Shown: positions 1 through 64,000 of the stretch, piece after piece
How positions within the stretch are numbered: the first letter of the stretch is position 1
How the letters are laid out: every line of letters starts with the position of its first letter
From: Scyliorhinus canicula
Lineage: Eukaryota
Assembly: GCF_902713615.1 (NCBI RefSeq)
Contig: NC_052152.1
Span: forward strand, 149,594,815 to 149,658,814
Direction: 5' to 3'
DNA length: 64,000 nt
Translations under genes and position numbers: made by a program
Notes under the pieces: model-generated
The model's database searches: none
What the model was told of the DNA's origin: nothing
What the model saw: only the letters and a program-made list of their open reading frames with translations

Positions 1-2757
1 GTATAATAGATTGCCATAAAACGAGAGGTAGAATTGTACCTGATTGACTTTTACACTAAAACTGTGAACTCATAATGGGTCTGGTGATGATTTAGCTGAT
101 CCAAGTATTTTAAATGAATGAAGTTGACCGAATAAGATTGTTTCAGTAATTTTTTACAGGCCTCAGCTGCCCTTTGATACTCAGTGCTGTATATTGTAAC
201 TTTAACAGAAACTACCTCCTGATTGTGGGCAAGCTTCTTCACTTTTGCGATATTGAACAGACATGCTATTTGAAAATGGGATTCAGACATCTGGATCCAG
301 ATTTTCATGGAGTCAGGCTGAGTGGGGTGGTTCTTGCAAAAAGCAGGTTCGGCTTGATTCAAGGATTCCCACCCCCATTCCCATTTCTGGCGATTTTAAC
401 CAGTGTGGGATAAGGGGCTGTTAGTGATCCTGCACAGAGCACTCTCACTCTTGATGGCTCTATTATGGGGTTGGGCACTTCAACCCCCTTCCTGCAATGT
501 TAATGGAGCTGTGCCCATCCTGTAGGTAGACATGATTCACAGCATCTTAGAGGATTTGTTAACCACAGGGGAAATGAAAACAAAAACACCATTCAACGTT
601 CACTTTGAAATGCATTGTCCCTCTTACAGTTTCATAAAGCCGTCAAATAATCAAAATCATTCATATTACCAATGTCAAAAAGCTGGTATCCACATCACAC
701 CTCTTAATCTTGTGTAAATAAACTTACAGGCAATGCATAAGACCCTCAATGAAAGATCTGGCTATTACAAGGTAATAAATATGTAATTCCAACTCTCCTC
801 TGAAACAATGTAAACATTCCCAGTGAGTCCATCTGAAAAACTATTCTGTTTTAACTGCATCTGTGAAAATATGTCACAGATGACCTTGTTACGAAGCTTG
901 GCAGTGCTCCAACAACAAGCAATCCACTTAACTTTCAACAGTCTATCTATATCCGGTTATAGAGTAGAGGGATAGATTTGTTTGATTGACATATTTATTA
1001 TATTTCATACTCTGTGATCTTGGAATTAGTTATTCCTTCTTTTTTTATGGTTTTCCAATGCCTATGTGTATTTATTTAACCAAAATTAAGAGGTATAATA
1101 TAGAGAGTAACATTTTGCCATTGATATTATGAATGGTTGTGATTGATTGATATTTTTTAAAGTTGTAAACCGAGCAGTAGTGTTAACAATAGAATTTCAA
1201 AGCTTCCTTGGTTATGTCAGTTTCTTGAGCATTTTGAAGACTTGCCAGGCTTGCCAATGATTCTTCAGGTGCTGGACATCACGGAGCCTGAGGAAGCATG
1301 GAGAACATGAAGGGAGAATGGGAGATATGAGGAGGAATGAGGGCATAGAGGGGCATAACAGAAATAAAAGGCCATGGAGGAAGCTGGAGGGGCATTGGGG
1401 TGGATGGAGGTTGAGGGGCCGGAGAGTTTAGGGCTTGAGGACCTGACATTCAGTGTTATAACTGGACCGATGCTCCACTGAATGGAGGTGGCCAATCCAG
1501 TCTTTGGTCCTGTCGCTGCAGTCCCATCCCACTGGCTCCACAAAGGAAATTTCAACACTTACCATTCAGGATTTCTTACATCTGCAGACCAGCTTTTAAT
1601 GAGTGCTCATGCACCATCTGCCCTGAAAGCAGAAGGACTTGACAAGTTTACGTAGAACTGATAATACCATAGCTTCAGAATTAACCAGGAATCATTCTGG
1701 CAAGTTTATGTGCAATCAATCCTTATGTTCCCTCCTTTGCTGACACATTGACTGGCATATGCATTTGTTCAATGTATCCTTTGCCATTTGCCTTAACTCC
1801 CTCATGCAATATGGTACTTGTTAATCTTTCCTCACTGATTAAAATACGGAGATTATTTCAACTGAGGCAGAGAGGGCTAAGAAAATATTTAATTGTTTTT
1901 TTCAATTATGAGGGATTCTGTTGGCGTGTTATAACAAGACAACGAAAGGAAAGGCAGGCAAAGACTTTGTTCACCTAGCCCAGCAATCGAGCTCAATGCA
2001 TTTCTATTGACAATGAATCCTATTTGTTGGCAAGAACCAGTTGAGTTCCTTCGGAAACCCATTAAGATTTCTTCTTTCACCGCCCATGCAGGTAATCTGT
2101 TTGACTCATTATCAACTCTTTAGGAGAAAAAAATTCTCCTGTGCTTCCAATTTTAATTTGTTGTCTTAATACTTGATCTTAAATTCTATACAGGGCAGAA
2201 ATTATTATTTGGGTTCAACTTACTTTGAACACCTTTATCAGTTCCCATCTTGATTTTTATCCTCTCAAGAAAGTAAAATCTCGTGTCAACAATTTCTTTA
2301 GTTTATGTTGAAGATCTACTTTTGCCAGGTGTTTGTCACAAGATGCGTATTTTTGACTTGCCTTAGCAATTTTTTTTTTCGGTCTTGCATCTTTTTTATA
2401 ACATCCTTTTGGACTCAGGAGAAAGCATTAACCCTTTCTGTAATTTATTTCTGTCCCTGCTGCATAAAGGCGCTTCTGAGAAGATTGGTTACGCTCACCA
2501 TAAATCATGTTCCCTGACTTTCTGCAGCACCTCGTTAACAACCCTGATCTTCCTTTACCGAGTAGGCTTTGCAGAACATTGCGCTGTTAAAAGCCATCCA
2601 TTATTTAAAAGGTTTGGCTGGTTAGAACTTTTAAATTATTGGCATGCATTAATTGATCTTAACATTCCATTCAACAATGCATTGCCCAGTATTTGAGTGT
2701 ACAGTATAAGATTGCTCCGAAGAAAACAGGATAATCAGGGATTAACAAGTCTGATTT

Positions 2758-2993
2758 ATTTTATTTTATTTTTTTCTTAAATTTAGTGTGCCCAATTCAT
2801 TTTGTCCAATTAAGGGGCAATTTAGCATGACCAATCCATCTGTCCTGCACATCTTTGGGTTGTGGCGGCGAAAACCCACGCAAACACGGGGAGAATGTGT
2901 AAACTCCATACGGACAGTGACCCAAAGTCGGGATGAAACCTGGGACCTCGGCGCCGTAAGGCTGCAGGGCGAACCCACTGCGCCACCATGCTT
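2758..2993 (-). mobile_element. tRNA-derived HE1/V-SINE-like SINE (short-tail type)
   Basis: Shares the core GGTCACTGTCCGTGTGGAGTTTGCACATTCTCCCCGTG...AAATTGCCCCTTAATTGG with many other copies; flanked by the 13-bp direct repeat ACAAGTCTGATTT (2745, 2994). Confidence 0.85.
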
Positions 2994-3983
2994 ACAAGTC
3001 TGATTTTGTTATTTCATTTATCATATATAAGTGTTTCTTGGTTCAATCTCAATGCTAAGACTACCAGTCATGCTCCCAATAGTTTCAATGAGGTTATGCA
3101 AAAGAATAAATGGACCTTCAGTCACACCAGTGTCTGTATTTCAATAATATGCCATATTTAGAACATTGGGGATACAGGATGCCTTTATCCTGTTTTAACT
3201 CAACTAAAGGTTCACCTTAACCAAATATGCTTGTCCAATCTTCTTCTATCCCTCTCCACATGCACTAACTACATAGCTGAATGAGAAGAATGATCTCCCT
3301 GCTTGCTGTTCCTGTCATGCTGATGCGATTGATGGAGGTCACCTTCGAAGATGCCGAAGTCATTCCTTCGATAACCAGCTGTGCTACTCACTGAGAACTA
3401 CGTCCTCTGTTTACACATCATTACGGTTAGCTGTTTTGAAGTTGCAGCATTCTATACCCTGATTAACCAGTTGACTTTATCATAACAAATCTAACCGATG
3501 TTTTCATCTCCTCAATGTGACTCATCCAGGACAGAGTTAGTCATTTTCTCCAATGAACCAATCTCAACAGATGTATAAAACCATTAATAGATGATAAAAA
3601 GCTGATTAAAATAAAAGGAGCAAATTAAAGGCAAGAGTAGACGTATTAAAGTTCTTCAATAATTTCTTTACAGCATTTTTTATTCATGTGTATTTCTGTT
3701 GGAGAATTTGGTTGCTATTCTCATAATTCTGAAATATCTCCACTGGTGGAGGTGGTGCTGAGTTGAAATGTATTGATCCCAATAGGCATTGGCGAGGAGA
3801 AATAAATGAGCTTGAAAAAGGCACTTACAATTTGACTGCATAAAACTCCCAGCTGATTAGCGATTGATTGCAGAATTAATGATCTACACAGGACAAACTA
3901 TTACAGATGGAATCAACATCCCTGAATTGATTCTCGTCTGATAGGAAGCCATCTTAACCAAAATAAATGCAGTTAGAAACTAT

Positions 3984-4677
3984 GGGCGGAATTCTCCGCT
4001 CCCCACGCCGGGTGGGAGAATCGCGGGAGGGCCAGACAACTCACGACACGCCGTTCTGGCACCCCCCGCGATTCTCCCACCCCCCGCTCGGAGAATCGCC
4101 GCTCGCCGTTTTTCACGGCGACCGGCGATTTTCCGGCCCGGATGGGCCGAGCGGCCTGACGTTCCTGACCTGTTCACGCCGGCGGCAATCACACCTGGTC
4201 GCTGCCGTCGTGAACATGGCGGCAAAGCTTTGTTGTGGCTTGTGGGGGGGCGGAGAGGGGAGTGAGCACCACAGCCGTGCTTGGGAGGGGACTGGCCCGC
4301 GATCGGTGCCCACCGATCGTCGGGCCGGCGTCTCCAAGGGACGCACTCTTTCCCATCCGCCGCCCCGCAAGATCAAGCCGCCACGTCTTGCAGGGCAGCG
4401 GAGGAAAAGACGGCAACCGCGCATGCGCGGGTTGGAGTCGGCCAATCTGCGCATGCGCGGCTGACATCAATTAGGCGCCGCAGACGTGTTATTCTCGGCG
4501 CGCTGCCTTGATGCAAGCATCAAGGCCCGGCGGCCGGGATTTACGGATCGCCGCTCCTAGCCCCCTGGGGGGGGGGGGGTGAATAGGGTGCGAGGTGCGG
4601 CATCCGAGGCCGTCGTGAAACTCGGCTGAGTTAACGACGGCCTTCCCGATGCCGCGCGGGAGAGGAGAATTCCGCCC
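3984..4677. mobile_element. GC-rich PIF/Harbinger-type MITE
   Basis: Perfect 14-bp TIRs GGGCGGAATTCTCC/GGAGAATTCCGCCC; 3-bp TSD TAT; no coding motifs. Confidence 0.9.
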
Positions 4678-4761
4678 TATACCTTTATGAGAAATTTTTC
4701 ACAGCTTCCGATTTTGCATTTCCTGAAAATTTATTTTAAAGAATGGCATCTTAAGGCAGGA

Positions 4762-4954
4762 CGGGGCTGGTTTAGCACACTGGACTAAATAGCTGGCTTT
4801 GAAAGCAGACCAAGGCAAGCCAGCTGCACGGTTCAATTCCCGCACCAGCCTCCCCGAACAGGCGTCGGAATGTGGCGACTAGGGGCTTTTCACAGTAACT
4901 TCATTTGAAGCCTACTTGTGACAATAAGCGATTTTCATTTCTTTTTTCATTTTC
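4762..4954 (+). mobile_element. Short tRNA-derived SINE with (TTTCA)n tail, inserted into the head of an HE1-like SINE
   Basis: GGGGCTGGTTTAGCAC A-box head, GGTTCAATTCC B-box, tail CAGTAACTTCATTTGAAGCCTACTTGTGACAATAAGCG; further copies at 11870 and 28975. Confidence 0.8.
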
Positions 4955-5744
4955 ACGGTGTTTAGCACTGCTGTGGCACGGCGCAGAGGTCGCAGGTTCG
5001 ATCCCAGCTCTGGATCACTGTCCGTGTGGAGTTTGCACATTCTCGTGGGGCTGGATTCTCCATTAGCTGATGCCGAAACGCGATCAGGCGGAGAATAGCT
5101 TCTGACACCGAAGTCAATCCTTACGCTAGTTTCACGCCAAATTGACATTCTCTGGCCCCCCCAAAAACGACGGAATCATGGCGCGCACCGCAGTGGGGTG
5201 CTGCCAGGGCCGGGAGGGAGAGAGGGGTGGGGGGGGTGGTGGGGGAACCAGGCCCCGAGCAGCCGGGGATCCCGCCAACAGGACAGGGGCTGTGCCCAGT
5301 TACAGACCACCATTACGGCAGCCACCTTGCTGGCCACCCACCCTGGCCCCAGGGTGACCGCAGTTACAACAGTCGAATGGATGGGCCCCCCCACACACCC
5401 AACCGGCAACCAGCCACCGGGGTCCACCCAGAGCCACACCGACAGCAGCCCCCAGTGAGGGCGGTGCCATCCAGCGGTGCCCCTAGCAGCAGGGACAGGC
5501 GCCAGGGCCGACGGGGGTGTGGAGGGGGGGGGGGTGGGGGAGACACCGATGGGGCCGGTGCGGGGGTGGGGGGCATGCATGTTTGGGGCCTGCGGCGACA
5601 ACTGGGCCATGTAGCCTATGGAACCTGGTTGGGCACGGGCGTACGCGCCATGATAATACGTTTGCCTTTCAATCGCTGCAGAAAACATTGGCTTTCGGAC
5701 ATCAGCACGGGATGCTGGCCACTGTGGCGATGGCCACTGCCCTG

Positions 5745-5915
5745 CCACAGGCCGACGCGGAGACCCGCTACAATGATGCCCATTGTGCGACCAGGGGTGT
5801 GGTGGAGAGGTGCTTTGGGCTCCTGGAAATGCACTTCAGATGCCTGGACCGCTCTGGAGGGGTCCTCCAGTACGATGCCAGGATGGTCGCCCGCATCGTT
5901 GTGGTCTGCTGCGTC
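5745..5915 (+). pseudogene. Harbinger DDE transposase C-terminal fragment
   Basis: AETRYNDAHCATRGVVERCFGLLEMHFRCLDRSGGVLQY...IVVVCC matches the HARBI1-family motif YN..H...R..VER.FG.LK.RFRCLD. Confidence 0.85.
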
Positions 5916-6529
5916 ACAGACTTGTGGGGAGGGGATTCACTGCCCAAGGGCATGGGCAACACCATACCACACCCCCTGACCTCCCACACCGCTGAACACC
6001 CTGACCTCCCACACCACCGAACACCCTCACCTCCCACACCACTCAACCACCATCGTGCACCCCTCCACCGTTATATATACCTGCCGCCCTGCACGCTCGG
6101 GGCACTGGGTTAGCAGCGACAGCGGGTCTGGCCTATGGGATGGAGGATGATGACAGCCCTCCCTGCGATGAGCTCCATGCTCCATATCGTTTGACAATGT
6201 CTGACACATGCCCACAGTAGCACCTTTCACCTGGGTGATCGCTGCATGCGAGCTGGCCAGTCCATCACATGGCCCTGTGGAATTGCTGGGGATCGGGTGC
6301 TGGGGACGGTCGGGCTAGGTTGCGGGGGGGGTGGGGGGGGGGGGGTGGGCTACACGGTCCACCTACTGGGCCACATTCGGCCCACACCCCTCACTCCCAC
6401 TGGCCAGCACTGACCACACCTATCAGACAAAGCACCAAGTCAGGCTTGAACGGTTTGAACATGTGTTCATTGTGAACAAATATGTGCCCTAGCCCCGATA
6501 ACTAAACCGTGCCCTGCACCGGTGCCAAC

Positions 6530-7885
6530 TTAACTGGTGTCTAACTTTCTGGCCTTACGGGCCTTACCACCACGCATTTGTGTTTCCCCAGACGGTAAAG
6601 CAGGAGTGGAGGAGGACTGCTGATTCCTGCCCTGCAACGAGGGTCCCCGTTGGCGCACGTCTCCTGTGGCGGCCCGGACTGGATGGGCCCGCCTACTGCT
6701 TGAACGTCCTGGGGGGAGTGGTGCTGCCTGTTGTGCTTGCTTCCCACCAGATGCACCAGGGACCATGGTTTCTCCATGGGACGGGGCTGCAACCGGAGCA
6801 ATCCCCAAGGCCCCCCACCCCCCGACACCTGGCTCTACCAGTCCTGGAGGCCCTCTCTGATATCGACAAGGGTCTGAACAACCGTGGTTATGGAGCACAG
6901 GGAGTGGCCCATCTCCGTCTGGGAATGCACCATATCCCTATGCGACTGTGTCACGACCCTGAGGGCCTGTGCCACATCAGCCAGTGCGTGGGCCTCATTC
7001 CTCAGGGTTTGGGCCATGTCCCTCAAGGTGTGGGTCACATCAGCCAGTGAGTGGGCCACATCCCTCTGGGACTGGATCACCACCCTCTGTGACTGCGCCA
7101 TGCCGGCCTGCAGCTGAGCATTGCCGCCACCGCTCTCAGCAACGGCCTGCAGTGACTGGGCCACGCTGAGGAGTGCCGCTCCAATGCTGGCTCTGGCACA
7201 TGGTTGCCTATGAGAGGGCAGACCTGTCCTGAGCCTTGGCCCCCGCATACACAGAATGCACCAAGCCTTGCACAAGCTGATCCATATCCAACACCATTGC
7301 CTCCACTGTGGACGCCACCTGTGCGGTTTCGGCACACATGACCAGCACCACCCCCTGCTCCTGCACGAGGATGGACTCCTCCATTTGTCCCTGCAGGTGT
7401 TGGAAGCCGGCCGTCAACCCCTCCTGTAGTCCCTGGGTCTCTAACTGCAACTGCACTCTGGGTGGGACTGGATGTTACAGGAGCCCGGGACCCATCAGGG
7501 CGACAGCTGGTTCCTGGGGCCTGGCTGTGTTCCGACCGCCCAGCCCCTCGACTGCTCCTACTTCCACCTGCTGTACCGGACTGACTGTGTGGTATGCACC
7601 AAACAGTGTCCCAGGAGCCTCTTTGCTAATGTGCCCAACCGAGGTGACAGTCTCTGAGATGGTGGAGGGTGTTGGAGACAGCAGCCCTGAGGCGGTCGTG
7701 CAGTTTTTTTTCTGCACTGGATGCCAATCCGGACAACTTTGTTGACGGCAACTGCCACCTCTGCCCAGGCACGGCGAACATCGGCGCCTGAGGACCTTCC
7801 TCCCGAGCCGGCGTAAAACACCACCCGCCTCTCCTCCACGCGTCGAGGAGGGTCTCCAGCTCAGCATCACGGGAGCGCGGCTATT
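6530..7885 (-). pseudogene. Harbinger ORF2 (Myb/SANT-like DNA-binding protein with a long heptad repeat), frameshifted
   Basis: PRSRDAELETLLDA / EERRVVFY...VRRAWAEVAVAVNKVVRIGIQCRKK is a Myb/SANT-like motif; downstream heptads QRDVAHS LADVTHT LRDMAQT... Confidence 0.75.
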
Positions 7886-8092
7886 TCCAGCCACGTTGGC
7901 TGCAACGGTGTGTGTGTGGGTGGGAGGGGGGTTAGATTCTTTGAAGTGCAGCAATCATGGAACCGGCGAATCCCGTGACGCCCGCGCTAGCCCCTTTTTG
8001 GTGGCTGAATACTTTCACCTGTCGCACCATTTTTGCTGTCATGAAATTCCACAGTTTTCACGACAGCGTCAGGACTTAGTCTCAGAAACAGA

Positions 8093-8796
8093 GGCTGGGA
8101 TTCTCCGACCCTGCGCCGGGTTGGTGAATCCCCAGAGGGAGGCGCGAATCCCACTCTGCTGCCCAGACGCTTGTTGCCCTATTCTCCGGCGCCATTTTTC
8201 GGAGGCGGGCGGGATTCCCGCCATGCCGGTCGGGGTCGTTGACAGCGGCCCCTCCGGCGATTATCGGGGCCCCAATGGGCCGAGTGTCCATCAAGATTTG
8301 CCCAGTCCCGCCAGCGTGAATTACTCACCTCACACACAGCGGGACCTGGCAGGTAAGTGTGCGGGGGCGGTCCTGGGTGGGGGTCCGACCCGGGGCGGGG
8401 GGGTGGTGAGAGTCACATTGGCCTGGCCTGCAATCAGGGCCTATCGATCTGCGGGCAGGCTGGTTCCGTGGGGGGCCTTCTTTCCACCACGCCGGGCCCC
8501 TGTAGGGCTCCGCCATTTTGCCCGGGGGCCGGTACGGAGAGGGGAATCTCTGCGCATGTACGGAAATACGCCGGCCGGTCCACGCATGTGCGAGATCACG
8601 CCGGCCGTTCTATGCATGCTCGAACTGGCGCTGGCCCTTTGGCGCCGGCTGGAGCTTCGGGAACCATTCCGGCATCAACCTAGCCCCCGAGTAAGTGGAG
8701 ACTCCTTCACTTTCGGAAACTGTTGACGCCGGTGTGATTGTCGCCAGTTTTCACGTCGGCGTGGGGACATAGCCCCATTATTGCAGAATCCCGCCC
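8093..8796. mobile_element. GC-rich Harbinger MITE nested in the right terminus of the 5048-8810 element
   Basis: TIRs GGCTGGGATTCTCC / GCAGAATCCCGCCC; flanks AGA/AGC. Confidence 0.8.
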
Positions 8797-8940
8797 AGCG
8801 AATCCAGTCCCTCGTCTTTGCGTGGGCTCTGCCCCCAAAACCCAAAGATGTATCGGGGTGGATTGACTACGCTAAATTGCCTCTAATTGGAAAAAATGAA
8901 TTGGGTACTCTAAATTTTATTCAAAAAGAATGACATCCTG

Positions 8941-9735
8941 GGTGGAATTTTCCATTCCAGGACCAGATTCTGTGGCAGGTACAGGAACCGGGAGTGTTTG
9001 CCACTGAGAAGGCCGGTGGGAAGATTGCTGGGGAAGAGGCAACTGCAATGTCCAATTCGGATGAAACGTCTCTGGGATTGGCCCTGCATGAGATGCTGGG
9101 GATGTTGCAAGAGGTGGGGGAACATCAGACAAAGAGTGGCATGTGAGGTGGAAGAGTCCATTCTCCTGCTCACTGAAAAAGTGGTTCTAATATGTGCGCA
9201 CATGGAGGTCTTCATGGGGTGAATGGCAGATGCTGTGGAGAACCTAATCGGGTGGAACACCATGTTTCTGCTTGAGGTCCACACAGACCAGCGTTCTATT
9301 GCTGTAACCAGTGGTGAGTTTTTGCAGTGGCTATATACCTGAACCTCCCTCCAGATGCCCGTATCTCTCAAGGAATCAGGTAGAGACCCCCAGCACCCAA
9401 AGGGAGGCAGAGTGGCTGTTGGACATCCCTGCTACCTCCACTAAGGACTCTCTCTCTCTCGCTCTGAGGGTGTCTGGCAGTTCTGAACCTCCCTTGCCCA
9501 TGACCCCTCTAGTTTTTTCCTCTGTGACCACAGCAGGAGCAGCTGCCCGAAAGCAGAATGTCCAAAGTAAGCTGAACCCCTCCAGGCCTCGAGGTCTCCA
9601 GAGGACTGGTGCCAAGGTCATCCAGACAACAGGGCAAACTGGTCATCAGGTTGCCTCCACCACTGCTGCGGATGTCAAGGGAGCACCTAGAATAAGTGGG
9701 AAGGACCGAAAGAGTAATGTCTCGATTTCACATGT
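8941..9735 (+). mobile_element. Degenerate Harbinger-related fragment (one TIR plus ORF2 C-terminal-like sequence)
   Basis: Starts with TIR-like GGGTGGAATTTTCC; its 3' part (PSRPRG...GAPRISGKDRK) resembles 13800-13990. Confidence 0.5.
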
Positions 9736-9908
9736 GGTTGCACAGCCACATTTATGAGTTTTCTTTTTGTCATTCGTGGGATATGGACATTGCTGGCTGG
9801 GCCAGCATTTATTGCCCATCCCTGAGGGCATTTAAGAGTCAACCATATTGTTAATGTTATGACACTTTTGTAAATATAGTCCTCTTTCACTTTTATGTGG
9901 TGTGATGT

Positions 9909-10250
9909 GGGTGGCACAAAAGCACATTGGTTAGCACTGTTGCTTCACAGCTCCAGGGTCCCAGGTTCGATTCCCGGCTTGGGTCACTGTCTGTGCGGAG
10001 TCTGCACATTCTCCCCGTGGCTGTGTGGGTTTACTCCAGGTTCTCCGGTTTCCTCCCACGGTCTAAAGGTGTGCAGGTTAGGTGGATTAGCTATGCTAAT
10101 TTGCCCTTAGGTTAGGTGGGGTTACTGGTTTATGGGGATACGGTGGAGGTGTGGGCTTCGGTCGGATGCTCTTTCCAAGGGCTGGTGCAGACTCGATGGG
10201 CTGAATGGCCTCCTTGTGCTCTGTAAATTCTATGATCCTATGATTCTATG
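9909..10250 (+). mobile_element. HE1-like SINE (long type with CR1-like tail)
   Basis: tRNA head (GGTTCGATTCC), core, and tail GATGGGCTGAATGGCCTCC...TTCTATGA. Confidence 0.85.
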
Positions 10251-10529
10251 TGGTTTATTTGTAATGCTGTCTTTAAGCCCATGAGTGCCCCCCCCCCCCC
10301 CCACCCCCCACTCCACTCCCCCCTCCTTTCTTCCGAGGAACAACCCAGGCTAGGTCTATTTTCCCTGGAAGCATTCATGTGCAGGGACTTGCCAAACCCC
10401 AAATGAGCCATGTGCAAGAGAATTTCCGTGCAAACGTATCCTTTGCTGTTCACATGCTCATCTGTCCCAACATTCTAGCATTGTGTACACGACATGTTGG
10501 GGTTCTTTTAATAAATTGATTTGGTTTTA

Positions 10530-11560
10530 CAGGATGTGGGCTTCGTTGGTTAGGCCAGCATTTATTGACCATCCCTAATTGCCCTTGAGAAGGTGGTGGT
10601 GAGCTGCCTTCTAGAACTGCCACAGTCCATGTGGTGTAGGTACACCCACTGTGCTATTAGGGAGGGTGATTCAGACTATTGACCCAGTTATATTGAAGGA
10701 ATGACGATATGTTTCCAAGTCAGGATGGTGAGTGACTTGGAGGAAAATCTCCATGCAGTAGTGTTCCCATGAATCTGCTGCCCTTGTCCTTCTAGTTGGC
10801 AGTGGTTGTGGTTTTGGAAGGTGCTGCAAAAGGAGCCTTGATGAGTTCCTGCAGTGCATCTTGTAGATAGTACACACTGCTGCTACTGTGCATCGGTGGC
10901 AGAGGGAGTGAATGCTTGTGGGAAAGATGCAAAATAAATGGGCTGCTTTGTTCTGGATGGTGTCAAACTTCTTGAATGTTATTTGAGCTTCACACATCCA
11001 TGCAATTAGGGAGAATTCCATCACACTCTTGACTTGTGTCTTATTGGTGGTGGACAGGCTTTGGGGAGTCAGGAGGTGAGTTACTTGCCACAGGATTCCT
11101 AGCTTCTGACCTGCTCTTGTAGTCACAGTATTTATATGGCTAGTCCAGTTCAGTTTGTGGTCAATGGTAACCCCCACGGTGTTGATTGTGGGGGAATCAG
11201 TGATGGTACTTCCATTGAATGTCAAGGGGCAATTGTTTGATGCTCTCTTATTGGAGATGGTCATTGCCTGGTACTTTGTGGTGCTAATGATACTTGCCAC
11301 TTATCAACCCAAGCCTGGATATTGTCCAGGTCTTGCTGCATTTGCACGTGGACTACTTGAGTGTCTGAGGAGTCACAAATGGTGATGAACATTGTGCAAT
11401 CATCAGCGAACATCCCCACACCTGACCTTATGTTGGAAGGAAGGCCATTGGTGAAGCAGCTGAAGATGGTTGGACCGAGGACACTATCCTGAAGAACTCC
11501 AGCAGTGATGTCCAGGGACTGAGATGACTGACCTCCAACCACCACAACCAGCCTCTTCAG
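10530..11560 (-). mobile_element. CR1/L2-clade LINE, 3' RT fragment, degenerate
   Basis: ITAGVLQDSVLGPTIFSCF...GMFADD RT motifs; GVTIDHKLNWTSHIN; 3' tail at ~10530-10620. Confidence 0.88.
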
Positions 11561-11869
11561 TTGTCCAGTTGAGGTAACCTGCACCTCCACCCTCACCTGA
11601 TGACGCAACCCCTATGCAGCATCCAGAGATCTCCACCATGAGGCTCTACATAATTTGGAGCAGCCATGGTTGCTGTGACCTCCAACGTCAAGTCAAATAC
11701 CTTTACCCTTCTCCGGAATCCACACGGTCCCAACCCATAACCATTGACACCCCCAGGTCATATTCGCACCTGCACATATCGTACTGATGTCTCACAGTAA
11801 AACCTGGACTCAAATCATTGAGGAAGCCCCTTGCCATTGGCCCAAGGCTCGACTGTGCTAGAACCTTGA

Positions 11870-12038
11870 AATGAAATTAAATGAAAATCGCTTATTGTCA
11901 CGAGTAGGCTTCAATGAAGTTACTGTGAACATTCCGGCGCCTGTCCGGGGAGGCTGGTACGGGAATTGAACCATGCTGCTGGCCTGCTTGGTCTGCTTTA
12001 AAAGCCAGCGATTTAGCTCAGTGAGCTAAACCAGCCCC
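11870..12038 (-). mobile_element. Short tRNA-derived SINE ((TTTCA)n tail)
   Basis: Reverse complement of the 4762-4954 family. Confidence 0.8.
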
Positions 12039-12044
12039 TGATCA

Positions 12045-12249
12045 TTTTGTTTTTTAAATTTAGAGTATCCAATTAATTTCCAATTAAGGGGCAATTTAGC
12101 ATGGCCAATCCACTTAGCCTGCACATCTTTGGGCTGTGGGGGTGAAACCCATGCAAACACGGGGCGAATGTGCAAACTCCACATGGACAGTGATCCAGGG
12201 CCGGGATCGAACCTGGCAGGGCTAACCCACTGCTCATCAGTGCTGCCCT
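12045..12249 (-). mobile_element. HE1-like SINE (short-tail type)
   Basis: Core and head match the other copies. Confidence 0.85.
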
Positions 12250-12734
12250 GAACCTTGATATAGTTGATGTGCATCATTCACCCAATATTTAAAAAAAAAT
12301 AATGTGCAGTCTACCACTTGTCTGAGTGAAATTTGGGCCAGGAACATCATAACCCTCATAAACTGCCCTAACAGTGACAGACCAATGCGCCGCATCGCGA
12401 TCAGAGCTCAAAGTTACGCCACGCCATTGGCATTTCCATCCCAAGTGAGATATAACATGCAGTAGAAGGCTTTCTGAAGGAGCAAGGCTCTTTTTTTTGG
12501 AAGGGGTCTGCTTAACCATCAAAATGTATCTTGCCTGGTGCCTTGGTGACGCACCCTGTGAGATAATTGAGCACTTCATGACCATCGGGTCCACGCTAAG
12601 AAGAATCAGCATGCGACTATCATCAGCGCAGAAGCTGCTACACTTGAGGCGACAGATAAGATCAAGGAGGAATTCTGCACCAACCTTGGGCATCCCCCAA
12701 TCGGAGTCACAGAAGGTAACAAATGGATTTAAAA

Positions 12735-12987
12735 ACAAAATAGTGCAGATGCTGGGAATCTGAAATAAAATCAGAATATGCTGGATAAACTCAGCAGGAT
12801 TGGCAGCATCTGTAGAGAGAGGAGCAGAGCTAATATTTTGGATCTAAATGATCCATCAACAGGACTACAGAACTCTTTCCACAGAGCAGTTCTGCTGGAG
12901 GATCATTTAGATCTGAAACATTAACTCTGTGTCTCGATACAGATGGTGCCAGACCTCCTGAGTTTATCCAGCATCTTCTGCTTTTGC
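12735..12987. repeat. Penelope-derived palindrome (two inverted terminal arms)
   Basis: GCTGGATAAACTCAG...GATCTAAATGATCC pairs with GGATCATTTAGATC...CTGAGTTTATCCAGC; the arm matches the terminus of the Penelope remnant at ~30590-30680. Confidence 0.7.
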
Positions 12988-13010
12988 AACAAATTGATCC
13001 CCCTCGTAGA

Positions 13011-13240
13011 TTTTTTTTTAATAAATTTAGATTACCCAATTATTTTTTCCAATTAAGGGGCAATTTAGCATGGCCAATCCACCTACTCTACACATTTTTG
13101 GGTTGTGGGGGCGAAACCCACGCAGACACGGGGAGAATGTGCAAACTCCACACGGACAGTGACCCAGAGCCGGGATCGAACCTGGGACCTCAGCGCCGTG
13201 AGGCGGTTGTGCTAACCACTAGGCCACCGTGCTGCCCCCC
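13011..13240 (-). mobile_element. HE1-like SINE (short-tail type)
   Basis: Near-consensus copy flanked by the direct repeat CCCCCTCGTAGATTTT. Confidence 0.9.
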
Positions 13241-13402
13241 CCCCCCTCGTAGATTTTAACACCCGAGCCAGGAGGGTGTAATTCTCTGGAAGGTGTGATA
13301 GTTAAGGTATGTGTAGTGAAAGAAAACTCCAGTAGAGTCCTCCTCGAACAAAACGTCTCGAAAAATACCTTGTCATAACCAACAGCCCATTTTGCCTGTG
13401 GG

Positions 13403-13530
13403 ACATAAGAACATAAGAACTAGGAGCAGAAGTAGACCATCTAGATCTTTAAGCCTGCTCCGCCATTCAATGAGATCATGGCTGATCTTTTGTGGACTCA
13501 GCTCTACTTTCCTGCCCGAACACCATAACC
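13403..13530 (-). mobile_element. CR1 LINE extreme 3' end
   Basis: (CATAAGAA)n tail plus GCTCCGCCATTCAATGAGATCATGGCTGAT, homologous to 56722-56800. Confidence 0.75.
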
Positions 13531-14464
13531 AGTCAATGATGGACATGTCCCACACCAAGGTGGAGTCGCCAGGACTGGCAGCGCAAGATGACTGAAAGGC
13601 CTCCGGAGCTCATTCCACCTGCCCCTCTGTCCCATGGAGTCACCCAGTGCCCATGGGCACCATCAAGGAGGAGGAAGCACTGGAGGAAAACCCTCAGCTG
13701 CTATCAAGAAGACAACGGAAGTCTCCAGTTCTCCAGTTCTTCAGAATCCCCCGCGCCTGACACTGGCACATGTCAAGAGCACCGGACATAACAATGGCGA
13801 TGCCAGTGACATCAATAAGTCATCCAGGGCCCCCCTGGCTCCAGGCTCTTCAAAGGACATCCACCAACGGCATCAAAGGCCACAGGGTGCGGAAGGCAGC
13901 AAGTTGCCGCCACCTCTGATGTGCACCCTGGGGACACACCTAGATGTAGCAGTGGACCATGAAAGAGCAAGGAGAGATATGAGCACTGAGGGGACACTGG
14001 TGAGGGCACTATCTCTAGCTCGGGTGAATGGAAATCTTTCACAGTAAAATGTTCACGATTAAAACATGTCACACCTCATACTCCTGTAGTCTCTAATAAC
14101 ACTAATCTTCACTGTGGGCCTGCCCTCACCCCTTCTTCCATGTTTCCCTGCCCCTGGCATAGTGGTCCATGATCAAATGTCCCCGATGCGGACCCCGTTC
14201 AGAGGATGATGTGAGGTGAGCGCGCTGTCAACAGAAAGATGGGAGTCAGACTTGAGCAGAAACTGAAAAGCACTAGAGCTTTCCTTACAGCAAGTTATCA
14301 TCACTCTCCTGCCTTGTGTGCTGACCTGCTGACTCTTGGACGGTGGTACAGGGTGGTCAAGGTGAGGGCATTGTGATGGGGGTGCAGGGAAGTGAGAGAT
14401 TGGTGGGGAGGAGGGAAATTGGTAAGGGGGATTGGGTGGTTACGCTGACGGATGCAGCTTGTCC

Positions 14465-15500
14465 TATGAAAATCTAGAGATGATGAAAGCATCTCTGGCC
14501 CTCCTAGCATGACGGACCCTTGACACCACCTATCTTCCATTCTCCAGCTCCTCCTCAGCCTCATTCTCCAGCACCTCCTTGCCTGCCTCCTCCTCCTCAG
14601 CTGAGGCCCCATGTCCCTCCTCCTGCAGCATGTCACTCTACTGCTGTGCCAAGTTGTGAAGGGAACAGACGACTACTACAAAGTAGGAGACCCTGTGGGA
14701 GGTGCACCCCAGGGCACCATGAGAATGGGCCAGGCATCAGAACCGCTGTTTCAGCAGTCCGATGCACTGCTCAATGACAGCACCAGTGGTAAAGTGGGCC
14801 TTACCATGACAGATCTCAGCTTCAGGATCAGGCCTCCACACCAGTGTCATCAGTCATGAACTCAGCGAGTATCCATTGCCCCCACGAGCCAACCCCACAT
14901 CCTAGGCTGGTCCTTGAAGACATCAGGGATGTCCGAGTGCCCCAGGATGTAGCCATCATACATGATCCCTGGAGTAGAACCCCTTCCTGTTGATAAAAGG
15001 CATTACCTGATTCCCCTAGGTGCACAGAATGACAGGAATGCCATCAATCACCCCCTGGTTGCAGGGCATCCCGCGATGGCAACAAACCCTGCGACCCAGG
15101 CATTGTGGTGAGCCTGGTCCAGCTTGAAGGTGACATAGTTGGAAGCCTGGGCAGAAAGAGCATCCATCACCTCCTGAATGCACCTGTGGGCTGTAGATTG
15201 TGTTATACCACACATATCCCTGCTCGAGCCCTGGAATGAACCATTGCCATAAATATTGAGGGCTGCAGTGAGCTGCATGGCCACCGGGATTTTGGTATCC
15301 TCCTCCTCCACCGAGTGCCAAATTGATGAGAACGTGGCACAGGTGCCACACTGTTTTTATGCTGAAACACAGTCTTCCGCACGATATGGTGTCCGTCAGT
15401 TCATTGAATGACCAACGATACTTGTACATCTTGCACCATTCCTGGCCTCCCCTTCTGAGTCCCTCCTTAGCCTAATGGATATCCAGGTCTTCAGGATGCG
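14465..15500 (-). pseudogene. Harbinger (HARBI1-like) DDE transposase, multiply disabled
   Basis: LTAALNIYGNGSFQ..SRDMCGITQSTAHRCIQEVMDAL; QGVIDG; FINRKGFYS; GWLVGGNGY; VIEQCIGLLKQRF*CL; CSLHNLA; acidic tail. Confidence 0.9.
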
Positions 15501-15899
15501 CGGCAGCCCTCTGCACATGAGGTGCCACCTCCAAGTCTGCGTTGTCACTGTTCCCTTCTCCAGTGTCTGCCCACCTCGTTTGCCACTAGCAGTGTGAGTG
15601 CAGCATCCGCGGGACCGATACCAGAAAACATTTTGATCTAGAACGAATTGGAGAGACCATCCAGGGGTACCGTGCTCAGGTTCCCTCCGCCGATCCGCAC
15701 ACTCACCCATTGGTCGTGAGGATATCCCAGTGCTGAAAACTTGCTCTTTCGTGTTTGATTGTTGGCAGCTGCGTCAATGGTGATGACGCTCCCAGAATTC
15801 AGGCGCACTGTTCAGGCATCAAAGTTTGCTTGACATGCAATGCACTAAACATCCTCCAGGCATGACACGTGTGCGCTCAGGGAAGCACTTGAGAGTTGA

Positions 15900-16644
15900 T
15901 TTTTTTTTTTAATGAAATGGTCAACACTAACAAAGATTTAAAAATCAACTAAGGAATATTCCACATATCACACTAACCATTAAACAACAAGGAAACGTCA
16001 CCGTTCCATATTGGTATCAATACAAAGTTATATCAGCTCATTATCACGAAAAAACAAATGCTTGGGTTCACCCCTCGCAAATTCCTCAACAGGAACAGGG
16101 ATAAGCCTGAGAATATGTTATCATGCCCAGATCTTTGTCATAAATATGATCTGTCCATCAATATGTGACTTGTTCCACATATCAGTGCCATTCTCCATCC
16201 AGGAGTCACAGCTGTGGAGGCCCTCCCACACGGCCCAATCTCACCGGAATCAAAATCCTGGCATCCACATATTCCACTGGCACCCAGGGTGCAGTTGAAC
16301 TTGACTTCCAGCGTGTTTAACACATGATGGCGTGTCAGTTATATGGCAGCACTCACCACACCAGCAACAAAAGCATCAGCAATCTGCGAAAGCATTTCTT
16401 CAAGGAGGTTGGTGGGTGGTCCATTTGGATCAATGTCATGCACCAGGGCCGCAGAGTTTTCTTGCTTCAAACTGGATTGCCTTCTGAACTCATACATCCC
16501 CCCTGAACTCGGTATTCCAGGACCAAGGTAACTCAGAAAAAAATTGTCCTTTCCGGCGACAAAAATGGAAGGAAACAGCAACAGCAGCCTCCAGACATCT
16601 ACAGCCACCAGCAGGACGAGTAAGCAGCAAACACAGCCAGCGGC
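15900..16644 (-). pseudogene. TAF12: Processed pseudogene of TFIID subunit 12 (histone-fold), with frameshifts and stops
   Basis: Spliced-together frames read GCMSSEGNPV*SKK / LVHDIDPN..LLEEMLSQIADAFVAGVVSAAI*LTRHHVLNTLEVK / VQLHPGCQWNMWMPGF / DSGEIGP...WRMALI, versus vertebrate TAF12 LVREVDPNEQLDEDVEEMLLQIADDFIESVVTAACQLARHRKSSTLEVKDVQLHLERQWNMWIPGF...RMALI. No introns; A-tract at 15900-15910. Confidence 0.9.
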
Positions 16645-17609
16645 TGTGAAGTGCTCTCACAACTAACAATAGCCTTGAGCAATGAATCTAGAGGCTGCTC
16701 ACAGTCAAATGGGGTGAAATTGCCTTTCAGCATAAAAGCCACAGCAGGGCCCTGTCTGGGAAGAGTTTGGTAGGACAGACAGGCAGCAGCTGTAGTTGCC
16801 CCTGTTACAGGGTGTCCACAATATTTAAACATGGTTTCGAAGACCTCGCAGACGCAAACTCCTCACCCCCCGGCCTAGGGGTGACTCCTGACCTGGAACG
16901 CCTCAGTGCCCTGAGCAAGCCCAAGCCCCCTGTGTGGGCTCGATCCCGTCCGAGCAATGGGCCAGCAGCAGCTTCTGTGGCCTTGAGCTGTATGCCAGAA
17001 AATGGAAATAGCTACTCACCTCATCACCGCCCCTCAGAGGCATCATGCCATCTTCGAGTTTTTGAAAAGGCGAATTAAATGATGCCTGCGTGACTTCTCA
17101 GTGGCCTGCCACGTAATTCGCGGGAGGTCACCGCATTCAACTTCAATCTCATTAATAACATTGAAATAAATGCAAATGAGAGTTGGGCCGGGTGAATCGT
17201 AAAATGGTTCATGCAAGTCCCGAATCTTGATTTTGCCTTCATGCACTATTCGCCTGGCTTGCCCGGATCCGAGCCAGGCCCAATGCGGTCGCTAAATCGC
17301 GCCCTGAGTGTTAAAGATTTATCGCTTTAAATACACACACTCTCTCCAGCATTGGCCACTTAATAATGATTAAGAACAAGAACGGCAGCAAATGTCTCTT
17401 CCCTAACTCCACGACACTGAGACCAATTGCATTTCCTCTTGAGCAACTCCAACTGAGATTAATTCACTGCACAGACTGAAACTACCTCATAGTTCCAAAA
17501 CAAATTAACTCAACGTGCAGCCTCTCAATGCAAGTAGCTGATGAAAATGGCACCAGACGTAATATTTCATTTTCCCTCAGAAAATTCACGGCCACTTTAA
17601 TGTCTTAGT

Positions 17610-18235
17610 GGGATTCAAAAGGCACTAGGTTAGAATGCTGTCAAGTGCCATTATGAACCAAAATCTGACACTGATGCACATAAGTAGGTATTAGGTCAGA
17701 TAACCAAAAGCTGATTCCAGGCTGAAAGCTTTAATGAACATGTAAAAAGAGGAAAGAATGGGAGAGAGGTGGAAAGGTTTTAGTGAGCAAATTCCAGAGC
17801 TTAGGGCCAAGGCCGCTGAAGACACGGCCACTATTAGTGGACTGATTAAAATTGCGACTACTCAAGATGCCAGAATTTCCAGAGTGCAGATATATTGGAG
17901 CGTTGTAAGGTTGGGCGGGAAAATTACAGAACGATGAAGGCATGGAAGGTTTTGAAAACAAAGTTGATTTTAGTATTTCATGAGTGTTTTAAGATTGAGT
18001 CACTTCTTCATTGAGATTCGATATAGGTCAGTGAGCATAGGAAAGATGTGAAGCGAGACTTGTTGCAAGTTAAGACACATTTTAAAAGGGTAGAACCAGG
18101 GAGGGAGCCAAACTGTGTACTGGAATAGCCAAGCCTGATTGATGACAAAAACATGGATGAGGATTTCAGCAGTGTGTTAGGGAATGTTACTGAGATGGAA
18201 ATAGTGACAGTGTGGATATGTGGTACAAACTTCAA
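17610..18235 (-). mobile_element. L2 LINE 3' fragments, old
   Basis: GRVFSGLGPKLWNLL (L2 C-terminal W-N motif) and RLGYSS...GSLP. Confidence 0.6.
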
Positions 18236-18489
18236 AAATTAACCCAAAGTTCCAAACAGGCTGCTGCAACTTCAGACAATCTCCAAAGAGACAGGTGGAG
18301 ACAGCAGTTGGAAGTTAGAGGGCACAATTCAACCAAGACATTTCTATGATCCGGTCTCAGGCACATTTCACGGAGTGTCTCTTGGCGGCCGCAGAGGCAC
18401 TTTGCCATTTTCCTGGCCTTAGGGAATTTCTCTCTGCTGAACCACACATACATGATTTCCTGTTTGCGTGCTGAAAGACTCCTCTCGGA

Positions 18490-20320
18490 CAAAGTCCCGT
18501 CATCACATTGAGGATACCCTCCATCATGTTGTGTGGCACTACCACCGTGCTAAATGGGATAGACTTTGAGAAGATCTAGTAACTCAAGACTGAGCATCCA
18601 TGATGCGCTGTGAGCCATTAGCAGCAACAGAATTTTATTTAACCACAATCTGCAACCTCGTTGCCCAGCATATGCCCCACTCTACCATTACCACCAAGCC
18701 AGGGGATCAACGCTGGTTCAATGAACAGCATGCCAGGAGCAACATCAGGCATACCAAAAAATGAGGTTTCAACCTAGTGAAGCTACAACACAGGTCTACT
18801 TGTGTGCCAAGCAGCATAAGTAGCAAGTAATAGCGAACCCACAATAACCGCATCAGATCTAAGCTCTGCAGTCCTACCACATCCACATCCAGCCGTGAAT
18901 GTGGTGGACAATTAAATAACTCGTTGGAGGAGGAAACTCCACAAATACCCCCATCCTCAATGATAGAGGAGCCCAGCACATATGTGCAAAGGACAAGGCT
19001 GAGGCGTTTGCAACAATCATCAGCCAGAAGTGCGAAGTGGACAATCCACCTGTGTCCTCAGGAATTCCCCAGCATCACAGATGTCAGTTTTCAGCCAATA
19101 CGGTTCACTGCACATGGTATTATAAAATGGCTGAAGGCATTGGATACTGTAAAGACTATGGGCCCTGATAATATCCGGCATTAGTACTGAACACTTGTAC
19201 TCCAGAGCTTGCTGCACCCCTAGCCGAGCTGTTTCAGTACAGCTACAACACTGGCATCTACCCGGCAATGTGGAAAATTGTCTAGGCATGAACTGTACAC
19301 ACGAAACAGGACTAAACCAACCCTGTCAATTACCGCCCTATCAGTCTACTCTCCATCATCAGCAAAGTGATGGAGGAGTCATCAACAGTGCTATGAAACG
19401 GCACTTACTTAGCAATAACCTGCTCATGGATACTCAGTTTGGGTTCCACCAGAGTCACTCAGCTTCTGACCTAATTACAGCCTAGGTTCAAACATGGACA
19501 AAAGAGCTGAATGCCAGAGGTGAGGTGAGAGTGAATGCCTTTGAATTTAAGGCAACATTTGACCAGGTATGGCATTCAGGTGCTCAGGCAAAACTGGAGT
19601 CAATGGGAATCAGGGGGAAAACTCTCCGCTAGTTGGAGTCATACCTGGCACTAAAGAAGATGGTTGTGGTAGTTGGCGGTTAATCATTTATCAGAAATTG
19701 AATTGGACTAGCCATATTAATACTGTGGTTAGCAGGGCAGGCCAAAAGCTCAGAATCCTAAGGTGAGTAACTCACCTCATGTTTCCCCAAAGCCTGAACA
19801 CCATCTGCAAGGCACAAGTCAGGAGTGTAATGGAATACCCTCCACTTGCCTGGATGAGTGCAGCTCCAACAACGCTCAAGAAGCTCAACACCATCCATGA
19901 CAACGCAATCTACTTGATTGCTCCACTTTCACAAACACTCAAACCTTCCACCAATAGTGGCAGCCATGTGTACCATCTACAAGATGCACTGCAGTGACTT
20001 GCTAAGGTTCCTTCGACAGCACCTCCAAGCCTAGGACCACTACCATCTCGAAGAAAAAGAGCAGCAGAGGTTTGGGAACCCCACCATCTGGAGGTTCCCC
20101 TCCAAGTCACTCACCACATAGACTTGGAAATATATCGCCCTTCCTTCACTGTCACTGAGGAAAAATCCTGGCACTCCCTCCCTAAGAGCACAGTGGGTGT
20201 ACCTAAATCTCAGGGACTGCAGCGGTTCAAGAAGGCAACTCACCACTAAATCCTGAAGGGCAACTAGGGATGGGCAATAAATGCTGGCCTAACCAGTGAT
20301 GCCCACATCCTGTAAATTAA
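18490..20320 (+). mobile_element. CR1/L2-clade LINE, degenerate, with internal deletion
   Basis: LKALDTVKTMGPDNI, NYRPISLLSIISKVM, QFGF, KLNWTSHIN; same family as 10530-11560. Confidence 0.88.
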
Positions 20321-20439
20321 TTAATTGTTTTTAAAAATAATCAGGGTGCCCGAATCTTCCCCCACTTTTAGGGTCTGCCTTGTTTTTGACCACGCCTCTT
20401 CCCCCCAAGCTTGGGAAGCCTGTAGGAAACCCCCCTCGC

Positions 20440-20868
20440 CCTCCTTCCACCTGATAAGGTCAAATCACTGGCAATTCCAACCTGGCACCTGGGCAACCTG
20501 GCACTGCCAGGGTGCCAGGCTGCCAGGCTGCCAGTGCAAAGGAACCCAGGTATAAGAGGAAGAGCCAGGGTATTGCCATGTCCTGTCCCCAACCACCCGG
20601 GGTTTCTAATGACCTGGGAAACTCCCTCCGGTTCCATCACGATTGTACTACAGTTGTATGGACCTGTAATAAACAGCGACCTGGTGAGGACTCCGAGGCA
20701 CAGCAGTTAGTTTCCCGGCACCGGGAGAATTCTGCAAACCACATACTTAGGCTCATTTGAATATGCTGATCTGGGTCATATCCAGTGAGGGTGAGATCCA
20801 AATCACAATGTCTCGTGAAGTTCCGTTGGACACCAAGTTGGGTGCGACAAGGCAGCTGAATCGCACCC
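20440..20868. mobile_element. Harbinger-type MITE remnant
   Basis: GGCACTGCCAGGGTGCCAG motifs and TIR-like CTGAATCGCACCC end. Confidence 0.5.
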
Positions 20869-20939
20869 AAAGTTTCTGATGGGGATTGAAAACAATAATT
20901 GCTAATTGCTGTTTCCAAAATACTTAAAGTGAGGAAATC

Positions 20940-21400
20940 AATTACTGGATGTTGGTCAAGCAGTCTGACAGTAAAGAGACGCTGGAGGGCTGAAGAATAG
21001 TGGATGTGCAGTAGAGTTGCGTGTCATCAGTCCACATGTGGAAACTGTTGCGGTGTTTTTGGAGGATGTTGCCAAGGGTCAGCATGTAGATGAACACTGT
21101 GGGTGAGGCATGCACAAGGATAGATCTTGGGGGATTCCTGAAGTAATGGTACAAGAGAGGGAAGAGAAGCCATTGCAGGTGGTTCCGCACCTACGACTGG
21201 TTAGACGGGAGAGAAACCAAACCATATCCAACCATATAACAGTTAAGAGGTGTTGAACAAAATGCTGTTATTAAAAGTGTGAAAGGTCACAAACAGGTTG
21301 AGAAGCCTGAGGTGATCTTCGTGGCAGCCAAATAGGATCTCATTTGTGACATTGGTAATAGTCGTTTGGTTCTGTGACAAGGTTGTAATGTGACTGGATG
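20940..21400 (-). mobile_element. L2 LINE RT fragment
   Basis: YMLTLGNILQKHRNSFHMWTDDTQLY matches the L2 HMYADDTQLY motif. Confidence 0.75.
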
Positions 21401-22074
21401 CTTTCATTATTATATTTGCATTATTTTAAATTCTATAACTCATTTCATTTAAATATTATTACTTCCATTATTGTTATGGGCTGCCAGCATTTTCCCTGTT
21501 GTAAACCAGTGTGTTATTCTCGAGTAATAAAAATGGCAATGAAATAAAGTGCAGTCGGAGTTAGTGTTTGACCATCCTCTTGCAATATAAATAGCAACTG
21601 GTGAACCGTTCGCCAATGGCATTCATATTTTGAGATTGTAAAGTGTTTTACAGTAGTGCTGAAGTAGATTTTAGCTGTACAGTGCATAGTGAATGTTTTA
21701 TTTTGTGGAATATTTTCTCCTATTTAAATGTTCAAATATCCTATCTGACATAGAAGAATGAAAACAAGACCAAATTATTTGCAGTTTATTTAATTGAATT
21801 AGTCCAAATAGGTACTTATTTTAACTTTTATTTTGTTACCGCAGTGAAAATATGTGAAACCTCAAATGGTGACTTTAAATATCTTAGGGCAGTGTTTTTC
21901 ACAGGTTTTTTTCCCAGGACCCACATTTACCAATCGACCAACCTTCACGACCCACACCAGCCGGCCTTCATGACCCACAGCGGCTGACCTTCACAACCGA
22001 CCCCAACTGACCTTCATGATACTCCATTACTAATTACCTTTAATGTGGCAGGTGAACCTGCTTGGTCCTCACAA

Positions 22075-22783
22075 TCTCATTTGCTTTGTCATTCAATGTT
22101 ACATTTCTGCTGAGGTTTTAAGCTGACGATGTAGGTTCTCGTTCTATAATTTGAAAAAAATCAAGAGGTTTGTCCTTGAACTCGCTGTGCTTCAAATGTG
22201 TGGTGGTATGAATGTGAGCACTGCCATTGGTGCAGAGCATGGGTTTCCCATTGGCTCTGGCTGGTCATGTGCCTCTCGTCTGATTGGCCGGGACTAGTCA
22301 TGTGACTGCTCACCAATTGGTCGAGAGGCAAGTAGACCCCGCCTCGGAGGCGGGGTATAAGTACCCAGAGTTCCCGGCGGTCGGCCTTACTCTGTAGTCG
22401 ACCACCGGGCTAACAACTAGCTGATTAAAGCCACAGTTCGGATCCTAATCGTGTCTTGAATCCAATTGATGGTACTTCAAAATGCTTTTGAAGTTTTGAG
22501 GGTTTTAATCTAACATTTGCCAGTACTTCACTATATATAATACACATGGACTTTGCATCCTGATTTACATTGGTACAATTAACAAAGCCACACGTCAAGA
22601 AACATCTTTTTACTATTTTGTTCCCAATTTCAATTTCTTCTTAATGGGTTGTTCATCACAGGCCCTGAAACACTGTATACTGTACTGCTTCGTCCTATCA
22701 TGGACTCGCCAACAGATTCAGTTGTGAGATCCTGGCCTGTTTGTGTCTCTGGCCCTATTTTCCTTATTACAAAATAATTCATC
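22075..22783 (-). pseudogene. Charlie/ZBED5-like transposase N-terminus (BED finger), disabled and split by an LTR
   Basis: GFVNCTNVNQDAKSMCIIYSEVLANVRLKPSKLQKH|LKHSEFKDKPLDFF reads through once the LTR and one TSD are removed. Confidence 0.8.
22199..22479 (+). mobile_element. Solo LTR
   Basis: TG...CA ends, 5-bp TSD AAATG, CCAAT/ATTGG boxes, TATAAG and ATTAAA. Confidence 0.88.
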
Positions 22784-22879
22784 TTCAGTTCTTCACACAA
22801 TCCTGTTGCTTTCTTGCTGGCAGTTACAAAATGGAGGAATCTCTCTTCTGTAATTTCCTGCTCAAACCATGGATCACAG

Positions 22880-23223
22880 AATAGATCATAGAATTTACAA
22901 TGCCGAAGGAGGCCATTTGGCCCTTCAAGTCGGCACCGGCCCTTACAAAGAGCACCCTACTCAAGCCCACATATTTACACTATCCCCGTGACCCAGTCAC
23001 CCCCACTCAACCTTTTTGGACACTAAGGGCAATTTAGCATCGCCAGTCCACCTAACCTGCACACCTTTGAACCGTGGGAGGAAACCGGAGCACCCGGAGG
23101 AAAGCCAGGCAGACATGGGGAGAATGCACAGACTCCACACAGATAGTGACCCAGCCAGGAATTTAACCTGCAATCCTGGAGCTCTGAAGCAACTGTGCTA
23201 ACCACTATGCTACCGTGCTGCCC
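22880..23223 (-). mobile_element. HE1-like SINE (long type)
   Basis: Head, core and CR1-like tail present. Confidence 0.85.
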
Positions 23224-23296
23224 ACAGGTGCGTGACCTTCTCTCTGCCACCTCTTCTATCGTTTGTATCTTAAAGGCCGGCCGTGGCTGGCATTCT

Positions 23297-24151
23297 TTTG
23301 TTTTAACTTTGAAACTCTATTTTCAATACCCGATTTTTCCAAGTTTATGGTTTTTTATTGCTGAAAATTAAAGCAGTTTCAGTTGAACATTTGCATTCTT
23401 ACATTTACAAACAAACTTTGTTTCGAATAAAATCCGGATTTTGTTTTTGAAATTTAAACAAGTACAGACAGAAGTTTTTATTATTGTTTCTACTTTACAA
23501 ACTATGACTATAGACGAGATGGGGTAACTTGTCAAGCACACGCAATGCTACAATATTTCTTACTGATTCCACTGTATTGCAGTATCCATACATCCAAGTC
23601 ACCTCCCTCTCCGTTCTCACAAAAAGCACTTACTTCTTGGTTTCCAGAGTGTGGTGACACAAAGTGATGACTCTAGGTTTCCTCCAGTGTCAGCATGTGT
23701 CAGTCGTATTGACTGGCCTCATTTGATTGGTATTCTTCGCTGACAAACTTGGCCTGGTTTCCCTCTTACTGTCCAATAGCTGTTACTGCCATCACATTCA
23801 TCCACCCCGATCACGGGCTGCTGACCACTTCCCGACCCACACTTCAAGCCATGGGAGCACAAGTGGATGTTGTGCCGGCTGTTGAGTAGCTTCACCACAG
23901 AGCCGTAGGTCACATACTGCCGATCGGTGACAGGGGAGGAGCCGAGCAACGCTTGGAGGGCAAGCACCAGGGCTGAGCTCAGAGCAGGGGCCGTCACCAT
24001 GAGCATTGCACGGGCCCACCTGGCTGCCCATCAGCCTCTGTCCCACCAATCTCCCCCCGCCCCTCCCCACATGCATGGTGACCAGCACACAGCCCAGCTT
24101 CACGTCACCCTACCCCTCGAACGTCGCAGCCAATTGCGGCTGCCCGCAACA
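23297..24151 (-). pseudogene. SDF2: Processed pseudogene of stromal cell-derived factor 2 (MIR-domain ER protein; SDF2L1 not fully excluded)
   Basis: Signal peptide then VTYGSVVKLLNSRHNIHLCSH..GSGSGQQPV.GV...SNSYWTVRGK...PIK*GQSIRLTH..TGGNL/SHHFVSPHSGNQEVSAF.ENGEG.DLDVW. Intronless; stop plus frameshift; AT-rich 3'UTR with AATAAA (~23354-23359); candidate TSD GGCATTCT/GTCATTCT. Confidence 0.9.
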
Positions 24152-24319
24152 GTCATTCTCAAAAGCCGGTCGTGGCTGTTGGACACTCTTTCCTGCGATC
24201 GGGAAATCCACGGCCCTCCAGACGCCCGCCTGTGACCTACCCGTGGGTCATGACACTGTGTTCTAAAAATCTTGACTGAGGGGTTGTCTGCGGAATAGAC
24301 ATATCAGACACTAGCTACC

Positions 24320-25135
24320 CAAATGGGAACCGAATCCCATACCGAGCATGTTTCGCTGGGTGTTTCCCGGCGCTCGGAACGTCTAGAAACACCATGCTAT
24401 TGAACTCCCATTTTGGCCAATAAAGGGCCTCAGCAGGTACACCCTGATGAGGCCACACTTATTTCCATTTTCTGCACTGAGTAGCTCTGCTCGCCAGCAC
24501 ACCTCAGTGCAGAAGGAGATTTGGCCACCATTTTTAGATGGGGCCCTGATCTCTCGACTGCCAACATGACCTCTGAATCCCCCCAAAGCTCCAACTCACC
24601 TACAAGGAGATCCTCAGCCTCCCCACATCTCCATCGGGTATCCTCGACCCCGATCTGCAGCGTGGCAAAAATGCAAGCCTGTCACCTTGCACTGTCCCCG
24701 CCAGTTGGCAGTGCCACGTGGGCACTTTGGCAGTGCCAGGGTGGCACCCAGGTGGCATTGCCAGGATGCCAGGCTGGTAGTGCCAAGGTGCCTGGGTGGC
24801 AACAATAGTGCTAGGGTGCCACCCTTCCCAGCGAGCAAATACTTGCAGGCCATTCCATCTGGTCCTCGTTTGTGGAGACCAGCACTGAACTGCACCCGCC
24901 TGAGATTTCCAGGAGAGGGGGGTTGATTCCTATCACCTTGGGTGGATCGTGGGAGTGCAGATTAGAGTGACACTCTAATATGGCCGGGATTCATAATGTG
25001 ACGCATCATGAGATTGCAATAGATCTCGCAAGGCGTGGTAAGCCGGGTAGACCCTGGAAGAGGAGTCTCCTAGCATTTGCCAGCCACGGTGTACCAAGCC
25101 ACCTTTCAGACGTAACGCAGCTATAGATCGTGCCC
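24320..25135. mobile_element. Harbinger-type MITE (same family as 43821-44833, inverted)
   Basis: Ends with TAGATCGTGCCC; terminal ~150 bp homologous to 43821-43960. Confidence 0.7.
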
Positions 25136-25674
25136 ATAATCATGTTTTATTTTGGGGAAATAACGTTTTTTCAATTCCTGATTCAATGGTCCAGGCACGT
25201 CGAAGGGCAAAAATCCCAGAAGTGGACAAAAATTTGAAGCCCCACCTTCAAACACAACTACTGGTTGGAGAGGTAAGGTACCCATTTGCTTATGACCCCA
25301 GGACACCGTTCACAGAGATAAAACACCCTTTGCGATGATTAAAAGTGAATATGATCATGTATTTTTTATGCACCAACTCATCAGAAATGCTCAACTATTA
25401 AAGAGCTGCCCAAGTGTCAAAATACTGCCCACCCCTACACAGCACTGGGTGAATACTAGCGATGGCAGGTTGAGGCTCTTTAGTGAACATTCATTTCCCA
25501 CTTCGCAGCCTCAATTGACAGTGGTGAGGCTGCTCCCTCCACAGACATAATCTGGATTGGACCGGGAAGGCAGCAAGGTCCCTGTCCACTACCCTCCCAT
25601 CTGATTAAATGACCCTCATCACCCCCACCAGAAACCTCGCCATAAGAGAAAATTCGGCCTGATTGCGCCTCATA

Positions 25675-26760
25675 AGAGAGACACCTGTCTGGAAGCTAGA
25701 GAGCAGTCTAGGCAGAGATTGTGAAAAAAAAAATACTGCTTTAAAATTCACCCGTGCAATACACCTGCTGGCTCAGGCAGAGGATGCAGCACATGTAAGT
25801 TCCTAGAAAGAGAAAACTACATCAGCTGGATTTAAACCTCTCAGATCTTAGATCTGCAAGGCTTTCATAACAGTGAATTTGTTTTTACTAGGCTGTGATT
25901 GACAGCTTACACACACCCAGCTCTCAGGATTGTTTTATGCAATTTCCCTTCACACTTGTGTGGATTTCAAGTAATCTGCAAACCACACATTTGTAAACAT
26001 CGAGCTATGATGACATCAAAGGTAGTTAAGTTCTTTCATCATAGAATTTACAGTGCAGAAGGAGGCCATTCAGCCCATCAAGTCTACACCGGCTCTTGGA
26101 AAGAGCACCCTACCCAAGGTCAACAACTCCACCCTATCCTCATAACCCAGCAACCCCACCCAACACTAAGGGCAATTTTGGACACTAAGGGCAATTTATC
26201 ATGGCCAATCCACCTAACCTGCACATCTTCGGACTGTGGGAGGAAACCAGAGCACCCGGAGGAAGCCCACACACACACGGGGAGGATGTGCAGGCTCCGC
26301 ACAGACAGTGACCCAAGCCGGAATCGAACCTGGTACCCTGGAGCTGTGAAGAGATTGTGCTATCCACAATGCCACCGTGCTGCAGAGAAACAAAGGAAGT
26401 GGAGATATCTGGTGGAGGGGGGATCTGGTGGGGGTGAGGTGGGCAGGATTTGCATTGAGATGGTCTCCATAGAAGAGTTACCTCCTTGTCCCACCGTGAG
26501 GTCCATTGCACCAGGGCCATGCTGGGAAATACCTGCACCAATTCTCACCCACGTGAATCCCAGCCCAGAGGACCAGAGATTCATGCAGTCTTGGAGAATC
26601 CAGTGTCCATTTAGTTATTGGATGCAAATGGGTCAATTTGACCTATTTGCATGCTCCCACTGACGCGAGGCGCGAACCTCAATGCCATCCTGTCTGTGGG
26701 ATGCGTCAGATTCTTCGCCATATCGAGAACTCCGCTACCATCGGCGGGTAGCGAAGAATT
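25675..26760. mobile_element. Non-autonomous DNA-transposon-like repeat (second copy at 63350-64000), interrupted by a SINE
   Basis: Shared GTGCAATACACCTGCTGGCTCAGGCAGAGG...GGCTGTGATT(G/A)ACAGCTT...GGATGCAAATGGGTC. Confidence 0.65.
26038..26382 (-). mobile_element. HE1-like SINE (long type)
   Basis: Head, core and tail match the family. Confidence 0.85.
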
Positions 26761-27017
26761 GGTCACAGAACAAAACATTGTGAAATGTAATCATTCTGTT
26801 AGCAACCACTCTTAGTATGAAGTGGTGTGCTCCATTTGTTTCGGAAACTTTTCAACTTGTGACCAGTTTACAGTCTTTGCAGGTTTAAAATAGCAAAGCA
26901 CCATTTTAATATAGAGATTCATTAAGCTGCAGTGCAAGATTGCTACTTGGTTAATGGATTTTCCCACAGTTTTGCATTTCCACATCTTCTCTTTCTATCA
27001 GGGAACAGAATCATGGT

Positions 27018-27340
27018 ACATAGAATTTACAGTGCAGAAGGAGGCCATTCGGCCCATCGAGTCTGCACCGGCCCCTTGGAAAGAGCACCCTATGGAAGCC
27101 CATATCCCACCCTATGCCCATAACCCAGTAACCCCACCCAACTAAACCCAACCTTTTTGGACACTAAGGGCAATTTAGTATGGTCAATCCACCAAACCTG
27201 CATATTTTTGAACACGGGAGGAAACCGGAGTACCCGAAGGAAACCTACCCAGACATGGGGAGAAAGTGCAAACTCCGCACAGACAGTGACCCAAGCTGGG
27301 AATCGAATCTGGAGCTGTGAAGAAACTGTGCTACCGTGCC
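27018..27340 (-). mobile_element. HE1-like SINE (long type)
   Basis: Head, core and tail match the family. Confidence 0.85.
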
Positions 27341-28129
27341 CCCAACATCTTTATTACAGCTCCATTCTCTGTGTTGTTCTCTTAACCTTCTTAAGCAATA
27401 GAATTCTTTTCATTTTATTCTACTTCGTTTGGTTCTTTCCATCCTCATTTGTTAATATCATATGGGTGAAGGGGCAGCATATAAAATGTCTGTCAATATC
27501 ATTGTTACCAGCAGATATATCCACTGTGCATGCATGATTTAATGGAGATTGATGAGTGAGTCAAATAGGTTATTTCTTCCATTATTACTAATATTTCCTT
27601 GGCCTAATCTGGGATCTATTTTTGCCCATTGAGGAAACTGAACTTCAATAGGTTGAATCCTGGATCAGAAGTGCTTTCTTAATATCTATTGCAATTTAAT
27701 GTTCTCTGTACCTTGGAATGAGCATCCATAATAATTGTGTGTGAAGGAGTAACAGCATGAATGAAGTGAGTATTGTTTCTTTCATCCATGTGCCTAAAAC
27801 TGTTCCTCTAATGTGTATTACTGCACAGCTCCATGTTAAACACACTTTTGTTGTGAAATGTTAATTTGCAGCAACGGACGGATTTAAATTTGTTTACGAT
27901 TTCCACTTCATGTGTTCCCTTTGGAAGCTGGTGTTCAAAGCAAGTTCAAGTGCAGAGCTGAGCTGAGCAGGAGATAGCTTATGAGTATTTTCTACAACAG
28001 GTATCTTTTGGTAATCTATGCAGCATGATGGATGCTGCATCAAGTCTAGACATTTTGGAGGAAGACCAGGAAATCAGAGCCCTGGAGCCGGGCTGTCAGG
28101 AATTGCTGCGACTCAATCCATTACAAGTG

Positions 28130-28350
28130 TTCCTGCCATCACAATTACCTAGACATCGACAAGGAGCTGTGCAACAGCAACATAATTGTTAACTTGAGAT
28201 CACATCTAGACCCAAACCTGAGTCACAGATTGACGTCTAAATGACACTTCAGTGAAAATGAAAACTTCACTAAATCTTAATGCCTCTGGGTCGTACAGGG
28301 CACCAACAAGAGACACCATTTGGATCAGCCAACTTAACGTTTACAGTGGT
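28130..28350 (+). pseudogene. Very old Harbinger transposase fragment
   Basis: SVKMKTSLNLNASGSYRAPTRDTIWISQ resembles V.VKLT.AL.F.ASGSFQ..T.D..GISQ. Confidence 0.55.
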
Positions 28351-28579
28351 GAGTCCTCCACCATGTGCTTACATTTTTTGTTGTTGTGTCCATTCATTCA
28401 CAGCATGTGTAACTGGCAAGAGTCGCATATGTTGCCCATCCTAATTGCCCTTATGGTGATGCAGTACCACCTTCTTGAACTGCTGAAATTCAGGTGGTGG
28501 GCAACTTCCGAGGCCATTATAGAGGACAGTTAAGAGTCAACCGCATTGCTGTGGGTCGAGCATCACATTTTCTTTTATT

Positions 28580-29585
28580 CATTCAAGGGATGTGGACTTT
28601 GCTGGCCACGCCATCATTTATTATTCATTCTTAATTGCCCTTGAGAAGGTGATGGTGAGCTGCCTTCTTGAACCGCTGCAGTCTCTGAGGTGTAGATGCA
28701 CCCACAATGCTGTCAGGAAGGGAGTTCCAGGATTTGATGCAGCCACAATGAAGGAACGTGATGTATTTCCAAATCAGGAAAGCAAGTGACTTGGAGGGTA
28801 TGTATCTGCTGTCCTTCTCCTTCTAGATGGTAGTGGCTGTGGGTTTGGAATGTGCTGTTTTCAGGAGCCTTGGGGAAATCCTGCAGTGCATCTTGTAGAT
28901 GGGAAACATGGCTGTCACTGTGTGGCAGTAGTGGTGGGAGTGAATGTTTGTGAATGGGGTGCCAGTCACAGTTAGGGAGCTGGTTTATCACAGGGCTAAA
29001 AAGCTAGCTTTTAAAGCAGACCAAGGCAGGCCAGCAGCACGGTTCAATTCCCATACCAGCCTCCCCGAACAGGCGCCGGAATGTGGCGAGTAGGGGCTTT
29101 TCACAGTAACTTCATTTGAAGCCTACTTGTGACAATAAGCAATTTTCATTTCATTTCATTTTTCAAGCAGGCTGCTTTGACCTAGATGGTGCCAACACTT
29201 CTTGAGTGTTATTGGAGCTACACATCCAGGCAAGAGGAGAGTATTCCATCACACTCCTGACTTTACCTTGTGAATTTTGGACAGACTTTGGGAAGTTAGG
29301 AGGTGAGTTACTCGCCTCAGGATTCCCAGTCTCTGACCTGTTCTTGTAAGCCACAGTATTTATATAGCTAGTCCAGTTCAGTTTCTAGTCAATGGATTTC
29401 CCCAGGATGTTGATGGTTGTGACCAGTGATGCAATGCCAAATAGTTGGATTCTCTCCTGTTGGAGATGATCATTGCCTGGTCCTTATGTGGCACAAATTT
29501 TACTTGCCACTTTCCAGCCCAAGCTTGGATATTTGCCAGGACTTGCTGCATTTGGACATGGACTGTTCAGCATCTGAGAAGTCAA
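28580..29585 (-). mobile_element. CR1/L2-clade LINE 3' fragments
   Basis: Homologous to 10530-11380 (VRSVMEYSPLAWM). Confidence 0.8.
28975..29164 (+). mobile_element. Short tRNA-derived SINE ((TTTCA)n tail)
   Basis: Closely matches 4762-4954. Confidence 0.82.
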
Positions 29586-29699
29586 GGCTGGATTGGGTAA
29601 GGACTTGCAGCCCACCAGCCTCTGTATTTAATGGATCAGTTTCCGCCACCTTCAGAGAGACGTTTAGAACTCTCTTCCACAAATGGCAATTGATGTTAA

Positions 29700-29875
29700 T
29701 TCAGTTTTTAATTTCAAATCTGAGATCGATAATTTTTCTGTCAAGCAAACGTATTAAGGGATATGGGCCAAAGGCACATATAAGGAGTTAGGCTACAGAT
29801 CAGCCATGATCTCATTGAATTGCAGAGCAGGCTCAAGGGGCTGAATGGCCTACTGCTTTTCCTATATTCCTATGT
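29700..29875 (+). mobile_element. CR1 LINE 3' end
   Basis: FKSEID.FL.SK.IKGYG, GATCAGCCATGATCTCATTGAAT, and TTCCTAT tail. Confidence 0.75.
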
Positions 29876-29879
29876 TGCC

Positions 29880-30685
29880 ACCAAACACACTGCCCTCGTC
29901 CCCTTTTGGCATTCCAAATGGATCATCCCCTCTGTGATACCCTGATTCACCCTTCAATCACCCCCAACATCCCGTTCTCTTCCCATGATGCCTTTCCATG
30001 CAAGAGCAGGAAATGTAAGCCCTGCTCGTTTACCTCTTCTTTCCTTATTGTTCAAGGCCCCACGGTAGTCTCCTCCCAGGTCAAGCAATGATTTATGTGT
30101 ACCTAATTCAATCTTCTGTATTTGCTGCTCGCAATGTAGTCTACCATATCGGGGACATGAAATGCATATTGGTTGAGCGTTTTGCGGAACATCTCCATTC
30201 AGTCTGCAAGTATAACTCTGAGCTTCTGGTTGCCTGCCACTTCAATTCTCCATGCTAACATCTCTGTCCTTGGCCTGCTGCACCATGGAAAGCTCAAGGA
30301 ATAGCCTTGATCTTTTACTGAGGCAATTTACAACCTTCCAGACACAACATTGAGTTTGACAATGTCACAACGTAAATTCTACCCCTCCCATCCCCACCAT
30401 TTTCTATTTTTTTTTTCTCTTTGCATGTTTTGGCTTTTTTCTAACTTTAACTTTAATTTTCAGGCAGTGGCACTCCTGCGGATTTTGATCCTCTTTTCTG
30501 ATTCAATCCCTCCCATCTTCCATCCAATCACACGTTTTCCTTTTGTCCTTCCCCCCACCTTTACTCAAAACATTTCTAACTTTTCAAAGTGATGATGAAA
30601 GGTCATTGACCTCTAATGTTAACTATGATTCTCTCCCCTCAGATACTTCCTGGCCTGCTGAGCAATTCAGTATTTTCTGTTCTTT
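29880..30685 (+). mobile_element. Penelope-like element remnant (GIY-YIG endonuclease plus terminus)
   Basis: FPCKSRKCKPCSFTSS...QGP...QVKQ.F.C...CSQC...IG...L.ERFAEHL matches the PLE Cys-rich linker and GIY-YIG domain. Confidence 0.78.
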
Positions 30686-32914
30686 CTTTCATGTTGTACA
30701 TTTTCTTTGGACACACAAGATGCTTCATAAATGGGGCACTGCAGATCAGTACTATTAATGCTGAGGATTTTTTGAATAATGCATGATTCAGAAGGGCACC
30801 CAGCTACAAGACAAATGATGAAACAGGTGTGGGAGGCATTTGCTCAGGAGATAAATACTTTTTATGACTTGCCATGTTTAGAAACATATGCATGAGGAAG
30901 TGCAATAAGAAAGAAACAGCAAGTGCTGGAAATCTGACATCTAAACAGAAGATATTGGAGCGATTCTGAATTATATGAATCTATCTCTTCTCTTGCAAGG
31001 GGCTAATAATAATGGATGCTGCTTTTGCTGTGACAGTGCATACTCGGTTACATCTCACATGCATCCAGCTCTTCTCAAACAAATTGCACGTCTGCTAGCC
31101 ACAATGCCATGGCCTTGGATTTCAATGGATGGCAGGTCACATTCCTGCAATCGCCTGATATTCACTGACTGTGTGAAGCTCTTATCATGGTACGGGATTC
31201 TGCAATATTTTACTCCTTATTCTTTCACGGTGTAATTGGAATACAAATTCAAATCTCATGATAGACAAAGCCATTGTTGTAGTGGGTGTAGGTGATTATT
31301 ATTGTACAGGCCAGATGTTTTGGCATGTTTGGTGATGTTAGCACTTCCCTGAACAGTGCTCCATGATGACCCTTTTGTAATAGCAAAGAGTTGTATCTGT
31401 CCCAGTGCTGTGGTTCATGAAGGCCGCTTTCTTCAACAAAGCAAAATGGAATTCTGAAAGAGAACCGAAAATGGTGGAGATGTTCTCTGAGTCTTATTCA
31501 TTTGTCTTTTCTTTTGAGAAAGGTTAACTTCCTGTGTGCTTCCAGCAATTTCTCAGCAGACTTATCTTGAGCTGCAATTTTGTAAAGAAGAATAATTGCT
31601 GAACAAAAAAATATTTGAAATGTAGTTTCATGCAGTTGAAGAGGTAAGTTTTTTAGTCCAGCATATTTGTTTTAGCAAATGAGTAATTTACCTCAGCAAT
31701 CAGTCATCAAACCAGACTGATGTCCAATTGGAATACTTTGGAAATATCCTGAATTATCAGCCTTTTATATTCCTCATTCAGCAAGTAACTGGATAAGTTT
31801 GGATCAACCGATATTACTGAGTGAAACTCCTTGAGCGGCCATCTCTACCAATATATGATAATTGACAATTATATAGCAATGAAAAGTAATTAACAGTCAT
31901 ATCCATCTGTACAGCACTGAGAGTTATTGACAGTGATCCTCATTACTTTTTATAAATTAAACACCTTCTGCAATAAAAAGAGAATTTGCTGGGAAGCACA
32001 TAGCAGTTAACATTCCCCCAGAGAAAAGAAGGATTAATAAGATTCATGTTCTGTTTTCTTTCAGATTTCCATTTTTCTCTCCCTTTTGTTAATGTTTTTA
32101 ACTCCTGACCAAATACTACCCCCCCCCAGTCCCACAACTTCACCAGTCAGACTCTCTGTTTTATAGTTGCTTTTCAACGTGCACTCATCAATTTTTTCTA
32201 TATCATGCACGATGAAGTGGGACGTGAAGAGGTCTGTGCAAAACATAAACACTAGCATAGATCAATTGGGCTGAATGGCTGGTTTCTGTGTTGCAGCTTT
32301 TATGAGATTCTATCTCCAGTCTTCAGCATTGACAATGATGTGCAGTGCCTTATTTACAAAGCTGAAAATCATAGCAAATGTACAACACAGGTAGATTGGC
32401 ACTCCGAGCACAAAGCATCGCATTAATTAATTTGACAGCTGATCCAGCAATTTTATAAAGGTTTATTGCTGATTCATTCTGATTAACAGCTTAATTGTGC
32501 CTTAGTTATAACTCACCTGACTTCCAAGAAGTGCACTGGATAAACATATGCATTCCTTTGAGTGTAATTTAAAGGAGAGGAAAAGAAAACGTTAATTTAA
32601 GTGCAGGCAGTGAGCTAATGGCAAATAAAATTCTTATGAGTTTTTACGAGGGAAGATTTTCTGTATCTAATACAAAATTTATTTCACAATGAGCCAATTC
32701 CACCATGGGACCAAGTTGGTCAAATAATGAACAAGTGCAAAAGGGAAAATTAAAACGATAAATAAAGGCATTTAAATCCAATTACGATGCACAAATAAAG
32801 GATAGTCTGCTATTTTATTAATAGCACATTAAGTTCAGAAGCGCAGTTGTGATTTTGAAAAAAGACAGTCATGGTAGTGGTGGTACTAGCAGTAGTTTCA
32901 GTGAGGTTCAGATA

Positions 32915-33620
32915 CATTGGCTTGGATTTTCATCACCACAGCATTTTGCAGGAGCCTGACTCAGCCCATCTGCCTCAGGAGAATGTGTCTGCAAAGGTGG
33001 AACCTTCATTGTTGTGGATGTGACATGGAGGGGGTAGGCGATGTGGGCTGGTGATGGACAAACCACTCTGGGAAAGAGGTTGGAGGCAGCCACGGGGGCT
33101 GTCCGGGTGCTGAGGTGTTTAAAAGGCCCATCTTGCTGCTGTGGCACTTCACCCCAGTTAAAATTAAAACAGAAAGACCCTCCAGCTCTCACCCCTCACA
33201 CTCCTTCAACCCTCCCGCACAATCCCCATGGAGCATCATTTCCCCCTTGCCAGGCGATGCCTTCCACCCATACACCATGGTCCCTCATGTCCCTTATACC
33301 AAGCCACAACAGTTCTATGCCCATTTACTTACTTTACACTGTATGGAAACAATGAGCTCTATTATGATAATAGGGCATGTAAAAATGCTTCACAAAAATA
33401 GACACTTATCCATTACCTTTCACTATGTTAAAAAAAATGTCCTTACACTGCAGCCCAATATCAATAACAGAAACCACAAGCACTTGAAATCTCTTAATTT
33501 TGTGTAAATAAACATTGTCGAATTAACAGCAGAGATCAGAGAGCCAGAGCTGTCAATCAACCAATATTTTCCTCGGGACCCAAGTATTTCAACAGAGAAA
33601 TTGATGTCTAGTTTCTCAGT
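32915..33620. repeat. Old non-autonomous DNA-transposon-like repeat (relatives at ~1200-1700 and 42790-43682)
   Basis: GGCTTGGATTTTCA start, TTTAAAAGGCC motif, C-rich CCCATG tracts, GCTGTCAATCA. Confidence 0.4.
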
Positions 33621-34159
33621 CAAACCTTATTATGTAATCTTGGCACCACTGTCACTTCACTAGGCATAAATAGGACATGTCACTAGGCTGTAGAATTGGC
33701 TCTAAAATTAGTGAAGCATAATCTGAGATTACATATGAAACAGGGATTTCACTTAGCCAGACATACTGCACCTAACACAAATCATTGTTTTAGAATGTAA
33801 GAAACCCCCACAAATGTTCGTATTCTACTCATGGAAATTCCATTCTCATGTGGGTAAAACACATCAGAGTAATATCCCTTTAATAGCTGTACAATAAGCC
33901 AATTTTAAATCGGGAATAAAAAGTATAATTCAGTGGTAATTCATTCATCCCCACTCCACCTCAACATACTTAGTCATTTTAATTATTCCTCCTGTTATCT
34001 GAACTTTGCCTGCAGTTGTCCATTGTGACACTTTGCATTGTACTGAAAGCATCAAAATAATTTTATACCAAGTGTAAGATTGGCACCAATTTTTACTGTG
34101 TCTTTACACTGAGACAAAAATAGATCAAATGATATTCACAAATGCCATAATCAAACATG

Positions 34160-34843
34160 GGGCGGGATTCTCCCCTACCCGGCAGGGCAGGGGGTCCCGG
34201 CGGGATGGAGTGGCATGAACCACTCTGGCGTCGGGCCGCCCCAAAGGTGCGGACGTCTCCGCACCTTTAAGGGCCAAGCCCTAACCTTGAGGGGCTAGGC
34301 CCGCGTCGGAGTGGTTGGCGCCCCGCTGGCCAGCGGGAGCGGCCTTTGGCGCCAAGCCAGCCGGGGCCGAAGGGACTTCGCTGGCCGGCAGAAGTCCACA
34401 CATGCGCCGGAGCGTCAGCGTTTGCTGACGTCATCCCCGCGCATGTGCAAGGGAGGGGGTCTCTTCCGCCTCCGCCATTGTGAAGACTATGGTGAGCGCA
34501 GAAGGAAAAGAATGCACCCACAGCACAGGACCGCCGGCTGATCGGTGGGCCCCGATTGCTGGCCACCCTCGGGGTCAGATTGTCCCGTCCACCCTCCAGG
34601 ACCCGGAAGCCCGCCTGCGCCGCTTGGTCCCGTTGTAAGGTAGTTGGTTTGATTCACGCCGGCGGGACCGGTATGACAGCGGCGGGACTTCGGTCCATCG
34701 CGGGCCGGAGAATTGCCGGGGGGGGGGGCCGGCCGAAAGGCGCGGCGCGATTCCCGCCCCCGCCGAATCTCTGGTGCCAGAGACTTCGGGAGACGGCAGG
34801 TCGGGATTCACGCTGGCCCCCGGCGGGTCGGAGAATCCCGCCC
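34160..34843. mobile_element. GC-rich Harbinger MITE
   Basis: Perfect TIRs GGGCGGGATTCTCC/GGAGAATCCCGCCC; TSD ATG. Confidence 0.9.
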
Positions 34844-35184
34844 ATGAAGTACCAGCAAGTTAATGAGTTTTATTTGCTGTGAAAATAGTTTCATCTTTTT
34901 CTTGAAACATTGGCTTTGAAGATTTGACAGGAACTGCAATTGAGTTGAACATCTGAAAAACAGACAGAATAAAGAAAATGAACCTAATTCTGTTTTATTG
35001 GGAAAAAAAAACATTGCTCCAGGCATTCTGTGAGGGGAATGGGAAAGAGCCAGAAATCATGGTCCATTTTGGAACTAATGATGTAAGTAGGGAAAGGGTT
35101 GAGTTCCTTCCAGCAGTCTGGAGTTCGGAGAAAGATTCCAGAACAGACTTGAAAATATATGAACATACAGACAGGTGAATATGC

Positions 35185-35970
35185 AAACATAGGAACATAC
35201 AAACATATGAATTAGGAGCAGGATTCGGTCATTCGGCCCCTGAGTCTACTCCCCCATTCAATAGGATTATGGCTGATTTCATTGTAACCTCAGCTCCTCA
35301 TTCCCACCTACCCCCAATAACCTTTCACCTCCTTGCTTAGCAAAATTCTATCATGCTCTGCCTTAGAAATATAAAAAGACTCTACTGCCAGTGCTCTTTG
35401 AGGAAGAGTTTCAAAGGCTCACAACCCTCTGAGCCTAGCTTGCCCAACCTTTCTTCATAAAACAACCTACCCAGCCCAGGTATTCGTCTGATAACTCTCC
35501 TCTCAGCATGCTTCCGACATATTTACATTCTTCCCTGAATAAAGAGACCAATTCTGTTCACAGTACTCCAGGTATGATCTCACCACTGCCCGATATAATC
35601 ACAACCTCCCTACTTTTGTCTTCAATTCCCCCCGCATTAAACAATAACCATGTATTTGCTTTCCATAGGGCAGCACGGTGGCGCAGTGGGTTAGCCCTGC
35701 TGCCTTCACGGCGCTGAGGTCGCAGTTTCGATTCCGGCTCAGGGTCACTGTCCGTGTGGAGTTTGCACATTCTCCGCGTGTCTGTTTGGGTTTCACCCCC
35801 ACAACCCAAAGATGTGTAGGGTAGGTGGATTGGCCATGCTAAATTGCCCCTTAATTGGAAAAAGTAAATTGGGTACTGTAAATTTTTAAAAAATCAATTA
35901 GCTTTCCTAAATACTTGCTGTACCAGCGTACTACACTTTAGCGATTCATGCACGAGCGCAGTCAGATTTC
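35185..35970 (-). mobile_element. CR1 LINE 3' fragments
   Basis: 3' tail AACATAGGAACATA...GGCTGAT and RT C-terminal remnants (GIEDKSREV). Confidence 0.65.
35668..35892 (+). mobile_element. HE1-like SINE (short-tail type)
   Basis: GGGCAGCACGGTGGCGCAGTGG head and core. Confidence 0.88.
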
Positions 35971-36515
35971 TCTTGGGGCTTTGATCATCCACAATTACAG
36001 GCAAATCTAATATCTCCCTGTCTATAAACCTTCGGCCAGGTAGTAATTGCTCAGCCATTAGCTGGCTGTGGTTAAACTGTCTAAGATGATGAGTTGCATG
36101 TTTTCAAACTGCTATACATCAAACCAGAAAACAAGATTAATGAATAACATTGATGCCTTTAAAGGAAGCTATGGATAGGAACATGAGAGTGAAAGGGGTA
36201 GATGGTTATACAGAGAGGGTGAGATAAAGTTGGGTGAAATGAGGCAGGATTGGAGCATTAGCACAAATTATTTAGGCTGATTGGTTTGTTTCTGTATTTG
36301 TAAGTCTACATAATAAGATGGAGGAGGAAAATGCAAGGTGGGCTGGTGTGGTGTCTGGTCCCTTTAAGGGGCGATCGGCCTATAGGGTCACATGACCCAG
36401 AAAAACAATCAGGGGATCAGGGTCGGGGTTTGCCCCAGCAAGCTTGGGTTTTTGCCTCAGATTGATTCTGTATGTTGACTGGCAGCCACATAGCAGCAAG
36501 ACTCCGCATGACAGT

Positions 36516-36696
36516 GGGGTGAATTCTCCGGCTGTGAGATTCTCCGTTCCGCTAGCAGTGGACCCCCGTCTGTGGGTATTCCGGTAGAGTGGAGTGGCTA
36601 CAATGGAAAATCCCAGGGGCGGGAATGGAGGATCCTGTTGCCAGTGACAACGCACCGCTGAGAAACACATGGCTGTGGATGTGGAGAATTCACCCC
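36516..36696. mobile_element. Small (181-bp) Harbinger MITE
   Basis: Perfect 14-bp TIR GGGGTGAATTCTCC/GGAGAATTCACCCC; flanks AGT/ATT. Confidence 0.8.
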
Positions 36697-37018
36697 ATTG
36701 TCTTGTAAATGAGCATTAGTTGTTTCATAACTTGCTGGTATCAAAATTGTTACAGCTGGCGTGTCTCTTAATGCAAGGAGTGCTACAAATAAGAAACAGC
36801 GTGTCACATGGTGTCATGCTGTATCACCCATAATGTAGACCTGGCTTAAACATGAACAGGAATAGGAAGTAGACAGTTCCGGCAGCAATGCATTCTGGAA
36901 TTATAGGGAAGGGAACAAGAAAGGGAGTTGCAATATTGATGAAGTATAATGTTTGTAAAGAGGTCCAAAAACTAAATCTATTTGTTTAAAGTTAATGGAG
37001 CAGAGAAAAAGCTTTGAG

Positions 37019-37658
37019 TCTCGGATCCCCCAGGGTCGGAGAATCGCCGGGGGGCGGCGTGAATCCTGCCCCGCCGCTCCGATGCCGGCTGCCGAATTCT
37101 CTGGCGCCGGTTTTTGGGTGGGGTGGGGATCACGCCGCGCCGGTCGGGGCCCTTGGCAGCGGCCCCGGCAATTCTCCGAGCCCCGATGGGCCGCACGGCC
37201 GCCCGTTTTCGGCCAGACCCACTGGCGTGAAATGGTCATGGTCCATGACGGCAGGACCTGGCTTGTAGGCCGGCTAGGTGAGTCCTCGGGGGGACGCGGG
37301 GGGGGGGGGGGGGGGGGGTAGCTGGCACTGGGCGGGGCCCCCATGGTGGCCTGGCCCGTGATCTGCGGGTGGGTCAGTGCTGTGGGGGAATTCTTTCCTT
37401 CCGTGCCAGCCTCTGTAGGGCTCTGTCATGAACCCCTCCCTGCGCATGTGCAGGAACACACCAGTCGGTCTGAACATGCGCAGAACCATGCCGGCGGTTC
37501 TGCACATACACCAACTCGCGCTGGCCCCTCCAGCACCAGCCTCGCCCCCGGAGGTGGGGGGGATTCCACACCTTCCGGTCGGCCTGACGCCGGAGTGGTT
37601 CGCGCCGCTCTTGGTGCTGGCGTCATGCCATCCGGCCGGTTGCGGGAGAATCCCACCC
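37019..37658. mobile_element. GC-rich Harbinger MITE, left TIR damaged
   Basis: Right end GGAGAATCCCACCC; inverted homolog of 34160-34843 and 45024-45757. Confidence 0.8.
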
Positions 37659-37738
37659 GCCACGTATGTTGATCTTAATTGGACAGCGAACACAGAGGCA
37701 GCCAATAAGGAGACTATCCCCAAGAAGGATATGCCTCC

Positions 37739-38122
37739 TGTCATAATATATACCAATATATCATGGTGCAGACACACACTGATAGACACACACAGGGACG
37801 AATCAACATGTATAAACACCGCAGCCAATCACCAGTTAGAATACACACACTATAAAGACAGAGGGCACCACGGTTCCCGCTCATTCTGGGTGCTGCCTCT
37901 GAGTGTAACAGGAACTTATTCAGCCCAGCACAGACTCACAACACGTGCTGAGAGAATCAACTGGTTCGGACAAGGCTTAGGTCTCTAGTTCAAGTTAGCA
38001 TTATTTAGACACACAGTCATCGTGTGTTAGTTAGTTAAAAGTAGTTAATAAAATCGTGTTGAACCTTCATCTGTGTTGGAAGTGTCTGTTCATCTCTCAA
38101 GCCTACACAAGCCAACACGACC
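37739..38122 (+). mobile_element. Solo LTR
   Basis: TGTCATAAT start, 5-bp TSD CCTCC, CCAAT, TATAAAG and AATAAA. Confidence 0.8.
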
Positions 38123-38345
38123 CCTCCTGTTCACTGACACCCCTGGTATCAGGGTTCGACATCAGGTCACAACCCCAACCGGAAACATCAGCCCAAAGAT
38201 AGATCCAAACAGCAATAAACATATCATTTTTGAAAATGAATTCACGGGATGTGGACATTGCTGGCTGGGCCAGCATTTATTGTGAATCCCTCTCAGCCCT
38301 CTATTTCAAAAGGTGCTTAAGAGTCAATCACATTGGTGTGGATCA

Positions 38346-39970
38346 TGTAAGGGCCCTTCCTGTTTATTCTGTAATTTCCCCTTTCTTTTATTTTGCTGTT
38401 GTTATTTTTGATCCATGGGTGATTCATGGACATGTATCTTTAAGTCAAGTAGCAAAGGGAAAGAGGAATTCAGAAGTTACATGAGAGAACACGCTGCTGA
38501 TCTCTGCTAGTTTGAACACAAGTTTCAGACCTTTCAGCACCAGAGAGAGATGGAATGGGACACAATTTGATTGTACTCTGCCGGCTAGCAGGTGATGATT
38601 GTATCCTGTCCCAGTGGAATGCTTTTTAGAGTCTTCGGGAGTTTCAGTTTGAATCCTGAACACTCAGGGGAAGGACCTATTTCTCTTTTTCTCCCTCTCG
38701 CTCTCTCCCTCCATAAAGGTTGAGTGCTGTATTCCTATAGTTGCAGAGAACCTGAACGAATGAATCTACAGGAAAACCATTACAGGCTGCAAACAAAAGA
38801 GCAGAAATGTCTCTCTTTCTCTCTCCAGAAATGCTGTGAGTGCTGTATTCCTGAATCAACAGGGGCCTGAAGGAATCTACAGTAAATCCTCAAACTGAAA
38901 GCAAAGTTTGAAAAGGAGTAAAATGCTGGAAACACCCTTCTGTTTTTCTCTTTTACTGATATTTTTTATCCTGCTGAGGGCAAGATTCTCTGACCCTGGG
39001 TCGGGTTGGAGAATCTCCGGGGGGGAGTGCGATTCACGCGACGTTGGTCCTCCGGTTCTTATGTGACCGGCGAATCCGCTGGCGCAGGCGCGGTCTGTGT
39101 GGCACCAGTCGGGGACTGCTCTATGCGGCCCCCTGCCGATTCTCCGTGCAAGATAGGCTGAGTGGCCGCTGTGATAGGCCGGGTCCCGCTACCGCTGTTC
39201 ACATGTGATCCAACCCGGTGGGACCTCAGCGTCCACTTGCGGGGGACGGCCTGGTGGGGGGGAGTGGGGATCCGACCCCGCGGGGGGCCTCCACTGTGGC
39301 CTGGCCAGCGATCGAGGCCGACCGATCGATGGGCCGGCTTCTCCCGGTGGGGCCTTTTTTACTCCGTGCCGGGCCCCTGTAGCTGTACGCATGTTGCGTT
39401 GGGGCGTGCATGGCGAAGGCAACGAGCGTGCATGCGCGGGTTTGTGCCAGTTGCAGCGCGCATGCACGAGTTTGTGCCGGTCGGAGCGTGCATGCGCAGA
39501 CCCGCTGCGCACGTTTGATGGTGGTATCGGCAGCTGGAGCTGCGTGAGTCATTCAAGTGCCATGCTGGCCCCCTATAGGGTGCAGGATCGCTGATTCTGG
39601 GGGTCTGACGGCGTATACAAAGGCGTCAACACTTAGCCTCAGGATTAGAGAATCCCGCCCTGAGTTTGTCTGTCTTCTCTGTGTGCATGGAGGGTGGGGA
39701 CGGGGGTGTGGAGGGGGGAGTTAAAGAGGGGAATTAGGTATTAGAGAATAGTTAACCAGTTGTATTTATAGTATATTTCATTATAGTTCTTGATATAAAT
39801 AAACAGTCATTGCGTTTAAACTTACAAACCTGGTGACTGTACTTATTGGGAACCTCAGGGCCAAAGACTTTGAATACTTTTCTCAGAATTATTGATGAAT
39901 TCAATTGTGGCACAAATCCAGGTCAAATAGGGCTGGAATTGATCATGACCTAGCCCGGGGTGTCATAACA
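38346..39970 (+). mobile_element. Solo LTR (long type) with a nested MITE
   Basis: TGTAAGG...CATAACA ends; 4-bp TSD ATCA/ATCT; AATAAA at ~39798. Confidence 0.72.
38978..39660. mobile_element. GC-rich Harbinger MITE
   Basis: TIRs GGGCAAGATTCTCT/AGAGAATCCCGCCC; TSD TGA. Confidence 0.85.
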
Positions 39971-40214
39971 ATCTGGAGTTAGGCCAGGTATTGATGACAG
40001 ATTTACTTTCCTAAAGAGCATTACCAATGGGTTTTTGCACCAATTGACGCCAGATGGGTTTTTACTAGAGTCAACTATGGTTTCAGGTCATGGAACTTTT
40101 AATTGCAGATTTTTATTGACTTCAAATGTCACCGTCTACGATGGTGGGATTTGAACACAGGACCCCAGATCTTCCCCTGGGTCCCTGGATTACAACATTT
40201 TAAAAAATGTTTAA

Positions 40215-40610
40215 ATTGGGATGTGGATGTTGCTGGCTGTGCTAGCATTTATTGTTCATCCCTGAAGACATTTAAGAGTCAACCACATTGCTGTGGATCT
40301 TGAGTCACATGGAGTCACATGGATGCCAGGCCAGGCCGGGTAAGGACGAAAGATTTTCTTCCCTAAAGGACATTAGTGAACCAGATGGGATTTTACGACA
40401 ATTTTCAGGGTCACTTTTCAACAATAGATTTTTATTTAGGGGCTTTTCACAGTAACTTCATGCTTGTGATAATAAAAGCTTTGTATTATTATTATTATTA
40501 TTATTGAATTCAAATTTCACCATCTGCTCTGGTGGGATTTGAACTTGGGTCTCCAGAGGAGGACTCAGGGTCTCGAGTGCAGTGATAATACCACTGCACC
40601 ACCACCTCCC
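40215..40610 (-). mobile_element. DeuSINE/SacSINE1-like SINE
   Basis: tRNA-like head (GGTTCAAATCCCACC-like on -), central CCCTAAAGGACATTAGTGAACCAGATGG, tail shared with the LINE at 10530. Confidence 0.7.
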
Positions 40611-40619
40611 CTATAAAGG

Positions 40620-41890
40620 CACCCCTTCAAGGCAATAATTATTTGGAAACAAACTAAATGTAGTCCCATATACAAGAATGATAGGGTATCCAATTCTAGA
40701 GACCCCTGGAAGGCAAAAACATTGGAGGATAAAATAAAACAGAAAAAGGTTTATGATCAAAATCAGGCATGGAATAAAATAGAAAAACAGGCAGAATAGT
40801 ATCAGTTCAGGGGAAATTGTAAAAGTATAGAAGAAAGGCAAAGAGAAAATGTGAAAAAAGATTAGCAAGTGTCATAACAGGGAACCCAAAATATTTTGTA
40901 AATGTATAGAAAAAAGGATTGCTAAAATATTGGTGAAGCTATTTTGGTACAAAGAAGCAACACTGCTTCTGGAGGCATGGCATGATCTCAGTACTGACCA
41001 AATACTTTGCATCTGTCTTCACAAAAGAGGATGAAGTTAATTCTGTTTTTTATCAAGAGGAAGGAGAGATTTAGGTAGAATACAAAATAGCTTTGGGGGA
41101 GAGGTACTAAAGAGATTTGCATCACATAAAATTGCGAAGCCACTTGGTCTAGATGGGAGGGATCCTTGGTTGCTGAGGAAAACAGTGGAGGAAGACACAG
41201 AAACTCTGAACACAATTCTTCATCCCCCCTTAAATTTGAGGCTGGTGCCATGTATGGTTCGACTCATGTTAACTGGAAGCAGAGGGTAGTGATGAACAGA
41301 TGATATTTGACTGGAGAGGTGTAAGCTATGGGGTCCCACCCAGGAGCCACTTTTTTGTGTTATCACCTGAACTTAGAAATAGGGAGAACAATTTAGAAGT
41401 TTGTTGATGATACAAATCTTGACAACATAGTAACTATTGAATGAGTTAGTAGAAGACCTCAGGAAGACATAGGTGGGCGAAATGGGGAGGCTGATGTCAG
41501 ATTGAATATAATGTAGGTTAATGTGAAATGACATACTTTAGGAGAAACAAATGGAAAGGCTGTATTACCTTAATTTGGTGGGGTAGACTTTGACAGTGAC
41601 CCTGGAGTGAATATTTACCAACTTTGAAGGTGTCAGGTCAAGTGAATAAGGCAGTGAAGAAAATGTATGAGATGTTTAGTTTTGCAAATAGAGGCATTAA
41701 ATGCAAAAACAAGGAAGTCATGCAAATTTCTTGTTACAAATCACTGGTCAGTGCTCAGCCAGAGTGTTGTAGGCAATTCAATTCACCACACTATCAGGAA
41801 GAATGTGAGAGGAGGTTTGGCGAATGATAATAGAGACCCTGGAATGTTCCTTCCTCAAGCAGAGCTGTTCAAAATTATGAGTGGTTTCCA
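40620..41890 (+). mobile_element. CR1 LINE, highly degenerate
   Basis: YFASVFTKED, KFVDDTNL, KVSGQVNKAVKK...RGIKCKNKEVM remnants. Confidence 0.7.
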
Positions 41891-41904
41891 TAGATCCCCG
41901 ACAG

Positions 41905-42120
41905 TTCAGAAGGAGGCCATTAAGCTCATCATGTCTGCACTGATCCTCTGAAAGAGCACTCTACCTAGGCACACTCCCGACCCTAGCCCCGTAAAATTAT
42001 CATGTCCAATCCGCCAATCGTGCACATCTTTGGACTGTGGGAGGAAACCGGAGCACCGGAAGGAAACCCACCCAACCACAGGGTGAACATGAAAACTCCA
42101 CACAGACAGTTACCCAAGGC
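41905..42120 (-). mobile_element. HE1-like SINE (long type, headless)
   Basis: Core plus tail. Confidence 0.75.
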
Positions 42121-42374
42121 TCTATTCATGATACAATAGTTGACCAGGATTGGGCTGTAGTTTGCACATCCATAGTTTACGGAGGTATCTTCACATTTAA
42201 AAATGCAGAGATCTTCAAACAAATGCAATTTTCATAACTGGGATGTCCAACACACAACTTGTGGGATTTTGACATTTGAGGAAAATGTCTAAAGCTGCTG
42301 CAGTTATTTGGAGAGGTAGGGTACCCATTTAGAGAGGTCTGGATACGTCTTTTGGAAAGGTACATTATGCATAA

Positions 42375-42675
42375 TAATCTTTATTATTGCCACAAGTAGG
42401 CTTACATTAACACTGCAATGAAGTTACTGTGAAAATCCCCCAGTCGCCACATTCTGGCGCCTGTTCAGGTACACTGAGGGAGAATTCAGAATGTCCAATT
42501 CACCTAACAGCATGTCTGTTGGGATTTGTGGGGAGAAACCAGAGCACCCGGGGGAAATCCACGCAGACACAGGGAGAATGTGCAGGCTCCACACGGACAG
42601 TAACCCAAGCCAGGATTCAAACCTGGGACACTGGTGCTGTGAAGCAACAGTGCTAACTACTGTACTACACTGCCA
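42375..42675 (-). mobile_element. SINE with HE1-like head and core but a different tail
   Basis: HE1 core joined to CAGGCGCCAGAATGTGGCGACT...CAGTAACTTCATT...AAGCCTACTTGTG, the tail of the short SINE family. Confidence 0.8.
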
Positions 42676-42789
42676 ACCATCTGGGAGATGCCTGGTGCCC
42701 TTTGGGATTGTTAAGTGAAAACATAAATATGCATTAAAAGTGGATAGGTGCAGTGGAAAAGGATTATTTTTATAGGAATTGGGCTGCAT

Positions 42790-43682
42790 GTCTTATTCTA
42801 TGACTTAGTTTTATCACATTGGGGTGCCTGTAGGTACAGTTTGATTGACAGCTCCAAGATTTTATAAAACACTCTGGGGCTACCAATACAAATGTTTGTT
42901 TTTATAATGGATTAAGCACTTGACATAAATACTTGTCTTCATAAAGGATCAAGTACTTGAATTAATTTAAATGTATTGAATGGATTTTATGAATGATTGC
43001 TTAACAATGAAGTCTGCAATAGATGCTTCAAAATATATTTTTTTCATCGCACCATATTTTCTGAGGTCTGCCATGCCGGCATTTGGTGAATTTCCATGCA
43101 TAATGGAGGTGCAAAGGGTGGTGGATGTGGGATCGAGGGTTGTCATAATTTGGTATGAAATTGCTCTACGGGCTGTAAAGTCCCTTGTGATGTGGGTAGA
43201 GGGGCAGAAGTTGTCAAGGAGGTTATGAAAGGTCATGGGGTGCCAAGAGAGGCATAGGCTGGTATAAAGGGTATGAGGGAGAGAGGAGGTAAGTGGAGGC
43301 TTGGGTTGGCAAGAGCATAAAGGGTAACCGGAGTGGGAGGAGCATGTATGAAGCATGGGAAGTGAGTGGGATTAAATGGGTGTAAGGGACAAAGGCTAAA
43401 GAGCTGCTTTTTGTTTTCTTGTTTGTATTGTAGCTGTGACTTAGTCCCAGAGCACAGAGGCTGGCCTTTTAACCAGCCTATCTTGGAACCCAAACATGAC
43501 TGCAGCTGCCTCTGTGGTATTTCTGAGAATAGTGCGCTTGACCCCTGTTAACACCCAGCAATGCCCCACCCATCCTGGAAATAATATCCAAAGATCCAGG
43601 GCACTTTCTCCCGAGTTGGGTTTGTGAAGTCAAGAATTTTTCAGACTCTGCAATCGGAACTCAGGAGTGAAAATTCAGCACC
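42790..43682. repeat. Old non-autonomous DNA-transposon-like repeat
   Basis: Ends GTGAAAATTCAGCAC; inverted similarity to 32915-33620. Confidence 0.4.
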
Positions 43683-43820
43683 AAGTGAATCGGAAAATGA
43701 TTGCTTTCCCAAGGGAATGCCCCACCTAGCTGCTTTACTGAGAAATGATGCAAATTGCCACTATTGCAAATTTAATGCCATTGCCACGATCTCCAGATAA
43801 CCATTCTCATTAGAGATGGT

Positions 43821-44833
43821 GGGCGCGATCTGACAGCTGCGTCCTACTGGAATCAGAGTGGAACATGGCTGGTAAATGCTGGTAGAGACCTCCACTGGGT
43901 TCCCGACAACCAGTATGCCTCGCGAGAGCTAACTAGATCTCATGAGGCGCCATGGTCGGTTTTACGTTTAAGAACCCACTTGGCCATGCTGATGCTGGAC
44001 CTAACCAGCTTCCGGCATTTGCTTCTCTTCCCCAAGGAAGTTCCAGCCGAGCTCCAATTCATTCACAAACGTGGACCAGGCTGTATGGCACCTGGGGGGT
44101 CTCCCAGGTGATTGGAGGCCTCTTGGTGGTCACGGACAGGGCAGGTTAGCACACTGGCTCACCTCCTGGCACCCAGGCACCTTGGCACTACCAGGATGGC
44201 ACCTTGGTATTGCCACTCTGATACTACTAGGTTGCACTGCCAGGCTGCCTAGAGCATGGCAAAGGTGGCAGTGCCAGAGTTCCCAGGTGCAAGGATAGCA
44301 CTGCCAAAGATCAGGGCCTGAGGGGTCCATGCCCATGTAAGGAGGGATGGAGGTATGAAGGTTAGTGGGGTGAAGGGGCCTCCAGAAGGTCATGGGGGGG
44401 TTGAAGGGTGGTGGTGGCGCTGAAAGGGGTGGGGCCCAAAAGGGGCAAGGAAAGACCTAAAAAGAGCAACCCCTCAATGACCCCATTGCGAGGTGTCCTC
44501 ACTTGCGAGTGTGGGGTAATGCTCAAGTGTGCAGGCAGTAACGTTGCCTGTGGGTGGAGGGTGTGGGGCACCCTCAGGTTCACTTAGAGATCGGGGCACT
44601 CTTTCAAAATGGTTGTCTGATCTCTGAGGGGCTGGTCTGGCCAGTGAGTTCATCTCCCCAGTGATGAAAAAAATTTAAATGTGGGTTAGCCTGGAGAGAA
44701 ACTCCTCAGGGCCCCAAACAAAATGACTAAATGTGGTTAGATAGTGGTGGGCAACACACTGAGAGAGTGGGTGGAACTTCCAGTCGAACTGGCCTGGAAT
44801 AATACTGAGAAACTTTCCTGTTAAATCGTGCCC
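43821..44833. mobile_element. Harbinger-type MITE (~1 kb)
   Basis: TIRs GGGCGCGATCTGAC / GTTAAATCGTGCCC. Confidence 0.78.
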
Positions 44834-45023
44834 TGAATATTTTCAATTGAAGCAAACTTTACTTTCCCAGCACAAGGGAACTTTCGCCCAGTACACGGAA
44901 CATTTCCCAAGACTTAATTATGTAGAAATATAATGCTCAGAATCCTGTTACCTTATTAAGGTTGTTGTTCTATTTTCTTTTTCATCAATTATTGTGATAG
45001 GAAATGGGCATACCTGTCTTCTG

Positions 45024-45757
45024 AGGCGGGATTCTCCTGTGCGGGGACCAAGTCCCCACGTTGGCGGGAAAACCGGTGCAAACCACTCCGGCGCCAAAAG
45101 CCCACAAAAGTGCAGAATTATCAGCACTTCCGGGGGCTAGGTGGACGGCGGAGGGGTTGGCGCTGCACCAGCCGGTGGTGAAGGGACTGCATGAGTTAGC
45201 CCATGCACCAGAGGGCCGGCGTGATCTCGCGCATGCGCAGAGCCACCGGCATGGTTCCGCGCATGCGCAGACCGGCCGGCATATTCTGGCACTTGCGCAG
45301 AGGGTTGTCTTCTCTGAGCCGAGCCATGGCAGAGTCCTACAGGGGCCGGCGCGGAAGGAAGGAGTGCCCCCACAGCACAGGCCCGCCCGCAGTTCGGTAG
45401 GCCCCGATCGTGGGCCAGGCCACCGTGGGAGCGTCCCTGGGATCAGATCCCGCCATGCCCCCCTGAGGACCACACCAGTCGACTTACCTGCCAGGTCCCG
45501 CCATGTGGGACTATGTCAAATCCATGCCGGCGGGATTGGCCAGAAACGGACGGCCGCCCAGCCTATCGGGCCTGGAAAATTACCGGGGGACCGCTGCCAA
45601 CGGCCCCCAACCAGCTTGGCGTGAACACCGACCCCACCCAAAAACTGGCACCGGAGAATACGGCAGCAAGCGTTGGGCTGTCGGGGTGGGATTCTAGCCG
45701 CCCCCCCCCCCCCCCCGGAAATTCTCCGATCCGGCGGGGGATCAGAGAATCCCGCCC
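45024..45757. mobile_element. GC-rich Harbinger MITE
   Basis: TIRs AGGCGGGATTCTC/GAGAATCCCGCCC; TSD CTG. Confidence 0.87.
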
Positions 45758-45878
45758 CTGATGTTAATGCTTTTATTATATGATGCTGATCCAGCCATGA
45801 TAATCCAGAAATTACCATTTTAATACAAGGTTAGAAAGTCACCCTCCATTAATTTTCAGTCACTCCAATGAAGACAAG

Positions 45879-46548
45879 GGCCGGGATTCTCCCCTACTTG
45901 GCGGGGCGGGGGATCCGGTTGGGATGGAGTGGCTTGAACCACTCCGGCGCCGGGCCTCCCCAAAGGTGCGGAATTCTCCGCACCTTTAGGGACTAGGCCC
46001 ACACCGGATTGGTTTCCGCTCCGCCAGCTGGTGCGAGCGGCCTTTGTTGTCCCGGTCGGCGGAAGTCCGTGCATGAGCCGGAGCGTCAGCAGCTGCTGGC
46101 GTCATACCGACGCATGCGCAGGGGAGAGGGTCTCTTCTACTCCCACCATGGTGAAGGCCATGGTGGGCACGGAAGAAAAAGAGTGCCCCCACGGCACAGG
46201 CCCGCCCGCCGATCGGTGGGCCCCGATCGCGGGCCAGGCCACCGTGGGGGCACCCCCCGGGGTCAGATTGCCTCGCGCCCCCCCCCAGGACCTCGGAGCC
46301 CGCCCGTGCCACCAATCCCGCCGGTACCAGAGGTGGTTTAAACTACGCTGGCGAGAAAGGCCTGTCAGCGGTGGGACTTCGGCCCATTGCGGGCCGGAGA
46401 ATCGCCGCGGGGGGCCCGCTGACCAGCGCGGCGCGATTCCCGCCTCTGCCGAATCTTGGGGGGCGGAGAATTCGGGACACGGCAGGGGCGGGATTGACGC
46501 CGGCCCTGGGCGATTCTCCGACCCCTGGGGAGTCGGAGAATTCCGCCC
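45879..46548. mobile_element. GC-rich Harbinger MITE (same subfamily as 34160-34843)
   Basis: TIRs GGCCGGGATTCTCC/GGAGAATTCCGCCC; colinear with 34160-34843. Confidence 0.87.
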
Positions 46549-46565
46549 AGCTTTCCAAAGACATG

Positions 46566-47214
46566 AGGCGATATTCTCCAGTGGCCGACGCTGAAGTTGC
46601 GTTTGGCGATCGGCCAGAGAATCACAGTTCCCGACCAATCAGGGATCACGTGCTTTCGCCCCTCCAAAGCGGCGTACTCAGTGAGTACGTCATGCGACGT
46701 ATTGATGGCCTCAGGACATTGTCTGAGGCCCACTCCCCTGATGCTCCGCCCCCGACCAGCCGAGTTCCCGACGTCGTTGGTCGCGTGTGGTCTCTTCCGT
46801 CGGGAACTCGGCGTGGTGGCTGCGAACTCAGTTCAGTGCTGCAACAGTCGGGGAGGGCTGATCCTCGGGCAGGGGGGATCTTTTTTAGGGACTGAGGTCA
46901 CTGTGGGGGGGGGGGGGGGGGGGGGGGGGTCCGGAGGGCGCCAAATGAGGAGCACTATTTTGCTTGCCAGATCCGCAAGTGGCCGCCATTATGTAGCAGG
47001 GCGTGGCTGTTGGAGGCGCCATCATGCGCATGTGCATCCATGGATCTGGCAATTCTCCAGGCCATATCGCAGCTGGGTGCTCTACGCTGCCAGCATGCCA
47101 GCCCCCAGCAAAACGTGGAACCAGTGGCCGTTTTATGCCATCTTTTCTGGCATAAAACTGCACCGTTCCCACACCGGCGTGGGGACATAGACCCAGAATC
47201 GGCGAATATAGCCC
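46566..47214. mobile_element. GC-rich Harbinger MITE
   Basis: Degenerate TIRs AGGCGATATTCTCC / GGCGAATATAGCCC; right end (GGCGTGGGGACATAG) resembles 8757-8775. Confidence 0.72.
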
Positions 47215-47564
47215 AAATTTTAAACACACTAGCCTTTATCAAGTATCAAACATTGGATGTATTAGTCACTCAAAGTATCACAACGCCATCTGCACCGGCT
47301 GGAGTTTCACAGGATTTTGAATTGATGTATCTTTCATTCGGTAAGGGAATAAAGAAATATAAAACAAAGCTTGGTAGTGCTGAAGAGGGAAAGAACAATC
47401 AAAGTCAAACCAGAAGTCAGAACCGGCTTCAGATGTTGAACGTTTTACTCTTGTTCCTCTGACCCTTAAGATCTGGACTGTGCCTTTCTCTGCCTAGTAT
47501 AAACAGTGCCGTAACTCAAAGCTTACAACCTGTGAACACATTTGTCCTTTAGAATATGAGAAGT

Positions 47565-48900
47565 GGGACTTAATAATGGGAAATAGGAAATGGCTGAGAC
47601 ATTGAACAGGTATTTTGTGTCGGTCTTCACAATGGAAGACACAAATAACACGCCAATAATTGTTGGCAAGGAGGCTATGGCAGGTGAGGACCAAGAAACG
47701 ATCATTATCACTGAGGAGGTAGTGATGAGCAAGCTAATGGGGCTAAAGATAGATAAGTCGCCTGGCCCTGATGGAATGAATCCCAGGGTACGAAAAGAGG
47801 TGGCGGGGGAAATAGCAAATGTGCTCATGGTAATTTACCAAAATTCACTGGACTCTGGGGTGGTTCCTGCAGATTGGAAAACAGCAAATGTGACGCCACT
47901 GATTAAAAAAGAGGTAGACAAAATATGGGTAATTATAGATTGGGAAGCTTAACTTCTGTAGTGGGGAAAACGCTTGAATCTATCATTAAGGAAGAAATAG
48001 CGAGACATTTGGATAGAAATTGTCCCATTGGGCAGCCGCAGCATGAGTTCATGAAAGGCAGGTCATGTTTGACTAATTTAGTGGAATTATGTGACGACAT
48101 TACGAGCATGGTGGACAACAAGAACCAGTGGATGTGGTGTATCTGGATTTCCAGAAGGCATTCAACAAGATGCCACACAAAAGGCTGCTGCATGAGATAA
48201 AGTGTATGGTGTTACGGGTAATGTATTAGCATGGCGAGAGGATTGGTTAACTGACAGAAAGCAAAGAGTGGGGATAAATGGGTGTTTTTCTGGTTAGCGA
48301 TCAGTGGCTAGAGCTGAGCCTCAGGGATCGGTGTTGGGTCCGTAATTGTTTACAATTTATATAGATGATTTGGAGTTGGGGACCAAGTGTAATGTGTGAA
48401 AATTCACAAATGACACTAAGATGAGTGGTAGAGCCAAATGCGCAGAGGACACTGAAAGTCTGCAAAGGGATATAGATCATTTGAATGAGTGAGAAAGGGT
48501 CTGGCAGATGGAGTACAATTTTGGTAAATGTGAGATCATCCATTTTGGTAGGAGTAACAGCAAAATAGACTATTACATAAATGATTTTTTAAAATTGTAG
48601 CTTGCTGCTGTGCAGAGAGACCTGGGTCTCCTTATTCATGAATTGCAGGAAGTTGGTTTGTAAATTCAGGAAGTAATTAAGAAGACAAATGGAATTGTGT
48701 CCTTCATTGCAAGATGGCTGGAGTTTAAAAGCAGGGAGGTTATGTTGCAGCTGTACAGGGTGCTGGTGAGGCAACACCTGGAGTACTGTGTCCAGTTTTG
48801 GTCTCCTTACATGAGAAAGGATGTAATGGCACTGGAGGGGTGCAGAGGAGATTTACGAGGTTGATTCTGGAGTTGAGAGAATTGACTTATGAGGAGAAAT
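47565..48900 (+). mobile_element. CR1 LINE RT region, degenerate
   Basis: LNRYFVSVFTMED, KSPGPDGMNPRV, VPADWKTANVTP, GRSCLTNL; many stops and frameshifts. Confidence 0.92.
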
Positions 48901-50323
48901 TTACTGTGCCAAGAATGACATCACAGGGAGCCACCAATGACAGAGAGTCTTTGATATGTCAGGAAAAAGCATCTTGCACCATGGAAGATGGTGAGGAAGT
49001 AAGAGGAACTGAACAAGTAATCTTCAGCTGAAAAATCTGGGCTCTCACATATTAACGAACATGATCGACTTCTATCTCAATCCTTTTGCTCTATAATCAA
49101 CTGCATCTATACAATAACAAATCACGAGTCATGTCTCCTCATATTGAAGGGTTACTGTCCACTACTGGAACCCTCGCTGCACATAAAGATTTCCAACTGC
49201 ATTGTGCTCTTAATGCCTTACAGAGAGCCCTACAAACCATGTACACCATTGACTGTAAAGTGCTCTGGAACATTGTGAAATTGTGAAGGATCTTTTCTTC
49301 CTTTGTGTCCTATGTAATTCTTAAGTGCTCTTTTATTTACTTTCATGCTTCTACAAAATGCTCCTCCAGTGGCTGGAACATCAGATGAGGTAGACTGCTG
49401 TGGCCCATTTAAAGTCTCATGAGAGGCTTATAGTTGTGAATCATAGGAACTTGAGTCTGAGAAGGCTTATTTGCTGAGTACAACTCAACATCTGCTATAG
49501 CCGCCTGTCGCAGCTTAATTCCCGATGCAAAGGTGGGCTGTGATTCAGAGGTTGCAAGGGGACAGCGATTCTGTCCTCATGAGAAATTATGTTATTTTGA
49601 ATTAGCACCGTATGACTGCCCCTGCCACTGTACTGTAAGTCAGCTCTCCTGCATGAAAAGAGATGCAAAATCCAAGTTGAACCACTATTCATTTGATTTC
49701 TGGTCTGTCCAATTGGAGGAGACAGTTAAGCCAAGAACCTGCCTGGCTGGAGTATGATCACCTTGAGAGATGATGTGACCTGTGTCACAGATTCCTTGTA
49801 GGGAGCCCTCAGCTGTTACAGCCACTGTAGCCACCACTCACTCCATGCTTGACTGCAGAGGGAAAGGTTACGTTTGTGCAAACCACAGATAAGCAGATAG
49901 TAGATATCACCAGCATTTCCAGCATGTTTTTAAAACTCCCTGATGGGAAATCTATTATTATCCGTTATTGTTTACACCTATTAATCATCCAATTTTTTAA
50001 ACAAGTGGAAACGCTAAAGTCTATATTTCTATTCTCTTCACCATAAACTGATCCCTCTGGTTAACTTTTACATCTTTTTTATCGTCACCTGCTCACTAGT
50101 GGTGCTGTGCACTCAACCTCACGATTTCTGTGCTGGTGCTTTGGCAGGGTAAATGTGAATAATGGTATATTGTGATCAACAGGCTTAATAACAAGGTCAA
50201 AGATTGACCTGGTAAAAAGGACAAGGTTAGGATGCTGTTTTAATGGTAAGTTATTGACAGATTACTGACAATACTACACCACGTTGGGCTGGTTGTATTT
50301 AGATGGCCGATACGGTTAAGGAG

Positions 50324-50555
50324 TGTGGTAGTCACCACTGATGTATATATCAAGTGATTTGTGCTAAGGCCCTGTACTACAGGTACTGGGGTAGTTCCCT
50401 GCCTGCTGGCTCCGCCCAGTAGGTGGAGTATAAATATGGGTGCTCCCCATACAGCAGCCATTTCGGCAGCTGCTGTAGGAGGCCACACATCTTAGTGTAT
50501 TAAAGCCTCGATTGCATCCAACTCTCGTCTTTGTGCAATTGATTGTGCAATTGCA
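50324..50555 (+). mobile_element. Solo LTR (related to 22199-22479)
   Basis: TGTGGTAG...CA ends, TSD AGGAG/GGGAG, TATAAA, ATTAAAGCC and CAATTGAT end motif. Confidence 0.8.
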
Positions 50556-50904
50556 GGGAGAAAGCAAAAACGTACCTAAAATGTGCAAATGAGGGGTGAT
50601 CTAGAAACCCAGGTAGGGGTCAACTACAGACTGTTCTGTTTGGCCATTGCTTTCATTCAGCTCAACACCCGTCGGTTTAATGCAAGGAGACCAAAATCAA
50701 TCCGATTGGTTAAATGGGTTTCACTATCGAGGAGGTGACTATAAGAGGCTCACATTGTCATGAGCATCCAGTGGGGCCTTCTCAGTAATGCATGAGCCAG
50801 CTAATGCAGTGCTCTCTTCATAGCAACATCGCTACGGGGTGGTAACATAGCTCAGGGATTTCCTTGAAGTTGTTCTTGTAACGTGAGTTACCATAACGTG
50901 AACA

Positions 50905-51198
50905 AAAGGTGTGAAACTGCAGAGAAACTAATATCAGAGGAAAAACTGTGACAGATGTAGATGTGGGGGGAGGGGAAGGAGGAAGCAAAGGGGAGAAAGG
51001 GTAACAAAAGGTGGATAAGGTGGGGGAGGGGGGGTGAATCATGCTAGTTTCTCTGCAGTTTGGCCTTTCACATCTTTTGTTCTCTCTGGGGACTGCCATT
51101 AGCACTCTTTCCCCTTGCTTTCTGTCGCTATTAGCACCCCATTTCCCTGGGTTTCTGTGGCTATGACCTGCTGAGGTTTTCCAGCATTTTCTTTTTGG
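50905..51198. repeat. Penelope-derived terminal fragments in inverted arrangement
   Basis: AAACTGCAGAGAAACTA / TAGTTTCTCTGCAGTTT inverted pair; ends GACCTGCTGAG..TTCCAGCATTTTCT like 30650-30680. Confidence 0.5.
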
Positions 51199-52254
51199 TT
51201 AACCAGATAGGTTTATTGAAGAACTGTTAGCTATACAAAGGCTTAATCTAGACTGAAGCAAAGCCTGTGAAGCAGCCAATCACATCACAAACTATCATGT
51301 GGCTAGCCACTTAAAGTGACCTTGCAGCAACATAACAATAACCCCAAATATATAACATTCCACCCCCTTTATTTCTAAACTGTCATAACAACAATTAACC
51401 AAAGTAATTTTACATGGTCATCGAAACACATATATAAGGGCAGGCAATGAATCATGACACAGTAATAATGCAGTTGATAGGAAAGACCATCTGGTGGGTG
51501 CTTATTCCTTACTGTTTGCCTGTGCACTTTAGGGATTTGATTGTTCTTGACCTTAGAGGTATTCTCTGGGTCTTCAGCAGGTGTCTCTACCCCAGTAGCA
51601 GTACAGCCTCTTTTGCAGAAGGAAGATTAGCAGGCGATTCTTCGGCAATCTCGCTTTCTGCTGATTGACCGGAAGTCGCTATCACGCAATCTGGTTATGT
51701 GGATGGCGGTTCACCCTGAGGTAGTTCTGGCATACACAGTCCTGGCAAATTGATGCACGTAGATAATAATTGATTTGTATGCAATTACCACACTAGCTCA
51801 TCTTCAGTTTGTACTGAATAGGAAACAAGGCTGGTTTGAAACAATACAGAAGTAAGAATCCACGTCTCACCTGGCGGTATAGCTGCATGCCAAAATGTGC
51901 CCTCCAAGTCGAAACAAGTATCTTCTGGAATTACCTCCTCTTCTTAAGATTTGCGACTGTGATTCTGTTCTGCTATGTCGGATGTCTCCTGTGATAAAAG
52001 TAGACCAAGTGTAGCTCAGAGCATCCTCTTCAGCAGCAGTAAAGCTTGGGAGCTCTGAGGAGTCGCAAGTATGGTGTTGTGATGCATTGCCAAGAAACTG
52101 CCGATTTAATAAACCTTAGTCCTTGGAGGCTTTCAATGCATGCTTCCAGGATTGGACAAACCTTTTGGTGAAACTATTTGTGGATGGGTGGTAATGTGCT
52201 GCTTTTATGTGTTGGAACCAGTCATCTTCAGATACTCCTCAAACTCCTGAACCA

Positions 52255-52500
52255 TGAGTCAACCACATTGCTGTAGGTCTGGAGTCGCATGTTGGCCAGA
52301 CCAGGTAAGGTTGGCAGATTTCCTTTCCTGAAGGATATTAATGAACCACATGGGGTTTTATGACAATCAACAATGGTTTCATGGTCATCATTCGACTTTT
52401 AATTTCAGATTTTTATCTAATTCAAATTTCACCATCTGCAGTGGTGGTATTTGAACCTGGGTCCCCAGAACAGAGCATTACCACTACTCCCCCACCTCCC
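52255..52500 (-). mobile_element. DeuSINE/SacSINE1-like SINE
   Basis: Homologous to 40270-40610. Confidence 0.7.
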
Positions 52501-52607
52501 CGCAATAATGTCATTGGACCTGAGCTTCAATCACTGGAACATGTTCTATCTGTGAAAATAGAAGATATTTTCACTACTGGATGGGATCTGACCAGCAAAC
52601 ATTATTT

Positions 52608-52831
52608 TATTAAATAAATTTAGAATGCCAAATTCATTTTTTCCAATTAAGGGGCAATTTAGTGTTGCCAATCCATCTACCCTGCACATCTTGGGGTTGT
52701 GGGGGCGAATCCCATGCAAACATGGGAAGAATGTGCAAACTCCACACGGGCAGTGACCCAGAGCCGGGATCGAACCTGGGACACTGGCGCCATGAGGCAG
52801 GTGTGCTAACCACTGTGCCACCGTGCTGCCC
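52608..52831 (-). mobile_element. HE1-like SINE (short-tail type)
   Basis: Near-consensus; direct repeat TCTGACCAGCAA on both sides. Confidence 0.88.
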
Positions 52832-54639
52832 TCTGACCAGCAAGCATAACTATTCATCAGCACTGGCTCTCTGACTGACAATTTGATCTCGTAGGAATGT
52901 GCAGTTAATATTGAAGACCATATTATAGTCTGTTTGCTGCCAATGAAGGAATACCTTTATGTGAACCAAAATTAGTGATTAAGGACCTGTGGTCCATTAG
53001 CAATATGAAGTGACGGCCATAGAGGTATTTGTCACACCAAAAATAATGCTTAGTGCCTCCCTCTCCGACAGAGCGTACTTTGATTCAGCACTTGTTAAGG
53101 TACACAACACAAAAGCTATTGATCTTTCTTCCCTTGAATATAGTATATGTGAAACCACCACCTCAACTCCAGGCAGCAAGGCATGACAGGCAAGTTGTCG
53201 TGGTAGCTTCGGTTTGAAATGTACCAACACTTCTGACTTCTTCAGTGCTTCTTTAACTGACTGATATGCTTTTTTGCACTCTGGTGTACATTGCTGTAAT
53301 TGCTTTGTGCACAAGTTATGTGATGGTTTAAGCAGGGTCACTCGACACAAATTACCATTATAGTTAATTAGCCGTAGGAATGATCTTAACTCTGTTATAT
53401 TAATTGGTTGTGGCGCCTCCACAATAGGCTCCACATTCTTAGGTGCCTTGTGTAAGTCCTGGCTATTGATCACATGACCTAAATATTGGATCGACGTTTG
53501 AAATAACTCACACTTATTGTTCCTGTAGTGGTTGGTAGGTAACCTGCCTCAGCCGGGCCTCAGTATATATCAGTACATATCAGAAACTCACTGTCCATAA
53601 TGACTCCCCCATCCTCCCTAAAGCTTCTTATTTCATGGTCCTGGATGTCGCAATATGTATGCTGACCTATTGCTTTCACTCTCCAAAACACAGCTTCATT
53701 CTTATACCTGAACAGAAACGGATAATAAATGATCGCTGACTAAAGAATCCTTTGTTCTTTTTCATTCATTGCCATTGAATCCAAAGTGCCCTTCGAGCAC
53801 TAAATTCCACCTAGAAACAAAGGAGAATTGGCCTAAAAAAGTATGGACAATAGTCATGAGTAAAGTACGAATGAATAACTGCAAGTAGCAATGTATTTCG
53901 GCTCTCCAAATTTATTTTCATACTGCATAAATTATGCAAATATTGTGCACTATGTAGAAAATCTAGATCCTGTGGACAATTAACTTTAATTCTCCATGAA
54001 GTTGCCATAATCCTTTTCCGACAATTAATCTTTTAGAGCAAATGTCCTCACAACCCAAGATGCTGCCTGACCCACATATTCAGGGAGATAAAGTATTTTG
54101 CTGCAGCATGATTTTTTTTGCCAGATAATTCAGTGGCACAGTTTGAGCCACTGTCCTGTGGAGAGATAGGATGGAGATTTATGCCCCAGCTTCTCACATG
54201 ATTAATATCTGAGCCCACTCAGGCCATTAGGGAGAAGGCCTGTGTAGAAGTGAGGTGCTTCTCCACAGGGAAGAAGGGAGAGAAATATCAGAGGGAAGTT
54301 AAGAACTTCCCCATTAGCCTGACCTCTTGGCTAATCAGTGGAACACTTTAAGAGGGAAAATTAAAGGAATAGGAAGAAACTGTGTAGAGATAGAACATGT
54401 AGGAATAATTGGAATAACTTGATGGTTATTCAGCTGTTTGATTCGTAAGCTTATCCTAATTTTAAAAATCTGGATCAATATTGAGGTAAATACTGTGTAT
54501 TGCGCAGAGAGCATTCCCCGTAAATAATATGTAATTTACTATTTTAATTAAATGGGTATCAGCTTTGATCGCCTTTGTTCCATAAACAGTATTGATTATC
54601 CAGGTCATGTTTGCCATCATTATAAAAGGCTCAAACATC

Positions 54640-54840
54640 CTGGTTTAATGAATAGCAAGAGAATTTGTAATGAACTCTATCCCCTTGTCACCAATTCCAT
54701 TGCCCTCCCAGATCATTGTCTCAGGCTCAACCAGGTTTTTTTCAACCTGGGCATCGTTTTGACCCTGAACTAAGTTTATAATCTATAGCTTATCACTTAA
54801 TCACAAAAGCCACTTCTACCTTTTTCAGCATAGCTCACTA
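54640..54840 (+). mobile_element. L2 LINE fragment
   Basis: SIALPDHCLRLNQ..FNLGIV..PEL-like L2 RT C-terminal remnant. Confidence 0.5.
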
Positions 54841-55009
54841 TTAATCCCGCCTCAACTCAGTTGTGACCCAAACTCCAGTTTTCGCCTGCATTTCTAAGGA
54901 AGGATAGACTTGACTTAGAAGAAGAACAAAAGTTGACCGGCTTGATTCTTGGAATGTGACGGTTATCCTTTGAGAGGGACTGAGTTGAATGGGTCCAGAA
55001 TCTTTGGGA

Positions 55010-55340
55010 TTTTGAAGACTGGGAGGCGATCTCATTGCAACATATCCTGAGAGGGCTTGTCAGGTTCGATACTGAGAAGCTATATTTCCTGGCTGTATAG
55101 TCTAGAACTAGGGGGGATAGTTTCAGCGTTTGGGGATGACCATTTTCAATTGAGATGAGGAAAATTTCTTCAAGCAAAGATTTGGGAATGTTTGGTATTC
55201 TCGACCCCAAAGAGCTATCAACCTTTGAGCATACTCAAGGCTGAGAAAAATAGAACTTTGGGCCTTCAGGGAATCACGGGATGTGGGCATTGATTGAGAA
55301 AGTGGATTTGAGGTCAAGGATTTATCACAACCTTATTAAA
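55010..55340 (+). mobile_element. CR1 LINE 3' fragment
   Basis: RLGGDLIATY...SRTRGDS remnants. Confidence 0.65.
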
Positions 55341-55414
55341 TACACTATATGTCAGTTGTTGCTGGCTTCTGCAGTAAATTGTGGGATTTGTGCCTTTTTT
55401 AAAAAATTATTTTG

Positions 55415-56185
55415 TGGGCTAAGCCAATATTTATTGCCCAACCCGAATTGTCCTTGAGAAGTTGGTGGTGAGCTGCCTTCTTTTTTTTTAAATTTAGAGT
55501 TTCCAATTCTGGGGCAATTTAGCATGGCCAATCCACCTACCTGCACATCTTTGGGTTGTGGGCACGAAACCACACAAACATGGGGAGAATGTGCAAACTC
55601 CATACGGACAGGGCAGAGATTCGAACCCGGGTCCTCAGCGTCGTAAGTCAACACCACCATGCTGCCCCTGAGCTGCCTTCTTGGACCGCTGCAGCCCATG
55701 CATTGTAGGTGCACCCACTGTGCTGTTAGGGAGGGGGTTCCAGGATTTTGACCCATTGACAGTGAAGAAACAAAGATATTTTACCAAGTCAGAATGGTGA
55801 GAGGCTTTGAGGGGAACTTCCAGGTAGTGGTGTTCCCGCCTTAAGTAGAATGCATTTTGCAGATAATAGACACTGCTGCTACTCTGCATCTGTGATGGAG
55901 GAAGTGAATGTTGAAGGTATGGATGTGGAGTTAATAAGGCGGACCACTTTGTTCTGGATGGTATCGAGCGTCTTGAGTATTGTTGGAGCTGCACTCATCC
56001 AGGCAAGTGGAAAGTATTCCATCACACTCCTGACTTTGCCTGGCATGTAGATGATGGGTAGACCTTGAGGAATGAGGAGGTGAGTTACTCACCGCAAAAT
56101 TCCCAGCCCGGGTCCTGGGAATTCTGCTGCAAGTAACTCAGTTCCTGACTCCCCAAAGCATGTCTAACATCTACAAGGCATGTCT
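55415..56185 (-). mobile_element. CR1/L2-clade LINE 3' fragments
   Basis: Homologous to 10560-11100. Confidence 0.75.
55483..55668 (-). mobile_element. HE1-like SINE (short-tail type)
   Basis: Flanked by the direct repeat TGAGCTGCCTTCTT. Confidence 0.85.
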
Positions 56186-56721
56186 GATTTTTGATAATGT
56201 GATCTAACTGTGGATTCTCAACTGTAAGGAGAAACAAACATTCTTCTGCTTTCCGTTAAATGAGAAAGGCATATGGGAACTGAATGGAATCATGAGATTT
56301 GGACTCGTGCTCGTGTGAGGATAAATATTAGCATAAACTGTTTTTGGTGTTATGGAGCATGATTCAGCGTTCACATTGCACCCAGCATGGATCCGGGTGC
56401 ATCAGGTGAATATCGGGAGAGGGCAACATCGAGATTTGATCCAGGCATGAACCATTTTGCGATTCACAAATAACCTTTCCGATGGTGAGTTCCGTATCAT
56501 GCCCCAAAATGACAGGAATATCATTAACCCTCAGTTGCAATCATTTGAATCTCATTAACAAAATTGAAGTTGAATGCAGCGGACTCCAGGGGATAACCTA
56601 ACTACCCAGCGGGAAGTTATGCGGGTGTCATTTAGTACTCCATTTCAAAAATAGGAACCTGGCGCAGTAGCTACTGAGAGGAAGTGAGTAGCCATTTCCA
56701 TTTTCCGACATGCAGTTTAAG

Positions 56722-59056
56722 ACCATAAGACCATAAGACATAGGAGTGGAAGTAAGGCCATTCGGCCCATCGAGTCCACTCCGCCATTCAATCATGGCTG
56801 ATGGGCATTTCAACTCCACCTACCAGCATTCTCCCCGTAGCCCTTAATTCCTCGCGACATCAAGAATTTATCTATCTCTGACTTGAAGCCATTTAGCGTC
56901 CCGGCCTCCACTGCATTCCGCGGCAATGAATTCCACAGGCCCACCACTCTCTGGCTGGAGAAATGTCTCCACATTTCTGTTCTGAATTTACCCCCTCTAA
57001 TTCTAAGGCTGTGCCCACGGGTCCTCGTCTCCTCGCCTAACGGAAACAGTTTCTTTGCGTCCACCCTTTCTAAGCCATGTATTATCTTGTAAGTTTCTAT
57101 TAGATCTCCCCTTAACCTTCTAAACTCCAAAGAATACAATCCCAGGATCCTCAGCCGTTCATCATATGTTAGACCTGCCATTCCAGGGATCATCCGTGTG
57201 AATCTCCGCTGGACACGCTCCAGTGCCAGTATGTCCTTCCTGAGATGTGGGGCCCAAAACTGGACACAGTACTCCAAATGGGGCCTAACCAGAGCCTTAT
57301 AAAGGCTCAGTAGCACATCGCTGCTTTTATATTCCAACCCTCTTGAGATAAATGACAACATTGCATTCGCTTTCTTAATCACAGATTCAACCTGCATGTT
57401 TATCTTTAGGGAATCCTCGACTAGCACTCCCAGATCCCCTTGTACTTTGGCTTTATGAATTTTCTCACCGTTTAGAAAGTAGTCTATGCTTGGATTCTTT
57501 TTTCCAAAGTGCAAGACCTCACATTTTCTCACGTTGAATTGCATCAGCCATTTCCTGCACCACTCTCCCAAACTGTCTAGATCCTTCTGCAGCCTCCCCA
57601 CTTCCTCAGCACTACCTGCCTGACCACCTAACTTCGTATCATCGGCAAACTTCGCTAGTATGCCCCCAGTCCCTTCATCCAGATCATTAATATATATGGT
57701 GAACAGCTGCGGCCCCAATACTGAACCCTGTGGGACACCACTGGTCACCGGCTGCCATTCCGAAAAATAACCTTTTATCCCAACTCTCTGCCTTCTGTCA
57801 GACAGCCAATCCTCAACCCATGCCAGTAGCTCACCTCGAACACCATGGGCCCTCACCTTACTCAGCAGCCTCCTGTGTGGCACCTTATCAAAGGCCTTTT
57901 GGAAATCCAGATAGACCACATCCACTGGGTTTCCCTGGTCTAACCTACTTGTCACCTCCTCAAAGAATTCTAACAGGTTCGTCAGGCACGACCTCCCCTT
58001 ACTAAATCCATGTTGACTTGTTCTAATCCGACCCTGCTCTTCTAAGAATTTAGAAATCTCATCCTTAACGATCGATTCTAGAATTTTACCAACGACCAAG
58101 GTTAGGCTAATTGGCCTATAATTTTCCATCTTTTGTCTTGATCCTTTCTTGAACAAGGGGGTTACAACAGTGATCTTCCAATTGTCTGGGACTTTCCCTG
58201 ACTCCAGTGATTTATGAAAGATCTCAACCAACGCTTCCACTATTTCTTCAGCCACCTCCCTCAGAACTCTAGGATGTAGCCCATCGGGGCCAGGAGATTT
58301 GTCAATTTTAAGACCTTTTAGCTTTTTTAGCACCATCTCTTTTGTAATGGCAACCATACTCAACTCAGCCCCCTGACCCTCTATAATTTTTGGGATATTA
58401 CTCATGTCTTCCACTGTGAAGACAGACGCAAAGTACTTATTAAGTTCTCCAGCCATTTCCTCGTCTCCCATCACTAGCCTTCCAGAATCAGTTTGAATTG
58501 GCCCAATGTCTACTTTGGCCTGTCGTTTGTTTCTTATGTATTGAAAGAAACTTTTACTATCATTTCTTATATTACTGGCTAGCCTGCCTTCATATTTGAT
58601 CCTCTCCTTCCTTATTTGTCTCTTTGTTAACCTCTGTTTGTTTTTGTAGCCTTCCCAATCTTCTGATTTCCAAGTGCTTTTGGCCACTTTATAGGATCTC
58701 TCTTTTTCTTTGATACATTTCCTGACCTCCTTTGTCAGCCATGGCTGTCTAATCCCTCCCCGGATAATCTTTCTTTTCTTAGGGATGAACCTCTGTACAG
58801 TGTCCTCAATTATGCATACAAACTCCTGCCATTTTTGCTCTGCTGTCTTCCCCACTAGGGTCTGCTTCCAGTCGATTTTCGCCAGTTCCTCTCTCATGCC
58901 CTCGTAATTACCTTTATTTAACTGTAACACCATTACATCCGATTTTGCCTTCTCTCTTTCAAACTGCAGACTGAACTCAACCATATTATGATCGCTGCTT
59001 CCTAAGTGTTCCCTTACTTTAAGATCTTTTATAAAGTCTGGTTCATTACATAGCAC
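56722..59056 (-). mobile_element. Young 5'-truncated CR1 LINE
   Basis: (TCTTATGG)n 3' tail; TAAG at both junctions; uninterrupted ORF2. Confidence 0.95.
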
Positions 59057-59059
59057 TAA
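56810..59059 (-). CDS. CR1 ORF2, partial (end of APE domain plus complete reverse transcriptase); no native start codon
   Basis: About 750 codons without a stop: HLGSSDHN, KSPGPDG, NYRPISLT, LDFQKAFD, GVPQGSVLGP, KFADD, WNSLP. The ORF-track start at 59065 lies in flanking DNA. Confidence 0.93.
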   Translation of the reverse strand, partial: LVLCNEPDFIKDLKVREHLGSSDHNMVEFSLQFEREKAKSDVMVLQLNKGNYEGMREELAKIDWKQTLVGKTAEQKWQEFVCIIEDTVQRFIPKKRKIIRGGIRQPWLTKEVRKCIKEKERSYKVAKSTWKSEDWEGYKNKQRLTKRQIRKERIKYEGRLASNIRNDSKSFFQYIRNKRQAKVDIGPIQTDSGRLVMGDEEMAGELNKYFASVFTVEDMSNIPKIIEGQGAELSMVAITKEMVLKKLKGLKIDKSPGPDGLHPRVLREVAEEIVEALVEIFHKSLESGKVPDNWKITVVTPLFKKGSRQKMENYRPISLTLVVGKILESIVKDEISKFLEEQGRIRTSQHGFSKGRSCLTNLLEFFEEVTSRLDQGNPVDVVYLDFQKAFDKVPHRRLLSKVRAHGVRGELLAWVEDWLSDRRQRVGIKGYFSEWQPVTSGVPQGSVLGPQLFTIYINDLDEGTGGILAKFADDTKLGGQAGSAEEVGRLQKDLDSLGEWCRKWLMQFNVRKCEVLHFGKKNPSIDYFLNGEKIHKAKVQGDLGVLVEDSLKINMQVESVIKKANAMLSFISRGLEYKSSDVLLSLYKALVRPHLEYCVQFWAPHLRKDILALERVQRRFTRMIPGMAGLTYDERLRILGLYSLEFRRLRGDLIETYKIIHGLERVDAKKLFPLGEETRTRGHSLRIRGGKFRTEMWRHFSSQRVVGLWNSLPRNAVEAGTLNGFKSEIDKFLMSRGIKGYGENAGRWS

Positions 59060-59699
59060 GGGCACTGGAATTGCTGCTCAGTGCTCGGGGGTGGGCGGGA
59101 GGAAGGATGAATGGGGGGATGGGTGTGGTATGGGGAGGGGGGACCCCTCAGGGGCTAGGGTTGCTCAGGGGGCTGAAGAGTTTCAAGTCAGGGGCCACCC
59201 CTGAGCCGGGGTGGGGCTGAGCGGCTTTGCGTCTGTGAGGCTTGCAAACCATCTTTACATATTGTGGAGACCCATAACAGGTGCAACCACAGCTGAAGCC
59301 TGCTTGTCCTATCAAACGCTTCCAAAACAGAATTCTGCTGCAGCTTCTAAACTGAAATTCAATTGTCACCCCTTTTGACTCTGAGCAGCCTCTAGCTTCA
59401 TAGCTGAATGCGGTTTCAAATGATGAATTAGTCTTGTTAATTGTGAGAGCATCTCACACTCCTCAATACTCAAGTGCCTCCTCGAGGGCACACATGCCAT
59501 GTCTCAGAGGATTATTAGTCCATGCATGTCAAGCAAACTTTAATGCCTGAACAGTGTGCCTGAACTCTAGAAGCATCAGCACCATAAAGGCAGCTGCCAA
59601 CAAGTAAACACTAAAGAGCAGGTTTTCACCTCTGTGGATCTTCACGTGACCAAATAATATGTGTGTGGATGAGCGGAGGGCAGCTGAGCACGTTATCCA

Positions 59700-59905
59700 T
59701 TTTTAAAAATAAATTTAGAGTACCCAATTCATTTTTCTAATTAAGGGGCAATTTAGCGTGGCCAAACCAACTAGCCTGCACATCTTTGGGTTGTGGGGGC
59801 GAAACCCACGCAGTCACGGGAGAATGTGAAAACTCCACACAGACAGTGACCCAGAGCCGGGATCGAACCTGGTGCAGTGCTACCCTCTGTGCCACCGTGT
59901 TGCCC
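59700..59905 (-). mobile_element. HE1-like SINE (short-tail type)
   Basis: Core and head match the family. Confidence 0.85.
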
Positions 59906-60059
59906 AACACATCATCCTTAATGTTCCCAGTAGAGTTCTGGGGTCTGGGTGCTCCTAATGTATCTGTGGGTGCAGTTTGCAAAGTTTGCCTGCACACCTA
60001 GCTGGCTGGGTGGCGCTCTGAGAGAAGATGGGGCACGTGAAGGAGCAGTTGATCCTCTG

Positions 60060-60676
60060 TCAGTGACTACTCCCTTCTTGAACATTCCCCATGATTTCCA
60101 GGACCCGTTACTCATAGGGGGTGAGGACGTGAATCCCTGGATTCCTCCCCTCCCCCCCTCCCCCCCCCCATTTTGGCTCTTTCTCAATTATTATTTGTTA
60201 TCTGCTCCTGTGGGGACAAAGAGAAGGCATCGTGAGATGCATGCTTGATGGTTTAGTGGGGTCTATAGAAGGTGGCACCACACCTGGACATGAAGGGGTT
60301 GTGCTGGTGGGTGGCAGGGGTTTCTGAGGAACAAGTGCGAGGATCAGATGTGGGAAGGGTGTGAGGTGTCAGCCAGTCGACTGGGGTGGAGTAGGGAGGT
60401 TGGGATTTAGGGGGTGGCAGGTGCAAGTGATGCCAGGAGGACGGTGGTAACTTCCCCTTGTTGGAGGTCATTAGTCTTCTTCTGACATTCAACAGCGGTC
60501 TTCCTGGTCATACTGCCCATACTAACAACTACTACCTCCCAGGTGACATAGCTAACCCTGCTGCTGATGCTCCCACCCACTTGGAGGAACTGAATACACT
60601 GCTTCTCATCCACAGCGTTGAGTCGCCTTGTATGGTTAGCATCCCCAAAACGAAAACCAGGTCTGTATGCTGCCAT
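60060..60676 (-). pseudogene. Harbinger ORF2 Myb/SANT exon 1 and exon 2, decayed
   Basis: MAAYRPGFRFGDA..RRLNAVDE...TWEVV..SMGSMTRKTAVECQKKTNDL; acceptor TCTCTTTGTCCCCACAG followed by EQITNNN*ERAKMGG...IHVLTPYE*RVLEIMG. Confidence 0.72.
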
Positions 60677-61367
60677 GCTTGTGTTGTGACTGGGCATGAG
60701 TGTTGTTCGAGTATTTAAAAACAGCTCCTCCTTGTTGGTGGAGAGCTGCTGAGGTCCGAGTCATGCAAATCAGACGGCAAGGGAGCGAGTAATGTTGACA
60801 ATCTTGTGGGGACTAATTTTTGACACTATTTACCACTGAATACGGGCTGTGATCTCACCAACATGGCTGTTGTGAAGCACTCCAACAAACGAGCACAAAT
60901 CCAGACTTTAACTTGAGTCCGCTGAATCGCGTCCATTGTTTTTATGTAATCCAGTGAAGAGGAAAACCAGACAAAGTTAATCCCATTAAAATATTTGATG
61001 GCCTTTGTCGTAACCGAAGTGAAGAATCAGAAAATCCAACTGATTTGATGAAATATTGAGAGCTCCTGAAAAGTGGACAACTTTAAGGTTAAAATTAATG
61101 AGTTAAAGGTTGAGTGCGCAATCTGATCAAAAAATGGCTATGTGTCATTTTGTGCAGTTTTCGCAGAGGGGATCCCCATCAGGTGCTTGGGCACGATCCA
61201 GACCACAAATCACCTACACTTAGTCATTTTTTTTGAGCTTCAGGAAATTAACACTGAACCATCCCACACTTAGATTTTTTTCTGTGATGGGATCTAAAGA
61301 CGTTGGCAAGATCAACTCCTCAAAGCCTTTTTTAAAGGGTGCCTAGATCTCAAAGTTAGTTTCAAGA

Positions 61368-62571
61368 TGTAATGAAAGGAAGATATTTGGAACTTGGCTT
61401 CAGAAATGGGGTCCAAGATGTAGAAGGTAATTTAGGGGTTAAGCAGACTGAAGGAAAAAACAACAGCTGGCAGCAGAGTCAGAGGGATACACCCGCAGCC
61501 TTAGTTAACTTTTCCTATTCACTCTTAACCTCATTAGTGTAAACACACAGAATGCCCCGGCTCAGTCAGGATGATCCACTCAAGATCCATTGTCATTCAG
61601 GACAATCTTGTTTGTCCATCACAGAGTTTGATAGCATATTTGTCCATCAGTGGGAGGTTAGTTGCATATAAATGGCATAGCTCTGTTCTTTTGTATAAAC
61701 AGGTGTGGACAATCAGCCAAGCTAATGATAATGTGTTCTAGTCTGGCTACCTGAGGGGAGAACCTGTGCTTGAGAAGGTAGGCGGAGCTTAGAGAAAGAG
61801 AGAAATAGAATGCTGTTCTGGACAGTTACAGAGAGAAGGCGGTGGAGACCGACCAGAGAGGTCACGAAAGTTGCCACCGATGCAGGCTTCAGAAACAGGT
61901 TCAGAACAAATGTCCCTACCAGAAGGAAAATTGATTTGTAAATGTAAGTATTTTGACTTTCTGTGAAAGTGGCAGGAGTACTGTATGTTCTGTTACTCTG
62001 TTGTCTAATGGGAATTAATGTGTTTAGGTTAAGAAACTACATGTAATCAATCAGTTAGAGCTGAAGTAAAAGTTAAAATACTGTCTCCTTTTCTTTTGTT
62101 TTAAGAAAGTTTGTTTTTAAAATAACCAAACTCTATTTCTAGTACATTATCAATCCTGGGGGTGGCACGGTAGCACGGTGGTTAGCACTGCTGCCTCACA
62201 GCTCCAAGGACCCAAGTTCAATTCCAGCTTTGGGTGATTCTCTGTGTGGATCTTATGCATTCTCCCCGTGTCTGCATGAATTTCCTCCGTGTGCTCCATC
62301 TTAATCCCTTAATCCAAAAATGTGGAGATTAGGTGAATTGGCCATGCAAAATTGTCCCTTAGTGTCCAAAAGGTTAGGTGGACTTACTGGGTTATGGGGA
62401 TAGTGTGGAGGAATGGGCTTAAGTAGGGTGCTCTTTCCAAAGGTTGATGCAGACTCTGCAATTTAAATTCTATGAAATCGATCTTTCCACATTGCATTAA
62501 ATCTTTAAAAAAGTTATTGCATCTGGTCCAGTCTCTTAACCACTGCTGAGATCTGCCCAGGTGCCATAACA
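61368..62571 (+). mobile_element. Solo LTR (long type) containing a SINE
   Basis: TGTAATG...CATAACA ends (same end motif as 38346-39970); TATAAA boxes. Confidence 0.6.
62159..62476 (+). mobile_element. HE1-like SINE (long type)
   Basis: GGGTGGCACGGTAGCACGGTGG head and TTCTATG tail. Confidence 0.85.
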
Positions 62572-62794
62572 AGGGACCTCCACACCCCCAAGCACGGGTT
62601 GAGTTTGATGATTCATTTAAATATGACTAATTTAAATATCAGTGAGGGCATGCTTCAGGTCTCGTCGGGTGCAACGTGTTGGGTGCATCACGCAAAACCC
62701 TGTTTTTAGACCTCTCCCGCTATTCACTGGGAATAGTGGGATCGGCACTGGGCGCAACATAGTGGTAAAATCAGTTATAATTGGTAAAAATAAT

Positions 62795-64000
62795 GGGAGT
62801 GATTCAGCAGGCAAAAGTTAAAATCCACTTTTGGGCAAGGTGAGCGGGGTGTTTCACGCCGGCCTCGTTGGCGAGATCCAGAGTCATGCAAAAACCTCTG
62901 GTCTCCCGCTGGCAGAGACATCGAGGTCCACGGCCCATGCCAATTTGGCCCATTTGCATCCTATTAACGGACATGGCACCATATCCAAGCCTGCATGATC
63001 TTCAGTACTCTGGGCTAGGATTCATGTGGGCAAGAATTGATGAAAATATTTAAAGTGTTGAACTGACGTGGTGGACCTCATGGTGGGCCTAGAGGGTAAC
63101 TCTTTCAGGGCTTTGCCCCCAAAGTTCATCGGAGGACCACCCTCCCCCCGACAATGCAAATCCTGACCATCCCACCCCACTATAACTCCTCCACCGGTGC
63201 CCCCCTCCCCATGAGAGAGACTTCCAACATTGACCCCCTAATTATACAGACCCCCATCAGAAACCCCATGAGACAGCTCCCATCAGAGACCCCCAATTTC
63301 AGAGACTCCCAGCAGAGAAGCCATTTGAGAGAGACTCCCACCGGAGAGCACTCATAAGAGCGATCCCTGCCTGGAAGTTAGACAGCAGTCCCGACAGAGG
63401 CAGTGAAAACAAAAAGGACTGTTTTAAAACTCTCCAGTGCAATACACCTGCTGGCTCAGGCAGAGGAAGCAGTACCTGTAAATTCCTGGAAAGAGATAGC
63501 CAGTCAACTGTGTTTAAACTCCCTTAATATTTGATCTGCAAGTCTTTCATTTATATTTCTGTGAAATTGTTTTAACTCGGCTGTGATTAACAGCTTTCAC
63601 ACACACCCAGCCATCTGGATTATATAATTCATCTTCCTTTAAACTTGAGTGGCTATCAAGTAGACAGCTGTGAAACTAACTGTAATGTTTATAAAAATCT
63701 AGCTGTGACTGACAGCTCCTGGACCACATCAAGAACAGTTGAGTAATTTCTGCAGGAAAAAAAGAGGATGTGAGAGCCTTAGGGCCACGTTTGTCAAGAC
63801 CTGCACCAATTCTCGGCCGCATGATTGATTCCCGCCAAGAGGTTCGGAGAATCATGTGGGTATGGAAAATATGGTGCCCGCCTGGAAATAGGATGCAAAT
63901 GGGTCGTAATGACCCACTTGCATTCACCCGCTGATGTGGGACGCAAACCTTGTTTACGATGCAATGGACCGCAGCAGCCTCCAAACCCAACACTGGGTCT
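62795..64000. mobile_element. Non-autonomous DNA-transposon-like repeat (runs off the window)
   Basis: TIR-like GGGAGTGATTCAGC start; 63350-64000 homologous to 25675-26760. Confidence 0.6.

What the first reader, a model, noticed from the sequence alone, without database searches (positions are those of the whole stretch)
15900..16644. TAF12 retrocopy inside a Harbinger transposon, with the empty site visible in a sibling element 43 kb away
Seen: a frameshifted, intronless TAF12 histone-fold sequence ending in an A-tract, split across several short ORFs. It is flanked by CACTTGAGAGTTGA and TGTGAAGTGCTCTCAC, upstream of the transposase. The sibling element reads CACTTGAGTATTGA-GGAG-TGTGAGATGCTCTCAC (reverse complement of ~59443-59477) with no insert, which fixes the boundaries of the 745-bp cargo. 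No clear TSD. Known: TIR transposons can carry host-gene cargo (Pack-MULE/Pack-TIR type). Inference: this is either a one-off retroposition into a resident element or a Harbinger subfamily that spread a TFIID-subunit copy.
Basis: partly seen in the sequence, partly recalled or inferred. Interest (0 to 1): 0.8.

Follow-up and report, generated by a model that had tools for sequence, protein, structure and literature searches.

The report
TAF12 mRNA cargo in shark Harbinger
A dead, intron-free copy of the host gene TAF12 sits inside an old cut-and-paste (Harbinger) transposon in a catshark genome. It is not a one-off accident, because the same TAF12 piece occurs in dozens to probably hundreds of copies in two shark species, some with the same transposon flanks.

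Summary
Window 15900-16644 (sense on the minus strand) is a decayed, intron-free TAF12 fragment. It covers human residues ~41-161, a ~250-nt 3'UTR and an A11 tail, preceded by a ~120-nt leader with no TAF12 match. It lies upstream of, and co-oriented with, a frameshifted PIF/Harbinger transposase. A 79%-identical relative at 59698-59151 has only GGAG at that exact spot. No target-site duplication is present.

Public shark DNA contigs laid at >=80% likeness put 46-91 (species A) and 64-120 (species B) distinct contigs on insert positions. Summed depth there is several-fold above the transposase and about 1000-fold above the unique flank. Several paralogous contigs keep flank and insert colinear, and a few show the empty slot.

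Best reading (~0.6): one cDNA capture in a Harbinger lineage, then amplification together with Harbinger flanks. This copy is dead and not transcribed in the RNA run laid. Transposition as the amplifying mechanism is not proven: no TIRs, no TSD, and no outer flanks of other copies were seen.

The scan flagged TAF12-in-Harbinger on five other pieces of this genome, and a hAT/HNRNPU analogue.

The parts
15900..15910 (-). Poly(A) tail of the captured mRNA (A11, read as T11 on the + strand). It abuts the Harbinger flank directly.
15911..16158 (-). 3'UTR-like part of the cargo (~248 nt). There is no canonical AATAAA, only TTTAAA about 27 nt before the tail.
   Evidence: The ancestral stop is placed at 16161-16159 by counting from the residue 131 match to the 161-residue chain length.
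16159..16521 (-). TAF12 coding-derived part, equivalent to human residues ~41-161 including the histone fold. It is contiguous, with no room for introns. It is disabled by TAA at 16341-16339, a frame change near 16300, and an extra T at 16255-16252.
16522..16644 (-). Leader of ~120 nt with no TAF12 match, ending in T7-CTGAG (16543-16532). It is as abundant in DNA as the TAF12 part but nearly absent from RNA reads. Its origin is unknown.
15665..15899 (.). Harbinger-side flank between the cargo and the transposase. It is shared with the relative at 59698-59463 (79%).
16645..17305 (.). Flank on the other side, running to the element's end. Homology with the relative ends at ~17298, and read depth falls to the unique level from 17308.
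14530..15590 (-). PIF/Harbinger-type transposase relic with many frameshifts, co-oriented with and downstream of the cargo.
   Evidence: frame-by-frame reading. (nearest Atlas clusters are DUF8040/Plant_tran/DDE_Tnp_4, score 0.95). Pfam gives only a weak HTH_Tnp_4 hit.
59151..59698 (-). Relative without the insert. The empty site is GGAG at 59462-59459, between TTGA and TGTGAG.
56361..56725 (-). Continuation of the relative beyond a LINE insertion. It matches 16978-17298 at 69-71%.
56726..59150 (-). 5'-truncated LINE that splits the relative. It has an open 751-aa reverse-transcriptase ORF (56810-59065) and a short-tandem-repeat 3' tail, not a poly(A) tail.

Best explanation
A spliced, polyadenylated TAF12 transcript fragment was copied as cDNA into the non-coding region upstream of the transposase of one PIF/Harbinger lineage. 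The fragment ran from about residue 41 to the poly(A) tail and carried a ~120-nt leader of unknown origin. It went in the same orientation as the transposase, replaced a 4-nt GGAG, and left no target-site duplication. This happened after that lineage split from the 'empty' lineage seen at 59.4 kb.

The chimeric unit then multiplied together with its Harbinger flanks, to at least dozens and probably hundreds of copies. The simplest route is cut-and-paste transposition of full-length and shortened derivatives supplied with transposase in trans. Multiplication began before two catshark species diverged.

The cargo was already, or soon became, non-coding. The copy in this window is a dead, untranscribed relic at a locus shared with the second species.

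Shown: TAF12 identity, intron-free colinearity, the A-tail, the empty site, the multi-copy status, and colinear flank+insert in other copies.

Inferred: a single capture event, the cDNA route, and Harbinger transposition as the amplifier.
For: Identity and structure:
- Two colinear matches to human TAF12 in two frames.
- Residues 41-161 fit into 363 contiguous nt, followed by ~248 nt and A11 exactly at the indel boundary.
- Empty site at the same boundaries in the window relative and in public contigs: 15899->16645 with AAAG, 15856->16645/16647 in 4+2+4 contigs, and 15853->16645 with a diverged flank ending in GGAG.

Multi-copy status:
- Summed depth over the insert in X1 is 2600-3500. The transposase gives 70-900 and the unique flank ~0-1.
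- X9 gives 14000-22000 over the insert.
- Distinct contigs at insert positions number 46-91 (X1) and 64-120 (X9). Flank positions 15849 and 16681 carry similar numbers (74/101 and 60/76).
- There is no depth step at 16644/16645 (3379 vs 3834).

Paralogous contigs that keep flank and insert colinear:
- X25 15827->15915 plus 16052->16146 (depth 200.8).
- X25 15804->15960.
- X9 16616->16771.
- X9 15984->16649.

Non-coding spread: the extra T at 16252 is shared by 60-77% of family depth, so amplification went on after the frame was broken.

Age:
- Species B holds 22% of the insert's exact 31-mers.
- Species B also has 92-93.5% identical contigs over the transposase and over the element end plus unique flank (records 19, 20, 24).

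Independent leads: five unchecked first-stage notes on other pieces of this genome place TAF12 fragments in Harbinger-like elements, one 'beginning at the same CCTGGA word'. Here the match starts at CCTGGA, 16521-16516.
Against: - No TIRs and no TWA duplication could be found for the host element. Its left end is undefined.
- The high-depth block is only ~15640-16810. The element's right-terminal 300 nt and the transposase are 5-15 times less deep at >=80% likeness. So most copies may lack recognisable Harbinger ends, or the ends are simply too diverged to pass the filter.
- Summed contig depth is not a copy number.
- Only the best-supported joints and loose ends were printed, so the share of copies with identical junctions is unknown.
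- No outer flanks of other copies were seen.
- The empty lineage also adds depth on the flanks.
- The transposase call rests on reading and on language-model neighbours, not on a Pfam hit above threshold.
Confidence: 0.6

Rival explanations
1. The 745-nt unit is an independently retrotransposing poly(A) retroposon family derived from a TAF12 retrocopy. Members are copied by a LINE reverse transcriptase. One member landed in this resident Harbinger, and the flank abundance comes from the separate, abundant 'empty' Harbinger-derived family.
For: - The poly(A) tail sits exactly at one boundary.
- The unit is deeper than the transposase and the element terminus.
- Depth halves from the insert to the left flank, and dips in the bin that holds the left junction.
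- X1 contigs 95.5-97% identical to the insert hint at copying younger than the locus (records 4 and 7).
- An open LINE reverse-transcriptase ORF is present in the window.
Against: - No TSD.
- No depth step at the 16644/16645 boundary.
- Several paralogous contigs carry flank plus insert in the same order.
- No tRNA-like or Rfam head in the leader.
- The LINE in the window ends in a short tandem repeat rather than poly(A), so it is not an obvious partner.
- Three other first-stage notes place TAF12 inside Harbinger-like elements (unchecked), which is unlikely for random insertions.
Confidence: 0.17
2. The chimeric block (~15640-16810: flank, TAF12, flank) was amplified by tandem or segmental duplication, as satellite-like arrays, and not by any transposition.
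For: - The high-depth block has fairly sharp limits that do not coincide with the element's ends.
Against: - No head-to-tail joint (about 16806 back to about 15640) appears among the best-supported joints.
- The copy here is solitary within 64 kb.
- Dozens of diverged contig variants in two species fit dispersed old copies better than a homogenised array.
Confidence: 0.12
3. An ordinary one-off processed pseudogene nested in a dead transposon. The apparent multiplicity would be an artefact of laying contigs at 80% likeness, for example hits from the real TAF12 gene.
For: - Only one copy in the 64-kb window.
- The depth measure is not a copy number.
Against: - 46-120 distinct contigs per position share family-consensus letters that differ from this copy, including in the 3'UTR and in the non-TAF12 leader.
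- One gene's exons cannot give that.
- Exact 31-mers occur in a second species.
Confidence: 0.03

Closest known systems
Pack-TYPE transposons of plants (Pack-MULE, Pack-CACTA, Pack-Tourist; PMC8903248)
   Same: - A TIR-transposon family carries a host-gene fragment as internal cargo and multiplies it.
- The cargo decays and may be transcribed.
   Different: - The host is a vertebrate (shark).
- The cargo is clearly mRNA-derived (spliced, with 3'UTR and A-tail), not genomic DNA.
- This copy still has a transposase relic next to the cargo, whereas Pack elements are by definition non-autonomous.
- TIRs and TSD were not demonstrated here.
Turmoil-1 of C. elegans, a PIF/Harbinger element with transduplicated rsp-2 and cpg-3 fragments (PMC2572040)
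   Same: - An animal PIF/Harbinger-superfamily element that incorporated host coding sequence. The paper calls transduplication otherwise unknown in animals.
   Different: - Turmoil-1 carries its fragments inside its terminal inverted repeats.
- Here the cargo lies in an internal slot upstream of the transposase, has a poly(A) tail, and reaches far higher copy numbers.
Processed pseudogene nested in a transposable element
   Same: - Intron-free, polyadenylated, frameshifted copy of a housekeeping gene.
   Different: - No target-site duplication.
- A non-gene leader is attached.
- The unit is a multi-copy family sharing junctions, not a single insertion.
Helitron gene capture in vespertilionid bats (PMC4224331)
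   Same: - A vertebrate DNA transposon family that amplified host gene fragments to many copies.
   Different: - A different transposon class (rolling-circle).
- A different capture mechanism: read-through or DNA-level capture rather than a cDNA.

Membership tests
Processed (mRNA-derived) TAF12 retrocopy | Sequence homology to TAF12 / the TFIID 20-kDa histone fold | tested here: met
   PDB phmmer gives E=1.1e-5 (residues 41-99) and E=0.016 (residues 114-131), colinear, in two frames. Pfam PF03847 gives E=0.002 but is below the gathering score because the domain is split.
Processed (mRNA-derived) TAF12 retrocopy | No introns where the parent gene has them | tested here: inconclusive
   Residues 41-161 occupy 363 contiguous nt, so there is no room for an intron. 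That the shark parent gene has introns in this stretch rests on general knowledge of vertebrate TAF12. The parent gene was not available to the tools.
Processed (mRNA-derived) TAF12 retrocopy | 3'UTR followed by a poly(A) tail at the insert boundary | tested here: met
   About 248 nt after the inferred stop, then A11 at 15910-15900, directly abutting the flank that the empty relative shares.
Processed (mRNA-derived) TAF12 retrocopy | Target-site duplication of LINE-mediated retroposition | tested here: not met
   No direct repeat at the junctions. Four nt (GGAG) of the empty site are replaced instead.
PIF/Harbinger DNA transposon (host element) | DDE_Tnp_4-type transposase | tested here: inconclusive
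   The frame-by-frame reading shows the usual Harbinger blocks. The nearest Atlas clusters carry DUF8040, Plant_tran and DDE_Tnp_4 at score 0.95. Pfam on the pieces gives only HTH_Tnp_4 at E=0.07-0.08. Two protein searches found nothing.
PIF/Harbinger DNA transposon (host element) | Second gene encoding a Myb/SANT-like DNA-binding protein | tested here: not met
   No such ORF was recognised left of the transposase. The candidate next to the relative, 60410-60760(-), has no Pfam or Atlas support.
PIF/Harbinger DNA transposon (host element) | Terminal inverted repeats and a 3-bp TWA target duplication | tested here: not met
   No inverted repeat scored above shuffled controls. The right end is placed at ~17305 by homology and depth only; it is followed by TGA here and by TAA in the relative. 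The left end is not defined.
Pack-type / transduplicating TIR transposon | The same cargo with the same junctions at several loci with different outer flanks | tested here: inconclusive
   Multi-copy status and several paralogous contigs with colinear flank+insert were seen. Outer flanks and the share of copies with identical junctions could not be seen.
Pack-type / transduplicating TIR transposon | Non-autonomous (no transposase) | tested here: not met
   This copy carries a transposase relic 70-300 nt downstream of the cargo. The depth ratio suggests most other copies lack it.

The most novel reading that the evidence does not exclude
Catshark cut-and-paste transposons may have a recurrent, mechanistically specific way of taking up spliced host mRNAs as cDNA into a defined slot near one end, upstream of and co-oriented with the transposase. 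Candidates so far are Harbinger with TAF12, and hAT with SDF2 and HNRNPU. The elements would then amplify that cargo to hundreds or thousands of copies. That would be a vertebrate 'retro-Pack' system coupling reverse transcription to DNA transposition. A further possibility is that the TAF12 histone-fold cargo was, for a time, an expressed transposon-borne protein or regulatory RNA acting on TFIID/SAGA.
Probability: 0.12. Interest if true: 0.8.

Novelty: new member of a known kind. Interest (0 to 1): 0.5.

Why it matters
Amplification of host-gene fragments by DNA transposons is well documented in plants. It is rarely documented in animals, and hardly at all for Harbinger elements in vertebrates.

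This case has an unambiguous mRNA signature, a preserved empty site and a high copy number in two shark species. It would therefore give a clean system for asking how cDNA enters a cut-and-paste element.

It could also show whether hundreds of sense-oriented TAF12 fragments, some of them transcribed, affect the parent gene through small RNAs or competing transcripts.

In practice, these copies will mislead gene annotation (false TAF12 paralogues) and repeat libraries in elasmobranch genomes.

Tried and rejected
- **Protein relatives.** The word-index search with the TAF12 piece and with the transposase piece found no candidates. The exhaustive representative search with the 105-aa piece gave 0 hits at E<=0.001. 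So no shark TAF12 or paralogous ORFs could be fetched, and no divergence from the parent could be measured.
- **Third TAF12 piece.** 16138-16323(-) alone gives no TAF12 hit.
- **Pfam on transposase fragments.** Nothing above threshold.
- **Myb-like gene beside the relative.** Considered from reading 60410-60760(-), then dropped after Pfam and Atlas gave nothing.
- **TIR and TSD searches.** Tried around 13200-13700 vs 17200-17320, around the high-depth block edges, and for the relative's far end. All scores were within shuffled controls.
- **Rfam and tRNA scans of 12900-17600.** Nothing found.
- **Second copy in the window.** Neither the insert nor its leader recurs.
- **Run X25 as RNA evidence.** Rejected, because its depth tracks the DNA run at a near-constant 0.1-0.15 ratio across all bins. 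It is used only as a source of paralogous contigs.
- **RNA reads (X22) as coming from the true TAF12 mRNA.** Considered and judged unlikely. Some reads are ~96% identical to this decayed copy where the copy is very unlike canonical TAF12. So they come from other family members.
- **Literature.** No paper links TAF12 with Harbinger or shark transposons.
- **Earlier findings by sequence.** Blank.

Full report
**What is in the sequence**

Read on the minus strand, window 16644->15900 has four parts:
- a ~120-nt leader with no recognisable homology (16644-16522), ending in T7-CTGAG;
- a TAF12-derived stretch starting at CCTGGA (16521);
- about 248 nt of 3'UTR-like sequence;
- an A11 tail (15910-15900).

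The stop-free piece 16339-16608(-) matches human TAF12 residues 41-99 (phmmer against PDB sequences, E=1.1e-5). It also matches Pfam TFIID_20kDa, but below threshold (E=0.002). A piece in a second frame, 16253-16375(-), matches residues 114-131 of the same chain (E=0.016).

The two matches are colinear. Counting on to the chain's 161 residues puts the ancestral stop at 16161-16159. At that point the sequence still reads R-M-A-L-I, followed by a mutated tail (my reading).

Residues 41-161 therefore occupy 363 contiguous bases, which leaves no room for introns. The copy is disabled by a TAA (16341-16339), a frame change near 16300, and an extra T in the run 16255-16252.

**The empty site**

A relative on the opposite strand aligns at 79% to 15665-15899 and to 16672-16929. 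At the exact place of the insert it reads TTGA-GGAG-TGTGAG (59462-59459).

Its homology resumes beyond a 2.4-kb LINE insertion (56726-59150), at 56725-56361, which matches 16978-17298.

The left junction is exact. The right junction is uncertain by 4-7 nt. There is no target-site duplication. The poly(A) tail lies precisely at an indel boundary, which argues for insertion of a cDNA rather than deletion in the relative.

**The host**

Downstream of the cargo and in the same orientation (15590->14530, minus strand) lies a heavily frameshifted transposase. Its blocks read like PIF/Harbinger transposases. Its N-terminal piece has Atlas neighbours carrying DUF8040, Plant_tran and DDE_Tnp_4 at score 0.95. 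Pfam itself gives only a weak HTH_Tnp_4 hit.

The right end of the element is at about 17305. Homology with the relative stops there, and read depth falls to the unique level from 17308.

I could not find TIRs, a TWA duplication, a Myb-like second gene or the left end. 'Harbinger' therefore rests on the transposase relic and on adjacency.

The relative is not a full sibling element. It has no transposase and abuts a SINE at 59700.

I laid Logan contigs of two DNA runs (X1, the window's species; X9, a second species label), one doubtful 'RNA?' contig run (X25) and one true RNA raw-read run (X22). The target was 13300-18300 at >=80% likeness.

Summed word depth in X1:

| Region | Coordinates | Depth |
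|---|---|---|
| Transposase | 14469-15637 | 70-900 |
| Left flank | 15638-15971 | ~1300-1400 |
| Insert | 15972-16639 | 2600-3500 |
| Right flank | 16640-16806 | 3800 |
| Toward the terminus | 16807-17307 | 70-290 |
| Unique flank | 17308-17641 | ~0-1 |

X9 gives 14000-22000 over the insert.

Single-locus contigs in these runs have depth ~3-6 (X1) and ~9-10 (X9). The sums therefore correspond very roughly to hundreds or more copy-equivalents. The tool warns that this is not a copy number.

A sturdier count is the number of distinct contigs at insert positions: 46-91 in X1 and 64-120 in X9 (counting stops at 128). Most carry the same letter, different from this copy. This holds in the 3'UTR and the leader as well, so one gene's exons cannot explain it.

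**Are the Harbinger flanks co-amplified?**

Evidence that they are:
- Flank positions 15849 and 16681 carry similar contig numbers (74/101 and 60/76).
- There is no depth step at 16644/16645.
- Several contigs that cannot be this locus, because parts of them fall below 80% likeness, keep flank and insert in the same order:
  - X25 15827->15915 plus 16052->16146 (depth 200.8);
  - X25 15804->15960;
  - X9 16616->16771;
  - X9 15984->16649, a copy with most of the cargo deleted in place.
- Empty-slot contigs break at the same points as the window relative: 15856->16645/16647 in ten contigs, 15899->16645 with AAAG, and 15853->16645 with a diverged flank ending in GGAG.

The extra T at 16252 is absent from only 23-40% of family depth. 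Amplification therefore continued after the reading frame was broken, so the cargo spread as non-coding DNA.

Against a simple Harbinger-transposition model, the deep block is only ~15640-16810. The terminal 300 nt and the transposase are 5-15 times shallower. Those parts are also the least conserved between this element and its relative (69-71%), so many would fail the 80% filter.

Only the best-supported joints and loose ends were printed, and read laying allows a single call. The fraction of copies with identical junctions, and their outer flanks, therefore remain unknown.

**Age**

- X9 contigs match the transposase at 92-93% (records 19, 20).
- X9 record 24 matches the element end plus unique flank (17185-18289) at 93.5%. 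The element was therefore at this locus before the two species split.
- Species B runs hold 22% of the insert's exact 31-mers. That is what ~5% divergence leaves, and it is consistent with the insert being present there too. This is not proof.
- X1 contigs 95.5-97% identical to parts of the insert (records 4, 7) may be younger paralogues or chimeric contigs.

**Expression**

In the oligo-dT RNA run (X22), reads lie almost only on one strand. They cover about 15960-16480 at depth 14-25, against ~1 on the leader and the right flank.

All of these reads carry family-consensus letters. None is clean for this copy: the fewest other differences are 3-8 per 100 nt.

Some other member is therefore transcribed, and this copy is silent in that sample. 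The strand of the RNA depends on the library chemistry, which I do not know.

X25's profile follows the DNA run at a constant ratio, so I do not count it as RNA evidence.

**Interpretation**

The best reading (about 0.6) is a single cDNA capture into a Harbinger lineage, followed by amplification with Harbinger flanks. That makes it a vertebrate, mRNA-derived counterpart of plant Pack-type elements (PMC8903248) and of the C. elegans Harbinger-superfamily element Turmoil-1 (PMC2572040).

Rivals:
- an autonomous-looking poly(A) retroposon family that merely hit this element (0.17);
- tandem or segmental amplification of the chimeric block (0.12);
- a one-off pseudogene (0.03).

No Rfam family or tRNA-like head is present. 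The LINE in the window ends in a short tandem repeat rather than poly(A). Both points weigh slightly against the retroposon rival.

**Relation to earlier notes of the scan**

All of these are unchecked leads.

Five other first-stage notes on other pieces of this genome describe TAF12 fragments. Three place them in Harbinger-like elements, and one says the fragment begins 'at the same CCTGGA word'.

A follow-up report describes a hAT-like family carrying a spliced HNRNPU piece at hundreds to thousands of copies in two shark species.

The same window holds an SDF2 retrocopy flagged inside a hAT element. Its SDF2-like ORF at 23719-24006(-) is visible.

These notes fit the cargo model and hint at a wider pattern. 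I could not read those loci myself.

**Literature**

I found no paper on TAF12 in Harbinger or shark transposons.

Noticed in passing
window 56810-59065 (-): A 751-aa uninterrupted reverse-transcriptase ORF (Pfam RVT_1, E=1e-31) in a 5'-truncated LINE that splits the relative element. Its 3' end carries short tandem repeats (TCTTATGG-like), not poly(A). It may be a recently active LINE family.
   Followed up: partly
window 13300-13633: An extremely abundant repeat (summed contig depth 180,000-500,000) with many RNA reads on both strands and sharp loose-end points at 13451/13452 and 13487/13488. It lies immediately left of the Harbinger relic.
   Followed up: no
window 13010-13237, 12044-12216, 2769-2992, 35668-35893, 52601-52831, 59700-59889 and others: A ~230-bp SINE-like repeat present at least 9 times in 64 kb (84-91% identity). 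One copy abuts the left end of the relative element at 59700.
   Followed up: no
window 23719-24006 (-): The ORF reads like SDF2 (MIR-domain protein). Whether it is also multi-copy could not be tested.
   Followed up: partly
window 16254-16346: A 91-nt deletion variant of the TAF12 cargo (joint 16254->16346) is seen in contigs of three runs from both species. This suggests a deletion subfamily.
   Followed up: no
window 15960: RNA reads and one paralogous contig both break at 15960, about 50 nt before this copy's poly(A) tail. The transcribed member(s) apparently differ in structure, or use a different 3' end, from that point on.
   Followed up: no

What the first reader, a model, noticed from the sequence alone, without database searches (positions are those of the whole stretch)
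21890..24274. SDF2 retrocopy packaged between the TIRs of a hAT/Charlie element
Seen: both TIRs and an 8-bp TSD (6/8 match) enclose a BED-finger transposase N-terminus and an intronless SDF2 copy with 5'UTR, signal peptide and 3'UTR. The copy is in the same orientation as the transposase and upstream of it, between two subterminal GCCGG(C/T)CGTGGCTG repeats, with a candidate TSD G(G/T)CATTCT. Inference: with both ends retained, the unit could have moved non-autonomously with its cargo, and the copy sits where the element's promoter would be expected.
Basis: partly seen in the sequence, partly recalled or inferred. Interest (0 to 1): 0.75.

Follow-up and report, generated by a model that had tools for sequence, protein, structure and literature searches.

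The report
Dead SDF2L1 retrocopy inside catshark transposon
An old, broken, intron-free copy of the catshark gene SDF2L1 (not SDF2) lies inside a decayed two-ended cut-and-paste transposon; this is ordinary unless the transposon moved with this cargo, which could not be tested here.

Summary
The intronless gene copy is real, but it derives from SDF2L1, not SDF2. Both introns of the Scyliorhinus canicula SDF2L1 gene are missing. Homology ends 11 nt after the parent's AATAAA and is followed by a short A-rich tail. The copy is dead: one TGA stop, a 2-bp frameshift and a 241-nt internal deletion.

The two ends do belong to one repeat family. Both recur, in the same order and orientation, in a second element 0.5 kb upstream of the SDF2L1 parent gene itself. 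That element carries a different processed copy (RPLP1) about 30-35 nt away in backbone coordinates. It is absent from the Mustelus orthologue.

- The outermost TIR and the 8-bp TSD are no better than alternative readings 16-20 nt further in.
- The BED finger has no Pfam, PDB or homologue support, so "hAT/Charlie" is unverified.
- Movement with cargo is untested.

The retrocopy and the family divergence have the same age (about 0.16-0.18 substitutions per site), so mobilisation stays possible.

Unchecked notes of this scan report another SDF2-like-in-hAT copy and two RPLP1-in-hAT copies elsewhere in this genome.

The parts
21890..21940 (+). Left terminal region of the transposon-like element.
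   Evidence: Window 21906-22015 matches L002 3509-3400 at 75% (E 4e-21). The L002 terminus is fixed at or before 3518 by the Mustelus orthologous site, and the alignment maps it to window ~21900.
21941..22016 (+). Subterminal 23-nt tandem repeats, 3.3 units, carrying the motif TCA(C/T)GACCCAC.
   Evidence: TRF and the repeat finder D1. The same unit is expanded to 25.8 copies in the L002 element.
22150..22460 (+). Unassigned promoter-like block (several CCAAT/ATTGG boxes, a GC box, TATAAG, ATTAAA), possibly a solo LTR or other nested insert. It ends where the BED-like stretch breaks off.
   Evidence: Read directly from the sequence. No match in the window or in the fetched loci. Not followed further.
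22428..22640 (-).
   Evidence: Translation. No Pfam hit, no PDB hit, no homologue. The resemblance to Charlie/Buster-type N-termini is recollection only.
22884..23228 (-). Nested SINE, a later insertion.
   Evidence: At least 10 other copies in the window at 68-84% identity. K2P to its nearest copies is 0.21-0.22, about 0.10-0.11 per branch, younger than the retrocopy.
23229..23289 (-). Element backbone downstream of the retrocopy, including direct repeat R1 (23268-23289).
   Evidence: R1 and R2 match 19/22 (D6). Window 23227-23248 matches L002 2795-2816 (86%, E 0.038; 3 of 1000 shuffles).
23289..23305 (-).
   Evidence: Homology to the parent stops at 23306, 11 nt after the parent's AATAAA.
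23306..23565 (-). SDF2L1 3'UTR, running up to the parent's poly(A) site.
   Evidence: 78% identity to L002 13454-13717; K2P 0.22.
23562..24006 (-). SDF2L1 coding remnant: exon 1, exon 2 and the first 75 nt of exon 3, fused without introns. It carries a TGA at 23719-23721, a 2-bp deletion near 23673, and a 241-nt deletion at about 23565.
   Evidence: blastn against L002 exons at 4014-4185, 12454-12650 and 13138-13212. Translations. PDB 3MAL (SDF2-like) E 3e-11. Tree.
24007..24151 (-). SDF2L1 5'UTR. The 5' junction lies somewhere in 24143-24151, where homology to the parent and to the element backbone overlap.
   Evidence: Collinear but weak match to L002 3891-4000 (6-17 of 300 shuffles). Backbone homology to L002 1888-1957 runs to 24143 (0 of 1000 shuffles).
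24152..24258 (-). The homology-based right terminus is CAGTGTCATGACCCAC, ending at 24258.
   Evidence: Window 24258-24207 matches L002 1820-1871 (73%, 0 of 300 shuffles). The extension through 24143 is.
24259..24278 (-). Whether it is element or flank is open.
   Evidence: No homology to the L002 element beyond 24258. The CAGT at 24275-24278 and the T5 run are the only similarities to the left end.

Best explanation
An SDF2L1 messenger RNA of the catshark lineage was reverse-transcribed and pasted, by the target-primed mechanism of a LINE, into the subterminal region of a cut-and-paste DNA transposon copy. The insertion point is about 105-115 nt inside the element's right end. The element is probably an internally deleted, non-autonomous hAT-like element. 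This happened about 0.18 substitutions per site ago, after the Scyliorhinus and Mustelus lineages split, and at about the time the transposon family itself was diverging. Since then everything has decayed. The gene copy acquired a stop codon, a frameshift and a 241-nt deletion, a SINE landed next to it, and the transposon ends eroded.

Shown: mRNA origin, SDF2L1 parentage, position inside a two-ended family member, death of the copy, and relative ages.

Inferred: LINE-mediated integration, the hAT assignment, and non-autonomy.

Open: whether the element reached this locus already loaded. I put that at about even odds.
For: - Both parental introns (8.3 kb and 0.5 kb in L002) are absent. Exon order and 3'UTR are collinear with the parent.
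- Homology stops 11 nt after the parent's AATAAA and is followed by TAAAACAAAAG.
- Short direct repeats of target sequence flank the insert.
This resembles the LINE-1 endonuclease preference TT|AAAA (established knowledge; the same motif is cited in PMC11195612).
- The copy falls in the elasmobranch SDF2L1 clade (92/95) and outside SDF2 (100/99).
- It is closer to Scyliorhinus than to Mustelus in the 3'UTR (K2P 0.220 vs 0.288) and in exon 1 (0.314 vs 0.403).
- Both element ends recur in L002 1820-3518 in the same order and orientation. That element is missing from the Mustelus orthologue, with a clean boundary.
- Element-to-element K2P is 0.32-0.35, about 0.16-0.18 per branch. The retrocopy's own branch is about 0.18.
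Against: - The A-rich tail is only about 10 nt and is impure.
- Three TSD readings compete: an 8-nt AGAATGMC pair, a 16-nt pair at 11/16, and the 22-nt R repeat at 19/22. Two family members cannot separate them.
- The 5' junction overlaps a stretch that resembles both the parent 5'UTR and the backbone.
- No transposase domain is detectable, so the superfamily is not established.
- Terminal inverted repeats are poor.
- No LINE source was examined.
Confidence: 0.78

Rival explanations
1. The reader's reading, which shares the capture step above: the retrocopy entered a master copy elsewhere, and the loaded non-autonomous element was then cut and pasted by a family transposase, so this locus is a daughter insertion of a Pack-type element carrying SDF2L1.
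For: - The retrocopy is as old as the family's own divergence, so the family could still have been active when it was loaded.
- Both family members I could examine carry a processed host mRNA (SDF2L1 here; RPLP1 in L002, Pfam Ribosomal_60s E 2e-15). The two cargoes sit about 30-35 nt apart in backbone coordinates, near the right end, and are co-oriented. That is unlikely under rare random hits. It is expected if loaded copies are the ones that multiplied.
- Unchecked leads only: scan notes s1-207397 (a second SDF2-like copy in a hAT), and s1-236537 and s1-198266 (RPLP1 in a hAT).
Against: - No second SDF2L1-loaded copy was seen by me. There is none in 93 kb of S. canicula sequence.
- The word search with the 95-aa ORF found nothing of similar length.
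- The exact ORF is not on record.
- Termini and TSD are too decayed to show a transposition footprint.
- A LINE target hotspot would also explain the two-of-two result. The backbone has A/T runs in an otherwise GC-rich region.
Confidence: 0.45
2. Capture without a LINE: after excision of an element, the double-strand break was repaired by copying, and the polymerase switched template onto an SDF2L1 cDNA or mRNA. This is transduplication by gap repair, as proposed for Pack-MULEs and for hAT filler DNA.
For: - The 5' junction shows an imperfect microhomology of about 8 nt between backbone and parent (GT.GC.GG).
- The internal 241-nt deletion is flanked by GGA microhomology.
- The L002 element has a 55-nt-arm palindrome next to its cargo, which is a sign of aberrant repair.
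Against: The copy is full length, running from near the transcript start to the exact poly(A) site with an A-rich tail and flanking direct repeats. That is the signature of target-primed reverse transcription, not of filler DNA.
Confidence: 0.07
3. The right-end block (24153-24258) is not resident transposon DNA. It is the first exon of a chimeric transcript that started in the family member upstream of the SDF2L1 parent gene, was spliced into the SDF2L1 5' region, and was retroposed as a whole.
For: - A same-family element lies 0.5 kb upstream of the parent gene in the same orientation.
- Its backbone has a donor-like ACT|GTGAGC exactly where window homology switches from backbone to parent.
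- An AGAACA/AGAATG pair flanks 24258...23297 behind a T5 run.
Against: - Homology to the L002 element starts exactly at that element's terminus (L002 1820), as expected for a resident transposon end and not for a transcript start.
- The left end of the same family lies 2.3 kb downstream in the correct orientation, which this model leaves to chance.
- The proposed acceptor has no pyrimidine tract.
Confidence: 0.05
4. There is no single element. The two ends are unrelated repeats that happen to bracket a processed pseudogene.
For: - The terminal inverted repeat is poor. The best inverted match between the ends is reached by 14 of 1000 shuffles.
- The TSD is ambiguous.
- No transposase domain was found.
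Against: The same two end blocks co-occur in the same order and orientation, 1.7 kb apart, at an unrelated locus. That whole block is absent from the Mustelus orthologue.
Confidence: 0.04

Closest known systems
Processed pseudogenes (LINE-mediated retrocopies of host mRNAs)
   Same: Introns are lost. The copy runs from the 5'UTR to the parent's poly(A) site, has an A-rich tail and flanking direct repeats, and is decaying neutrally.
   Different: The tail is very short and the TSD is ambiguous. It landed inside a DNA transposon, a few tens of nt from where a second family member carries another retrocopy.
hAT-mediated transduplication of histone H3 in Dothideomycete fungi (PMC6710886)
   Same: A housekeeping-type host gene sits inside a hAT-type element. 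In the fungi the loaded element multiplied to hundreds of copies, all of them inactivated.
   Different: Amplification is not shown here. The superfamily is unverified. The cargo is clearly an mRNA copy with UTRs and a tail.
Pack-TYPE transposons of plants (Pack-MULE, Pack-CACTA, Pack-hAT; PMC8903248)
   Same: A non-autonomous TIR element with host coding sequence between its ends.
   Different: Pack elements mostly carry genomic fragments, often with introns and from several genes. Here the cargo is one near-complete processed mRNA, in a vertebrate, with no proof of mobility.
Retro-DNAs of primates (PMC11195612)
   Same: Cross-talk between the LINE machinery and DNA-transposon sequence, with the TT/AAAA target motif.
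   Different: There, transposon sequence is itself retroposed and loses its TIRs. Here a host mRNA is retroposed into a transposon that keeps both ends.
SDF2L1 (ER stress-inducible MIR-domain protein with a C-terminal HDEL signal)
   Same: 74% amino-acid identity over 145 residues to S. canicula SDF2L1, and placement in the elasmobranch SDF2L1 clade.
   Different: It is truncated and broken, with no third MIR repeat and no HDEL. It is not a functional family member.

Membership tests
Processed (LINE-mediated) retrocopy | All parental introns absent and exon order kept | tested here: met
   Exons at L002 4014-4185, 12454-12650 and 13138-13212 are contiguous in window 23993-23562.
Processed (LINE-mediated) retrocopy | Copy ends at the parent's poly(A) site and is followed by a poly(A) tail | tested here: met
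   Homology ends 11 nt after the parent's AATAAA. It is followed by TAAAACAAAAG, which is short and impure.
Processed (LINE-mediated) retrocopy | Target-site duplication flanking the insert, at a TT|AAAA-like site | tested here: inconclusive
   Three candidates: AGAATGMC (7/8) behind TTTTG, a 16-nt pair (11/16), and the 22-nt R repeat (19/22). They cannot be separated with two family members.
hAT superfamily (Charlie/Buster type) | 8-bp target-site duplication | tested here: inconclusive
   In the window there are two rival 6/8 pairs. In L002, TCAGG occurs at both junctions and once in the empty Mustelus site, so the TSD is at least 5 nt, but 8 nt is not shown.
hAT superfamily (Charlie/Buster type) | Short terminal inverted repeats starting with YAG/CAG | tested here: inconclusive
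   CAGTG at 21890 and CAGTGTC (reverse complement) at 24258, plus an inverted CA(G/T)GACCCAC. The overall inverted match is weak (14 of 1000 shuffles). The terminal 16-20 nt are not conserved between the two family members.
hAT superfamily (Charlie/Buster type) | Transposase with BED finger, RNase-H-like catalytic core and hAT dimerisation domain | tested here: not met
   Only a 71-codon open stretch with a C..KPSKL..H-like motif is present. It has no Pfam hit at E up to 10, no PDB hit and no homologue. No other transposase remnant appears in three frames. An internally deleted element would lack these parts, so this does not exclude hAT.
Pack-type / transduplicating non-autonomous element | Host sequence lies between the two ends of one element family | tested here: met
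   The end blocks pair in two independent loci, and the cargo lies between them.
Pack-type / transduplicating non-autonomous element | Several copies with the same cargo and junctions at different loci, each with its own TSD | not testable with these tools
Only unchecked scan notes point to further copies.
SDF2L1 (versus SDF2) | Groups with SDF2L1 orthologues in a tree and matches the SDF2L1 locus at the DNA level, UTR included | tested here: met
   Chondrichthyan SDF2L1 clade 98/96 and SDF2/SDF2L1 split 100/99. The 3'UTR is 78% identical to the S. canicula SDF2L1 locus, while the SDF2 locus L003 gives only two short exon hits.
SDF2L1 (versus SDF2) | Intact three-repeat MIR domain and C-terminal HDEL | tested here: not met
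   Stop codon, frameshift and loss of L002 13213-13453. Pfam MIR is not detected on the pieces.

The most novel reading that the evidence does not exclude
A catshark DNA-transposon family has a subterminal zone, about 100-250 nt from one end, that repeatedly takes up complete processed host mRNAs in the transposase orientation (SDF2L1 here, RPLP1 in a sibling). The family then multiplies the loaded units. This would be a vertebrate 'Pack' system fed by retroposition rather than by genomic DNA, and it might be linked mechanistically to the family member sitting beside the SDF2L1 parent gene.
Probability: 0.2. Interest if true: 0.7.

Novelty: new member of a known kind. Interest (0 to 1): 0.42.

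Why it matters
As it stands this is a dead processed pseudogene nested in a dead transposon, which is routine genome debris. It matters only as one data point in a possible pattern. Both members of this transposon family that I could inspect carry a full-length processed host mRNA a few tens of nt apart in the backbone and in the same orientation, and the scan has flagged similar cases elsewhere in this genome. If loaded elements really multiplied, sharks would offer a vertebrate case of DNA transposons spreading retrocopied host genes. That route of gene duplication is well documented mainly in plants and fungi. A simple genome-wide junction count would settle it.

Tried and rejected
2. Word-based homologue search with the 95-aa ORF gave no hits. 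This is uninformative for longer SDF2L1 proteins because of the length window.
3. The same search with the 71-aa BED-like stretch gave no hits. Pfam at E up to 10 and PDB at E up to 10 were also empty.
4. Exact-ORF look-ups for the SDF2L1 and RPLP1 pseudogene ORFs were not on record.
5. A search for further family copies found none beyond the two described. It covered the window, 29 kb around S. canicula SDF2L1, 27 kb of Mustelus and 33 kb of Chiloscyllium.
6. The flanks of the element are unique in the sample, so no spanning repeat could define the empty site.
7. The scan's index searched by sequence and by relatives was blank.
8. My first reading of GTAAGA after the coding remnant as a retained intron-2 donor was rejected. 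That sequence is the parent's 3'UTR, brought next to exon 3 by the 241-nt deletion.
9. My first preference for the 22-nt repeat as the TSD was downgraded. Backbone homology to L002 runs past R2 to 24143, and a CAGCC start is a poor LINE target.
10. The chimeric-transcript model is kept only as a low-probability rival.
11. The first paper search was wasted because the prefix 'hat' matches 'hatch'.
12. In a script for the tree, the pieces of the broken gene were joined with X at the stop and at the frameshift.
Full report
WHAT IS THERE

On the minus strand, a 95-codon ORF (24006 to 23722) begins with a hydrophobic signal-peptide-like stretch. It matches the solved SDF2-like protein 3MAL at E 3e-11. 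Reading on, there is a TGA at 23719-23721, then GQSIRLTHADTGGNL, then a 2-bp deletion, then HHFVSPHSGNQEVSAFCENGEGGDLDVWILQYSG.

A full HMMER scan of 1.8 billion representatives gave 434 relatives, all of SDF2 or SDF2L1 type, with a best identity of 54-62%. A search with one full-length relative (P0009) returned the annotated SDF2L1 of Scyliorhinus canicula (P0167). Its genomic locus was fetched as L002, with a wider version as L005.

PARENT AND MODE OF ORIGIN

The window copy matches L002 in four collinear pieces:

| Parent segment | L002 coordinates | Window coordinates | Identity |
|---|---|---|---|
| exon 1 | 4014-4185 | 23993-23826 | 77% |
| exon 2 | 12454-12650 | 23832-23638 | 86% |
| first 75 nt of exon 3 | 13138-13212 | 23636-23562 | 85% |
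| 3'UTR | 13454-13717 | 23565-23306 | 78% |

Both introns (8.3 kb and 0.5 kb) are absent. A 241-nt stretch, covering the rest of the coding sequence and the start of the 3'UTR, is deleted between GGA microhomologies.

Homology ends at TTTCAAAGT, 11 nt after the parent's AATAAA. There the window continues TAAAACAAAAGAATGCC while the parent continues CATCGATC. Upstream of the ATG, a collinear but weak match to the parent's 5' region runs to about 24150. A transcript contig of another species (L001) has a 126-nt 5'UTR, so a 5'UTR of about 140 nt is plausible. This is a near full-length processed mRNA copy.

The SDF2 locus of Chiloscyllium (L003) gives only two short exon hits. In a maximum-likelihood tree the copy sits inside elasmobranch SDF2L1 (92/95; chondrichthyan SDF2L1 98/96). 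It lies on the other side of the SDF2/SDF2L1 split (100/99). For that tree only, the pieces were joined with X at the stop and at the frameshift.

AGE

K2P distances in the 3'UTR are 0.220 (copy to Scyliorhinus), 0.288 (copy to Mustelus) and 0.152 (Scyliorhinus to Mustelus). Exon 1 shows the same order. The copy's own branch is therefore about 0.18. It branched from the Scyliorhinus lineage after the split from Mustelus.

THE SURROUNDING ELEMENT

Nothing but the nested SINE (22884-23228) repeats within the window. The parent locus L002, however, holds a second member of the same repeat family at 1820-3518, about 0.5 kb upstream of the SDF2L1 start codon.

- Window 24258-24207 matches L002 1820-1871 (73%; 0 of 300 shuffles).
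- Window 22015-21906 matches L002 3400-3509 (75%, E 4e-21).
- Both matches are on the same relative strand and in the same order.
- The 23-nt subterminal repeat has 3.3 units in the window and 25.8 units in L002.
- The Mustelus SDF2L1 locus (L004) lacks the element. Orthologous alignment resumes at L002 3519 (TCAGGAGGG against Mustelus TCAGGCGGG). TCAGG also stands at L002 1819-1823.

So the two ends bracket one mobile unit.

TERMINI, TSD AND SUPERFAMILY

Homology between the two members begins exactly at window 24258 (CAGTGTCATGACCCAC) and L002 1820 (CAGGGTCGCGACCCAC). At the other end, L002 3518 maps to window about 21900.

Neither exceeds what a few offsets would give by chance. In L002 the TSD is at least 5 nt, and 8 nt is not shown.

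The BED-like stretch (22640-22428) has no Pfam, PDB or database support. Its likeness to Charlie/Buster N-termini is recollection only. No further transposase remnant is visible. 'hAT/Charlie' is therefore a reasonable guess, not a finding.

JUNCTIONS OF THE CARGO

Backbone homology to L002 continues from the right block through R2 to window 24143. The window reads ...AATGACTGTTGCGGG and L002 reads AATGCCGACTGTGAGCGGG (0 of 1000 shuffles). It overlaps the start of parent homology (GTTGCGGGCAGCC against GTCGCTGGCAGCC). The 5' junction therefore lies in 24143-24151 with imperfect microhomology.

Three TSD readings remain open:
- a 16-nt pair at 11/16, which is about the identity expected at this age;
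- the 22-nt R repeat at 19/22.

R1 has no significant counterpart in L002. More family copies are needed to decide.

THE SECOND ELEMENT IS ALSO LOADED

L002 2152-2427 encodes a 92-aa acidic ribosomal protein fragment (Pfam Ribosomal_60s, E 2e-15). It is contiguous, continues after a premature stop to the conserved acidic tail, and is followed by an A run. By recollection this is RPLP1.

It lies between the arms of a two-level palindrome. The inner arms are 1921-1975 and 1991-2045 (55 nt, 87%). The outer arms are 1893-1916 and 2531-2554 (24 nt, 88%). In backbone coordinates this places the RPLP1 copy about 30-35 nt from the SDF2L1 insertion point. It is co-oriented with SDF2L1 relative to the element.

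So both family members I could inspect carry a full-length processed host mRNA in the same subterminal zone. Chance is an unlikely explanation. A LINE target hotspot and preferential multiplication of loaded copies both fit.

RELATIVE TIMING

The two elements differ by K2P 0.32-0.35, or 0.16-0.18 per branch. This equals the retrocopy's own branch of about 0.18. The SINE is younger, at about 0.10-0.11 per branch. Loading therefore happened while the family was diverging, and mobilisation with cargo is not excluded by age.

WHAT COULD NOT BE DONE

Exact-ORF look-ups were empty.

The scan's own notes mention a second SDF2-like copy in a hAT (s1-207397) and two RPLP1-in-hAT cases (s1-236537, s1-198266) on other pieces of this genome. 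They also mention a multi-copy TAF12-in-Harbinger case in this window (s1-198229). These are unchecked leads and were not used as evidence.

VERDICT

This is a real but dead SDF2L1 processed pseudogene, nested in a real but eroded two-ended DNA transposon of unverified superfamily. The composite is ordinary as a single locus.

Two things deserve a junction count on the full assembly. One is the recurrence of processed host mRNAs a few tens of nt apart in the backbone of the two family members examined. The other is the unexplained coincidence that the second member sits beside the SDF2L1 parent gene. The family was seen only twice in about 93 kb of S. canicula sequence, so I estimate the chance of that coincidence at very roughly 0.3-10%.

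Noticed in passing
L002 1820-3518 (S. canicula LR744030.1, upstream of SDF2L1): A sibling of the window's element sits about 0.5 kb upstream of the very gene whose retrocopy the window's element carries, in the same orientation. It holds an RPLP1-type processed pseudogene and a SINE, and it is absent from the Mustelus orthologue. Whether this proximity is chance or mechanistically linked is unexplained.
   Followed up: partly
L002 1893-2554: Two-level palindrome: inner arms 1921-1975 and 1991-2045 (55 nt, 87%), outer arms 1893-1916 and 2531-2554 (24 nt, 88%). The RPLP1 copy lies between the inner and outer right arms. It looks like an inverted duplication of the backbone with one arm loaded and the other empty.
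   Followed up: partly
L002 2885-3478 versus window 21941-22016: The 23-nt subterminal unit (consensus GTGGGTCGCGAAGGTCGGCTGGC) is expanded to 25.8 copies in one element and has 3.3 copies in the other, so it behaves as a minisatellite inside the transposon.
   Followed up: yes
window 22150-22460 (+): A 300-nt block with several CCAAT/ATTGG boxes, an 18-nt inverted repeat, a GC box, TATAAG and ATTAAA. It is promoter- or LTR-like and lies antisense to the BED-like stretch, which it seems to cut off. No match in any fetched sequence.
   Followed up: no
window 22884-23228 and at least 10 other places (e.g. 26038-26383, 9906-10237, 27019-27333): An abundant shark SINE family at 68-84% identity between copies. 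ARAGORN finds no tRNA in the copy nested here.
   Followed up: partly
L002 1945-1952 and window 24143-24155: The sibling's backbone reads ACT|GTGAGC (donor-like) exactly where the window switches from backbone to SDF2L1 5'UTR. This suggested a chimeric spliced transcript, which I judged unlikely.
   Followed up: partly
window 13533-16644 (scan notes s1-198279, s1-198229): A second host-gene retrocopy (TAF12, in a Harbinger element) lies under 7 kb away. Another agent reports it as multi-copy. I did not examine it.
   Followed up: no
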